Origin: Macrostomum lignano
Lineage: Eukaryota
Direction of reading: 5' to 3'
NCBI GenBank assembly: GCA_002269645.1
Contig: NIVC01002420.1
Location: 112,107-176,106, forward strand
Length of the DNA: 64,000 nucleotides
The first letter of the stretch is position 1; each line of letters starts with the position of its first letter. Under the pieces are notes generated by a model. The model did no database searches. It saw only the letters and a list, made by a program, of their open reading frames with translations, and was not told the origin of the DNA. A program made the position numbers and the translations under genes. Below are positions 1 through 64,000 of this stretch, piece after piece.

Positions 1-3000
1 TACAGACACAACTCGAACAGATTTCTCTGTCTGTTTAGGGCTCTGGCTCTCAGAGCCGCCGAGAAAGTTTAGTGCCGAGAATGCTTCAGTTTGTTAGAAT
101 GCAATCAGAACAGATTCCTAGAAAGTGAGCTAGTCCAGCATCAAGGCAGAACATCTGGATGTGTAACGAGAGGCTCTCGAAGATTCCTGGCTCAGATTAT
201 CGCCTAGAAGTGCTGTGGAGTAGCTGGTCCACCTAACCTACAGACACAACTCGAACAGATTTCTCTGTCTGTTTGAGGCTCTGGCTCTTAGGTGGTCCAC
301 ATAACCTACAGACACAACTGAAGCAGCTCTCTCAGTCTGTTTGAGGCTTTGGCTCTCAGAAGGTGGTCCACCTAACCTACAGACACAACTCGAACAGATT
401 TCTCTGTCTGTTTAGGCTCTGGCTCTCAGAGCCGCCGAGAAAGTTTAGTGCCGAGAATGCTTCAGTTTGTTAGAATGCAATCAGAACAGATTCTTAGAAA
501 GTGAGCTAGTCCAGCATCAAGGCAGAACATCTGGATGTGTAACGAGAGGCTCTCGGAGATTCCTGGCTCAGATTATCGCCTAGAAGTGCTGTGGAGTAGC
601 TGGTCCACCTAACCTACAGACACAACTCGAACAGATTTCTCTGTCTGTTTGAGGCTCTGGCTCTCAGAGCCGCCGAGAAAGTTTAGTGCCGAGAATGCTT
701 CAGTTTGTTAGAATACAATCAGAACAGATTCCTAGAAAGTGAGCTAGTCCAGCATCAAGGCAGAACATCTGGATGTGTAACGAGAGGCTCTCGAAGATTC
801 CTGGCTCAGATTATCGCCTAGAAGTGCTGTGGAGTAGCTGGTCCACCTAACCTACAGACACAACTCGAACAGATTTCTCTGTCTGTTTAGGCTCTGGCTC
901 TCAGAGCCGCCGAGAAAGTTTAGTGCAGAAAATGCTTCAGTTTGTTAGAATGCAATCAGAACAGATTCCTAGAAAGTGAGCTAGTCCAGCATCAAGGCAG
1001 AACATCTGGATGTGTAACGAAAGTCTCTTGGAGACTCCTGGCTCAGATTATCGCCTAGAAGTGCTGTGGAGTAGCTGGTCCACCTAACCTACAGACACAA
1101 CTCGAACAGATTTCTCTGTCTGTTTAGGGCTCTGGCTCTCAGAGCCGCCGAGAAAGTTTAGTGCCGAGAATGCTTCAGTTTGTTAGAATGCAATCAGAAC
1201 AGATTCCTAGAAAGTGAGCTAGTCCAGCATCAAGGCAGAACATCTGGATGTGTAACGAGAGGCTCTCGGAGATTCCTGGCTCAGATTATCGCCTAGAAGT
1301 GCTGTGGAGTAGCTGGTCCACCTAACCTACAGACACAACTCGAACAGATTTCTCTGTCTGTTTGAGGCTCTGGCTCTCAGAGCCGCCGAGAAAGTTTAGT
1401 GCCGAGAATGCTTCAGTTTGTTAGAATGCAATCAGAACAGATTCCTAGAAAGTGAGCTAGTCCAGCATCAAGGCAGAACATCTGGATGTGTAACGAGAGG
1501 CTCTCGAAGATTCCTGGCTCAGATTATCGCCTAGAAGTGCTGTGGAGTAGCTGGTCCACCTAACCTACAGACACAACTCGAACAGATTTCTCTGTCTGTT
1601 TAGGCTCTGGCTCTCAGAGCCGCCGAGAAAGTTTAGTGCAGAAAATGCTTCAGTTTGTTAGAATGCAATCAGAACAGATTCCTAGAAAGTGAGCTAGTCC
1701 AGCATCAAGGCAGAACATCTGGATGTGTAACGAAAGTCTCTTGGAGACTCCTGGCTCAGATTATCGCCTAGAAGTGCTGTGGAGTAGCTGGTCCACCTAA
1801 CCTACAGACACAACTCGAACAGATTTCTCTGTCTGTTTAGGGCTCTGGCTCTCAGAGCCGCCGAGAAAGTTTAGTGCCGAGAATGCTTCAGTTTGTTAGA
1901 ATGCAATCAGAACAGTTTCCTAGAAAGTGAGCTAGTCCAGCATCAAGGTAGAACATCTGGATGTGTAACGAGAGGCTCTCGGAGATTCCTGGCTCAGATT
2001 ATCGCCTAGAAGTGCTGTGGAGTAGCTGGTCCACCTAACCTACAGACACAACTCGAACAGATTTCTCTGTCTGTTTAGGGCTCTGGCTCTCAGAGCCGCC
2101 GAGAAAGTTTAGTGCCGAGAATGCTTCAGTTTGTTAGAATGCAATCAGAACAGATTCCTAGAAAGTGAGCTAGTCCAGCATCAAGGCAGAACATCTGGAT
2201 GTGTAACGAGAGGCTTTTGGAGATTCCTGGCTCAGATTATCGCCTAGAAGTGCTGTGGAGTAGCTGGTCCACCTAACCTACAGACACAACTCGAACAGAT
2301 TTCTCTGTCTGTTTAGGGCTCTGGCTCTCAGAAGGTGGTCCACATAACCTACAGACACAACTCGAACAGATTTCTCTGTCTGTTTGAAGCTCTGGCTCTC
2401 AGAAGGTGGTCCACATAACCTACAGACACAACTCGAACAGATTTCTCTGTCTGTTTAGGGCTCTGGCTCTCAGAGCCGCCGAGAAAGTTTAGTGCCGAGA
2501 ATGCTTCAGTTTGTTAGAATGCAATCAGAACAGATTCCTAGAAAGTGAGCTAGTCCAGCATCAAGGCAGAACATCTGGATGTGTAACGAGAGGCTCTCGG
2601 AGATTCCTGGCTCAGATTATCGCCTAGAAGTGCTGTGGAGTAGCTGGTCCACCTAACCTACAGACACAACTCGAACAGATTTCTCTGTCTGTTTAGGGCT
2701 CTGGCTCTCAGAGCCGCCGAGAAAGTTTAGTGCCGAGAATGCTTCAGTTTGTTAGAATACAATCAGAACAGATTCCTAGAAAGTGAGCTAGTCCAGCATC
2801 AAGGCAGAACATCTGGATGTGTAACGAGAGGCTCTCGAAGATTCCTGGCTCAGATTATCGCCTAGAAGTGCTGTGGAGTAGCTGGTCCACCTAACCTACA
2901 GACACAACTCGAACAGATTTCTCTGTCTGTTTAGGCTCTGGCTCTCAGAGCCGCCGAGAAAGTTTAGTGCAGAAAATGCTTCAGTTTGTTAGAATGCAAT

Positions 3001-5870
3001 CAGAACAGATTCCTAGAAAGTGAGCTAGTCCAGCATCAAGGCAGAACATCTGGATGTGTAACGAAAGTCTCTTGGAGACTCCTGGCTCAGATTATCGCCT
3101 AGAAGTGCTGTGGAGTAGCTGGTCCACCTAACCTACAGACACAACTCGAACAGATTTCTCTGTCTGTTTAGGGCTCTGGCTCTCAGAGCCGCCGAGAAAG
3201 TTTAGTGCCGAGAATGCTTCAGTTTGTTAGAATGCAATCAGAACAGATTCCTAGAAAGTGAGCTAGTCCAGCATCAAGGCAGAACATCTGGATGTGTAAC
3301 GAGAGGCTCTCGGAGATTCCTGGCTCAGATTATCGCCTAGAAGTGCTGTGGAGTAGCTGGTCCACCTAACCTACAGACACAACTCGAACAGATTTCTCTG
3401 TCTGTTTAGGGCTCTGGCTCTCAGAAGGTGGTCCACATAACCTACAGACACAACTCGAACAGATTTCTCTGTCTGTTTGAAGCTCTGGCTCTCAGAAGGT
3501 GGTCCACATAACCTACAGACACAACTCGAACAGATTTCTCTGTCTGTTTAGGGCTCTGGCTCTCAGAGCCGCCGAGAAAGTTTAGTGCCGAGAATGCTTC
3601 AGTTTGTTAGAATGCAATCAGAACAGATTCCTAGAAAGTGAGCTAGTCCAGCATCAAGGCAGAACATCTGGATGTGTAACGAGAGGCTCTCGGAGATTCC
3701 TGGCTCAGATTATCGCCTAGAAGTGCTGTGGAGTAGCTGGTCCACCTAACCTACAGACACAACTCGAACAGATTTCTCTGTCTGTTTGAGGCTCTGGCTC
3801 TTAGGTGGTCCACATAACCTACAGACACAACTGAAGCAGCTCTCTCAGTCTGTTTGAGGCTTTGGCTCTCAGAAGGTGGTCCACCTAACCTACAGACACA
3901 ACTCGAACAGATTTCTCTGTCTGTTTAGGCTCTGGCTCTCAGAGCCGCCGAGAAAGTTTAGTGCCGAGAATGCTTCAGTTTGTTAGAATGCAATCAGAAC
4001 AGATTCTTAGAAAGTGAGCTAGTCCAGCATCAAGGCAGAACATCTGGATGTGTAACGAGAGGCTCTCGGAGATTCCTGGCTCAGATTATCGCCTAGAAGT
4101 GCTGTGGAGTAGCTGGTCCACCTAACCTACAGACACAACTCGAACAGATTTCTCTGTCTGTTTGAGGCTCTGGCTCTTAGGTGGTCCACATAACCTACAG
4201 ACACAACTGAAGCAGCTCTCTCAGTCTGTTTGAGGCTTTGGCTCTCAGAAGGTGGTCCACATAACCTACAGACACAACTCGAACAGATTTCTCTGTCTGT
4301 TTAGGCTCTGGCTCTCAGAGCCGCCGAGAAAGTTTAGTGCAGAAAATGCTTCAGTTTGTTAGAATGCAATCAGAACAGATTCCTAGAAAGTGAGCTAGTC
4401 CAGCATCAAGGCAGAACATCTGGATGTGTAACGAAAGTCTCTTGGAGACTCCTGGCTCAGATTATCGCCTAGAAGTGCTGTGGAGTAGCTGGTCCACCTA
4501 ACCTACAGACACAACTCGAACAGATTTCTCTGTCTGTTTAGGGCTCTGGCTCTCAGAGCCGCCGAGAAAGTTTAGTGCCGAGAATGCTTCAGTTTGTTAA
4601 AATGCAATCAGAACAGATTCCTAGAAAGTGAGCTAGTCCAGCATCAAGGCAGAACATCTGGATGTGTAACGAAAGTCTCTTGGAGACTCCTGGCTCAGAT
4701 TATCGCCTAGAAGTGCTGTGGAGTAGCTGGTCCACCTAACCTACAGACACAACTCGAACAGATTTCTCTGTCTGTTTGAGGCTCTGGCTCTCAGAGCCGC
4801 CGAGAAAGTTTAGTGCAGAAAATGCTTCAGTTTGTTAGAATGCAATCAGAACAGATTCCTAGAAAGTGAGCTAGTCCAGCATCAAGGCAGAACATCTGGA
4901 TGTGTAACGAGAGGCTCTCGGAGATTCCTGGCTCAGATTATCGCCTAGAAGTGCTGTGGAGTAGCTGGTCCACCTAACCTACAGACACAACTCGAACAGA
5001 TTTCTCTGTCTGTTTGAGGCTCTGGCTCTCAGAGCCGCCGAGAAAGTTTAGTGCCGAGAATGCTTCAGTTTGTTAGAATACAATCAGAACAGATTCCTAG
5101 AAAGTGAGCTAGTCCAGCATCAAGGCAGAACATCTGGATGTGTAACGAGAGGCTCTCGAAGATTCCTGGCTCAGATTATCGCCTAGAAGTGCTGTGGAGT
5201 AGCTGGTCCACCTAACCTACAGACACAACTCGAACAGATTTCTCTGTCTGTTTAGGCTCTGGCTCTCAGAGCCGCCGAGAAAGTTTAGTGCAGAAAATGC
5301 TTCAGTTTGTTAGAATGCAATCAGAACAGATTCCTAGAAAGTGAGCTAGTCCAGCATCAAGGCAGAACATCTGGATGTGTAACGAAAGTCTCTTGGAGAC
5401 TCCTGGCTCAGATTATCGCCTAGAAGTGCTGTGGAGTAGCTGGTCCACCTAACCTACAGACACAACTCGAACAGATTTCTCTGTCTGTTTGAGGCTCTGG
5501 CTCTCAGAGCCGCCGAGAAAGTTTAGTGCCGAGAATGCTTCAGTTTGTTAGAATACAATCAGAACAGATTCCTAGAAAGTGAGCTAGTCCAGCATCAAGG
5601 CAGAACATCTGGATGTGTAACGAGAGGCTCTCGGAGATTCCTGGCTCAGATTATCGCCTAGAAGTGCTGTGGAGTAGCTGGTCCACCTAACCTACAGACA
5701 CAACTCGAACAGATTTCTCTGTCTGTTTGAGGCTCTGGCTCTTAGGTGGTCCACATAACCTACAGACACAACTGAAGCAGCTCTCTCAGTCTGTTTGAGG
5801 CTTTTGCTCTTGGAAGGTGGTCCACCTAACCTACAGACACTACTGGAATAGATTTCTGTGTCTGTTTGAT
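1..5870. repeat. ~238-bp satellite array with interspersed ~60-bp truncated units; open at window start
   Basis: Unit starting TACAGACACAACTCGAACAG recurs at 1, 239, and onward. Short units rejoin through GGTGGTCCACATAACC. Sequence variants recur in a fixed order. Confidence 0.98.
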
Positions 5871-6945
5871 TGTGAGTTAATTTTATTTTCTACCTTTGTA
5901 GGAGCCTGTGGTTGATTTTGTTCGCCTGAGCTCGACGAGACTGACTGCGTTTCACCGAGATGAAGGTTAAAACGAACTGTAAAAGAAGATTCAAACCACT
6001 AATTGACGAGAAATATAGAAAGGTTCATCATAGAGCTGAGATGACGAAAGCGGATTCGATGGCTGAGTAAGCTGAAATTCGTGAGAGAGGCAATGACAGA
6101 TCAATAATAGAAGCGGTCCCGGACCACGGAGGCAGGGAAGGTCCAGGAGAATATTTCGTAGAAAAAATAAGAAGATTAAGCCATCATCTGCGTGAACGAA
6201 AAGATGAAAGTCGGTAAAATGATTGGCTTATCATATGATTGCTCACCAACTCATTCAGTATAATAGGACTGGTGTAGTCAAATCAATTTAATTTCAGTTT
6301 CAGTAACTTTTGTCGTTATTAAAAATGCCCTTCAACTTCTTGTAGGCTCGTACTCGGATGACCTTTTTTAACTAATGGAATCTTACGTTTGTTAACATGT
6401 ATTTGAAGCATACATTTTGACCTAAATTAGTTTTAATGAGTTTACAGTTAGTATTTGATATGATTCGGTATTTATTTTCAAAATGCTTTATTTTCATTCA
6501 CCTTCTTGTATTCACGCGACGCAACTAACTAATGCGATCGTACATTTGTTTAACCCGATTAACCTGATTAGTAATGCTAAATAAATTGGTTTGAATTTGG
6601 GATATTTTCATTAAATGACGTCGTAACGCTTTTATCTGTTCTTTTTGAGAATTTCTGTTTTAATTAGTTCAAAAGAACAGTTTAAAGCAATAAATTTTCT
6701 ACAACGAAAGAGGTCTAACTAAACCAACTGTTTTTTTGCGGTCCACCTAACCCGGTCCCCAAAACGTAGTTAGTGAACCACCACAGTTTCCCCGAACTGG
6801 CTATTCCGTCAAGTTAACAAAAAGATAACCCTAGCTAGCCTTTCGCGTTGTCAAAACAGACTCTATTTTTTAACCGGAATTGCGTGGTCCACATAACGCA
6901 TTAACATAACTCAGGTCCCGCTAAACACACAGACAGTCGTAAGAG

Positions 6946-6946
<1 letters not shown>

Positions 6947-6990
<44 letters not shown>

Positions 6991-7001
6991 GAATGCCTGC
7001 C

Positions 7002-7070
<69 letters not shown>
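6947..7070. repeat. (GTCT)n microsatellite ending in (CTAT)n
   Basis: Direct reading. Confidence 0.97.
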
Positions 7071-7330
7071 TTCCACAAGATTTTCCACAAGATGGATCCG
7101 TGACCCTAAACTGAAACGTAACCTCCGTAATCCAATTTCGTCAGTGAGCTTTTTCAGCATAAACATTGGCGTACGCAGAAACTGGGAGCTTTTGCGTAGC
7201 TTAAAAATGAACCAAGCTTGAAGGTTTGCAACACACAGCGAGAGCTGCTGCTTCACAGCGAGAGCTGCTTGTCCCCTAAAGCAACTGATGTTTTATTCAT
7301 TGATCAAGCGAGTTTTGAGTCCATCAATAC

Positions 7331-7519
7331 CTGCTCAGAGCAACTTGAGCTCTCATCGCTCGTACAAGCTACGGAAAATGATTTAGGAATATTTTTTGAA
7401 AGTTGGACAACGAGGTGCACAGAGTGCGCATCGACACCCAGCAGCTGGTCGCCTCCTTCCCGACTCAGCGTTCCGGCTACCAACAGCTGGGCAGTGATGA
7501 CACATGACTTGGGAGACAC
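7331..7519 (-). CDS. Possible further exon of the PDZ gene (degenerate PDZ-like GDQLLGVD segment)
   Basis: Frame reads GTLSREGGDQLLGVDAHSV and ends at CAG|GTATTG donor. Shares GGCGACCAGCTGCTGG with the PDZ exon near 9.2 kb. Acceptor phase not reconciled. Confidence 0.3.
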
Positions 7520-7547
7520 TGCTGAGAGAGTGCCAGGTCAAAGCCAC

Positions 7548-7785
7548 GTCATAGCTAGGTCATAGCCGGGTCATAGCCAGGTCATAGCGACGTCATATCC
7601 AGGACATAGCCGGGTCATAGTTAGGTCATAGCCGGGTCATAGTTAGGTCATAGCCGGGTCATAGCCAGATCAAAGCGAAAGTCATAGCCAGGTCATAGCT
7701 AGGTCATAGCCAGGTCATAGCTAGGTCAAAGCCAAAGTCATAGCCAGTTCATAGCTAGGTCATAGCCAGGTCATAGTCAGGTCAA
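7548..7785. repeat. 12-bp minisatellite (GGTCATAGCCAG-like)
   Basis: Direct reading. Confidence 0.93.
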
Positions 7786-8224
7786 TTGTAAAAACTTGTC
7801 AGTTCACGGCTGACAGGCTGACAGTTTTTATTAAGTCCACAAGTCTTCTACTTTTAGTTCCTTAAGTTGATTAAGAAATTTATTTCTTAAGATGATAGTG
7901 CATATTTTATATAATGCTTATGATTAATATTATCACTAATATCCTACTAACAGCGATATATATAAATATTTGATTTCCTTTTTGTTTAGCATAGAATCGT
8001 AGTTAAAATGGTAATTTCTATTATATTCATAAAACAATTCGCATGCTAATGGTAAGCGCAATAATAACAATAATTTCTTTAAGTACATTGTAAAGGCGCT
8101 GTAAGATTTGGATTAATGATGAAATCATGACTAATATTTTCTGTTTCATACTAGCTAAAATAAGTTAATATTACTAATTAGCTGGTAGTATAAATTATAA
8201 TCTTGGTCTATCCCTCAGAAACTA

Positions 8225-9040
8225 CATGAAACTGTTGTACCCCCCTCAGACAGAAACTGTTATATCCCCCAGACACTAACTGTTATATCCCCAGACACTA
8301 ACTCTTATACCCCTAAGACACTAACTGTTATATCCCCCAGACACTAACTGTTATATCCCCAGACACTAACTCTTATACCCCTAAGACACTAATTGTTATA
8401 TCCCCCAGACACTAACTGTTATATCCCACAGACCCTAACTGTTATATCCCCAGACACTAACTGTTATATCCCACAGACCCTAACTGTTATATCCGTCAGA
8501 CACTAACTGTTATATCCCCAGACACTAACTCTTATACCCCTAAGACACTAATTGTTATATCCCCCAGACACTAACTGTTATATCCCCAGACACTAACTCT
8601 TATACCCCTAAGACACTAATTGTTATATCCCCCAGACACTAACTGTTATATCCCACAGACCCTAACTGTTATATCCCCAGACACTAACTGTTATATCCCA
8701 CAGACCCTAACTGTTATATCCCCAGACACTAACTCTTATACCCCTAAGACACTAACTGTTATATCCGTCAGACACTAACTGTTATATCCCCCAGACACTA
8801 ATTGTTATATCCCCCAGACACTAACTGTTATATCCCACAGACCCTAACTGTTATATCCCCAGACACTAACTGTTATATCCCACAGACCCTAACTGTTATA
8901 TCCCCCAGACACTAACTGTTATATCCCCCGACACTAACTGTTATATCCCCCAGACACTAATTGTTATATCCGTCAGACACTAACTGTTATATCCGTCAGA
9001 CACTAACTGTTATATCCGTCAGACACTAACTGTTATATCC
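8225..9040. repeat. 22-23-bp minisatellite (CAGACACTAACTGTTATATCCCC)
   Basis: Direct reading. Confidence 0.96.
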
Positions 9041-9041
9041 T

Positions 9042-9218
9042 TCAGACGCTCTGGTCCTGGCACAGCTCAGCATGAGGTGCCAGCTCCGCAGCAGGAGCCG
9101 GAAGCAGACTCAGTCTAATTCTGTGTCTACTCTTGACTGCCAAGGCCAGCTGGTGCAAAGTCATGTTGGCCACGGGTTCGCCTTCGAGTTCCAGCAGCTG
9201 GTCGCCTGGCTGGATGCC
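9042..9218 (-). CDS. Whirlin/harmonin-like gene exon: C-terminal half of PDZ domain
   Basis: ccgcag| acceptor, phase 0. Reads GIQPGDQLLELEGEPVANMTLHQLALAVKSRHRIRLSLL, completing the PDZ begun in the 10981-11450 exon. In-frame TGA at 9042-9044. Not in the ORF track. Confidence 0.8.
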   Translation of the reverse strand, partial: GIQPGDQLLELEGEPVANMTLHQLALAVKSRHRIRLSLLPAPAAELAPHAELCQDQSV

Positions 9219-9254
9219 CTGCGGATTTTGTGAGGAGTCGAACAGACGGATTAG

Positions 9255-10855
9255 GATGAGGGAATGGGAATTATTGGGATCCGGGAATGAGGATTGTTGG
9301 GATCAGGGAATGAGGATTATTGGGATCAGGGAATGAAGATTATTGAGATCAGGGAATGAGGATTATTGGGATCAGGGAATGAGGATTATTGAGATTAGAG
9401 AATGAGGACTATTGGGATCAGGGAATGAAAATTATTGGGAGCAGGGAATCAGGATTATTGAGATTAGAGAATGAGGATTATTGAGAGCAGGGAATCAGGA
9501 TTATTGGGATCAGGGAATGAGGATTATTGGGAGCAGGGAATGAGGTTTATTGGGAGCAGGGAATGAGGATTATTGGGAGCAGGGAATGAGGATTATTGGG
9601 AGCAGGGAATGAGGATTATTGGGATCAGGGAATGATAATTATTGGGATCAGGGAATGAGGATTATTGAGATCAGAGAATGAGGATTATTGGGATCAGTGA
9701 ATGAGGATTTTTGGAGCAGGAAATGAGGATTATTGGGAGCAGGGAATGAGGATTATTGGGAGCAGGGAATGAGGATTTTTGGAGCAGGGAATGAGGATTA
9801 TTGGAGCAGGGAATGAGGATTTTTGGAGCAGGGAATAAGGATTATTGGGAGCAGGGAATGAGGATTATTGAGATTAGAGAATGATGATTATTGGAATCAA
9901 AGAATGAGGATTATTGGGATCAGGGAATGAGGATTATTGAGACTAGAGAATGAGGATTATTGGAATCAAGGAATCAGGATTATTGGGATCAGGGAAAGAG
10001 GATTATTGGAATCAAGGAATGAGGATTATTGGGATCAAGGAATGAGGATTATTGGGATCAGGGGATGAGGCTTGTTGGGATCAGGGAATTGATTTTTGGG
10101 ATCAGGGGATGAAGACTATTTGGAGCAGGGAATGAGAATTATTGAGATTAGAGAATGAGGATTATTAGAATCAAGGAATGAGGATTATTGGGATCAGGGA
10201 ATGAGGATTATTGAGATTAGAGATTGAGGATTATTGGGGGCAGTGAATGAGTATTATTGAGATTAGAGAATGAGGATTATTGGAATCAAGGAATGAGGAT
10301 TATTGAGATCAGGGAATGAAGATTATTGGGATCAGGGAATGAGGATTATTGGGAGCAGGGAATGAGGATTATTGGGAGCAGGGAATGAGGATTATTGGGA
10401 GCAGGGAATGAGGATTATTGGGAGCAGGGAATGAGGATTATTGGGAGCAGGGAATGAGGATTATTGGGAGCAGGGAATGAGGATTATTGGGAGCAGGGAA
10501 TGAGGATTATTGGGATCAGGGAATGATAATTATTGGAATCAAGGAATGAGGATTATTGAGATCAGGGAGTGAGGATTATTGGGATCAGGGAAAGAGGATT
10601 ATTGGGAGCAGGGAATGAGGATTATTGGGAGCAGGGAATGAGGATTATTGGGAGCAGGGAATGAGGATTATTGGGAGCAGGGAATGAGGATTATTGGGAG
10701 CAGGGAATGAGGATTATTGGGATCAGGGAATGATAATTATTGGGATCAGGGAATGAGGATTATTGAGATCAGAGAATGAGGATTATTGGGATCAGGGAAT
10801 GAGGATTTTGGGAGCAGGGAATGAGGATTATTGGGATCAGGGAATGGGGAATATT
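9255..10855. repeat. Intronic 23-bp minisatellite (GGGAATGAGGATTATTGGGAKCA)
   Basis: Direct reading; fills the intron that splits the PDZ domain. Confidence 0.97.
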
Positions 10856-10980
10856 AAGGTCAGGCAAGTCAATTGTAAATGAATATTGTAGCATTATCGA
10901 ATGAAGTGACCAGGGATTATCTAAGGTTTATTAAAAACACTAAACTAGATAGTAATGCTGCCATCTGTATCGGAACAAAC

Positions 10981-11450
10981 CTCATCACTAGCCGCACTGC
11001 CCGTCACCACAGAAGCCACCACAAACGGCGACCTCTGCAGCGGCTGCCGCAGCTCCCGCCCGGTGGCCAGGCGCACAGAAAATCCAAACGAACTCGCCGA
11101 AGCATCCTTGAGCAGCGTCACTCGACGGATCCGATCTTCGCTGCTCGATGATTGCGACGCCTGCGGCTGTCTTGCCGGACGTCCGAGTCGAAAGGAGCTC
11201 GATTGCTGCTGCTGCTGCTGTTGTTGTTGAAGCAGATTCTGGGACCAGAACTGGCTCCAGGGAAAATAGCCGCCGCCAGGTATTGCGGACATGGGAGACG
11301 CGGCCGCTACGGAGTGATGAAGCGCGTAAGAACCAGGATAAGGAGTCGACATTGGTACAAAGTAGAACCCGGAAGGTGGCGGATTTTGGCCGAATGAGTT
11401 CGCTTGGTGATGAGGCTTTGGCGGCAGCTGGCTTGAGAGTGGGAAGTCGG
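10981..11450 (-). CDS. Whirlin/harmonin-like gene exon: Pro/Gln-rich linker plus N-terminal half of PDZ
   Basis: catccag| acceptor (phase 1) and GAG|GTTTGT donor (phase 0). Reads RRVTLLKDASASSFGFSVR...FVVASVVTGSAASDE, like whirlin/harmonin PDZ1. Confidence 0.8.
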
Positions 11451-11624
11451 CTGGATGTCGAGGAATGGAAATGATTTTTTGTAAGAAACTGCAAATTAAT
11501 ATATGATCTATCAACAAAGTCAATCAATCAAGCAATCAAGCAATCATCAAGAAATCAATAATTCAATCAACTAATCAATTAATCAAATAAGTCAGGGTCG
11601 CTGATACACATTACTGGCATTTGA

Positions 11625-12870
11625 AGCACTATACTACTGACAGGTGACACACTATATTACTGACAGGTGACACACAATATACTACTGACAGGTGACACAC
11701 AATATATTACTGACAGGTGACACACAATATACTACTGACAGGTGACACACAATATACTACTGACAGGTGACACACAATATATTACTGACAGGTGACACAC
11801 AATATATTACTGACAGGTGACACACAATATATTACTGACAGGTGACACACAATATATTACTGACAGGTGACACACAATATACTACTGACAGGTGACACAC
11901 ACTATATTACTGACAGGTGACACACAATATATTACTGACAGGTGACACACAATATATTACTGACAGGTGACACACAATATATTACTGACAGGTGATACAC
12001 ACTATATTACTGACAGGTGACACACAATATATTACTGACAGGTGACACACAATATATTACTGACAGGTGACACACAATATATTACTGACAGGTGACACAC
12101 AATATACTACTGACAGGTGACACACAATATACTACTGACGGGTGACACACAATATATTACTGACAGGTGACACACAATATACTACTGACAGGTGACACAC
12201 AATATACTACTGACAGGTGACACACAATATATTACTGACAGGTGATACACAATATACTACTGACAGGTGACACACAATATATTACTGACAGGTGATACAC
12301 AATATACTACTGACAGGTGACACACAATATATTACTGACAGGTGACACACAATATATTACTGACAGGTGACACACAATATATTACTAACAGGTGACACAC
12401 ACTATATTACTGACAGGTGACACACAATATATTACTGACAGGTGATACACACTATATTACTGACAGGTGACACACAATATATTACTGACAGGTGACACAC
12501 AATATACTACTGACGGGTGACACACAATATATTACTGACAGGTGACACACAATATACTACTGACAGGTGACACACAATATACTACTGACAGGTGACACAC
12601 AATATACTACTGACAGGTGACACACAATATACTACTGACAGGTGACACACAATATATTACTGACAGGTGACACACAATATATTACTGACAGGTGACACAC
12701 TATATTACTGACAGGTGACACACAATATACTACTGACAGGTGACACACAATATATTACTGACAGGTGACACACAATATACTACTGACAGGTGACACACAA
12801 TATACTACTGACAGGTGACACACAATATATTACTGACAGGTGACACACAATATACTACTGACAGGTGACA
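11625..12870. repeat. Intronic 25-bp minisatellite (TACTGACAGGTGACACACAATATAT), ~50 copies
   Basis: Direct reading; period 25. Confidence 0.97.
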
Positions 12871-13324
12871 CATACTACTTTTGATGCATCATCAAAATTC
12901 ACTTTTTGTTAAACTAAGATTTCTGTTCAATTCAATCAGCCAGAGAAGAGGGCCATTTGCTTCGAGGCAAAATGTCACCCAAGGATAAATTTTCTACCCC
13001 GTGGTTCATGCTGCATGTCTAAAAACCAAAAAAAAAATTGGAAGCGAAAATCCCCAATATCTCTTCGACTGCATGGGATCTTCCCAAGGGATGCAGGTTT
13101 GTTGTCAGTCAACCATTGAACTGCACAAGTCTTTTTTTTGCCATCGTACGACCGTATCAGCAAAGTGCACAGTTGCAGCGTGTGTGCGATGCGATGGATG
13201 ACAAGGGAAAGTTGATTTAGATAGGAATAGGAATTAATGATGATTAGAGAGAAGTGATCTGGTATAGCTAGTTTGCATCAACTGGTAATGAGCGCGAGGA
13301 AATAATTGGTTGGAAAGAGAGGGA

Positions 13325-13790
13325 TGGAGAGGGAAATATTTCAGAGAGGGAGACAGAGAGAAGAGCGGGAGACAGAGAGAAGAGAGGGAGACAGAGAGAA
13401 GAGAGGGAGACAGAGAGAAGAGAGGGAGACAGAGAGAAGAGAGGAAGACAGAGAGAAGAGAGGGAAACAGAGAGAAGAGAGGGAGACAGAGAGAAGAGAG
13501 GGAGACAGAAAGAAGAGAGGGAGACAGAGAGAAGAGAGGGAGACAGAGAGAGAAGAGAGGGAGACAGAGAGAAGAGAGGGAAACAGAGAGAAGAGAGGGA
13601 AACAGAGAGAAGAGAGGGAGACAGAGAGAAGAGAGGGAAACAGAGAGAAGAGAGGGAGACAGAGAGAAGAGAGGGAGACAGAGAGAAGAGAGGGAGACAG
13701 AAAGAAGAGAGGGAGACAGAGAAGAGAGAGGGAGACAGAGAGATGAGAGGGAGACAGAGAGAAGAGAGGGAGACAGAGAGAGAGAGGAGA
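13325..13790. repeat. Intronic 19-bp GA-rich minisatellite
   Basis: GGGAGACAGAGAGAAGAGA units; source of spurious RE-rich and LS-rich ORFs. Confidence 0.96.
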
Positions 13791-14384
13791 CAACGAACAC
13801 AAACAAAACACACATCTGCAATCGCTCGAAGAATCTGCACAAAAGTACACAGACTACCGGTTTTCCCAGATACGTTTAGCTCCATCTGCTGACAAGAACT
13901 CCCTGCAGCTGAACTTTATCTGGTCGTCTTAAATTTCTCTTTCCCAAAACTGTGCGTCCATTCGGTCTGCCTACTGACTGCAGCGGGCTGGTGAACCAAA
14001 CGAGTTCGACCATAGTCAGTGCTGGACCCCACCATCCGTGATCCCGCAGCTTTCGAGATCTGCTTCTGCCTCTGTGTGTTCTACACTCCTTTCTTTATGA
14101 GGGAAATTTGTCTGTGTACAACAGCCGCTGCGGCTTCGCTCTGTCACTTTCTCTCCCTTAGTTTCTCGTCCTTCAAATCTAGGTCATAAACCTTGGATGT
14201 GCAACGGGCACGCGCTTCTTTCTAAAAGGTGCGGATTTGCAATATTGCCTGCCAAACATGTTGTCACTTTGCAATTTTTTAGCAATTCTGCTGTCGGAGA
14301 AATGCGTTATCCGAACTTCTGTTTTGCTCAATTACAGCTGGTTCGTTAAGGTATAGATGTCTGTGAGGGTCGCCATGAGGTTTC

Positions 14385-15240
14385 TGTAAGCGTCGCCATG
14401 AGGTGTCTATACGCCCGTATTGGACGCTATGAGGTATCTTCTGGGGAAGCCATGAGGTGTCTTCTGGGGGGACGCCATGAGGTGTCTTCTGGGGGGACGC
14501 CATGAGGTGTCTTCTGGGGGGACGCCATGAGGTGTCTTCTGGGGACGCCATGAGGTGTCTTCTGGGGAAGCCATGAGGTATCTTCTGGGGGGACGCCATG
14601 AGGTATCTTCTGGGGAGGCCATGAGGTGTCTTCTGAGGAAGCCATGAGGTGTCTTCTGGGGAAGCCATGAGGTGTCTTCTGGGGAAGCCATGAGGTGTCT
14701 TCTGGGGAAGCCATGAGGTGTCTTCTGGGGAAGCCATGAGGTGTCTTCTGGGGGGACGCCATGAGGTATCTTCTGGGGAGGCCATGAGGTGTCTTCTGAG
14801 GAAGCCATGAGGTGTCTTCTGGGGACGCCATGAGGTATCTTCTGGGGGGACGCCATGAGGTATCTTCTGGGGGGACGCCATGAGGTGTCTTCTGGGGAAG
14901 CCATGAGGTGTCTTCTGGGAAGCCATGAGGTGTCTTCTGGGAAGCCATGAGGTGTCTTCTGGGGACGCCATGAGGTGTCTTCTGGGGGACGCCATGAGGT
15001 GTCATCTGGGGACGCCATGAAGTGTCATCTGGGGGACGCCATGAGGTGTCTTCTGGGGACGCCATGAGGTGTATTCTGGGGGACGCTATGAGGTGTCTTC
15101 TGGGGACGCAACGAGGTGTTCACCGAAAGCTTCACGAGGTGTCTACTGAGGTTGCCATGAAGTTGACGTGTCTACTAGGAGAGCATTGAGGTGTCTACTA
15201 GATGAGCATTGAGGTGTCTACTAGAAGAGCATTGAGGTGT
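14385..15240. repeat. Intronic ~21-24-bp minisatellite (GCCATGAGGTGTCTTCTGGGG..)
   Basis: Direct reading; variable G run; degenerates toward 15240. Confidence 0.95.
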
Positions 15241-15268
15241 CTAATCATAAGCAAGATCAGTCAATCAC

Positions 15269-15545
15269 CTGTCAGGTCGCACTGTACCTCCCTGTCAGCT
15301 TTATCAGGCAGGCCGTACAGTCGCTGACGTTCAACACTGCTGTCAAGAGACGCTGGCGGAGCGTCGAAATCCTCGGCTAGAGAGGCCGGTACGGCGCCGG
15401 CCGCCGCGCCGACGCGAAGGTGACGCGTCTTCATGAATTCGCCTTCCAGAGTGGACGAAGTCAGTGACGCTTGGTCTTCGGGACGGACTGCCGCGGCCGA
15501 GGAAGCGTACAGGAGTCGGTAGATGGACTGGCTGTCCGCGCCTGA
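15269..15545 (-). CDS. Whirlin/harmonin-like gene exon (low-complexity linker)
   Basis: Donor ACA G|GTGATT at phase 1 matches the 11450 acceptor. Acceptor ctcag|TCA chosen because it fits phase 0; position uncertain. Confidence 0.6.
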
Positions 15546-15932
15546 CTGAGCTGGAGTGTCTGCCAGCGATGAGGCTGAACGCGTTGGCGGGTGGGTTGGT
15601 TTGACGAATCCCAATGACAAGGATTGGATTCTTAATCCCAAAAGGAGTTCCGATTGGAATCTTTCCCAGCTATAAAGCTTCTATTCTTATTCCAAATTCA
15701 GACAAAATCGAAGTTTCATCCACACCCATGAAGGCCCAACCCCCAAGGCACAGGGAGCGCAGTATTGACGCGCTTGCATGCGCTCAGGAATCAGCGGAAT
15801 GGGCGGATTTGCCGTCAGCGCTGGTTGTGTGACGATGTCGATATCATGGAATATAATATATTAATATCGCGACATCAAAGCCTTGATTAGGTAAACCCAT
15901 TGATGATTATTAAGTTTGATAATCATTTTTAC

Positions 15933-16451
15933 AGCTCGGGCCTCCTCACTCTTTGATCCCGAGCTCTCAGCAGTGGCGGCAGCAGCTGCGGCACCCGCGT
16001 CTCCGCTTTCAGCAGCCGGCCTTGCCGCTAAATGTCGATGTCGATGTCGCTGTCGATTATGCCGACGACGTCGTTCCTCGCCGCCGTCGTCGCCACCGCC
16101 GCTCGCCGAGATCTCGGCTTGCTGCTTCCGTTTCTCCTCCAGCAAGCGTCGTGGACTGTTCAGAGCCCAGAAGCCTTTGTCGCGCAGGTCGGACAGCGGC
16201 ATCCGGGATTTTGATGCCACCGCGGCGGCCGCAGCGTCGGTCAGCCGAACGTCGCTATCATACGAATCCCGCTCGCAGTCTGAACAGTCTTCTTTGTTGC
16301 TGCTGATGGCGCTGTTATTGTCGTCGAAGTCTTGGGCGCTGCTGCTGAGAGAGCTCGGGGCTTCGGCTGCTGTTGCTGCCGCTGAAGCAGAAATTGGCGG
16401 CTCTTCTTCCGGGAGCGAGGCGAATAGAGGCAGCTTTGATCTGTAGCGGAC
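15933..16451 (-). CDS. Whirlin/harmonin-like gene exon (Ala/Ser/Arg-rich linker)
   Basis: ttccaacag| acceptor and GCT|GTAAAA donor; 173 open codons. Confidence 0.65.
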
Positions 16452-16479
16452 CTGTTGGAAACGTATTTGGCAGTCTTTT

Positions 16480-16630
16480 GTCACCTGTTGGATACTTGGA
16501 TTGGAGACAGGAGTGTCACCTGTTAGACAGGAGTGTCACCTGTTGGATACTTGGATTGGAGACAGGAGTGTCACCTGTTAGACAGGAGTGTCACCTGCTA
16601 GGCAGAAGTGCCACCTGTTAGACAGGAGTC
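16480..16630. repeat. Short intronic repeat (GTCACCTGTTAGACAGGAGT-like)
   Basis: Direct reading. Confidence 0.85.
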
Positions 16631-16673
16631 TAAGAAAAACGACCCAAAGAATCAAGGATGCTCAAATCCCCAC

Positions 16674-17015
16674 CTGAAAAGTAGCCGACTTTAGTTTAAT
16701 AACCGAAGCCGTTTTCTCGTCCGACAGTTTTCTAATGTGTCCGCTATCCGACAAAGTGATCCTCTCCTTGTCGGCCAGCTGCGCCGCCGCTCGAAGCCGT
16801 CTGGCCGCCGCCGCCGCCGACGCTGTAGCTTCGGTTAAACCGGTTGAGTTCGCGGCGGCGAACTCGCCACCAGCGCCGCTGACGGATGTTCGACGAAGCA
16901 AAGCTGGACGGCGAGTTGCGCCGCCGATGCTGGTGCCGACGCCGTCGTTGCTGATTGTTAGGGCGGCCATTTTTTGTCCGAATCGTTGTTGGAACTCAGC
17001 TGCGATGTGGTTCTC
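16674..17015 (-). CDS. Whirlin/harmonin-like gene exon
   Basis: Open frame ENHIAAEFQQRFGQKMAALT...SATFQ with CAG|GTGGGG donor. Acceptor ttcaag| inferred from phase. Confidence 0.55.
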
Positions 17016-17164
17016 CTTGAAGGTGGTGCGAGTGGATCATTGGACTGGGGTCATTTTCGGGTTATACATGTAAGGCCATGAGTTCTTTTGGATCATAGTA
17101 TCAGGTTTATACGAGCTTTGCAACGATGCGCAACCTTATATATGTCATCGTATTGGTGTCATAG

Positions 17165-17515
17165 GTTATGAATTGTGGGTCATAGACAGGTCATGCTGCT
17201 TAGGGTCATGGATGAGTTGTGGGTCATGGACAGGTCATGCTGTTTAGGGTCATGGATGAGTTGTGGGTCATAGACAGGTCATGCTGTTTAGGGTCATGGA
17301 TGAGTTGTGGGTCATAGACAGGTCATGCTGTTTAGGGTCATGTATGAGTTGTGGGTCATAGACAGGTCATGCTGTTTAGGGTCATGAATGGATCGTGGGT
17401 CATAGACAGGTCATACAGTTGAGGGTCATGAATGGATCGTGGGTCATAGACAGGTCATACAGTTGAGGGTCATGAATGGATGGTGGGTCATAGACAGGTC
17501 ATACTGTTGTAAGTC
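17165..17515. repeat. Intronic ~44-bp minisatellite built from GGTCAT sub-repeats
   Basis: Direct reading. Confidence 0.92.
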
Positions 17516-17569
17516 GTGAAAAAATCATGGATCATGGTTTTTCAAAATTTTCATCGCTTCATCGCCAAC

Positions 17570-17822
17570 CTGCAACATAAGCTCGGCTCCTTTGAATCTG
17601 TCTCGACAAAGAGCCGCAAATTCTGGTCTTTGTTCGGCGGGCAGAAGCAACACAATTTCTCGCAGCAGATTAAACTTCTTTGGCGAATCGAGCAGCGGTT
17701 CAAGTCGGTCCACAAGCTGGGCGGGTGTCTTTGTCGTACGAAACACCTTCAGGGCCTCCTTGAATGTCTGGCATTCTTCCGATGTAAGCACCTGGTGAGC
17801 CACTTTTCGAAGGCTCACACTC
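17570..17822 (-). CDS. Harmonin-N-like (HHD) domain exon of whirlin/harmonin/PDZD7-family gene
   Basis: Reads SLRKVAHQVLTSEECQTFKEALKVFRTTKTPAQLVDRLEPLLDSPKKFNLLREIVLLLPAEQRPEFAAL, fitting the HN-like pattern. cgcag| acceptor (phase 2) and CAG|GTTGGC donor. Upstream ATG exon not identified. Confidence 0.8.
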
Positions 17823-17939
17823 CTGCGTGCATTGACGGGTTGCCAGGGTTAGGTGTCGGGGAAAGTCATACGGTGTCAGTAGAAGCAGTTGGTTGTCAAA
17901 TGAGTCATGATGGCGTCAGAATGAGGCAGTTGGGGTGTC

Positions 17940-19690
17940 AGGGAGAACACAGATGGGTTTGGCGTGTCAGAGAAAACACAGATGGGTGTCCGTGAAAACA
18001 CAGATGGGTGTCCGTGAAAACACAGATGGGTGTCCGTGAAAACACAGATGGGTGTCCGTGAAAACACAGATGGGTGTCCGTGAAAACACAGATGGGTGTC
18101 CGAGAAAACACAGATGGGTGTCCGAGAAAACACAGATGGGTGTCCGTGAAAACACAGATGGGTGTCCGGGAAAACACAGATGGGTGTCCGAGAAAACACA
18201 GATGGGTGTCCGAGAAAACACAGATGGGTGTCCGAGAAAACACAGATGGGTGTCCGAGAAAACACAGATGGGTGTCCGAGAAAACACAGATGGGTGTCCG
18301 AGAAAACACAGATGGGTGTCCGAGAAAACACAGATGGGTGTCCGTGAAAACACAGATGGGTGTCCGAGAAAACACAGATGGGTGTCCGAGAAAACACAGA
18401 TGGGTGTCCGAGAAAACACAGATGGGTGTCCGTGAAAACACAGATGGGTGTCCGAGAAAACACAGATGGGTGTCCGTGAAAACACAGATGGGTGTCCGTG
18501 AAAACACAGATGGGTGTCCGAGAAAACACAGATGGGTGTCCGAGAAAACACAGATGGGTGTCCGAGAAAACACAGATGGGTGTCCGTGAAAACACAGATG
18601 GGTGTCCGGGAAAACACAGATGGGTGTCCGAGAAAACACAGATGGGTGTCCGAGAAAACACAGATGGGTGTCCGAGAAAACACAGATGGGTGTCCGAGAA
18701 AACACAGATGGGTGTCCGAGAAAACACAGATGGGTGTCCGAGAAAACACAGATGGGTGTCCGAGAAAACACAGATGGGTGTCCGAGAAAACACAGATGGG
18801 TGTCCGTGAAAACACAGATGGGTGTCCGAGAAAACACAGATGGGTGTCCGAGAAAACACAGATGGGTGTCCGAGAAAACACAGATGGGTGTCCGAGAAAA
18901 CACAGATGGGTGTCCGAGAAAACACAGATGGGTGTCCGTGAAAACACAGATGGGTGTCCGAGAAAACACAGATGGGTGTCCGAGAAAACACAGATGGGTG
19001 TCCGAGAAAACACAGATGGGTGTCCGTGAAAACACAGATGGGTGTCCGAGAAAACACAGATGGGTGTCCGTGAAAACACAGATGGGTGTCCGTGAAAACA
19101 CAGATGGGTGTCCGAGAAAACACAGATGGGTGTCCGAGAAAACACAGATGGGTGTCCGTGAAAACACAGATGGGTGTCCGAGAAAACACAGATAGGTGTC
19201 CGTGAAAACACAGATGGGTGTCCGTGAAAACACAGATGGGTGTCCGAGAAAACACAGATGGGTGTCCGAGAAAACACAGATGGGTGTCCGTGAAAACACA
19301 GATGGGTGTCCGGGAAAACACAGATGGGTGTCCGAGAAAACACAGATGGGTGTCCGAGAAAACACAGATGGGTGTCCGAGAAAACACAGATGGGTGTCCG
19401 AGAAAACACAGATGGGTGTCCGAGAAAACACAGATGGGTGTCCGAGAAAACACAGATGGGTGTCCGAGAAAACACAGATGGGTGTCCGTGAAAACACAGA
19501 TGGGTGTCCGAGAAAACACAGATGGGTGTCCGAGAAAACACAGATGGGTGTCCGTGAAAACACAGATGGGTGTCCGAGAAAACACAGATGGGTGTCCGAG
19601 AAAACACAGATGGGTGTCCGTGAAAACACAGATGGGTGTCCGAGAAAACACAGATGGGTGTCAGAAAAACCTGTGGGGTGTCAGAGAAAA
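17940..19690. repeat. Intronic 22-bp minisatellite (GAAAACACAGATGGGTGTCCGW), ~78 copies
   Basis: Direct reading; source of the 546-591 aa spurious ORFs. Confidence 0.98.
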
Positions 19691-20804
19691 CAGTGGAGTG
19701 TCAATGCAGTGAAGTCAGACACTGCAGCCTTTTTTATCATAGCACAGATATTATCTAAGCTAATTTTGTGGCATCTGAATGACACGCAAACTAACAAAAC
19801 TAATTGATAAAATAAAATGCTAATAGAATAAATGACCAGCGAGTAGAAAAGTCATTTTAGCCGATTAGATCGCGCAACCAACAATCTTAATTGAACCAAT
19901 TAAATTTGCCATGGTCATAAATTGAGGCTAATTATTTTTCGGCTACTTCAATCAGAAAGCAATAAAACAAATTGCTTAGTACTGCGTCTGGTTATTCATT
20001 TATACTCGTAATTTGTTATTATTGCAGATCATTACCAACAGACTGTACTTTATAGAAGGATATATAATGAGACGACTTTAAAAATCCTCGCGAACACAAT
20101 GAAAAGATACTGATGCTGCTATAGGCGCTAAAATAGGGATGTCATGTAGGCGCCAAAATGAGGATGTCATGCTGGCGCCAAATAGGGATTTTATGGTGGC
20201 GCCGCCAAAATGGGGATGTCATGTTGGCTAGTACTAGTAAAATACTAGTGTCAACATTGGCGCCAAAATTCAACGAGGCATTTAAGCAACTTACTGACTA
20301 TAATTTCGTTTATTACGCGCGGACGACATTTCGAAGAAATTCCTAAAAAAGTCTAAAAAGTCTGCTTCTAAAAAACAAGGACAGAAACTGCAGAGGCCAG
20401 TGGCTGGCCAAATGTTGCAGTGCAAACGATGATGCAGGGCCAGTTGCACTGCTTTGGAGCGCTGATATTTTTGCAGGCGGATTTCTCTCTCTCTCTCTCT
20501 CTCTCTCTTCCTTCCTTCCGTTGTTCCTTTTCCCCATCGCTCCTGTATCACGGAAATGGGCCAATGGCGTGGCGGCCCAAGCCGCTGCTCCTCTCTCAGT
20601 CTATCTACGTTTCCTCTCTTCTGGATCCTCTCTCAGTCTTCTTCCCCTTAGTGGGAGCCTAGCTAGAAATGGCCAGCAGCCATGCTGCAGAGTTATTGGC
20701 AACCCCATTCACGGGTTGACAGGGTGGGTGAGGTAGGCAATTGGGGACTGCGGCCCCCCCCCCACAATCGGCGGACAAAACATAGCACCCCATTCACGGC
20801 AGGT

Positions 20805-21638
20805 GCTGGCGCCCCTTGGTGCTAAAGCCCCTTGGTGCTAAAGCCCCTTGGTGCTAAAGCCCCTTGGTGCTAAAGCCCCTTGGTGCTAAAGCCCCTTGGT
20901 GCTAAAGCCCCTTGGTGCTAAAGCCCCTTGGTGCTAAAGCCCCTTGGTGCTAAAGCCCCTTGGTGCTAAAGCCCCTTGGTGCTAAAGCCCCTTGGTGCTA
21001 AAGCCCCTTGGTGCTAAAGCCCCTTGGTGCTAAAGCCCCTTGGTGCTAAAGCCCCTTGGTGCTAAAGCCCCTTGGTGCTAAAGCCCCTTGGTGCTAAAGC
21101 CCCTTGGTGCTAAAGCCCCTTGGTGCTAAAGCCCCTTGGTGCTAAAGCCCCTTGGTGCTAAAGCCCCTTGGTGCTAAAGCCCCTTGGTGCTAAAGCCCCT
21201 TGGTGCTAAAGCCCCTTGGTGCTAAAGCCCCTTGGTGCTAAAGCCCCTTGGTGCTAAAGCCCCTTGGTGCTAAAGCCCCTTGGTGCTAAAGCCCCTTGGT
21301 GCTAAAGCCCCTTGGTGCTAAAGCCCCTTGGTGCTAAAGCCCCTTGGTGCTAAAGCCCCTTGGTGCTAAAGCCCCTTGGTGCTAAAGCCCCTTGGTGCTA
21401 AAGCCCCTTGGTGCTAAAGCCCCTTGGTGCTAAAGCCCCTTGGTGCTAAAGCCCCTTGGTGCTAAAGCCCCTTGGTGCTAAAGCCCCTTGGTGCTAAAGC
21501 CCCTTGGTGCTAAAGCCCCTTGGTGCTAAAGCCCCTTGGTGCTAAAGCCCCTTGGTGCTAAAGCCCCTTGGTGCTAAAGCCCCTTGGTGCTAAAGCCCCT
21601 TGGTGCTAAAGCCCCTTGGTGCTAAAGCCCCTTGGTGC
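20805..21638. repeat. Near-perfect 16-bp tandem array (GCCCCTTGGTGCTAAA), ~52 copies
   Basis: Direct reading; begins with one GGTGCTGGCGCCCC variant unit. Confidence 0.98.
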
Positions 21639-21989
21639 ATGTTTAATTCTGAAACTTTTTATCCTGGAAAAGCTTTTTCCGCAATTAGTTTTCCATTATT
21701 TTATATTATCACAAGCATGTATAACTGCATGCTTGTGAGCTTGGCAGCTCTTTGATCCAAGTGAATATAATGGGCTATATATAGATTTGCGCGGAATTTT
21801 ATAAAAAGTATAATTGAGCAATCACTCTGAAAATTTATAGTGACAATGCGCCTGAGCAATTGCCCGTCAAACTTGAGCATCAGGAATTATAATAGTTATT
21901 GAGCATCAGGAATTAGAGTAGTTAAATATACAGTGAATGGGTGATGGTATGTGGATATTTTAAGCCAGCTGTGTATGCATGCGGTTTAG

Positions 21990-23200
21990 CGACACGATGC
22001 TAAGTACCGCGAACTCCTACTTAAACTATAGTGACGCGGATATAGGACAATTGCTGTACTGTGTGGGAAATTAGTCGCCCACCTCCGGCCTGAGCGCCGT
22101 AGGTCAGGTTCTAACGGTGTCGCTGTCACTGTCGTGACTGCGAGCGGCAAGCTCCGCACCAGTGCCGCCGAACCCACCAGGACTCGCGGCCTGCCCAGCC
22201 GGAACCTCGAGGGCCGGCACCTCCACCCCAGCCGGCTCGCCGGAATGCACGCGCGAGCAGAGCGGACCGACGAGTCGACCACCACCACTTCTGGCCCAGA
22301 TTCGGCATCCCCACCTTTAACACTCTCACCTCAGCCACCCGTGGAGGTTGCAGGGAGCTGACCCGGTTTGCGGCCGACCTGGGCATCTCAGTTCTGGCTG
22401 TCCAAGAGCATCGCAGGACCAAAGACGAAGGTGCGGACCTGGGCCTCGGGTGGCAATTCAAGGCCGCCCCAGCCACGCCCTGGGGCGTCGGGGCTGTTGG
22501 CTAGCTGCTCTCGCCCGCCGCGTCTAAAGCCCTACTGGACATCCGGTTCCCGTCTGAGCACCTTGGTCAAGCGGCTTTTGCCCTGAAGGACAGGCGCCTG
22601 CATATTGTCTGCGTGTATGCCCCGACAGCCCCCTGCACCAGCAAGAATCCCGCTGAGACCAAAGTCCTCTACGACACTCTGGGCCATGCACCTGCTGAAT
22701 CTATAATTCCTTCACGCGATCTTGGTTTTTTTGTCGGTGATTCAATGCGCCATCTGCATGTTGATGGTCGCTTGGTGAAGAACTTCTGTGGTGTGCCGAC
22801 GCCAGTTCTGCTTATCTGTCCAGCTTCACCCAGGCCAGGGATCTGATTGCCCTTTAGTACGGCACTATGAGGCAGCGTCTCTGCAAGCTCCCGACTTTCT
22901 TTGGCCCCTAGCGGGCGGACCACGTGGCTGGACTGGGTCTTTTGCCCCTTTGCTCTCCGGTATAGAGTGCGCAGATCGTGACCAACATCCGCCCTATTTG
23001 CGTGAAGTCTCATGACCACAGCCTGAATGGTGGCCAACGCTGGACTAAGCTGATCGCCTTCCCGGGAGACTCGGCAGCCTTCCTGGACAGACTGCGCGCT
23101 GTGAACCCGGCTCTGGACCAGTCTGCTGGCTCTTTCATCAGTCATGCAGTTGAAAATGCAGCGGCCGTCCTGCCAAGGCGTGCTGTTAGGTTTCTTGTTA
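21990..23200 (+). mobile_element. Degenerate non-LTR retrotransposon (RTE-like) 5' region and APE endonuclease; RT missing
   Basis: Frameshifted motifs in expected order: PTFNTLT, GISVLAVQEHRR, GVG, LHIVCVYAPT, GD(FN)A-like, and KSHDH. Confidence 0.8.
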
Positions 23201-23487
23201 CCAACACAGGACCACTTGCACTATATATACTAGCTAGTAGTGGTCTACTATAAAGTACATAAAGTATATATAGTATTTCTTGTTTATTACACGCACATTC
23301 ACATCATCTATCTTACACGAACTTGTAAGAACTGTACATGTACCTGTACGTGTACCATGCAACAAATGTATGTACTTGTTGTTTATCATATTTTAATTTT
23401 GAGTCTAACTTTTAACTATATGAATTATTCATTCTAAAAGACTCTGATATTAAGCGTACTTTTCAGATTTCATTTTATTAGCTTTTA

Positions 23488-24481
23488 CGAGGGGTGTCCA
23501 AAAAGTAGTGATACTTTTAACCGTAGCTCTCGTTCTGTAGCTTCCTGTGATTTAAAATTTTATGAACTGATAGCGGAAAATCTCTTCTACAGACTGCTTT
23601 TTGAATTTTTAAAATTGATACCAGGGAACAAAAGTTATACCCACAAAAGTAACAGTACCTGTACCATAGAGTTACACAAATTATAGGCTGAGCTTCACGA
23701 GATCCATGCCGAGTAAGCTTCGATGAATTGTTGATTTCGGCTTGTCCAACCTGTCAGCGATCTCTCTAATGGTCATTCGGGAGTCCTCGTCAAGAAGATT
23801 CAGAATGGAGTCCACCAGTACATCAGGTTGATGAACGTATGGCTGCCCCGTCCAATGCTGATCTGCCAAGTCAATCCTTCCCTCGCTGAACTGCTCCATC
23901 CATCGATAAACTGTCATTTTGCTGACCGCAGAGGATCCGTGCGCAGAGCAAAGTTTTGCGTGAATTTCTGAGGCACCATGGCCAGCGCCCCAAAGAGTGA
24001 AGATAGTACTTTGCTGAGCAACAACTGAGTGCACATTCATGTGTGTTGTCGAGTATGGGCAATGAAATCATGAACGAATCGCAAAATGCAAGCGATCCTC
24101 TGTTTGCAAGTAAAGTAATGCATTTAATGCTTTATTTTTCTGCGCCTGATCCCGTCCATAGATAAATTTCAGTCAGTCACAGTGAGCATCATTTTGCAAT
24201 TGGGCTTTGGTATTGCTTAAACAAGACATTTATCGATGCCTTCTTAATGAATGAGTGCAGAAGTCAACTATTATAAATTTCGATATAATTTGTGTAACTC
24301 TATGGTACAGGTACTGTTACTTTTGTGGGTATAACTTTTGTTCTCTAGTATCAATTTTAAAAATTCAAAAAGCAGTCTGTAGAAGAGATTCTCCGCTATC
24401 AGTTCATAAAATTTTAAATCACAGGAAGCTACAGAACGAGAGCTACGGTTAAAAGTATCACTACTTTTTGGACACCCCTCG
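23488..24481 (-). mobile_element. Internally deleted mariner/Tc1 element with 198-bp TIRs and TA target duplication
   Basis: TA|CGAGGGGTGTCCAAAAAG ... CTTTTTGGACACCCCTCG|TA. TIRs at 23488-23685 and 24284-24481 with about 3 mismatches. Confidence 0.95.
23681..24040 (-). CDS. Truncated mariner transposase (bipartite HTH only, no DD34D domain)
   Basis: SEIHAKL..AVSKMTVYRWMEQFSEGR..GQP and RMTIREIADRL motifs. Ends at KLSL where the W(V)P linker should follow. Confidence 0.85.
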   Translation of the reverse strand: MNVHSVVAQQSTIFTLWGAGHGASEIHAKLCSAHGSSAVSKMTVYRWMEQFSEGRIDLADQHWTGQPYVHQPDVLVDSILNLLDEDSRMTIREIADRLDKPKSTIHRSLLGMDLVKLSL

Positions 24482-26329
24482 TAGTTTTTGGGCTGCTACT
24501 ACATTGCAGCCAATTCAATTCTAAGATTTTTAACACCGGTAACACAGATTAACAAAAAACTTGTTACAGTTGCAAATTTTTTTTAATTACCCTTTTTTAA
24601 ATTTAAAATGCATTTTAAAGCTTTTAGCTATTTTGTATATTACGTAACTGCCAGAAACTTGTACATCTAAAAAGTGAACGCCCCGAAAATTATCGGAAAC
24701 AATTTTAAACATGGCCATTATTGTTTTTCCGAAATGATCCTTTCAGGGCGCAGGTGCGTTGTTGACCATTATGGCTGGGGCCCCTACTCCAGGCATGCTA
24801 GGCTTGTTTTGCATTTGATATAAGGCTAGTCTAGTAATCTAGATCAATAGACAGTGCTGAGTGCAGTCGCTTGCCTGGCAGCACGTATATCAATATGCAT
24901 TTGTAGTGAAGCTTGATTGATTTAGACAATTAAATTTTTATTGTATCACTACCTCGCAAGTCGCATAGCAAAAGTCATAATTTTACATTTAGTCACAAAT
25001 CGTTTCAAGTATCCCAGTTTTTATCGAGATATGATATCCACTATGCCAGCAGGCAGAATATAAGCATATTGTATTCTTTAAAATTAGAATATTTAGATTT
25101 AATTGTATATTTATATTATAAAATGGCCATAAGAAATTAGCTTAAAACTATGTTCATACGAATTCATTTGAATAGTTGTTTTTCTGATATATGTGCTATG
25201 GGTAAAATAATTTTTTACATAAAATAATTCTAAAGCAGCTTTGACAAAACACTTTTATTTGTTTATTTCTTGTATTTTTTCGAATTTTATTTAAAATTAT
25301 TTTTTTGGTAAAGTAAATATAATATTTAGTGTCTTTTGATTTTATAGGAGTCTAACCAAGAAAATTTTAGGTTATTCAAAGATTTTTTAAAACTTGAAGT
25401 ACTAATAAGTATGAATTATTAAGCATTTAAATAGATTGTAAATCACTTAGCTCATAAATAGTCAAAAATATTTCAAAGTCAGAAGACATATGCATATATA
25501 TATGAGTAGACTGTAGAGTAGCTCAGTGATACTTGAATTTTGAATTGTAGTTTATTATATCTTATAGCAATAATTTTAACTCTGTGAGTGGCCATATATT
25601 TAGCCTAAAATCTTATGCATTAAGAATTTGGCCTGTTAAAATTCTTTTTATGTAATTCAAGCTCAGAATGGCCAACCAACCAGGGCCTAAAGTCTCCCTG
25701 GAAATGATGTGTTCCTTACTACCAAGACTTTCTCAGTAATCAAGGAACAATCATTTCTAGCTACTTTGCTAGGCAATGCAGTTATCAAATGAAGGTACTG
25801 CTTACCTTGACTCTGGTTTGAGAGATTGCCTTGTAGTTCTCGTCCAATGAGTTATTCTCGCAATCTGTTGCGTTCTTGTCCTTCAGGAAGTGTAGACGTC
25901 TAGAATCGGTCGATCTGGTCCTATATCTTCTTTTACTTCCAATAAAGTTGTTTCAGGCCAGTATCTGCAGTCAGGACCAATCAGTGGCCTAGTGTCAACA
26001 ATGGGTACCCTGCGCCGATCTGCAGTTTCACTTAAGCCTTCTCCTTCTAGTAGTGCCTCAATGCACTCTAGGTATTGCTCCGGTAATACCTAGAGTGCTT
26101 TGGGTGACTACAACCAATAGAGTCTCAGATGGACTCAAGAGTCTCAACAGACTCTAACACTATCACAATAGTGAGTCGACTCAAACAACAGGCGCAAATC
26201 AGCAAGGCTTACCGCAACAACTCGACCGAAACTCGATTGACTTGGTGATCAGGAAGTCCTCCTAAGGCTTCCTCTTCGGAGCTTCTTCTATCGTCGGGAG
26301 TTGGCTCCGGGTCCGCTTTGGACCACTTG

Positions 26330-26624
26330 TATTTATAGAGAATCGGACCCCACATGATGTCATTGGGTTCATCTTCCTAAATGTCAAAAGTTCACGGTTT
26401 GGTTGCTGTCAAGCATGACAGGGTAGAAAGTTAAGCAACTAGCCTAGTGTAAGCGCGCATGATTGATTACCGTAGCTGAGCTATTTTTAGATACCTTTGA
26501 TTGGTTCATCCGGGTGCAAGCCATATGATGAATCGCAGGTGGGGTTTGAACTGACAATTGTAGGTCACACATGATTGATTGGTTGCTAAAAATAAATTGT
26601 CCGACTTTTCGCTCTTCTGATTGG
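26330..26624 (-). promoter_or_regulatory. Putative promoter: TATAAATA plus four co-oriented CCAAT boxes
   Basis: TATAAATA at 26337-26330 (minus). ATTGG at 26362, 26500, 26578 and 26620. GTAAGC donor follows at 26212. Confidence 0.45.
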
Positions 26625-26863
26625 TTGACTAATTTTACGCATGTGATTCAGTACTTACTTTTATACATGTTACTTGCTTTACTACTATGTAAATAGTACG
26701 TTAACAATTTTTACTACTTTTTTGAGGGAAGTAGAACACTCTACAGAAACTAAGTCACTAATGTACTTGAGGCGTGAATGTATCTATGCCAGATCCAGAG
26801 CAACCTTAACCAAAAAACATTGCAGTCTATTAAGCTTGCATTATCATGCTCAGCCAATAGCAG

Positions 26864-27565
26864 ATGGCCGCAATAGAGCCAGTGGCCAGTAATGCTGTCA
26901 AGTCTGACGGCGTCGACAGCATCGAGACACTCGCCTCGGCAGCTGTCGACGATGTCAACCGTCGCCGTCAAGAAGCCCAGCGTCGTCAAGCGGAAGCAGA
27001 TTTCCTTGGCGGCTCGCTGCGCGACTCCGAACGACTTCGAGCTCTGACTGTGAATTCCGGAGCGATCGGACGAGACAATCCGGCGTTCTCTAGCGAAAGA
27101 GGTACCGAGTTCGATTCTCCTCGCGAGCGTAACAGCTACATTGGCGACGCTGTGGATGACCTTGAGGAGGACGATGTTGGCGATATTGGCGACTTTCTTA
27201 GACAGCTCCGCAGCGAAGATCCCGAAGGTTATTATGACGATGACGAGGGCAGCAGAGGGGACAGACTGGTACCCGACTGGCTGGCCCAGTTCCTCACATC
27301 GCCGCGATTCTCAGCGATCTACGGCCTGGCTAGACGAGTATCCGACGCGGTGAACGCGGCCGTGTTTGGCGACCAGGACGCTTTTCGTGGCGGCAACGCG
27401 TTGACTTGCACGGAGGCGGTGTCGTCAACTGTCTTGCCTGGTGACGACCGCGAACGAATAGAGCTGCTTCGTCTGTTGAATGAGCCGCATCTGGTTGCGC
27501 TGATGAAGGTGCACGATGGAGCTGCGGCTCGCGCTGTGCCGTTGGAGGACCATCTGCCTGGCGTA
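26864..27565 (+). CDS. MPP5: MAGUK p55 PALS1/MPP5/stardust-like, exon 1 (N-terminal motif plus L27 domains)
   Basis: RRRQEAQRRQAEAD...GRDNPAF resembles the PALS1 N-terminus. ELLRLLNEPHLVALMKVHD is an L27 signature. Donor at 27563 or 27566, both phase 0. Confidence 0.85.
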
Positions 27566-27659
27566 GTTAGTGAAAGAGATTTTAGTTCTGTAATCTGAGT
27601 AGCTTGTAGCGTGCTTGGGAAGGCCTGTTGTATAGACTTTCTAGGGGAAATCGCACTTA

Positions 27660-27945
27660 AATTGATCTGGTCCTTCTCCTTGCCTCCTCTCCATTTCTCT
27701 TCTCATCCTCTCACCACTCTTCTCATTCCTTTCCTCTCTTCTCTGTCCCCTCTCCCCTCTCCCCTGTCCCCTCTCCCCCTCTCCCCTCTCCCCTTCACTC
27801 TCCCCTGTCTCCTCTCCTCTCCCCTCCACTCTCCCCTCTCCCCTTCACCCTCCCCCTTCCCTCTCCCTTACCTCTTTCCTCTCTCTACTCCACCCTCTGC
27901 TTTCTCCTCCCCTCTCTCCCTCTCTCTTCTTCCTCTCCTCTCCTG
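27660..27945. repeat. Intronic polypyrimidine low-complexity tract
   Basis: Direct reading. Confidence 0.9.
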
Positions 27946-28036
27946 ACAGGATATCGAGCCACTTAATGTTCGCTATTACACATGTCTTGCTTTCTGACTT
28001 CCCCTCTGAGAAATATCCCCCTCCAACCCTAAGCAG

Positions 28037-28438
28037 GCGGCCCCCAACGAGGCGGAGGCAGCAATCAAGACCAATAACTCGACATCATCATCGCCTCAAG
28101 TCTCAGATTCGCCGTCGAATTCACCTGACGCATCTCAACGCCGCACTAATAAGCCCAAAGCTCTCGATATCGAGCTGGAAGAGTTCCAACCAAACAACCG
28201 TCTGGCAACTTCGTCACTGCTAGCTGCAGCAAATATTCACGTGACCGTGACTGCCCCAACCCCAAGTCCTTCGGCGTCGCCCTCTGCTAGATCGGCAGCT
28301 TCAACAAGCGACGATAATAGCGCCGAGGTGCAGTCTCCTCCGGTGCCTAGGGAATCGTTGGATTGTCGAACTGAAACCGTAGTGCAAGATGGTGTACAGT
28401 TTCGCAGGGTGACGCTTGTTAAGTCTGATTCTCCTCTG
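28037..28438 (+). CDS. MPP5: PALS1-like exon (Ser/Pro linker plus PDZ start FRRVTLVKSDSPL)
   Basis: taagcag| acceptor and CTG|GTGAGA donor; 134 open codons. Confidence 0.75.
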
Positions 28439-28519
28439 GTGAGAGTTGATATTGATTCATACTAAATATTGGATGCGATCGATTGTTATTTGTTAGGATT
28501 GTCAAAGTTTTTTTTCAGA

Positions 28520-29050
28520 GATCTTTAGGTTCTTGTCAGATATCTTCAGGTTGTTCTTGTCAGATATCTTAAGCTTTTGTCAGAGATCTCCAGCTTCTTG
28601 TCAGATATCTTCAGCTTTTGTCAGAGATCTCCAGCTTCTTGTCAGATATCTTCAGGTTATTCTTGTCAGATATCTTCAGCTTTTGTCAGAGATCTTCAGG
28701 TTCTTGTCAGAGATCGTCAGGTTTTTCTTGTCAGATATCTTCAGCTTTTGTCAGAGATCTCCAGCTTCTTGTCAGATATCTTCAGCTTTTGTCAGAGATC
28801 TTCAGGTTCTTGTCAAAGATCGTCAGGTTTTTCTTGTCAGATATCTTCAGGTTCTTGTCAGATCTGACTTTCAGGTTCTTATCAGAGATCTTCAGGTTGT
28901 TCTTGTCAGATATCTTCAGATTTTTGTCAGCGACAAAAGGTTGTTCTTGTCAGAGAGCTTCAGTTTCTTGTCGGATCTTCAGATTATTGTCAGCGATCTT
29001 GATGTTATTGTCAGAGGTTGCTTTTTGTCAGATATCCTCAGGTTATACTG
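28520..29050. repeat. Intronic degenerate repeat (TTCTTGTCAGATATCTTCAG-like)
   Basis: Direct reading. Confidence 0.9.
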
Positions 29051-29235
29051 GTTATTGTAAATGATCTTCAATAACCTTAAGGTTATTCTTTAGGAATCTC
29101 CTTGATTCTGGTCTGAAATCTCATATTTTCTTGTCAGAAAACTCATTTCATCTAGTCAAATATCCTTTAGTATAGTTTTTTTGTAGCCAAATGCCTGGCA
29201 TAGATCGACTTTAATGTTTAAACCGATTCATCCAG

Positions 29236-29400
29236 GGCGCCACAGTGAAAAATGTTGGCGACTCGGTCGTAGTCAGTCGCATTGTCTGCGGCGGCCTGCT
29301 CGACAGAATCGGCGACCTCATTGGCGAGGGCGACGAGCTGATCTCGGTGAATGGCATCGACCTGACTGGGAAGCACGTTAACGAGGTGTACGACCTGCTG
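29236..29400 (+). CDS. MPP5: PALS1-like PDZ exon
   Basis: Reads [55 protein letters not shown]; catccag| acceptor and |GTGAGC donor. Confidence 0.92.
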
Positions 29401-29436
29401 GTGAGCCGCTGCTCGCTTCTCCAGGGTGGAAGGATG

Positions 29437-29990
<554 letters not shown>

Positions 29991-30123
29991 GGCACTAAGA
30001 CGGACAGGCACTCACAGACAGGACAGTCGGTGACGCGGACAGCAAAACAGACAGCCACACAAACCCACGCTGCTCCCGCTCAATCGTCTACCCCCCCCCC
30101 CCAAAAAAAAACGTTATTTGCAG

Positions 30124-30408
30124 CAAAGTCTCTCTGGACGGTTGGTTTTTCTAACAGTGCCCTGCACAGAGTATCGACCTACAGAGCGAAACAACAACAG
30201 CAGTAGCAGCAACAGCAATAACAATGTAGAATCCTCAACTGTACTTCGCGCTCTTTTCACTTACGAGCCGTCTGAGGATCTGTATAATCCCTGTCGCGAA
30301 GCAGGATTAGAATTTCAAGTTGGCGATTTAATTCGAGTGCTCAACACTAAAGATCCGAACTGGTGGCAGGGAGTGAAGGAGATAGAGGCGGCAACTGGGC
30401 TCAGACCT
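30124..30408 (+). CDS. MPP5: PALS1-like SH3 exon
   Basis: Reads QSLSGRLVFLTVP...LRALFTYEPSEDLYNPCREAGLEFQVGDLIRVLNTKDPNWWQG; tttgcag| acceptor and |GTGAGT donor. Confidence 0.93.
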
Positions 30409-30469
30409 GTGAGTTGTAATTCGTTTAGTACAACAATCCCACTTAAATATCCCGGACCCCAATCTTAGC

Positions 30470-30740
30470 GAGAATTCCTGATCCCAATTCCAGCGAGGAT
30501 CTCTGATCCCAAGCCCAGCAAGAATCCCTGATCCCAATTCCAGCAAGGATCCCTCATCCCAATCCCAGAAAGAATCCCTGATCCCAATCTTTTTCGAGGA
30601 TCCCTGACCCCAATCCCAGACAAATCCAAAATCCCTCATCCCAATCTCAGCCAAATCCAGAATCTTTGATCCAAATCCCAGCAAGGATCCCTCATCCCAA
30701 TCTCAGCCAAATCCAGAATCCCTTATCTCAGCCCAAATGC
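30470..30740. repeat. Intronic degenerate ATCCCAAT repeat
   Basis: Direct reading; resembles the reverse complement of the 9255-10855 unit. Confidence 0.8.
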
Positions 30741-31069
30741 ATACTGATATGGAGTTAATAAATGCGTGTAATTCTTGGTCACATGAACGCATAGGATAGC
30801 AAAGCCGAGTGTACCCACTTGCCAGAGCAAGGCCAATGCTTAAAAGCTTTGAAAGTAACCCAAATTCCACTCTGTTTGCATTGCTAATTAGTTTTCTTAT
30901 TATATTAAAGAGGCACCCCAAAGTCTTACTAACAGATTACATTACAGTCAAGTTTAATGTTAATTAACTCAACATTATGCTCGTATATTGCTATACTGTA
31001 ACATTGTGTTACCTGATTATGCAAAAAACGTGCTTTTAGTCTTCAATGACTAAATCTTGGTATTTTTAA

Positions 31070-31445
31070 TGACTCAAAGCGACCTGAAATGAGCTAAATG
31101 ATCTAAAGTAATCCTGAATGTCCCAAAATAATCCAGAATGACCCGAAGTGATTCTCAATGACTCAAAATGATCATAAACTACTTAAAGTGATCTTGAATG
31201 ACCCAACAGGATCCCAGATGACTCAAAATTATCCCGAATAACTCAAAAGTTATCCCGAATGACTCAAAATCATCCCTAATGACTCAAAATCATCCCTAAT
31301 GACTCAAAATCATCCCTAATGACTCAAAATCATCCCTAATGACTCAAAATCATGCCGAATAACTCAAAATGACCAAAAATAATCTCAAACGAGTCTTAAA
31401 ATGATCGCAAACCACTCATATGACCAAAAAAGATCCCGAATGACC
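31070..31445. repeat. Intronic 20-bp repeat (AATGACTCAAAATCATCCCT-like)
   Basis: Direct reading. Confidence 0.85.
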
Positions 31446-31453
31446 CAAAGCAG

Positions 31454-31769
31454 CGGCAGGAGTCGGCCAGAAGCCTGGTCGGCATTTTTCCGTCGCCGGA
31501 TTTTCAACGCCGACGGCAGCTGATGCTGTCGATGGCCGCGGCCAACGCAGCCGAGGCGACAGTGGATGCCAGCTCGAGCAGCTGCTGCTGGCGCTGTCAA
31601 AGATGCTTGCCATTGAAACGATTCGGCATCCGAGCTGGACGTCGTCGTCAAGATAACCGGTACGCGCCCGCCGACTTATCCGCTAGATCGTCGGGCTCGT
31701 CGTCGACGTCTGGAGAGTCCGACACGGAGCCTGACGTCGTCATTGATGACGGAGGCGGTCGTAATGGCA
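31454..31769 (+). CDS. MPP5: PALS1-like exon (SH3 end plus HOOK)
   Basis: SLVGIFPSPDFQRRRQ resembles the MAGUK GL.P...FQ motif. A|GTTAGT donor, phase 1. Confidence 0.82.
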
Positions 31770-31891
31770 GTTAGTGTGGGTCTTGTGTTTCTTTAAATTA
31801 AAACTAAAGAGGTGGCGAGGCATTTGCTACTATAAACGAAATTTTATTTACTCTGGCCGTTTACCCAGTTAGTCTAACAATCAATTCGCAG

Positions 31892-32166
31892 GCAACAGTC
31901 GAAAGCGGCATCGCGTCGGATCGTCGCGTCGTCAAAAACGGCGGCACAGAAGAAGATTTTTTGAGCCGCAGGCGCTGCTGCAGCCGAAGCCGTTCCGGCG
32001 ACGGCCACTCGTACTGGTTGGACCTCCCGGAGTTGGGCGACACGAACTGCGGGTTCGTCTGATCGAGTCCGACCCGGCCAGGTTCGCTCCTGCTCTGCTG
32101 CACACCACACGGCAGCGGCGCCAGGATGAGACTGACGGCATCGACTTTGAGTTCACTACTAGACAG
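31892..32166 (+). CDS. MPP5: PALS1-like guanylate kinase exon 1
   Basis: Reads RRPLVLVGPPGVGRHELRVRLIESDPARFAPALLHTTRQRRQDETDGIDFEF. Phase 1 in, phase 0 out. Not in the ORF track. Confidence 0.92.
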
Positions 32167-32240
<74 letters not shown>

Positions 32241-32241
32241 C

Positions 32242-32300
<59 letters not shown>

Positions 32301-32301
32301 C

Positions 32302-32344
<43 letters not shown>

Positions 32345-32345
32345 C

Positions 32346-32380
<35 letters not shown>

Positions 32381-32393
32381 CAGTTAGTTAGTC

Positions 32394-32428
<35 letters not shown>

Positions 32429-32429
32429 C

Positions 32430-32464
<35 letters not shown>

Positions 32465-32477
32465 CAGTTAGTTTGTC

Positions 32478-32520
<43 letters not shown>

Positions 32521-32580
32521 CAGTTAGTTAGTTAGTTAGTTAGTCAGTTAGTTTGTCAGTTAGTTTGTCAGTTAGTTAGT
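32167..32580. repeat. (GTTA)n microsatellite starting exactly at the splice donor
   Basis: CAG|GTTAGTTAG... Confidence 0.97.
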
Positions 32581-33019
32581 TATGCAAAAGGCAGCTTCAA
32601 ACTGCAAACCACACACACGGAAATATTGAAGAACGTTAGTTGTCGAATATTCAGAAACCGATATTTCGGCCTGGACTGGGCCTTCGTCAGGGTTTATTTA
32701 TTCGGGTTTAAAAACAAATATATTGGCTGTGAAGTTATTTTAACATAATTTCAATATATATATGCGACTTTTGGGGGTGCACTGAGCAGTGTTGAGTAAA
32801 GAAGTGTACGTATAATTAGTTAAAAACGTGAGTTGAAGCACGCTGATTGGTTAAAGTCTTGCAGCTAAAGCCCTGCACAAAAATAAAGATGTTAGACGCC
32901 ATAGAAAAACAGATTTAAAGCGTAGAAGTGTATGACTAAGCATCTTGAAAAGTTCAACAAATAAGTTAATTACGCCCGTAGAAAAAAAAATATTAAATTA
33001 ATACAGAGCACTGAGAACT

Positions 33020-33035
33020 GGTTAGTTAGTTAGTC

Positions 33036-33086
<51 letters not shown>

Positions 33087-33087
33087 C

Positions 33088-33142
<55 letters not shown>

Positions 33143-33143
33143 C

Positions 33144-33182
<39 letters not shown>

Positions 33183-33235
33183 CAGTCAGTTAGTTAGTTA
33201 GTTAGTTAGTTAGTTGGTTGGTTAGTTAGATAGTC

Positions 33236-33286
<51 letters not shown>

Positions 33287-33319
33287 CAGTCAGTTAGTTA
33301 GTTAGTTAGTTGGTTGGTC

Positions 33320-33395
<76 letters not shown>

Positions 33396-33415
33396 GGTTG
33401 GTTAGTTAGATAGTC

Positions 33416-33446
<31 letters not shown>

Positions 33447-33487
33447 CAGTCAGTTAGTTAGTTAGTTGGTTGGTTAGTTAGTTAGTC

Positions 33488-33527
<40 letters not shown>

Positions 33528-33547
33528 GGTTGGTTAGTTAGGTAGTC

Positions 33548-33598
<51 letters not shown>

Positions 33599-33599
33599 C

Positions 33600-33630
<31 letters not shown>

Positions 33631-33639
33631 CAGTCAGTC

Positions 33640-33675
<36 letters not shown>

Positions 33676-33695
33676 GGTTGGTTAGTTAGGTAGTC

Positions 33696-33726
<31 letters not shown>

Positions 33727-33755
33727 CAGTCAGTTAGTTAGTTAGTTAGTCAGTC

Positions 33756-33787
<32 letters not shown>

Positions 33788-33807
33788 GGTTGGTTAGTTA
33801 GTTAGTC

Positions 33808-33883
<76 letters not shown>

Positions 33884-33935
33884 GGTTAGTTAGTTAGTTA
33901 GTTAGTTGGTTAGTTAGTTAGTTAGTCAGTTAGTC

Positions 33936-33966
<31 letters not shown>

Positions 33967-33971
33967 AAGTC

Positions 33972-34006
<35 letters not shown>

Positions 34007-34031
34007 CAGTTAGTTAGTCAGTTTGTTAGTC

Positions 34032-34066
<35 letters not shown>

Positions 34067-34067
34067 C

Positions 34068-34102
<35 letters not shown>

Positions 34103-34167
34103 CAGTTAGTTAGTCAGTTAGTTAGTTAGTTAGTTAGTTATTTAGTTAGTTAGTTAGTTAGTTAGTC

Positions 34168-34206
<39 letters not shown>

Positions 34207-34270
34207 CAGTTAGTTAGTTAGTCAGTTAGTTAGTTAGTCAGTTAGTTAGTTAGTTAGTTAGTCAGTTAGC

Positions 34271-34303
<33 letters not shown>

Positions 34304-34387
34304 GGTTAGTTAGTTAGTTAGTTAGTTGGTTAGTTAGTTAGTTAGTCAGTTAGTCAGTTAGTTAGTTAGTTAGTTAGTTAGTAAGTC

Positions 34388-34431
<44 letters not shown>

Positions 34432-34459
34432 GGTTAGTTAGTTAGTTAGTCAGTTAGTC

Positions 34460-34490
<31 letters not shown>

Positions 34491-34495
34491 AAGTC

Positions 34496-34538
<43 letters not shown>

Positions 34539-34563
34539 CAGTTAGTTAGTCAGTTAGTTAGTC

Positions 34564-34622
<59 letters not shown>

Positions 34623-34623
34623 C

Positions 34624-34674
<51 letters not shown>

Positions 34675-34740
34675 CAGTTAGTTAGTCAGTTAGTTAGTTA
34701 AGTTAGTTAGTTGGTCAGTTAGTTAGTTAGTTAGTTAGTC

Positions 34741-34783
<43 letters not shown>

Positions 34784-34856
34784 CAGTTAGTTAGTTAGTC
34801 AGTTAGTTAGTTAGTCAGTTAGTTAGTTAGTTAGTTAGTCAGTTAGCTAGTTAGTC

Positions 34857-34895
<39 letters not shown>

Positions 34896-34896
34896 C

Positions 34897-34943
<47 letters not shown>

Positions 34944-34995
34944 CAGTTAGTTAGTTAGTTAGTCAGTTAGTTAGTTAGTCAGTTAGTTAGTCAGT
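33020..34995. repeat. ~2-kb (GTTA)n/(GTCA) microsatellite
   Basis: Direct reading. Confidence 0.98.
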
Positions 34996-35030
34996 TACTT
35001 ACTTAGCCAGCTCCCCCTGCCACTCCGCAG

Positions 35031-35312
35031 GAGTTTCAGCGCCGCATTCGGGAAGGCGGCCACTTCCTGGAGACGGGCCAGTTCAACGGCGATCTGTACG
35101 GCATCAGCGTGGCGAATGTGATCAGCGTGGTGGAGTCTGGCTCGGTGTGCGTGCTCACCATGCAGCCGGCCGGACTCAGGGCCATTCGGCGACACCCGGC
35201 AAGGCTGATGCCCTACTCAGTTTTTGTCAGTCCGCCGCCAAGTTTAAATGGACTGCGCGCTCTGCGACGAAAATTGTCCCCCAGTGGCGCCGAAGTGGCG
35301 CCTGAGGATAGC
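35031..35312 (+). CDS. MPP5: PALS1-like guanylate kinase exon 2
   Basis: Reads EFQRRIREGGHFLETGQFNGDLYGISV...CVLTMQP...LMPYSVFVSPP; ccgcag| acceptor and |GTGAGT donor. Confidence 0.92.
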
Positions 35313-35384
35313 GTGAGTGAATGTTCTATTACCGATTGGAAGCTGAAACTCTAGGGTCTGGAGTCTCACGGTGAGATTAAGGTG

Positions 35385-35700
35385 TGCTATCTCAGGGTGA
35401 GATTCTAAGGTGTGGTATCTCAGGGTGAGATTCTAAGGTGTGCTATCTCAGGGTGAGATTCCAAGGTGTGGTATCTCAGGGTGAGATTCTAAGGTGTGGT
35501 ATCTCCGGGTGAGATTCCAAGGTGTGGTATCTCAGGGTGAGATTCTGAAGTGTGGTATCTCAGGGGGAGATTCTAAGGTGTGGTATCTCAGGGTGAGATT
35601 CTAAGGTGTGGTATCTCAGAGTGAGATTCCAAGGTGTAGTATCTAAGGGTGAGATTTAAAGGTGTCATGTTTCAGTGTGAAATTCTCAGGGTGAAATTCA
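35385..35700. repeat. Intronic 28-bp minisatellite (CAGGGTGAGATTCTAAGGTGTGGTATCT)
   Basis: Direct reading. Confidence 0.93.
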
Positions 35701-35874
35701 AATGTGTGGTATTTAAAGGTAAGATTCTCGTGTCTCGTGAATTTTCTTGTACATGTATGTGAGACTTCAGATTTGTTGAGACTTCCTATAGCTGAGTTGA
35801 GGTGAAATTTGCAGTAATAAGAGGTGAGCTTTCGGACTTAGCAGGGGTTGTCCTAACTTTTTTTATCTTTCAAG

Positions 35875-36108
35875 GACGCCGATTTGCACAAACTGATCGA
35901 CCTGAGCCGCCGCATGGAGGAGTCCTGCGGTCATCTGGTCGACCGAGTGTTGGTCAACACCGATTTGAGCGCCTCGGTTGCCCAGCTGGTTGGCATGGTA
36001 ACCCGTCTTGAACGGGAGCCGCAGTGGGTTCCAGCGTCTTGGCTGCAGCCTCCGGCGGCTGCCGCTGCTCGACTGGCTGGTAGCGAGATTGCTGACACAG
36101 CCTGTTGA
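35875..36108 (+). CDS. MPP5: PALS1-like terminal exon
   Basis: Reads DADLHKLIDLSRRMEESCGHLVDRVLVN...EPQWVPASW, the canonical p55-MAGUK end, then TGA. Confidence 0.92.
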   Translation, partial: DADLHKLIDLSRRMEESCGHLVDRVLVNTDLSASVAQLVGMVTRLEREPQWVPASWLQPPAAAAARLAGSEIADTAC

Positions 36109-36159
36109 AATTTCGGAATGCCCTGGATTCTCCTTGACCCCTGTTCGACTTAGATCTAG

Positions 36160-38515
36160 GCCCTGCTGCCATAGATCTAGGCCCTGCTGCCATAAATCTA
36201 GGCCCTGCTGCCATAAATCTAGGCCCTGCTGCCATAGATCTAGGCCCTGCTGCCATAGATCTAGGCCCTGCTGCCATAGATCTAGGCCCTGCTGCCATAG
36301 ATCTAGACCCTGATGCTATAGATCTAGACACTTCGATTATTGAGATCTAGACACTGATTATTGAGATCTAGACACTGATTATTGAGATCTAGACACCGAT
36401 TAATGAGATCTAGACACCGATTATTGAGATCTAGACACCGATTATTGAGATCTAGACACTGATTATTGAGATCTAGACACCGATTATTGAGATCTAGACA
36501 CCGATTATTGAGATCTAGACACTGATTATTGAGATCTAGACACCGATTATTGAGATCTAAACACCGATATTTAAGATTTAGGCACCAATTATTGAGATCT
36601 AGACACCGATTATAGAGATCTAGACACAGTTTTATTGAGATCTAGACACCGATTAATGAGATCTAGACACCGATTATTGAGATCTAGACACCGATTATTG
36701 AGATCTAGACACTGATTATTGAGATCTAGACACTGATTATTGAGATCTAGACACCGATTATTGAGATCTAGACACCGATTATTGAGATCTAGACACCGAT
36801 TATTGAGATCTAGACACCGATTTTTTTAATCTAGACACCGATTATTGAGATCTAGACACCGATTATTGAGATCTAAACACCGATTATTGAGATCTAGACA
36901 CCGATTAATGAGATCTAGACACCGATTATTGAGATCTAGACACCGATTATTGAGATCTAGACACCGATATTTAAGATTTAGGCACCGATTATTGAGATCT
37001 AGACACCGATTATTGAGATCTAGACACCGATATTTAAGATTTAGGCACCGGTTATTGAGATCTAGACACCGATTACTGAGATATAGACACTGTTTTATTG
37101 AGATCTAGACACCGATTAATGAGATCTAGACACCGATTATTGAGATCTAGACACTGTTTTATTGAGATCTAGACACCGATTATTGAGATCTAGACACCGA
37201 TTATTGAGATCTAGACACCGATTATTGAGATCTAAACACCGATATTTAAGATTTAGGCACCAATTATTGAGATCTAGACACCGATTATTGAGATCTAGAC
37301 ACCGATTATTGAGATCTAGACACTGATTATTGAGATCTAGACATCGATTAATGAGATCTAGACACCGATTAATGAGATCTAGACACTGTTTTGTTGAGAT
37401 CTAGACACCGATTATTGAGATCTAGACACCGATTATTGAGATCTAGACACTGTTTTATTGAAATCTAGACACCGATTATTGAGATATAGACACCGATTAT
37501 TGAGATCTAGACATTGTTTTATTGAGATCTAGACACCGATTATTGAGATCTAGACACCGATTATTGAGATCTAGACACTGATTATTGAGATCTAGACATC
37601 GATTAATGAGATCTAGACACCGATTAATGAGATCTAGACACTGTTTTATTGAGATCTAGACACCGATTATTGAGATCTAGACACTGATTATTGAGATCTA
37701 GACATCGATTAATGAGATCTAGACACCGATTAATGAGATCTAGACACTGTTTTATTGAGATCTAGACACTGATTATTGAGATCTAGACACCGATTATTGA
37801 GATCTAGACACCGATTATTGAGATCTAGACACCGATTATTGAGATCTAGACACCGATTATTGAGATCTAGACACTGTTTTATTGAGATCTAGACACCGAT
37901 TATTGAGATGTAGACACTGATTATTGAGATCTAGACATCGATTAATGAGATCTAGACATCGAATAATGAGATCTAGACACCAATTAATGAGATCTAGAGA
38001 CTGTTTTATTGAGATCTAGACACTGATTATTGAGATCTAGACACCGATTATTGAAATCTAGACACCGATTATTGAGATCTAGACACCGATTATTGAGATC
38101 TAAACACCGATAATATAGATCTAAACACCGATAATTGAGATCTAGACACCGATAATTTAGATCAAGACTCCGATTATTGAGATCTAGACACCGATTATTG
38201 AGATCTAAACACCGATTATTGAGATCTAGACACTGATTATTGAGATCTAGACACCGATTATTGAAATCTAGACACCGATTATTGAGATCTAGACACCGAT
38301 TATTGAGATCTAAACACCGATTATTGAGATCTAGACACTGATTATTGAAATCTAGACACTGATTATTGAGATCTAGACACTTCGATTATTGAGATCTAGA
38401 CACTTCGATTATTGAGATCTAGACATCGATTATTGATATCTAAACACCGATTATTGAGATCTAAACACCGATAATATAGATCTAAACACCGATTATTGAG
38501 ACCTAGACACCGATA
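36160..38515. repeat. Two abutting 21-bp minisatellites sharing an AGATCTAG core
   Basis: AGATCTAGGCCCTGCTGCCAT to ~36310, then AGATCTAGACACCGATTATTG. Confidence 0.97.
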
Positions 38516-39299
38516 TAGAGTATGAGATCCAGATTTCTAACCCCACAAAATGAGTCCTTTTTCAAGTTGAACTAATTCACATATTTTCTATAGTGCACAT
38601 GTATTTCCAAATTCCAACCCAGTTTTACTATTAATCTGAGTTAAGTTCGATACAGTTTTAATCTTAGTTTTTTTATTAATGTATAGCACACATTCCAACC
38701 GCGTAGTTTTCGAATTTGCATTCCCAGCGTACTTAAAACAATAAAAGTCATTTATTAAACGTACTTATGCACTTGTTGCAGCTAATCTTGATCTCTGCGT
38801 TCTACTCGTTATAATAAGCTTTTTTATGCGTATCTCTCTCTTACTACTTAGTTTTGTTAACTTAGTAGGCGCAAAAGGAAATTTGTAGTAAATATTGTTG
38901 TGCTGAAAAAATATTTGTGCCATTTTAGAAATCTCTGCTAAGTAATTTTAGCAATTTTTAGCTGTAATTTTTGAGTTGATCTACTGAAGTATTTAAGATT
39001 GAGATGATTCAAAATGTTTTTCTTAGAAATATCATTTTCTCTTTTTGAAAATTCGATGTTAAATATTTTTTTCATCTCTTGTTATTATGGTTTATCTGAG
39101 AAGTTACTATTATTTACGACATGGATTGTTTCGATTAATTGATTTTTTATGCACAGCTTTGAATCTCAGCATAGGAGTGGAGTTCTAATCTCAACTCTGA
39201 TTTGTGTCTTAGTGTATCTCATCTCAACTGGATCTGCATGTAATCATACCGCCTTTCTAATCCGCCTTGCATACATGTACGTCCATATTCTGTGATCAG

Positions 39300-39790
39300 C
39301 ATATCCTTTCCTGACTAATCTCAGCCACTTTACTTGTCTCATCTCACATCTCTTTCTGTCTAATTTCTTAATTTATCTGTCTAATCTCATTCCTCTATCT
39401 AATATCACCCTTATCTGATCTCAGCCCTCTACGGCCTGTCCAATCTCACCCTTTTATCTGTCTAATCTCATCTATCTATTTGTCTAATCTCATCCCCCGA
39501 TCTGTCTAATCTCACCCTTATCTAATCTCACCCTTCTATCTGTCCAATCTCACTATTATCTAATCTCACCCTTCTATCTGTCCAATCTCACTATTATCTA
39601 ATCTCACCGTTCTATCTGTCCAATCTCACTATGATCTAATCTCACCCTTCTATCTGTCTAATCTCACTATTATCTAATCTCACCCTTCTGTCTGTCCAAT
39701 CTTACCTTTCTATCCGTCTAATCTCATCCTTCTATATGTCTAATCTCATTCTTCTATCTATCCAATCTCACCCTTATCTAATCTCACTCC
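39300..39790. repeat. Degenerate CTAATCTCACC repeat
   Basis: Direct reading. Confidence 0.8.
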
Positions 39791-40364
39791 TCTACTGTTT
39801 TTTCCGTACATTTATCTAATCTCCTCAATTTTCGATCTATTTGATCTCAGCTCCTCTCCTACTCGTTATTCAATTTTATAACTTGCTCAAATTGTAACTT
39901 TTGATTGTGCCATTTGTTTATTAATTTACTGTTTAAATGAGTCTAATTTGTTCCTATGATAGTAGCTCGTACTAGATGCGGTAATTATGCAATAAAAGTC
40001 GGTGTACTATAATTAGAAATCGATATTAATATTATATTTTCGTTGGTGTTGTTCTTATTGGAATACCTTTTTTCACCGCCTTTATTAATAAATAACGATT
40101 TTAAGTTGCAATTCATGTATTTTTGAGGATTGTGCAATAGTTCAAGTGTAATTTATTATCACCTTGCCTAAATTATACCACTGGCTGTGCCATCCTTTAA
40201 TTTAACTTGTTTAGCTAATTATCATTTTGAAGGTGTTGCGTTTGTGTCAATAATACCTTAAAGCAGGAGCTTATATTTTAATTGGCGTATAGTTACATGT
40301 AGATGTATGCCAATTAAATAAATAATTGTTGTTTCCTATCTCTGTTCAATTATTTTGATATCAT

Positions 40365-42045
40365 CGCGGTGATTCTCAGCCTGGTTTATCAGCGATTCTC
40401 AGTCTGGTTTATCGGCGATTCTCAGCCTGGTTTATCCCTGATTCTCAGTCTGGTTTATCGGCGATTCTCAGTCTGGTTTATCGGCGATTCTCAGCCTGGT
40501 TTATCGGTGATTCTCAGTCTGGTTTATCAGCGATTCTCAGTCTGGTTTATCAGCGATTCTCAGTCTGGTTTATCGATGATTCTCAGTATGGTTTATCAGC
40601 GATTCTCAGTCTGGTTTATCCCTGATTCTCAGTCTGGTTTATCGGTGATTCTCAGTCTGGTTTATCAGCGATTCTCAGCCTGGTTTATCGGTGATTCTCA
40701 GTCTGGTTTATCAGCGATTCTCAGTCTGGTTTATCAGCGATTCTCAGTCTGATTTATCGATGATTCTCAGTCTGGTTTATCAGCGATTCTCAGTCTGGTT
40801 TATCGGCGATTCTCAGTCTGGTTTATCGGCGATTCTCGGTCTGGTTTATCGTTGATTCTCAGTCTGGTTTATCGGATTCTCAGTCTGGTTTATCGGCGAT
40901 TCTCAGCCTGGTTTATCGGTGATTCTCAGTCTGGTTTATCAGCGATTCTCAGTCTGGTTTATCAGCGATTCTCAGTCTGGTTTATCGATGATTCTCAGTA
41001 TGGTTTATCAGCGATTCTCAGTCTGGTTTATCCCTGATTCTCAGTCTGGTTTATCGGTGATTCTCAGTCTGGTTTATCAGCGATTCTCAGCCTGGTTTAT
41101 CGGTGATTCTCAGTCTGGTTTATCCCTGATTCTCAGTCTGGTTTATCGGTGATTCTCAGTCTGGTTTATCGGTGATTCTCAGTCTGGTTTATCAGCGATT
41201 CTCAGTCTGGTTTATCGGCGATTCTCAGTCTGGTTTATCGGCGATTCTCGGTCTGGTTTATCGTTGATTCTCAGTCTGGTTTATCGGATTCTCAGTCTGG
41301 TTTATCGGTGATTCTCAGTCTGGTTTATCGGCGATTCTCAGTCTGGTTTATCGGTGATTCTCAGTCTGGTTTATCGGTGATTCTCAGTCTGGTTTATCGG
41401 TGATTCTCAGTCTGGTTTATCGGTGATTCTCAGTCTGGTTTATCGGATTCTCAGTCTGGTTTATCGGCGATTCTCAGTCTGGTTTATTAGCGAATCTCAG
41501 TCTGGTTTATCGGTGATTCTCAGTCTGGTTTATCGGCGATTCTCAGTCTGGTTTATCGGTGATTCTCAGTCTGGTTTATCGGTGATTCTCAGTCTGGTTT
41601 ATCGGTGATTCTCAGTCTGGTTTATCGGTGATTCTCAGTCTGGTTTATCAGTGATTCTCAGTCTGATTTATCGGTGATTCTCAGTCTGGTTTATCGGTAA
41701 TTCTCAGTCTGATTTATCGGTGATTCTCAGTCTGGTTTATCAGCGATTCTCAGTCTGGTTTATCGGTGATTCTCAGTCTGGTTTATTAGCGATTCTCAGT
41801 CTGGTTTATCGGTGATTCTCAGTCTGGTTTATCGGCGATTCTCAGTCTGGTTTATCGGTGATTCTCCGTCTGGTTTATCGGCGATTCTCAGTCTGGTTTA
41901 TTAGCGATTCTCGGTCTGGTTTATCGTTGATCTTCAGTCTGGTTTATCGGTGATTCTCAGTCTGGTTTATCGGTGATTCTCAGTCTGGTTTATCGAAAAT
42001 TCTTAGTCTGGTTTATCGGTGATTGTCAGTCTGGTTTATCGACGA
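40365..42045. repeat. 23-bp minisatellite (GATTCTCAGTCTGGTTTATCGGY)
   Basis: Direct reading. Confidence 0.97.
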
Positions 42046-43189
42046 TTGTTAATGCTGTTATTTAGGAAGATTTTATTCGAATTCGATGTAGCAGCGAACA
42101 CACAGCAATGTATATATTTTTCAGAGTAATAAGCGTTTGCAAAACACCAGGGTAGTCATAGAGTGCAAATGCAAACACTCAATTTTATTTTAGTCTTTGT
42201 TCAAGAGCGTCCTTGATAACACACAAAGCACCTCAGTTTAAGTCCATTCCACAATTCCTAGTCAGTCAGTGAGTCACTCCACCAGTCATGTGATGCGATG
42301 AATTTGCGTTCTTTAATTGTCCAATTCTTTAACGCTTTCACAAAAAACAGATGCTAGGCTTGATTACGAAGATTGGACAAGTAAAGCGCTGAAAACCAAA
42401 AACTCAAGTGCAAAGAGGGCAAACAAAACTTGTTTCGTTTTGCTGTTGAATGCATTTAGAAAATCACGTGCTTTCTTAAATTCTTATGCTAGGGCTTGCT
42501 TGTTCATCTGCAAATCATCTGCATATGGCAGCATAGCATCGCAAAGCTGGTGGTGGTTGTCTGTCTGGCCTGGATAGATGGATGGCGGATGATGCCCGTG
42601 CTTGTGCCTGTGCAGGCAGGCTAAGCCATAAAAGGCAGACGAATAGAAAGCAAGAGATTTGGCCTAGAACTGGAACTTTATCAGTTCAACTACTAAAAGT
42701 TGCGCGCGGCCTGGCGGCCTGGCGGGCGGGCGCAAGCAAAGCCTCTCCTGCTACTGACTAATGCCCCCCCCCCGATCTTGTCCTTATTGGGCCAAGCGGG
42801 TGAAGGGACAGGGAGGAGAGGGAAACGGGGTTTATAGGATTATCAGTAAGATCTACGAGATGTGGAGGCCCAGGCCCAGGAGGGGGTGGGTTGTAAAAAC
42901 TGAGGTCCTCTGAATTCTTACAGATAAGATTTTTTCTTATATTTAAACTGAATGTACATTCACCCCTCCCCATAAGTCGAGTGTACAAACGAACAACTCC
43001 CCAACACCCCCATGGGCCCCGGAAAACGACGTCATTTTTTCTGACCTAAATGAACCCAAGCCCCCCTCCCGTCACCCATCCAGTTCTGCCCTTAGCCCTC
43101 ACAGCCCCCCTCCCAAATTCACATCAGCGAAGCCAAGCCCCCGTTCTTTTTGTATCTCCTCTCCTCTCCCCTTACCCCAGGCCCCAGCC

Positions 43190-43197
43190 TATATAAA
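43190..43197 (+). promoter_or_regulatory. TATA box of the secreted basic protein gene
   Basis: TATATAAA about 120 bp upstream of the ATG, after a C-rich upstream region. Confidence 0.6.
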
Positions 43198-43315
43198 CGT
43201 AGCAATTTTCCACGCCTGTAAGAAATTTCCTCACCAAGAATTCTGCTTGCTTGGTTTCTTGGTTGATCCTCTTCATTATCCTAGGACCTCCTACTAGATC
43301 GTACTAATCCTAACT

Positions 43316-43449
43316 ATGGGCCTGCCAACGGTAGCTCTGGCTCTATGCCTGTTCGCGGCGGCTGTCTATTATCCAACAGAGGCTATGCCGCAGCCCCAGT
43401 CTGCCGATGACAAAGGTCTGGTGCCCGCCGGAGAATCCGGGACCGGAGT
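43316..43449 (+). CDS. Secreted Arg/Lys-rich protein, exon 1 (signal peptide)
   Basis: Reads MGLPTVALALCLFAAAVYYPTEA|MPQPQSADDKGLVPAGESGTG, then GT|GTAAGT donor (phase 2). Too short for the ORF track. Confidence 0.85.
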
Positions 43450-43578
43450 GTAAGTTGATCGAACATTAGTTATGTTTGCATTTTGAGTATTATTAGCATT
43501 ACAAGTTTTATTTTTTATTTTTACATATCGTCTACTTTTTTAAGTAGTAAAATCAATATTTTTCGCGCGATTTTATAG

Positions 43579-43936
43579 TCAACGCCAACAGCCGGGAGCT
43601 GCCAGCGCTGGCGCCGTGGACGCCCAGACTCAGACAGACGGCGCTGTTCAGCAGAGCGACCGTCGGCGAGGTCGCGGCCGCGGCCGCAAAGGCCGTCGCA
43701 ATCGCAAGGGCAAGCGTCGCGAAGGCAAGCGCAACCGGTGCCGCACGCCGGAGTGTAAACGAGAGCGCCGATTGCGCCGCAAGCAGCGCCGGCAGCAGCG
43801 CCGGGAGCAGCGCCGGCAGCGCAAAAACGGACGCCGCGGCGGCAGGGGCGGCAGAGGCCGGCGCCGTCGCAAGGATCGCAAGCAGCGGCCGCAGGAGACG
43901 CAGCTGCCACAGGCTCCCGCTCCGGCGCCTCAATAA
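43579..43936 (+). CDS. Secreted Arg/Lys-rich protein, exon 2 (polybasic domain)
   Basis: ttttatag| acceptor after an AT-rich 129-nt intron restores the frame into ORF 43616-43936. The stop TAA overlaps an AATAAA. Confidence 0.85.
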
Positions 43937-45586
43937 ATGTTAATTATCAATAATCATCAGCCTGGACTCAGCACCTGCATTAGTTAATCTATTTTGTACT
44001 TTTATTACAGCTAATTAAACAAACTGGCCAGCAATTTGTATAGTTTATTATTTTAGCCGAATTGCAAATTTCTTAAAATTTGAATTCGCGCCTAAATTCG
44101 TCAATTGACGAGTTAAAACAAAACGAAAGTTAATTTCTGGCTTTTCGAAAAATACAATAGTAATTTTTCACTTCATAATCCTTTAACCTACTATATAATA
44201 ATATAAGTAGCACAGTTAGCGCGCATTCTTAAAAAAAGCTTTTGTCCGAATGCGTTGCATTCTTGCTTTCTGACTGGTTTGATTAATGATTCTTATTATA
44301 GTAAGACATTCTTTCATAACAGCCCTAGCCCTTCTAATATAAAATTTATTGCATAGTATAAAAAATAAAATAGCGACTGCTTTACTGCAAACTTAACCTG
44401 TTTTCTATTTTAAATATACGGATTCAAAATATAAAAAAAATAAGTTGTTTGTTTCAAAATAATGCGATTCTTGAGCAATTATTTTGCTTCGGGAGCCACT
44501 TTGCCCGCTTCACTAAAGCACACAAATGAATTATATAATGATTTGCATAATTATTAATCAAGCTTTTATTGATTTATTATTAAATATTTGTCTTTTTTCC
44601 AATTCATTTTTCTTTACACCAACAGACCATTGAACATTGTTTTCAATTGCGGTTTGTTAAAAGCAAGAAACAAACTAACAAAGTAAATTAACACATACGA
44701 AGCAAACCGAGAACACTTGAATGCTCCATTGATTGAACAAACACAATGAACACGAGCGAGAGTAGTATATAGTTAAGTATTAGTAGTATAATGACGAGCC
44801 GTTTTCTTGTTGGCGGAAAATTAAAACTTGAAAAAAAACTTGATTTGTTATACAATACAAATCGGAACGCAAAGGTCGCTTAGGAGAGCTGAAATATCGC
44901 GCATGAGACACTGGTTGGAGAGAATCTCAATATTTGACGATTGGCTCGAATCAAGTTCTCTGTATCCGGGTTTGCCAGACTAATTAGTAAGTAGTACGAG
45001 CGTATTTTAGGATTTTTATACTTATTTAAACAATGCACAGAAATTCAACTGTAAACTACTTATTCAATGAGTAGTATGTAGAGGATATTAAAAGTAGCCA
45101 TTTAGTCACAAATTTCACCAAAATAATCTGGCAAACCCGGGTTACACACAGCTGAGAGAACAATCAAAAGTGCGCCAATGCAGTTCGATCTTTATTACTT
45201 TAATTATATAGTAGTAACAGTGGTATCCGCACTTGTTTGCAAAAGTTATTGTTTCGGAACAGAAAATGCTAATGTAATATTTTCTTTAAAGTTTGCAACG
45301 TACTTCGCTTGTTTTTGCTTGAGGAAAAACAGTCAAAGAGATGGAACAAAAATATTATAATATAAATTATACGAAGGGGAAATGAAGAAGAGTATCTGTT
45401 TCACCCAATAAATACTGAATATTTGAACTTCTACACTGCAAAGGTGTCAAGCGATCATGATGGTGACAGACGGATGAACGAACAAAAAACACACGCCTAA
45501 CAAGTACGACTGGGGCAGACACACTGTTGAATAGGATTTCTGAGCTTTGCCTTAAATCACTGAACTAGCCCCAATACATCAAGGAG

Positions 45587-45677
45587 TCATCTTGCCAGAC
45601 GCCTTCTGGCTTGGATTCGACTACGGTTCGGCCGATTTGACGCCGGTACCGACTGGGCGTTGAACGGGTTGCCGGTG
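45587..45677 (-). CDS. NUP153: Nup153-like terminal exon
   Basis: ttgcag| acceptor at phase 2 matches the 46681 donor. Reads TGNPFNAQSVPASNRPNRSRIQARRRLAR*, a basic tail like the Nup153 C-terminus. Confidence 0.8.
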
Positions 45678-45714
45678 CTGCAATTTTGCGAGAGATGAGT
45701 ATGAGTGAGAACAG

Positions 45715-46660
45715 TCATAAACTACTTACAGATCAGTCATAACTCTACTCCCCAGTCATTGGCCATAAAGCTGCTCATACAACAGTCATAAAGCTACTCA
45801 CAAAACAGTCATCAAGCAACTCATACAACAGTCATAAAGCTACTCACAGAACAGTCAAAAAGCAACTCATACAACAGTCATAAAGCTACCCACAAAACAG
45901 TCATCAAGCTACTCATACAACAGTCATAAAGATACCCACAAAACAGTCATCAAGCTACTCATACAACAGCCATAAAGATACCCACAAAACAGTCATCAAG
46001 CTACTCATACAACAGTCATAAAGATACCGACAAAACAGTCATCAAGCTACTCATACAACAGTCATAAAGATACCCACAAAACAGTCATAAAGCTACTCAT
46101 ACAACAGTCATAAAGATACCCACAAAACAGTCATCAAGCTACTCATACAACAGTCATAAAGCTACTCACAAAACAGTCATCAAGCAACTCATACAACAGT
46201 CATAAAGATACCCACAAAACAGTCATCAAGCTACTCATACAACAGTCATAAAGATACCCACAAAACAGTCATAAAGCTACTCATACAACAGTCATAAAGC
46301 TACCCACAAAACAGTCATCAAGCAACTCATACAACAGTCATAAAGATACTCACAAAACAGTCATCAAGCAACTCATACAACAGTCATAAAGATACCCACA
46401 AAACAGTCATAAAGCTACTCACAAAACAGTCATCAAGCTACTCATACAACAGTCATAAAGATACCCACAAAACAGTCATAAAGCTACTCATACAACAGTC
46501 ATAAAGCTGCTCACAGAACAGTCATAAATCTACCCACAAAACAGTCATAAAGCTACCCACAGAGCTGTCAAAGCTACTCATACAACGGCCATAAAGCTAC
46601 TCTCACAACAGTCATAAAGCTAATCACAGAACAGCCATCGGTCATAAAAGCTACTCCAAC
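45715..46660. repeat. Intronic 23-bp minisatellite, largely alternating dimer (AACAGTCATAAAGCTACTCATAC / AACAGTCATCAAGATACCCACAA-like)
   Basis: Direct reading. Confidence 0.95.
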
Positions 46661-46680
46661 TAAGCGACATGAGCACTCAC

Positions 46681-49600
46681 GCATCCGGTGGCAAATTTGC
46701 TGGCTGCCCAGCATGCAACAATTGCTGCGACGGTTGCTGCTGCTGCTGCGTGGCTGCAGGTCTGGCGGCGCCAAACACAAAAGTTGAAGCCGCGCCGCTT
46801 GGCTGATTGGCGCCGAAAACAAAAGTTGACGACGCTGCACTCGGTTTGGGCTCGGCATCCAAATCGACAACAGGCTGGGAAGCCTGAGCTGGCGCCAGTT
46901 TAGAGCCGAATAGACCAGGCGGTGGTGCGGCGGCGCCTGGCGCACTATTGGCGCCATTGGCGCCCCCAAACAGACTAGCGCCATTTGACCCGCCCCCAGC
47001 GCCAAAGTTAAAAGCTGGCGCCGTCAGCTGCGACGGCGCCGAAGAGTCGGACAATTTTGATAGCTTATTGCTGGGCTGATCTGGCGCCGGCGCCGCTGGC
47101 GCGGAGGCGCCAAAAGCGAACGGAGCTGCAGTGGTAGCAGCGGCGGTGGCGGCTGGTCCCGCGCTAAAATTGAAGTTCATCGAAGGCTTAACCGATGTCG
47201 TTGTTGAACTGTCCAGATTTAATTTCCGCTTTGAATCTCTCGACGACGCGGGGGCAGCGGCGGAGGCGGCGGTGGTGCTGCTATTAAAGGAAAACAACCC
47301 GGCTGGTGCCGCAGATGCGGCGGCGCCAAAAGTCGGCGCTGGCGCCGCTGCCGATGATGAAGCTATAAAACTGAGCTTCGGACCACCATCGTTGGATGCT
47401 GAATTGCCAAACAATCCGAAGCCAGGATTTGGTGCGGCATCGCTTGCGGCAGCTGAAGATGAAGCAGGAGCAGTGCTTGAAGAGACAAACGATGGAGCTC
47501 GAAATCCAGTCATACCGCTTTGACCTGCTGATGGCGTACCCGACGAAATGCCAAAACTAATCTTTGGACCAGCTTCACTTGTAGCTGATGAAACTCCAAA
47601 GCTGACTTTCGCTGGGGAATCAGTCAAAGCTCCAGACAAAGGAGTACTAAAACTGATCTTTAGGCCAGACGCTACCGATGATGGAGCGCCTAGACTGATC
47701 TTCGGTCCAGCATCACTTTGAACAGCTAGGGCACCTGATGAAGCTCCAAGGTTGATTTTTGGTCCAGCATCACTTTGAGCTGCTGATGCAACCGATGAAG
47801 CTCCAAAACTGATTTTCGGTCCAGAATCACTCTGAGCTGCTGATGCAACCGATGAAGCTCCAAAACTGATTTTCGGTCCAGAATCACTCTGAGATGCTGA
47901 TCCAACCGATGAAGCTCCAAAGTTAATCTTCGGTCCAGCATCACTCTGAGCTGCTGAGGCAACTGTTGAAGCCCTAAAGTTTATCTTCGGTCCAGCATCA
48001 CTCTGAGCTGCTGATGCAACTGATGAAGCTCCAAAGTTAATCTTCGGTCCAGCATCAATCTGAGCTGCTGATGCAACTGATGAAGCTCCAAAGTTAATCT
48101 TCGGTCCAGCATCACTCTGAGCTGCTGATGCAGCTGATGAAGCTCCAAAACTTATATTCGGGCCAGAATCACTTGTAGTTCCAGACGATGGAGCACCAAA
48201 GCTGATCTTCGGCCCAGCATCACTTTTAGTTCCAGACGATGGAGCACCAAAACTTATCTTCGGCCCAGCATCACTTGCAGTTCCAGACGATGGGGCACCA
48301 AAGCTGATCTTCGGCCCAGCATCACTTGCAGTTCCAGACGATGGGGCACCAAAGCTGATCTTCGGCCCAGCATCACTTGTAGCTCCTGACGATGGAGCAC
48401 CAAAGCTGATCTTCGGCCCAGCATCACTGCCACTTGCCGCAGCACTGGATGGTTTTGACACTGCACCTGGCCTAGGCGACTCGCAAGCAACGCAACGACT
48501 AACAGAGACAACATTTTCAACAAGACAGGTGTCGCATTGCCACTTTGACGAGGCACTGGACTGTTGGTGCTGCTGATGCTGCTGCGAGAACATTGAAAAT
48601 ATCGGAACAGTAGCTGGTCCACGGTCAATAAAACTTGGCCGCTTTGTCATACCGCCACTAGATTGAGCTGACACCGGAGCTGTAACAGCACTAGACAATG
48701 GTCGTTTTTCTTGGCACACAACGCACACCTGAGAACTAGCTGGACTGGTGCACATACAGGTATTGCAACGCCATTCACCTGTGCCTGTTTCCGCTGATGC
48801 AGTTGACGATGCCTTAGCAGCAGTCGAAGTCATCGTAGCTGTACCAGTGCTTGAAGAAGACGGCCGTTTCTCTTGACAGACAACGCACACCTGGGAACTA
48901 GCTGGACTGGTGCACATACAGGTATCGCATCGCCATTCTCCAGCAGCGTTCGCTGCCGCGGTGGCAGGAGCACTAACCGATGCTGCTGGAACCGCAGCAG
49001 ACCCTGACAATGAAGGTCGCTTCTCCTGACAGACTACGCAAACCTGCGACGAAGCTGGACTGGTGCACATGCAGGTAGAACAGCGCCAATCTGTTGATGC
49101 AGCCGCCGAAGTTGAAGGCGCAACAGCACTGACGGCACTGGAAGCAGATAGTTGTTTCTTAGACTTCACAGTGCAACTAGTGCAAGTTTTAACTCCTGGC
49201 TGATTAGTAACCATGCAACTGAGGCATTGCCAACCGGTGCTAGCGGAACTGCTACTAGTAGTAGCAGAAGCAGTAGTTGAGGATTTTCCACGAAATATAG
49301 GCACAGAAAATTGAAATTGCATTGCTTCATCGTCTAATATCAGCGGCTGTTGCTGTTGCTGCTGGGACTGCTGCTTCTGGCGACTATCTAACCCTGCAGT
49401 TCGATAATTATCCGAAGCGATGGAGGCCGGCGCCGGCTGCTGATGCTGACCGCGCGACGGCGGCGTCCCGACGCCGCCACCAGCTTGAAATCGACGCCGA
49501 TAAGCAATCCGATAAGGCGGAGCGAATACCGCATTGGAACTACTACTATTAGTAGTAGCATTATTCTCATGATTGTTATTTAAACTTGAACCAGAGTAAG

Positions 49601-49692
49601 GAGTCGATGGAATACGACGAGCGTCTGTCAAAGGAGTTGATAGTCGATCCAGAGCGTCGAGAATCTTTTTGGCTGTAGGCGTCACCAAGTGT

Positions 49693-49725
<33 letters not shown>

Positions 49726-50225
49726 AAGTTGGAGAACCTGTCCGATTGAGTCTCCAACTGTAACGGAGTGACTCTCACTGACCTGCCAGGATGAGCAGCA
49801 GCCGCCTGAGCATTGAATCTGCCGCCGTAACCTGTACGACCCGGATAGAATAAAGATGTTGAGGATGAAGACGGAGACGAGCCCAGCATAGCCATGGTTC
49901 TCGATCGCTTAGCCGAATTGCCCAGATTCAAGCTGAACTCATCATCATGGTGCCGCCTTTTGCCGCGTTCCACATTGGAAGAAACTGTTGCTGATGACCA
50001 CAGATGACTGCAATTGTTGTTGCTGCTAGGGCGATTTGCCGGCCCAGTCATGACGTCATCAGTGGCGGTTCCGCCTAGACCGCGGCGACGTCTTGCCTGC
50101 TGCTGAGAGGCCGACTGTTGCTGTTGCTGTTGAGGCGATGACTGACGGGGAGAAATACCGATTGCCGACTCTGCTGTGGAATCCGACTGTTGCTGAGGCT
50201 GCTGCTGCTGCTGACTGGTGGCAGG
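46681..50225 (-). CDS. NUP153: Nucleoporin Nup153-like large exon: N-terminal motif, 5 RanBP2-type zinc fingers, FG repeats
   Basis: PTAKKILDALDRLSTPLTDARRIP motif; five W-x-C-x2-C-x10-C-x2-C fingers; FG repeats. Frame stays open 58 codons upstream of ATG 50051 to an atctag| acceptor. GC|GTGAGT donor. Confidence 0.9.
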
Positions 50226-50344
50226 CTAGATAGTGATGTGGGAAAAAAACAACAGAATTATGACGTACTGAAAAATCAAAATACAATTACTTTATTCTAT
50301 ACGCAGGCATACAGACGCTCACACAGGGTGTACATGTACAGCGA

Positions 50345-50465
50345 TAACACTAATTGATTAAACATGCCCTAATAGACAAATGTGCAACCGACAGCTCAGC
50401 CGCAGCTATTGCGCAACGCATCTAAAGGCTGCGTACGGCTGTTCAGTCCAAGGACTGGGGGGTCG

Positions 50466-50530
<65 letters not shown>

Positions 50531-50695
50531 CAATTACCCCAGCTAATACTGGCACCCATTTTACAGCTGGGTGAACTGAAGCAATGCAGAGTTAAGAGTG
50601 TCTTGCTCAAGGCCACAGATTGTTCTGAGTGGGTCAGGAATCGAACCCTTGACCTTCCAGTCGTGAATCTGACGCTCTAAACCACTAGGCTACAA
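50345..50695 (-). mobile_element. tRNA-derived CORE-type SINE with internal (TG)n
   Basis: A box TAGCCTAGTGG (50692-50682) and B box GGTTCGATTCC (50647-50637), followed by CCTTGAGCAAGACACT...CAGCTGTAAAATGGG, which resembles the CORE domain. Confidence 0.8.
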
Positions 50696-51386
50696 GTCCC
50701 TAGGCTGACAACTTTAGTTTACGTGTAGAATACCTAAATAAATGGGACATGGAATCGAGTCTTTAATTAAATTAAACATTAATTTGGAGCTAAACTGGAA
50801 TCCCGACTTGGCTCTGCTCGTGCAATTAACGCCTTTGAGAGGGCCAACCCCCAAGGCACAATGAGGTGGACATGCCTAAGGGTAAATAAAGTTAGGGCCG
50901 CTGCAAACTCCTGTGTGAGTGTCTATCCAGGGAGTCGTGTGTGACAATGTCGCTTATATTGCGTGCACATTGCTTGATTATTAGTTACGTCACGAGGTGA
51001 CAAGCAGTAATGCCTATAATTCTAATCACTATGTAGCACACTTCAACTGTTTTCTTAATCTTCAATTATACATACCTGACCGTGATTACTATTACTAACA
51101 TGATTTCCATCGGTTTGTCCAGTAGCTGAGGCGCTGACTCCTTCGCCTCGACGGTTAGGCGTCAGAGCGTTGGACACAAACGATGGCACCAGAAAAGAGG
51201 TGAGGCGCTTCATTATGTTCTAAAATGGATGTTACATTTACAGTATGTACACGAGTTGTAGCTTAAATAAAAACATTTGATACCATTAGGTATATTCAGT
51301 TTTGAAATCATAAAAAGGACACTACTGACTAAGTAGTAGCATTGAATAATATACTTTAGTTTGTGAAATTTTTTAAGTACCTAAAA

Positions 51387-53287
51387 TAGTGATGGACCGA
51401 ATGTGGATTTTTGCAAGTTTCCGAAACTGAATCCGAATATACAAAAAATTCCGAAGTTGAATCTGAATGTAAGCAAAAAGTAAAAGGTAAACAGTGGGAG
51501 TAACTTTGACACTTTGATCTAATTAGTGCCCCACATTAATTGACAGACAAGATTCTCTGTCCTGGGCTTATACAATAACTATCTAGTATGGTGAATTGTT
51601 ACAATCTAACAAATTCTAATTACTAATACTGACTGATGTTACATTTGTGCAATTTGATAACTTTACTGTACTATAAGTCATTTGCATTTTGAAAACCAAG
51701 TAATGATGAGACTTAAACAATGATTACCCAAAATGTTTCTGCGACTTTAGTTTTAATGCCCTGAATGTCCCAAAGTTTAGTAACTTTACTTGATATAATT
51801 TTTTTCAAATACACATTCAAACAAAAACTGACATATGTAAAAATGAACAATATGATATAAAATATTGCATTTTTTGTTTTTTAATTTACTTTCTTACTAT
51901 AAAAGTGTGCAGGGCCCCTCCCAATTTCTTTATAAAATAGTCACCATTTAGTCAATTTGAATTCACGCCAAAAACTAAGAAACATATTTTGTTTTAACAC
52001 TCATATTTTCTATAATATTTTGCACTAACGAATTTTTGTTTAAAACTGTAGCAAATTTTAGTATAAATAGAAGCAATTTCAGTGGAGGAGAGACCAACCT
52101 CGCGCATCGTGGTTCCACAATAAGTAATTGATAGTGAATAGTAAGAGTTCCGAGAAAATAAGAATTGAAGAAGTGTTTTCTGTGTTAATTCCTTTTACGA
52201 AGTAAGAGTGAAATAGAAGCGTATACAGTACATACTATTGAGAAGCAGCAGTATTGAGTAGTAAGAGAATACAAAGTAGATCTGAAGTGATACATGTAAG
52301 ATAACCAGAGGCTGTGACCATACATGCGCAACCTTGGGAATCACTCGGCCGTTTCTATTGGCAACACATACATGTAAGTCGCTATTAGCTGAGAGCAGTC
52401 ACGTGACTACTATTCTGTCCAATAGCGACTTTCATGTGTGTGTTGCCAATAGAAATGGCCGGGTGAATCCCTAGGTTGCGCCCAAGCATGGCTGTGACCC
52501 TCTGATATCGGTAACGCCCAAGGACTTGCACAGTACATGTAATACATATACCAGTATAGCCAATAGACTACTCAGGCCAAAAGTACAGTAAACGCTATCG
52601 GAATCAGAATAAATGCTACCAGCATAACAGAGGAATAAAATCTATAAGGGCTAACAGTTTTCTAAGAATAATACTCAGACTAAATACTCAGACCTATTCT
52701 AAGAAATATTCTTAGACTTATTCTAAGATTAATAAACTCATAATTTATTAATAGAATAGTCTTGGTGGCAGCTACCAACATTTATAAAGACAGAAGATTA
52801 GCCCTTTGACAACTTGGTGGCAGTGAGTAAGACTAGAAAAAGAATAATTAAGAGCCCTGGGACAGCTTTTGGTGGCATTTAGTGGGATTAAAATTAATAA
52901 AGCAGGAGGTAAAAGCACTGTTACAGCATTTGGTGGCTGATCGGAGGGATTTTGTATCGCACAGGAACACCACTATTACAATTTGGTACCAGCAGTGGGA
53001 TAGCTAAAGAGGGAAGCAAACCCCCTGTTACAACTTTAGTACCAGCGGTGGGATAAGTGACTAGGCAAGGGCTAACAATTAGGAAGACAGAGTGAACAGG
53101 CCTATCACAAAAGGTTTATTTCTTTTTCATTTGCATTTGTTTTAGTTTTTTTTATTTTTTTTTCATTTTTAGAAGCACATTTGGAAATATTTAAATTTTT
53201 TTTCAAATCTAAAACATCCATATTTACAAAAAAGTGAGACATTTTTTGGATTCAGATTCTGAATCCAAATATTTGGATTCATCACTA
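51387..53287. mobile_element. Non-autonomous hAT-like DNA transposon with 8-bp TSD
   Basis: Termini TAGTGATG...CATCACTA; identical flanking ACCTAAAA at 51379-51386 and 53288-53295; GAATCCGAAT-like subterminal motifs. Confidence 0.75.
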
Positions 53288-53469
53288 ACCTAAAATATTG
53301 ATAAATTAAAGGCCTAAATTTCCATGTTTACTGAATATTGCACTATATATAAACTTAGAGCATTTATGGTTCCTATCTAGTTTATATATGTTTGAGTTAT
53401 ACAAATCCATATTTAGAAATTTTACAAATCATTAGATTAATATTCATAAGGATTCTAACAAAATAAAAA

Positions 53470-54010
53470 CCTATATTCAATCTAGAAGAAATGGAAGTGC
53501 TAATATGTTGCAACAAAAGTTGGAATAAGAAAAATAAATTTGTTGGACCACTTAACTCATTCCCAAAAGGATTGCAGTTGCCTGTGAATATGATAAAAGA
53601 ATGTGATACAAGGTAGTAAAAGAATATATATATTCAGAATATTCAAACATAAATTAATTCAACTAAATATTCTGGTTAAATTAAAATTGGAAAATTGATC
53701 ATCTAAATACTAAATAGTTGCTTTTATATGGAGCAAAGATTTGGAAAAAAAGAGTTGAGTATTAGTGTTGTGGCTCATAAATAAAGGGAAAAAATTAAAA
53801 ATGGGACAATATAAGACACATCTTGAGGAAAGGCATAAGTGCTTGAGCAGTCATTAATCATGTTATGCTCAGATTTGAGGCTTTAGAAGAAATGGAACAT
53901 TAAGAATCAAGTTTATAGAACATGGATTTAGAGGCCCTAATTCCCACAAACTCATAGAGATAGGGTTGGCATTTAGTCTGGGTGCATTTCATTGAACAAC
54001 AACTAAAGAT
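53470..54010 (+). pseudogene. Possible highly degraded Merlin/IS1595-like transposase relic
   Basis: Scattered motifs across frames with stops: WKC..TKVGIRK, KNGTI, INH, NQVYRTW. Weak. Confidence 0.3.
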
Positions 54011-54898
54011 ATAGGCTTATTGGTTAAGGGCCAAACTTTGAAAATGTTATTTAAACCAAAAATTTTGGCATCCATTTGATTTGGTATATATTATATACAT
54101 TTGGTTCTAGAATACATTCTGGCATATGGAAGGACATATAGGTCAAGGGCTGCTAAAGATATATTACTAACTAAAATATTTATATTTAATATTATTCTAT
54201 ATTCAAATTGGTTCTATTAGGTATTCAAGTCAACCTGAATTGGTTAAAATTTTCATTTAGTCTCATTTTTAACTGAGCTATATTTTGCAGCACCTAAGAT
54301 ATCATTTTAATGCTAAGGTAGGGGCCTATGCTAGGCCTATGCATATAAAATAAAGCCAAGAGAAGCCATTTAAAAACAAGCATATATTATTGGGCTTCTA
54401 CAATCAAAACAATTTTAGTCAATAGTAAACTAATGTTGCAATCTTCAAATTGATGTTTTTACTTTTAATAGACCTAAAATTAAATAAAACAACTTAAAAG
54501 CCTTGGTCTATTCCATAGTTTGGATTGTGTATTAGTATATTTTGGGTCTAATGGGAGAAACTTGTTTGTACATCAGGACTAAAAAATGTTTTTATTATGT
54601 ATGCCAAAGTTGTACACTTTTTTAGTCTTGAATTCATTTTGCACTTTTGCAATGTTTATGGAGAGAAGACAATTATAAAAGAAATACTTTTTATTTGCTG
54701 AAAATTTAAGAAAAAAAAGTTTTTAGGGCAGAAAGTTTCAAATTGTTTTTATCATTCTTTGTTCCATGTTGAAAAATTGCAAGTACCCTTGCCAAATCCT
54801 GCATACATGTTGCCTTTCAAACTATGAGGTCTATTCATTTCAATGCCAAATATTTGTGTAGATAGTAGAAGATAAGTATTTGCTAAAAAGATGGTTGA

Positions 54899-56594
54899 AG
54901 CCATAGTCAAGGTCATGGCATGCCTGCACCAGAATAAATCCTACAAAAAAAGTGTGCTTGCACCATGTACCAGAACTATTCTTATCAAATAAGTTTGCTT
55001 ATACCATGTGCTAGAACTTTTTGTGCAAAAATACTAGTAAAACTTGAATTTACATTTGTTTCATAGAAAGTACAATGTTAACATATTTCGATTAAAAAAG
55101 CTGTTTGCAATCTTCAAGAATCATTCACTAAACTTGGATTTATGCAAAATTTGTACTAAAACATGCTGGGAAATATGGAAACAATGTCTATAAGACAAAA
55201 AGCTACATAATCAAGACAGAAAGCAAGGAAATAGAAAAATAAAAAATGCACCACTGCAGTGTTTGTCTAGCTGGCAATAGCATTATGCACCTTCAATATC
55301 AAGCAGGTGATCAATATATCAATGGCTTCACCTGGGATTTCAAGGATTGTTGGTTGCAGATTTTGATCTGCAAGGACTTATTCTTTGAGGCATTAAAGCT
55401 CAGCCTAGTGCAGCTAATCCAGCTCATCTACTAGTGGTCAATTGAGATAAAGCAAGGAGAAGCTGCTCACTAGGTACAGACAAGCCCACAAACACTTGTT
55501 GATTATCATAATTTTATTAGGGACATCTATGCCCAAGTACTCATTGACTATCTAATTGAACTAGGAGGCCTTGGTTAAGAGGTCAAAATAGATATCTTAT
55601 TTTTTGCACCAAAATTTTTATTAAGGTGCATACTAGCCTGGCCAATAGGTGCTAGGAATGGTAGAACATGGCATTTAGAAATGCATGATAGTGCCAGTTG
55701 AGGATAGAATTGCAACAACTTTGCTGCTAATTATCACATGGCATAATCTTCTGGGCACTTGCATCTTGACTAATAGCTGGCAAGTGTACAACCAGCTGCC
55801 TAACCATGGTGTTATGAACCATCAACTGCATTTTATGAACCTACAAGATGCAACAATGTATACAAATCTTATTGAAAGCACATGGGCTCATGCCAAAGCT
55901 TGCTTCTGTACTATACAAGGCATGAATGCTGTACTCTTTGAGTTGCATCTTAAAGAATTCCTTTGACATAAGATGTACTTACAAAATGTATTTGGCAGTA
56001 TCATATATTGGATTGGGCACTATTACCCTTGAAATGGACTTTTTAAATGCAAGCAACTAACTAAAAAGATCAACCTCTTTGTTCATAGTTATTTAGTTTG
56101 TTTCTAGTTATATTTTGTCATTGGAAATTTAAATTTTCCTACAAAATTGAATTTAGCAAACAAGAAATTCTTGAAGATTGTCAAAGCTATTAATATACCA
56201 AAGAACAAAAAATGCTAATTTTCTATCTGCAAAAATATAGTCTTATCAAAATTTTTTGTCTTGAGTGAAATTGCATCAGTTTTTTGTTTTCTATTCTTTT
56301 CCTTACCTGTTGTTGCATTGGAATGTGCTAGCACAATACATGTTCAACATGCAATTCAAGGCAATTCAAAGTTAATTTTAAAATTTTGACAATAAATTAG
56401 ATTTTCAAATAATATACTAGAATTGTCTATAGTTATTAGCAAAAAATATACCTAAATCAATAATATATAAAACTATTTTGTTTTATTAAGATTCAAGAAT
56501 GCCAAATATACATGCTAAATATGCATTCCAATGAACTATAAAGGGCTAATGCATAAAAAATACTAGTATATAGGATACCTTCTTGACTATGGCC
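54899..56594 (+). mobile_element. Merlin-superfamily DNA transposon (decayed)
   Basis: Inverted termini (A/G)GCCATAGTCAAG ... CTTGACTATGGCC enclose the transposase. Flanks ATGGTTGA / ATGACTAA differ only by transitions, a possible decayed 8-bp TSD. Confidence 0.7.
55246..56032 (+). pseudogene. Merlin (IS1595/ISXO2-like DDE) transposase pseudogene
   Basis: Motifs: KLSLVQLIQLIY, VDYHNFIRD, LGGLG*EVKID, VPVEDRIATTLL..GTCILTNSW..YNQL...NH, TNLIESTWAHAK, HLKEFL*, GHYYP. Multiple stops. Confidence 0.88.
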
Positions 56595-57305
56595 ATGACT
56601 AAGATTTCAGTATTTGCTCCATAGCACCACACTCTAAATCATATAGTATATGCCCAAAAATTCAGGTATACATTGACCTTGCATGCCAAAAGTTAGAGTT
56701 AGACATGCATAGTTGGCATGCATTACTCTTAAGAACTAGTATATATGCCAGGGTCAAGATTGTGTACCGCTATATGCTGGAACGAAAATTACTTCTGTAG
56801 CTCATGCATGCCAATGTACACCAATGAACTTTTAATTGCATACAAAAATATGCCAAAAAAATTACAAATTACAACTAATATTAAAAGCTTGCAAAATTTT
56901 AATATTCAAACAACTTATATGTTAAACTGAAAATCTTTTCACTAAACTATATAGAGAACTAGTTCATTTTAACTATTTTTGCTTTACTTTTACTTTCTTA
57001 GAAAAGTTAAACATGGTTTTTTTCATTTAGTTTTCTGTTTTTTTTCATAAAGGGCCAAACTATTCTTTCTGATCAAAATTTAGCTATTGTAACTATGTAC
57101 ATTTTTTTATGCTAATTATGTAGATTGATTGTTGGGACTTTGAACTTTAAGTCCCACCTGCTGGTCTCGGCAATCTCTATATGCCAAGCTGTATGCCAAG
57201 AGGGCATGCCAGGCCCCTTTGTATGCCAAGTTATATGCCAATGGTGTAATCTAGGTCCCTTTGTACACTAGAAAATTTTGGCATACATGTATACCATCCG
57301 GAGTC

Positions 57306-58244
57306 CCATAGTCAGGAAGATGATATTTTACTCAGAAAATTCCGGCGTACACAGGGAATTTTTGGGCCAATTTTGGCATACACGGCGTACCACAGTTTAG
57401 AGAAAGTACCCCATGGCATGTAATGGCATACCACGACACACACAATTGTAAGCCGCACCACCGTGGGCATAGGGCCTTGCCCTGTCTGCCTACCCACAAT
57501 ATCCTGAATCCTGATACATAAAATTTATTTTTTAAAAACTGTTTTTTAAAACTGAAAAAGAAAGAAAAAGTGTTTTTTTCTAGTACTAATTTTCTTCTGT
57601 TAAAGTCATTGAAATTTCAACACAAATGAAAACTTTGCTAAAGTTTGACTTTTACATTATTTTAAACTTCCGTTATTATTTAATGGATTATTATTGAATC
57701 TTCCGTTCACATGAACTGCTACTATAAGAATTTATTGTAAATTAAAGAAAGCTAAACAGCTAGGCAGTGGCTCTTATTATATTTGGTTAAAAGACAGCGG
57801 AGTATGAAGTAAGGAGAAGAAGGTACAGATTATCCATAGTTGGCATTGTTTATTTATAGCCATCAGGAGCATTGCCAGAAACTTCTAGAATATTCTGAGC
57901 ATTATAACAAAACAAATATTAACTATTGATTCCTATTATATTTGCATTAATTGTAGTACTGCCTTACTATAATAAATTATACATTGAATATTTATAAATG
58001 CGAGTATTAAAATTAGTTACTGTAAGAAAAAATTTTGAGAATTTAATTAGTACTCTATGGGGAAATTTCTAGAAATAAATAATTCATATTTAATGCATCA
58101 AACTTTCGCGAAGGTCACTATACCACTCCTACCCCCCCGGTCCATCGGCGTACCACCGGGTTCCAATCTTGGCATACATGGTGTACCAATTTTTTTTACA
58201 GACTTTTTTTCCGGCATACCCATGCCATGATCCTGACTATGGCC
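57306..58244 (-). mobile_element. Inverted, internally deleted copy of the same Merlin-like family
   Basis: Termini CCATAGTCAGGA ... TCCTGACTATGG; end types swapped relative to 54899-56594; GGCGTAC/GGCATAC subterminal motifs; flanks CCGGAGTC / CCAAAGTC. Confidence 0.55.
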
Positions 58245-60361
58245 AAAGTCTAGTTGCATACCTGACACCTGGTATGCATTTTATATAATCAAGTAGGGTG
58301 AAATAGAAGGTTATGTAAAGTAAAAAATAAAGAGTTCAATCAATTTTAAGCATAAAATTTAAGCTTTCCAGTTTTTAAATTCATAATAAAGCATTTAAAC
58401 AAATGTTTCTGCATATTGATTTTTTATTTTAAATAATATAGATAAGAAAGAAATAATAAGCCAAAAATTAGTTATCAAAAGTTATCAGCAAAAAAGGTCC
58501 TTTATAGTCATTTACTGTTAAAATGCAAAAATGTCATTTATTGTTGCAACACTGGCCTAGATTTGAAGAGTGTGGGTATGCACTCAATTTTTTATATGCA
58601 TTTATAACTAGGCCTAATCTATTCTTGTTTGGATATGCACCTAGCATGATCTAGATTATGGCTGCAGAAATTATTTGCCACATCTACTGCTTGTTGCATT
58701 GGTTATGTGCTTGTTAATCACATAAATTTTAGTGGCATACAATTACTTGAACACTAAATTGGTGTATTTACTGGCATACTCTTTACTAGATAGCCAAATG
58801 ATGAAAATAATTTAGCATAAAGCATAAACTGGATAATAGCCAAATTTCACTCATACAAACGTTCCCGTTTTCAACAAAAACTTTAATAAATATGACTAAA
58901 ATTGGATCTGGATCTATGTAGCAGGCCTAATCAGCCTGATCATGAAAATTGCTTACATCGTCCTCCATGGTAATTAGCTGGCATACTAAAAAAGGTAATT
59001 TAGAAAGATAGAAAGTACTTATGTTATTCGCAATAAATTTTTGGAATAATAGGTGGAATATGAATTTAAGTTGTGATTATGATTACATTGCAAGCAAGAA
59101 AATAATTATTAGTGATGGAGAAACCTCAAGTCTGTGTATAAATCGATACGTGAAAAAAGATGTTTTTAAATTTGTGCACAAAAAGTAGAAACAATTGTTT
59201 TTTATAACAAATGCACTACACAATCAGACCAAAAGTAATAAGTGGTAATATTTATTATCAATGCTTCGAAAAAAGGATTATATTTATTTCGGAGACACTG
59301 TAAGGTATAGCTGAAGAGCGTGCTGTTTTAATAGATGACTTTCGTTTAATTCGCTCAATACATTAACAAAAAGACCCTTAATATTGAGCTTTGTCCCGTC
59401 AGATTTTAGAGATATTATAAAGAAGACAAAGAAGGAACAAAAAAATTTGTAGGCAGCAAAACATTATGTGACGAACCTAATTATTTATGTACATGTAATT
59501 ATAAATAAAAGTAACGTGCACCCTGGCTAATTTTACTATCCTTTTATATATGTACACGCATAATTGCTACACTTTGTACCTGAAGTAACTGAGTTCTTAG
59601 CTATTTTCTTTTCGATCTTAAGTAACAGAAAAATACAAAAACCCTTTACAGATCAGAGTTCTAGCCTGACTGATGCATGTAGAGCTCGCGAGCTACAGGT
59701 ACACGTATTCCTCATAGAAATTTCTTGAGGCTATCCAGGAAAGTCCTTTACATACTGATAAAGGCACGTCCTGGCACCCCCACTAATTTTTGGGCACTCT
59801 TCCTTCCTCCCTGTGATTCCTGCCATTCCAGATCCGCCATCATTAACTAAGTAAATTGCACATCTCCACACTGACTTCTGAAAGCGTGTACATGTACTAC
59901 AAGACAAAAAGGATGGTTTTGAGATGGCGAGAGTGATGCAGGTGAAGAATTCGAACGTGTGAAGTGCAAATTTTGATATTTTTTAAAAATTATTTACATT
60001 AAACTTTGCGACTGGATGGGACGTCGTTACACGTTTGAAAAGCGGGGGGAGAGAAATACATGTACTGTCATGTACTTGCGCCGGTTTGCTTCGCGTGATC
60101 GGCTCTCATGAAAGATTTATATCGGGTATTGATCTAAAAATTGTTTTTTGTTTGTGAGTACATGTACATATTACAAATATAGTTTTTTCTCAGGCTTATT
60201 TAAACCAATTTAAGTGACTCACTGATCAGCTTTTTTATTTCAGACCAATAATTATTTTACTGAAATTACGTGCAGTATTAACACAGCCATGCAGTAGTAC
60301 ATGTAAAAGGAAATTTACTTATTCAGCATATTTGTATTAATTAGATACATGTAAATCTCCT

Positions 60362-61075
60362 TGGTGATGGCGCCCCTTGGTGCTGGCGCCCCTTGGTGCT
60401 GGCGCCCCTTGGTGCTGGCGCCCCTTGGTGCTGGCGCCCCTTGGTGCTGGCGCCCCTTGGTGCTGGCGCCCCTTGGTGCTGGCGCCCCTTGGTGCTGGCG
60501 CCCCTTGGTGCTGGCGCCCCTTGGTGCTGGCGCCCCTTGGTGCTGGCGCCCCTTGGTGCTGGCGCCCCTTGGTGCTGGCGCCCCTTGGTGCTGGCGCCCC
60601 TTGGTGCTGGCGCCCCTTGGTGCTGGCGCCCCTTGGTGCTGGCGCCCCTTGGTGCTGGCGCCCCTTGGTGCTGGCGCCCCTTGGTGCTGGCGCCCCTTGG
60701 TGCTGGCGCCCCTTGGTGCTGGCGCCCCTTGGTGCTGGCGCCCCTTGGTGCTGGCGCCCCTTGGTGCTGGCGCCCCTTGGTGCTGGCGCCCCTTGGTGCT
60801 GGCGCCCCTTGGTGCTGGCGCCCCTTGGTGCTGGCGCCCCTTGGTGCTGGCGCCCCTTGGTGCTGGCGCCCCTTGGTGCTGGCGCCCCTTGGTGCTGGCG
60901 CCCCTTGGTGCTGGCGCCCCTTGATGCTGGAGCCCCTTGGTGCTTGCGCCCCTTGGTGCTAAAGCCCCTAACTGGTGCTAAAGCCCCTAACTGGTGCTAA
61001 AGCCCCTAACTGGTGCTAAAGCCCCTAACTGGTGCTAAAGCCCCTAACTGGTGCTAAAGCCCCTTGGTGCTGAAG
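60362..61075. repeat. 16-bp tandem array (GCCCCTTGGTGCTGGC) grading into a 19-bp variant (GCCCCTAACTGGTGCTAAA)
   Basis: Direct reading; sister of the 20805-21638 array. Confidence 0.97.
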
Positions 61076-61199
61076 CTCCTTAAAACTGTTTAATGGTTCC
61101 AAGTCTAAAATCTCGTTACGCTTTGAACAAAAAGAAGTGCAAAGGGAATTGGAATTCAAGGTTTCAATTAGCTCGTATATGGATACCAGCGTAATAATT

Positions 61200-61920
61200 C
61201 AATGGTAGGTGTTGATATAACTGCAGTGACAAATACAGCAACGAATTTGTCGTTGCTAGTAGGATCGATGCGGCTGCACAGTCGGGAAGTGCCGCTGAAG
61301 ATGCGAATAATCGAGGACGTGAGCTGTATTCAACTGAGTTTGTTCAAGATACTGAAGATCAGATCCAACAGCTTGTCTATAAGCGTTTACCACTCACTAC
61401 TCTCTAGTGAGCACAGAAGCCCCGCGGTGTCTAACAAGGCAGCCAAAAAAGCGGCAACCAAACCTGCATTTACCATGAGACCAAAGAAGGCAACTGACTT
61501 GATGGACCAGATGAAAATGTGCTACTCAGTGAATTACAAGTCACGACAGTGACATGTAGCCATGTTCTGCAATGTGCTCCATCGAAGAAGGCCTTTTCTG
61601 AGCTCACTTGGAACGACACTAGCTGGAGCAATAGCCTGCCCAGAGAGCTGAGCACGTCAGAACTATCCTTAGCGCCAGTTGCAGCAAGTGGTGAATGCCA
61701 CAAAGGCCAGGATGTCACATTGTGTGGCTGACCTGCTGATCGCAAAACTATTGCTCGGAGCAGCTGCAGTCAGTCTGTCTTGAATGCATGGGCGAGCCAG
61801 TGGAGTGAAATATATTCTTGTGCTGTTTACTGACAAACTGCTGTACCTTTCTGATCTAGTCTGGAATGACTTTTTCAATATTGATTTTTCCAAGGTGCTT
61901 CGTCCAGCGCAGGTAATGTA
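61200..61920 (+). pseudogene. Possible decayed hAT-like transposase fragment
   Basis: Frame-broken AVSLS/LNAWAS resembles the first catalytic-Asp strand (SLTxDxWTS), with an LP-x-x-LS-like motif upstream. Weak. Confidence 0.3.
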
Positions 61921-62710
61921 TGCGTTAGCATCACACCGAGGTACTTGACCTCCTTCAAGTTATCAAGCCAAAAAATATAAAAAAATGGTGAGGATCAAAT
62001 TTTCTGTAATCTAAAGATCTCCAGCGGTTGATTTGTTATAAACAAGCCGGGTTGTTTTGTGATTGGCTGAGCTTCAGACCCCTCAAACCCGACTGCACTC
62101 TCACTTTTGACACGGGAATTGACAAACGTCCAGTATATGTCTGAATTTCAATCGATATCCATTGAGTACTAAGAAATCCGAAAAATGGACTCACACTTCG
62201 ATGCACGCTCGTACATTAAAATTAGGCATAAGCACACCTGCAGCTCAGGCCTCTCCAAAACTGAAATAAAATGGATTCCACCTCAACTGCTTGCAGTTCC
62301 TCTTTAAAAGGCTAGTAGAAGAGGTAGCAAAAAGTTTTAAAATAAATTCTTGATAAATGGCGCCATATTCAGGCATAATTGCCCTGCCCCCTCCTAGTTG
62401 CAGGCTCATCACTGCCATGGGATTTTGACAGCTGGGTCTCTTGTAGCAGCAGCTGCGGACTGCGGTATCCATGGCGATAAACGCCCACATGAGTCGTATA
62501 GGATAGAGTAGATGCAGCAACGCAACCGTACGTATGAGTGCCAACCCCCGCAAACTTCACTTCATCTCTTCATTGTCGTCTCTCTGTTGATAAAAAGATT
62601 AACGTTCCACATGCTAATTCAAGCTGAGCTGCCCTGTGCTTGAGAAGCATCGTGAGTCTATCGGATACTTATAGTTTTCGAACAAAGCGAATTTGCTAAT
62701 AAAGCCAAGC

Positions 62711-63716
62711 ATGGTACTTTGCCAGCCGCTACTTGCCTTTATTGCGTCCGTTCTGCTCTGCTCCTCTACCGCTGCCGCCAGCTCCGGAAACCGCTACCCG
62801 GTCATCCAGCGCACCTGCCTCAACAAGTCCCTGTCCGAGTGGACCCTCCCCAGCCCGGCCGTCTCCATTCGGCAGTGCGTATTTTTGAGTCGCCTGCAAA
62901 CTCTGCCAGGCACATCGGTGGCCCAATGGAACTCACGAAATGACACCTGTTCGCTGTTTCTCTTCAGCAGAGTCTGCCACCTGCTCAACCTGAGCAGCCC
63001 CGCTGACGGTCCGTCTGACGAGGCCAACTCGTGCGAGCTCGTGGTGGACTCCGAGCTTGACGTGCCCACCGCCAATCGGCACTTTGCCGCCGTGTGGCTC
63101 GGAGGCAGAGGCGAGCAGCTCGAGAATCTCGTGTGCAGCGATGGCGGCCAGAAGAACGTCGTCCAGCACACCGGAGTGACTTGGACTGACGAGGGCGCCA
63201 AGATGGACGGCCTGACATCCAGGATGTGGGTAAACGATACCAGCGGGTTCGACTTCAACAACAGCTTCACATTTCTGATGGAGCTGAAGAGGCAGCCGAA
63301 TACGAACGCCTTCATCGAGCTCACAGACTGCAGCTCTTACACTCACGCTTGGCTTCACTTATGGGAATGGGACACACTCGATTCGACTCGTAAGCTCTAA
63401 ATTCAAACCGGACACCGGAACTTGTTCTCCACTAACCAGGTGCTGCCAATCCGAAGCGACCAGTTCGTCCGAGTCGGCGCCACGTTCGACATTTCGATGC
63501 AGATCATGAACAGGACCCGACTGTTCGTTGACGGGTCGTTCATTCCCGGCAACCAAGTGTCTCTCTAACAACTTTACCAAAATCGACAACTTCTGCGTGA
63601 AGATCGGTTGGCGCGACCTGACTGGCTCGAACTTCAAAATAAACGGCACCGTGAAGATGCTGGCCATGTCCAACTTCTTCCTGACCGCCGACGTCATCAA
63701 CCGGCTGTTCAACTGA
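62711..63716 (+). pseudogene. Secreted protein with Cys-containing N-terminal region and LamG/concanavalin-A-like C-terminal domain; premature stop plus frameshift
   Basis: Signal peptide MVLCQPLLAFIASVLLCSSTAAA. After TAA at 63398 the same frame continues IQTG...QFVRVGATFD...RLFVDG. After a shift near 63566 it reads KIGW...INGTVKMLAMSNFFLTADVINRLFN*. Confidence 0.7.
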
Positions 63717-64000
63717 GTACGTGAACAGTTTTTCAGATAACGACGGAAGCGCTGTGACCAAATATTGCGAAGTCAAACGCAGTACATTTTGCCGCGAGAT
63801 GCCTAGTTATCAAGGCTAACGAAGTGTGCGTTCAAAGTTTTTTGTTTTGATTAATTATTTGATTCGGGATGTATGTAGAAGATGACAAGATATCTTGATC
63901 CACCTCTGTGTCCCCGGCTGGCGCCTGACCCCCAAAATGATAGTACATTTAAATTTGCTAGCATCCAAATTGTGACAGTCAATTTTCGTAGATCCATCCC

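What the first reader, a model, noticed from the sequence alone, without database searches (positions are those of the whole stretch)
43190..43937. Compact two-exon gene for a secreted, protamine-like polycationic protein
Seen: TATA box, ATG, hydrophobic signal peptide with a TEA cleavage-like site, phase-matched 129-nt intron, and a stop overlapping AATAAA. The 163-aa product has a polar Gln/Ala pro-region, then a 76-aa block with 45 Arg/Lys around one C-x4-C pair (RCRTPECK), and a Pro/Gln tail. I recognise no family. Established: secreted polycations serve as antimicrobial peptides, heparan- or nucleic-acid binders and bioadhesives; the Macrostomum adhesive protein Mlig-ap1 is K/R-rich. Inference: a lineage-specific secreted effector (adhesion or release, antimicrobial, or seminal fluid), possibly cut at its many polybasic convertase sites.
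Basis: partly seen in the sequence, partly recalled or inferred. Interest (0 to 1): 0.8.

Follow-up and report, generated by a model that had tools for sequence, protein, structure and literature searches.

The report
Orphan flatworm gene for secreted polycation
A compact two-exon gene in the flatworm Macrostomum lignano very probably encodes a small secreted protein whose core is about 60% arginine and lysine; nothing like it was found in any database searched, and whether it is expressed and what it does remain untested.

Summary
These are TATATAAA (43190), the first ATG (43316), a signal-peptide-like N-terminus, and a 129-nt GTAAGT...TTTTATAG intron (43450-43578, 24% GC between exons of 62% and 72% GC). 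The frame continues to a TAA that overlaps AATAAA. The product has 163 aa, including a 76-aa block with 36 Arg, 9 Lys and one C-x4-C pair.

The combination is not chance. The motifs are rare in the window, and only 3 of 136 ATG-ORFs have such an N-terminus. The proposed frame also has the best match of all six frames to M. lignano optimal codons.

The window is M. lignano, because a neighbouring MAGUK gene is 99% identical to a UniRef M. lignano protein. The protein has no relative in 5.8 billion clustered proteins, 1.84 billion representatives, Pfam, the PDB, or viral and metagenome contigs.

The basic block is 75% Gly/Arg/Lys and has one hydrophobic residue. By composition it therefore resembles the secreted GRK polycations of flatworm adhesives (Mlig-ap1 flanks, ap3) or protamine. 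It does not resemble an amphipathic antimicrobial peptide.

Best reading: a lineage-restricted secreted polycation that binds polyanions electrostatically. Expression, secretion, tissue and role are untested.

The parts
43190..43197 (+). TATA box (TATATAAA), 126 nt upstream of the start codon
   Evidence: Read directly. It is the only TATA-like match on the + strand between 42000 and 44350. The base rate is 0.06 per kb per strand.
43198..43315 (+). Predicted transcription start and 5' UTR (start about 25-35 nt after the TATA box, inferred); no upstream ATG
   Evidence: No ATG in 43198-43315. The position of the transcription start is inferred, not shown.
43316..43449 (+). Exon 1 coding part: residues 1-44 plus two bases of codon 45
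   Evidence: Translation. GC is 62%. Start context aacTATGg.
43316..43384 (+). Signal-peptide-like segment, residues 1-23 (MGLPTVALALCLFAAAVYYPTEA). The hydrophobic core is residues 6-17. Candidate cleavage is after A23 (T-E-A) or after A16 (A-A-A).
   Evidence: Peak Kyte-Doolittle mean is 2.72 over 11 residues, with no charged residue before E22. AlphaFold predicts a helix at 3-18. Only 3 of 136 ATG-ORFs in the window pass the same criteria. No SignalP run was possible.
43450..43578 (+). Intron, 129 nt, phase 2, GTAAGT...TTTTATAG
   Evidence: GC is 24% against 62% and 72% in the flanking exons. Read-through gives in-frame stops. A verified intron of the neighbouring MAGUK gene shows the same GT..AG ends and GC contrast.
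43579..43936 (+). Exon 2 coding part: last base of codon 45 to the stop TAA (43934-43936). It contains no ATG, so it needs exon 1.
   Evidence: The fraction of M. lignano optimal codons is 0.627 in this frame, the highest of the six frames.
43385..43660 (+). Spacer or pro-region, residues 24-72 (interrupted by the intron): Gln/Ala/Gly/Thr/Asp-rich, net charge -4, predicted disordered
   Evidence: pI 4.05. AlphaFold gives pLDDT around 50 and no secondary structure.
43661..43888 (+). Polycationic block, residues 73-148: 36 R, 9 K, 12 G (75% G/R/K), net charge +40. It consists of an RG-rich segment, C99-RTPE-C104, an Arg-rich helix and an RGG-rich segment.
   Evidence: Composition. AlphaFold predicts helices 79-96 and 102-131 (pLDDT above 90 for about residues 100-130) with a break at the Cys pair.
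43739..43756 (+). C-x4-C pair (Cys99 TGC, Cys104 TGT), the only cysteines of the mature protein
   Evidence: Read directly. A disulphide is inferred, not shown.
43774..43820 (+). Four copies of a 12-nt unit (GCGCCGGCAGCA-like) encoding (R-R-x-Q)x4 inside the long helix
   Evidence: Tandem Repeats Finder: period 12, 3.9 copies, 88% matches. The repeat finder family D1.
43889..43933 (+). Pro/Gln-rich C-terminal tail, residues 149-163
43932..43937 (+). AATAAA overlapping the stop codon. A second candidate polyadenylation signal, ATTAAA, lies at 44014-44019.
   Evidence: Use of either signal is inferred.

Best explanation
This is a real, lineage-restricted (orphan) protein-coding gene of Macrostomum lignano. 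A TATA-box promoter drives a short transcript, and one 129-nt intron is removed.

The 163-aa product enters the ER through a cleavable N-terminal signal peptide. What is released is a protein of about 140 aa and 16 kDa, with pI about 12 and net charge about +35. It has three parts:
- a mildly acidic disordered spacer;
- a 76-aa Gly/Arg/Lys polycation, made of two Arg-rich helices joined at a C-x4-C turn and flanked by RG/RGG stretches;
- a Pro/Gln tail.

It has almost no hydrophobic residues. It would therefore act by multivalent electrostatic binding, condensing or cross-linking polyanions outside the cell, or inside secretory granules. Such polyanions include sulfated or carboxylated glycans, glycocalyx and nucleic acids. 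This is how the GRK regions of flatworm adhesive proteins are thought to act.

The two cysteines would form either a small intramolecular ring or an intermolecular link.

Shown: the sequence features and the absence of relatives. Inferred: transcription, splicing, secretion, binding to polyanions, and the tissue.
For: - **Gene signals:** they are coherent and individually rare.
- **GC steps:** exon and intron GC change exactly at the splice sites, as in a verified neighbouring intron.
- **Need for exon 1:** exon 2 has no ATG, so it must be joined to exon 1.
- **Codon usage:** optimal codons were taken from the M. lignano codon-optimised reporters, which were designed from the 100 most expressed genes (PMC5730564).
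  - The fraction of optimal codons is 0.627 in the proposed frame of exon 2, against 0.33-0.53 in the other five frames.
  - The whole CDS scores 0.559, against 0.27-0.45 for neighbouring genes and 0.429 +/- 0.037 for composition-matched random synonymous choice.
  - CGC makes up 57% of Arg codons and GGC 65% of Gly codons.
- **Signal-peptide-like N-terminus:** a 12-residue uncharged hydrophobic core, Pro at -4, small residues at -3 and -1, and a negative flank downstream. The base rate in this window is about 2%.
- **Polycation composition:** 75% G/R/K with 1 hydrophobic residue in 76.
- **Precedent in the same animal and its relatives:**
  - Mlig-ap1 carries more than 3,600 aa of secreted K/R-rich regions.
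  - In other flatworms a stand-alone secreted GRK protein, ap3, carries a signal peptide.
  - Heparin blocks attachment, and cationic peptides block release (PMC6410801; PMC9229212).
Against: - No transcript, homologue or paralogue is available, so neither splicing nor purifying selection can be shown.
- The protein is absent from the M. lignano proteomes held in the databases. This is weak evidence, because the certainly real Nup153-like neighbour is absent too.
- Five of six frames are open over exon 2, and the codon test separates the frames only moderately (0.627 against 0.526).
- No trained signal-peptide predictor was run, and the n-region has no basic residue.
- RG/RGG boxes and Arg-rich helices are typical of intracellular nucleic-acid binders.
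- The protein is about 40 times smaller than the GRK adhesive proteins.
- The acidic spacer (-4) cannot neutralise +40.
Confidence: 0.5

Rival explanations
1. It is the precursor of a host-defence (antimicrobial) peptide. The signal peptide and the anionic pro-piece are removed, and the cationic C-terminal part, possibly cut further at dibasic sites, kills or excludes microbes on the epidermis or in the gut.
For: - The layout is bipartite: signal peptide, an acidic part (-4) and a basic part (+40).
- It is an orphan gene with codon usage typical of high expression.
- These are the hallmarks described for Hydra antimicrobial peptides such as the arminins (PMC10945409).
Against: - The basic block has 1 hydrophobic residue in 76 and is not amphipathic, unlike membrane-active antimicrobial peptides.
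- There is no cluster of paralogues within 64 kb, whereas Hydra antimicrobial genes sit in tandem families.
- At 76-91 aa it is long for an antimicrobial peptide.
- No M. lignano antimicrobial peptide literature was found to compare with.
Confidence: 0.12
2. It is an intracellular nucleic-acid-binding protein: a protamine-like sperm nuclear basic protein made as a precursor, or a nucleolar RGG/Arg-rich RNA binder. The hydrophobic N-terminus would then be incidental, or bypassed by initiation at Met24.
For: - The basic block is 47% Arg, with RGRGRGR and RRGGRGGRGRRRR runs, an Arg-rich helix and two cysteines.
- Protamines are often cut from longer precursors and sporadically contain cysteine (PMC11607694).
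- Met24 lies exactly after the predicted signal-peptide cleavage site. Initiation there would give the same 'mature' protein in the cytosol.
Against: - The first ATG after the TATA box has a strong context (A at -3, G at +4) and encodes a canonical signal-peptide-like segment. Such a segment would send the chain to the ER.
- No H1 winged-helix, HMG-box or other nuclear-protein domain was found.
- No relative exists among known nuclear proteins.
Confidence: 0.12
3. It is not a functional gene. A GC-rich low-complexity island, partly grown by slippage of a 12-nt unit, happens to lie next to promoter-like and splice-like motifs. Alternatively it is a young proto-gene, transcribed at best at noise level.
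For: - Five of six frames are open over the island.
- It contains internal 12-nt and 21-24-nt repeats.
- The window is full of tandem arrays that create long spurious ORFs.
- There is no homologue or paralogue, and no entry in the available M. lignano proteomes.
Against: - The coincidence required is large. It needs a TATA box, no upstream ATG, an ATG in strong context, a signal-peptide-like N-terminus (2% base rate), a perfect GTAAGT exactly at the GC drop, an acceptor exactly at the GC rise, the correct phase, and a stop in AATAAA.
- The codon bias towards M. lignano optimal codons is specific to the proposed frame, and exceeds neighbouring genes and composition-matched controls.
Confidence: 0.2

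Closest known systems
GRK (Gly/Arg/Lys) low-complexity regions of flatworm temporary-adhesion proteins: the flanks of Mlig-ap1 in M. lignano, and the stand-alone ap3 proteins (Mile-ap3, Tmed-ap3) (PMC6410801, PMC9229212)
   Same: - Same animal or phylum.
- The protein is secreted through a signal peptide.
- The composition is dominated by G, R and K (75% here), with extreme positive charge and almost no hydrophobic residues.
- The proposed action is electrostatic binding to polyanionic partners.
   Different: - The basic region is 76 aa, against about 3,600-3,700 aa.
- There is no long tandem repeat array.
- It is richer in Arg than Lys, and has Gln/Glu where ap1 has Ser/Pro (the published peptide is SRKPRRKNRKSRKP).
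- It has a C-x4-C pair and an acidic spacer.
- Expression in adhesive glands is unknown.
Protamines and protamine-like sperm nuclear basic proteins
   Same: Short Arg-dominated polycation with RRRR/RGG runs, occasional cysteines and a non-basic leader that could be removed. It would condense polyanions by charge neutralisation.
   Different: - It has a signal-peptide-like hydrophobic N-terminus, which nuclear protamines lack.
- It has no H1 or HMG ancestry.
- Arg is 47% of the basic block, but only about 26% of the mature chain.
Bipartite, taxonomically restricted antimicrobial peptide precursors such as Hydra arminins (PMC10945409)
   Same: Signal peptide, then an anionic part, then a cationic C-terminal part. 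It is an orphan gene, and its codon usage suggests high expression.
   Different: It is not amphipathic and its cationic part is much longer. No tandem paralogues lie in the 64-kb window. No activity data exist.
Arginine-rich motif or cell-penetrating helices (HIV Rev/Tat type) and RGG boxes of RNA-binding proteins (comparison from general knowledge, not tested)
   Same: RRLRRKQRRQQRREQRRQRK is predicted to be a confident helix of the same compositional type. RG/RGG runs flank it.
   Different: Those motifs work inside cells on RNA. Here the chain is predicted to be exported. No homology was found.

Membership tests
Flatworm adhesive GRK-repeat proteins (Mlig-ap1 KR regions, ap3) | N-terminal signal peptide or secretion | tested here: inconclusive
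   Rule-based features are met. No trained predictor was run and there is no experimental secretion data.
Flatworm adhesive GRK-repeat proteins (Mlig-ap1 KR regions, ap3) | Low-complexity region made mostly of Gly, Arg and Lys, with extreme positive charge | tested here: met
   Residues 73-148 are 75% G+R+K, with net charge +40 and pI about 12.
Flatworm adhesive GRK-repeat proteins (Mlig-ap1 KR regions, ap3) | Very long repetitive region (thousands of residues) | tested here: not met
   The block is 76 aa. The only repeat is a 12-nt unit in four copies. Published ap1 KR regions exceed 3,600 aa and Tmed-ap3 is 3,700 aa.
Flatworm adhesive GRK-repeat proteins (Mlig-ap1 KR regions, ap3) | Sequence relationship to ap1 or ap3 | tested here: inconclusive
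   No hit in any search. Low-complexity sequence is down-weighted by HMMER, and the ap1 and ap3 sequences could not be retrieved.
Flatworm adhesive GRK-repeat proteins (Mlig-ap1 KR regions, ap3) | Expression in adhesive gland cells of the tail plate, and presence in footprints | not testable with these tools
   Needs in situ hybridisation, positional RNA-seq or antibody staining.
Protamines / sperm nuclear basic proteins | Small protein dominated by arginine | tested here: met
   36 of 76 residues in the basic block are Arg. The whole product has 37 R in 163 aa.
Protamines / sperm nuclear basic proteins | Nuclear protein without a secretory signal | tested here: not met
   The N-terminus is signal-peptide-like.
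Protamines / sperm nuclear basic proteins | Histone H1 winged-helix or HMG-box ancestry in protamine-like types | tested here: not met
   No Pfam family at E <= 1. No PDB or fold match.
Protamines / sperm nuclear basic proteins | Spermatid-specific expression and presence in sperm chromatin | not testable with these tools
   Needs expression data or acid extraction of sperm nuclei.
Cationic antimicrobial peptide precursors (bipartite type) | Signal peptide followed by an anionic and then a cationic part | tested here: met
   Residues 1-23 are hydrophobic, residues 24-72 have net charge -4, and residues 73-148 have net charge +40.
Cationic antimicrobial peptide precursors (bipartite type) | Amphipathic mature peptide with a substantial hydrophobic fraction | tested here: not met
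   There is 1 hydrophobic residue in the 76-aa block. The predicted helix 105-127 has mean hydropathy -3.76.
Cationic antimicrobial peptide precursors (bipartite type) | Antimicrobial activity | not testable with these tools
   Needs an assay of synthetic or recombinant protein.
Neuropeptide / prohormone precursors | Repeated non-basic peptides flanked by dibasic cleavage sites, often with an amidation Gly | tested here: not met
   Between basic residues there are only single G, N, Q or E residues. No recurring peptide is present.

The most novel reading that the evidence does not exclude
M. lignano makes a free, miniature 'GRK module': a 16-kDa secreted mini-protamine that works as a soluble electrostatic regulator of a glandular secretion. 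One possibility is a stand-alone ap3-like cohesive or counter-ion component of the duo-gland adhesive system, one that titrates the unknown polyanionic releasing factor. Another is a seminal-fluid polycation transferred to the partner. Either would be a new, very small and tractable class of extracellular polycation, found without any homology.
Probability: 0.12. Interest if true: 0.65.

Novelty: new variant of a known kind. Interest (0 to 1): 0.4.

Why it matters
If the gene is expressed, it adds a very small and experimentally tractable secreted polycation to an animal whose reversible adhesion is already explained by polycation-polyanion chemistry. That could help identify partners of the still unknown releasing factor, or inspire minimal coacervating peptides.

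It also illustrates two gaps in current methods:
- Extreme-composition orphan genes are missing from the M. lignano protein sets held in the databases searched here.
- Such proteins would escape tryptic proteomics.

If the gene is not expressed, it is a cautionary example of how gene-like a GC-rich island can look.

Tried and rejected
**Homology searches (all empty)**
- Word-indexed search of 5.8 billion clustered proteins.
- Exhaustive phmmer against 1.84 billion representatives.
- Pfam and PHROGs.
- PDB by sequence (only E = 1.7 noise).
- AlphaFold model against the PDB by Foldseek.
- Viral and metagenome contig scans.

**Exact-sequence look-ups**
- The exon-2 ORF and the Nup153-like neighbour are not on record.
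- P0071 and P0082 have no contig on record. No second genomic copy of the locus could therefore be fetched for a conservation test.

**Other sequence checks**
- A 22.6-kb M. lignano locus fetched through a paralogous MAGUK (L001) holds no relative.
- There is no paralogue or repeat copy in the window.
- No LTR- or TIR-like repeats flank the locus, so a mobile-element origin was rejected.
- Rfam and tRNA scans found nothing, so a structured-RNA reading was rejected.

**Alternative readings rejected**
- Minus-strand ORFs over exon 2 have no ATG, poor splice contexts and lower optimal-codon scores.
- Spliced-leader trans-splicing onto the 43578 acceptor, with an ATG donated by the leader, was considered. 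That the leader ends in ATG is recalled from memory and was not checked. That frame ends after about 60 codons and has the lowest optimal-codon score, 0.328.

**Uninformative tests**
- Synonymous-codon likelihood trained on the neighbouring genes did not discriminate between frames.
- Literature searches for the peptide strings found nothing. Neither did searches of the supplements of the seminal-fluid and adhesion papers.
Full report
**1. Observation**

- TATATAAA lies at 43190-43197. The next ATG on the strand is at 43316, with no ATG in between. Its context is strong: A at -3 and G at +4.
- The reading frame runs 134 nt to a perfect donor, GTAAGT, at 43450.
- The 129-nt stretch up to TTTTATAG (ending at 43578) is 24% G+C and contains in-frame stops.
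- The frame resumes at 43579 in the correct phase and runs to TAA at 43934-43936. This stop sits inside AATAAA (43932-43937). A second candidate signal, ATTAAA, is at 44014.
- The spliced product has 163 aa, with 37 Arg and 10 Lys.

**2. Is it more than chance?**

ORF length is not evidence here. Exon 2 is 72% G+C, and five of its six frames are open. The case rests on other points.
- **Composition steps.** G+C goes from 62% to 24% to 72% to 29%, exactly at the proposed donor, acceptor and stop.
- **Same pattern in a verified gene.** I mapped the UniRef M. lignano protein P0071 onto the neighbouring MAGUK gene. This gave real introns with GT..AG ends, exons of about 62% G+C and introns of 30-44%.
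- **Rare motifs.** TATATAAA occurs 0.06 times and GTAAGT 0.10 times per kb per strand in this window.
- **Dependence on exon 1.** Exon 2 has no ATG in any frame position of the product, so it cannot be translated without exon 1.
- **Rare N-terminus.** Of 136 first-ATG ORFs of at least 40 aa in the window, only three start with an uncharged, strongly hydrophobic segment. One of the other two is a tandem-repeat artefact.
- **Codon usage.**
  - The optimal codon for each amino acid was read from the reporters that Wudarski et al. optimised using the 100 most expressed M. lignano genes (PMC5730564).
  - The fraction of optimal codons is 0.627 in the proposed frame of exon 2, against 0.33-0.53 in the other five frames.
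  - It is 0.559 for the whole CDS and 0.27-0.45 for the neighbouring genes.
  - It is 0.429 +/- 0.037 for random synonymous codons drawn with the same base composition.
  - The preference is codon-specific and not just G+C: CGC 57% against CGG 19%, and GGC 65% against GGG 5%.
  - This supports both the frame and a high expression level, but the margin over the next-best frames is moderate.

**3. Organism and surroundings**

Concatenated exons of the MAGUK p55 gene (26.8-36.1 kb, + strand) hit a UniRef Macrostomum lignano protein at 99% identity.

The locus is single-copy in the window. It lies in 3.7 kb of unique sequence between two tandem arrays: 40367-42041 (a 23-mer repeated 73 times) and 45764-46639 (a 46-mer repeated 19 times). 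It is convergent with a Nup153-like gene on the minus strand at 46677-50051. No terminal repeats suggest a mobile element. No Rfam family or tRNA is present.

**4. The protein**

- **Residues 1-23** (MGLPTVALALCLFAAAVYYPTEA) have a 12-residue uncharged hydrophobic core with a peak hydropathy of 2.72. This is too short for a membrane anchor.
  - Pro is at -4, and small residues are at -3 and -1.
  - The downstream flank is acidic, which favours translocation of the C-terminal side.
  - AlphaFold makes residues 3-18 a helix.
  - This is a textbook signal-peptide layout, but I could not run a trained predictor.
- **Residues 24-72** are Gln/Ala/Gly/Thr/Asp-rich, carry net charge -4 and are predicted disordered.
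- **Residues 73-148** hold 36 Arg, 9 Lys and 12 Gly (75% G/R/K). The net charge is +40, and there is a single hydrophobic residue.
  - The single-sequence model gives helix 79-96, a break at C99-R-T-P-E-C104, and a confident helix 102-131 (pLDDT above 90). RG/RGG-type runs lie on both sides.
  - Part of the long helix, (R-R-x-Q)x4, is encoded by four copies of a 12-nt unit. The block therefore grew at least partly by slippage.
- **Residues 149-163** are Pro/Gln-rich.
- **The mature chain** would be about 16 kDa, with pI about 12 and charge about +35.
- **Cleavage motifs.** Strict furin motifs (R-x-[KR]-R) occur four times, and dibasic positions 22 times.

**5. Relatives**

None were found.
- The searches covered 5.8 billion clustered proteins, 1.84 billion representatives read exhaustively, Pfam and PHROGs.
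- They also covered the PDB by sequence and by fold and viral and metagenome contigs.
- The M. lignano UniProt and NCBI protein sets are in those databases, so the gene is not annotated there. The obviously real Nup153-like neighbour is missing as well. Absence therefore says little about expression.
- No second genomic copy could be fetched, so no test of selection was possible.

**6. What it most likely is and how it works**

The most economical reading is a lineage-restricted gene for a small secreted polycation.

The decisive property is composition. With one hydrophobic residue in 76, the basic block cannot form the amphipathic surface that membrane-active antimicrobial peptides use. It can bind polyanions multivalently, as protamine does.

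The same animal offers a direct precedent.
- Mlig-ap1, the cohesive protein of the duo-gland adhesive organs, carries more than 3,600 aa of secreted Lys/Arg-rich regions with pI above 14.
- Heparin blocks attachment, and cationic peptides or free Lys/Arg block release (PMC6410801).
- In a proseriate and a polyclad flatworm, the Gly/Arg/Lys part is a separate secreted protein, ap3. Tmed-ap3 has a signal peptide and 3,700 aa (PMC9229212).
- These data show that flatworm secretory cells export extreme polycations intact.

I therefore propose electrostatic binding, condensation or cross-linking of polyanions. The site would be outside the cell or inside secretory granules. The partners would be sulfated or carboxylated glycans, glycocalyx or nucleic acids. 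The Cys pair would form a six-residue ring or an intermolecular bridge.

Which gland makes the protein cannot be told from sequence. M. lignano also has dozens of small, novel, signal-peptide-bearing prostate transcripts (PMC5977470). A seminal role is therefore as open as an adhesive one.

**7. Rivals**

- **(a) Antimicrobial precursor.**
  - For: the bipartite charge layout, orphan status and codon bias match Hydra antimicrobial peptides (PMC10945409).
  - Against: the lack of amphipathicity and of tandem paralogues.
- **(b) Nuclear protamine-like or nucleolar RNA-binding protein.**
  - For: the composition, the RGG runs and the Arg-rich helix all fit. Protamine precursors are known (PMC11607694). 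Met24 lies right after the predicted cleavage site, so initiation there would give a cytosolic form.
  - Against: Met1 is the first ATG, is in strong context, and encodes a signal-peptide-like segment. No nuclear-protein domain is present.
- **(c) No functional gene.** This is possible, because there is no transcript or homologue. It would require a long chain of coincidences plus frame-specific codon bias.

**8. Comparison with what is known, and novelty**

The protein works like the GRK regions of flatworm adhesives, or like a secreted protamine. It is not shown to be a member of any family.
- It fails the size and repeat criterion of ap1/ap3.
- It fails the no-signal-peptide criterion of protamines.
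- It fails the amphipathicity criterion of antimicrobial peptides.

I rate it a new variant of a known kind, namely secreted polycations. Interest is moderate, because the composition is striking but orphan secreted proteins are common in this animal and expression is unproven.

**9. Verdict**

  - Gene model, orphan status and flatworm origin: yes.
  - Secretion: plausible.
  - The listed roles: untested, with the classical antimicrobial one least likely.
- Confidence in the best explanation is 0.5.

Noticed in passing
window 46677-50225 (-): A single long ORF (1,124 aa from the first ATG) encodes a Nup153-like nucleoporin with RanBP2-type zinc fingers and GPKISFGA-type repeats. Its best database hits are only 24-30% identical (fish Nup153). 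No M. lignano entry was found, so this gene appears to be missing from the M. lignano protein sets in the databases.
   Followed up: partly
window 26864-36105 (+): A MAGUK p55 (MPP7/PALS2-like) gene with L27, PDZ, SH3 and guanylate-kinase exons. Its introns are filled with tandem arrays. One intron starts with (GTTA)n directly after the donor at 32167, and a (CAGA/'DRQT')n array abuts the PDZ exon at about 29.4-30.0 kb.
   Followed up: partly
window 31454-35244, compared with protein P0082: The UniRef M. lignano protein P0082 (labelled 'CSD domain-containing') is about 96% identical to the first MAGUK exon here and then drifts through frameshifted matches. It looks like a mis-modelled or degenerate duplicate copy of this gene elsewhere in the polyploid DV1 genome.
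   Followed up: partly
window 9045-17848 (-): Exons of a PDZ-domain scaffold gene with a weak harmonin-homology-domain match (17528-17848) and PDZ exons (9045-9302, about 10950-11200). It is probably a harmonin/whirlin-like protein.
   Followed up: partly
window 23684-24067 (-) and 22505-22843 (+): A mariner/Mos1-type transposase N-terminal fragment (HTH_48, HTH_32 and HTH_23 hits). A nearby ORF looks like the endonuclease of a non-LTR retrotransposon by eye but has no Pfam hit.
   Followed up: partly
window 13.2-15.1 kb, 17.9-19.7 kb, 36.1-38.4 kb, 40.4-42.0 kb, 45.8-46.6 kb, 60.3-61.0 kb: Many long minisatellite arrays, for example a 23-mer repeated 73 times at 40367-42041 and a 46-mer repeated 19 times at 45764-46639. 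They generate ORFs of 150-590 aa in several frames on both strands. These are spurious 'genes' and fit the reported 15% of simple and tandem repeats in this genome.
   Followed up: partly
window 62711-63400 (+): A second ORF with a signal-peptide-like N-terminus (MVLCQPLLAFIASVLLCSSTAAASS...; 229 aa from the ATG) and no Pfam match. It may be another secreted orphan protein or the first exon of a larger gene.
   Followed up: no
window 43028-43034: GACGTCA, a 7-of-8 match to the cAMP-response element (TGACGTCA), lies about 160 nt upstream of the TATA box in a C-rich stretch (42950-43190). It is a possible promoter element. Its significance was not tested.
   Followed up: no
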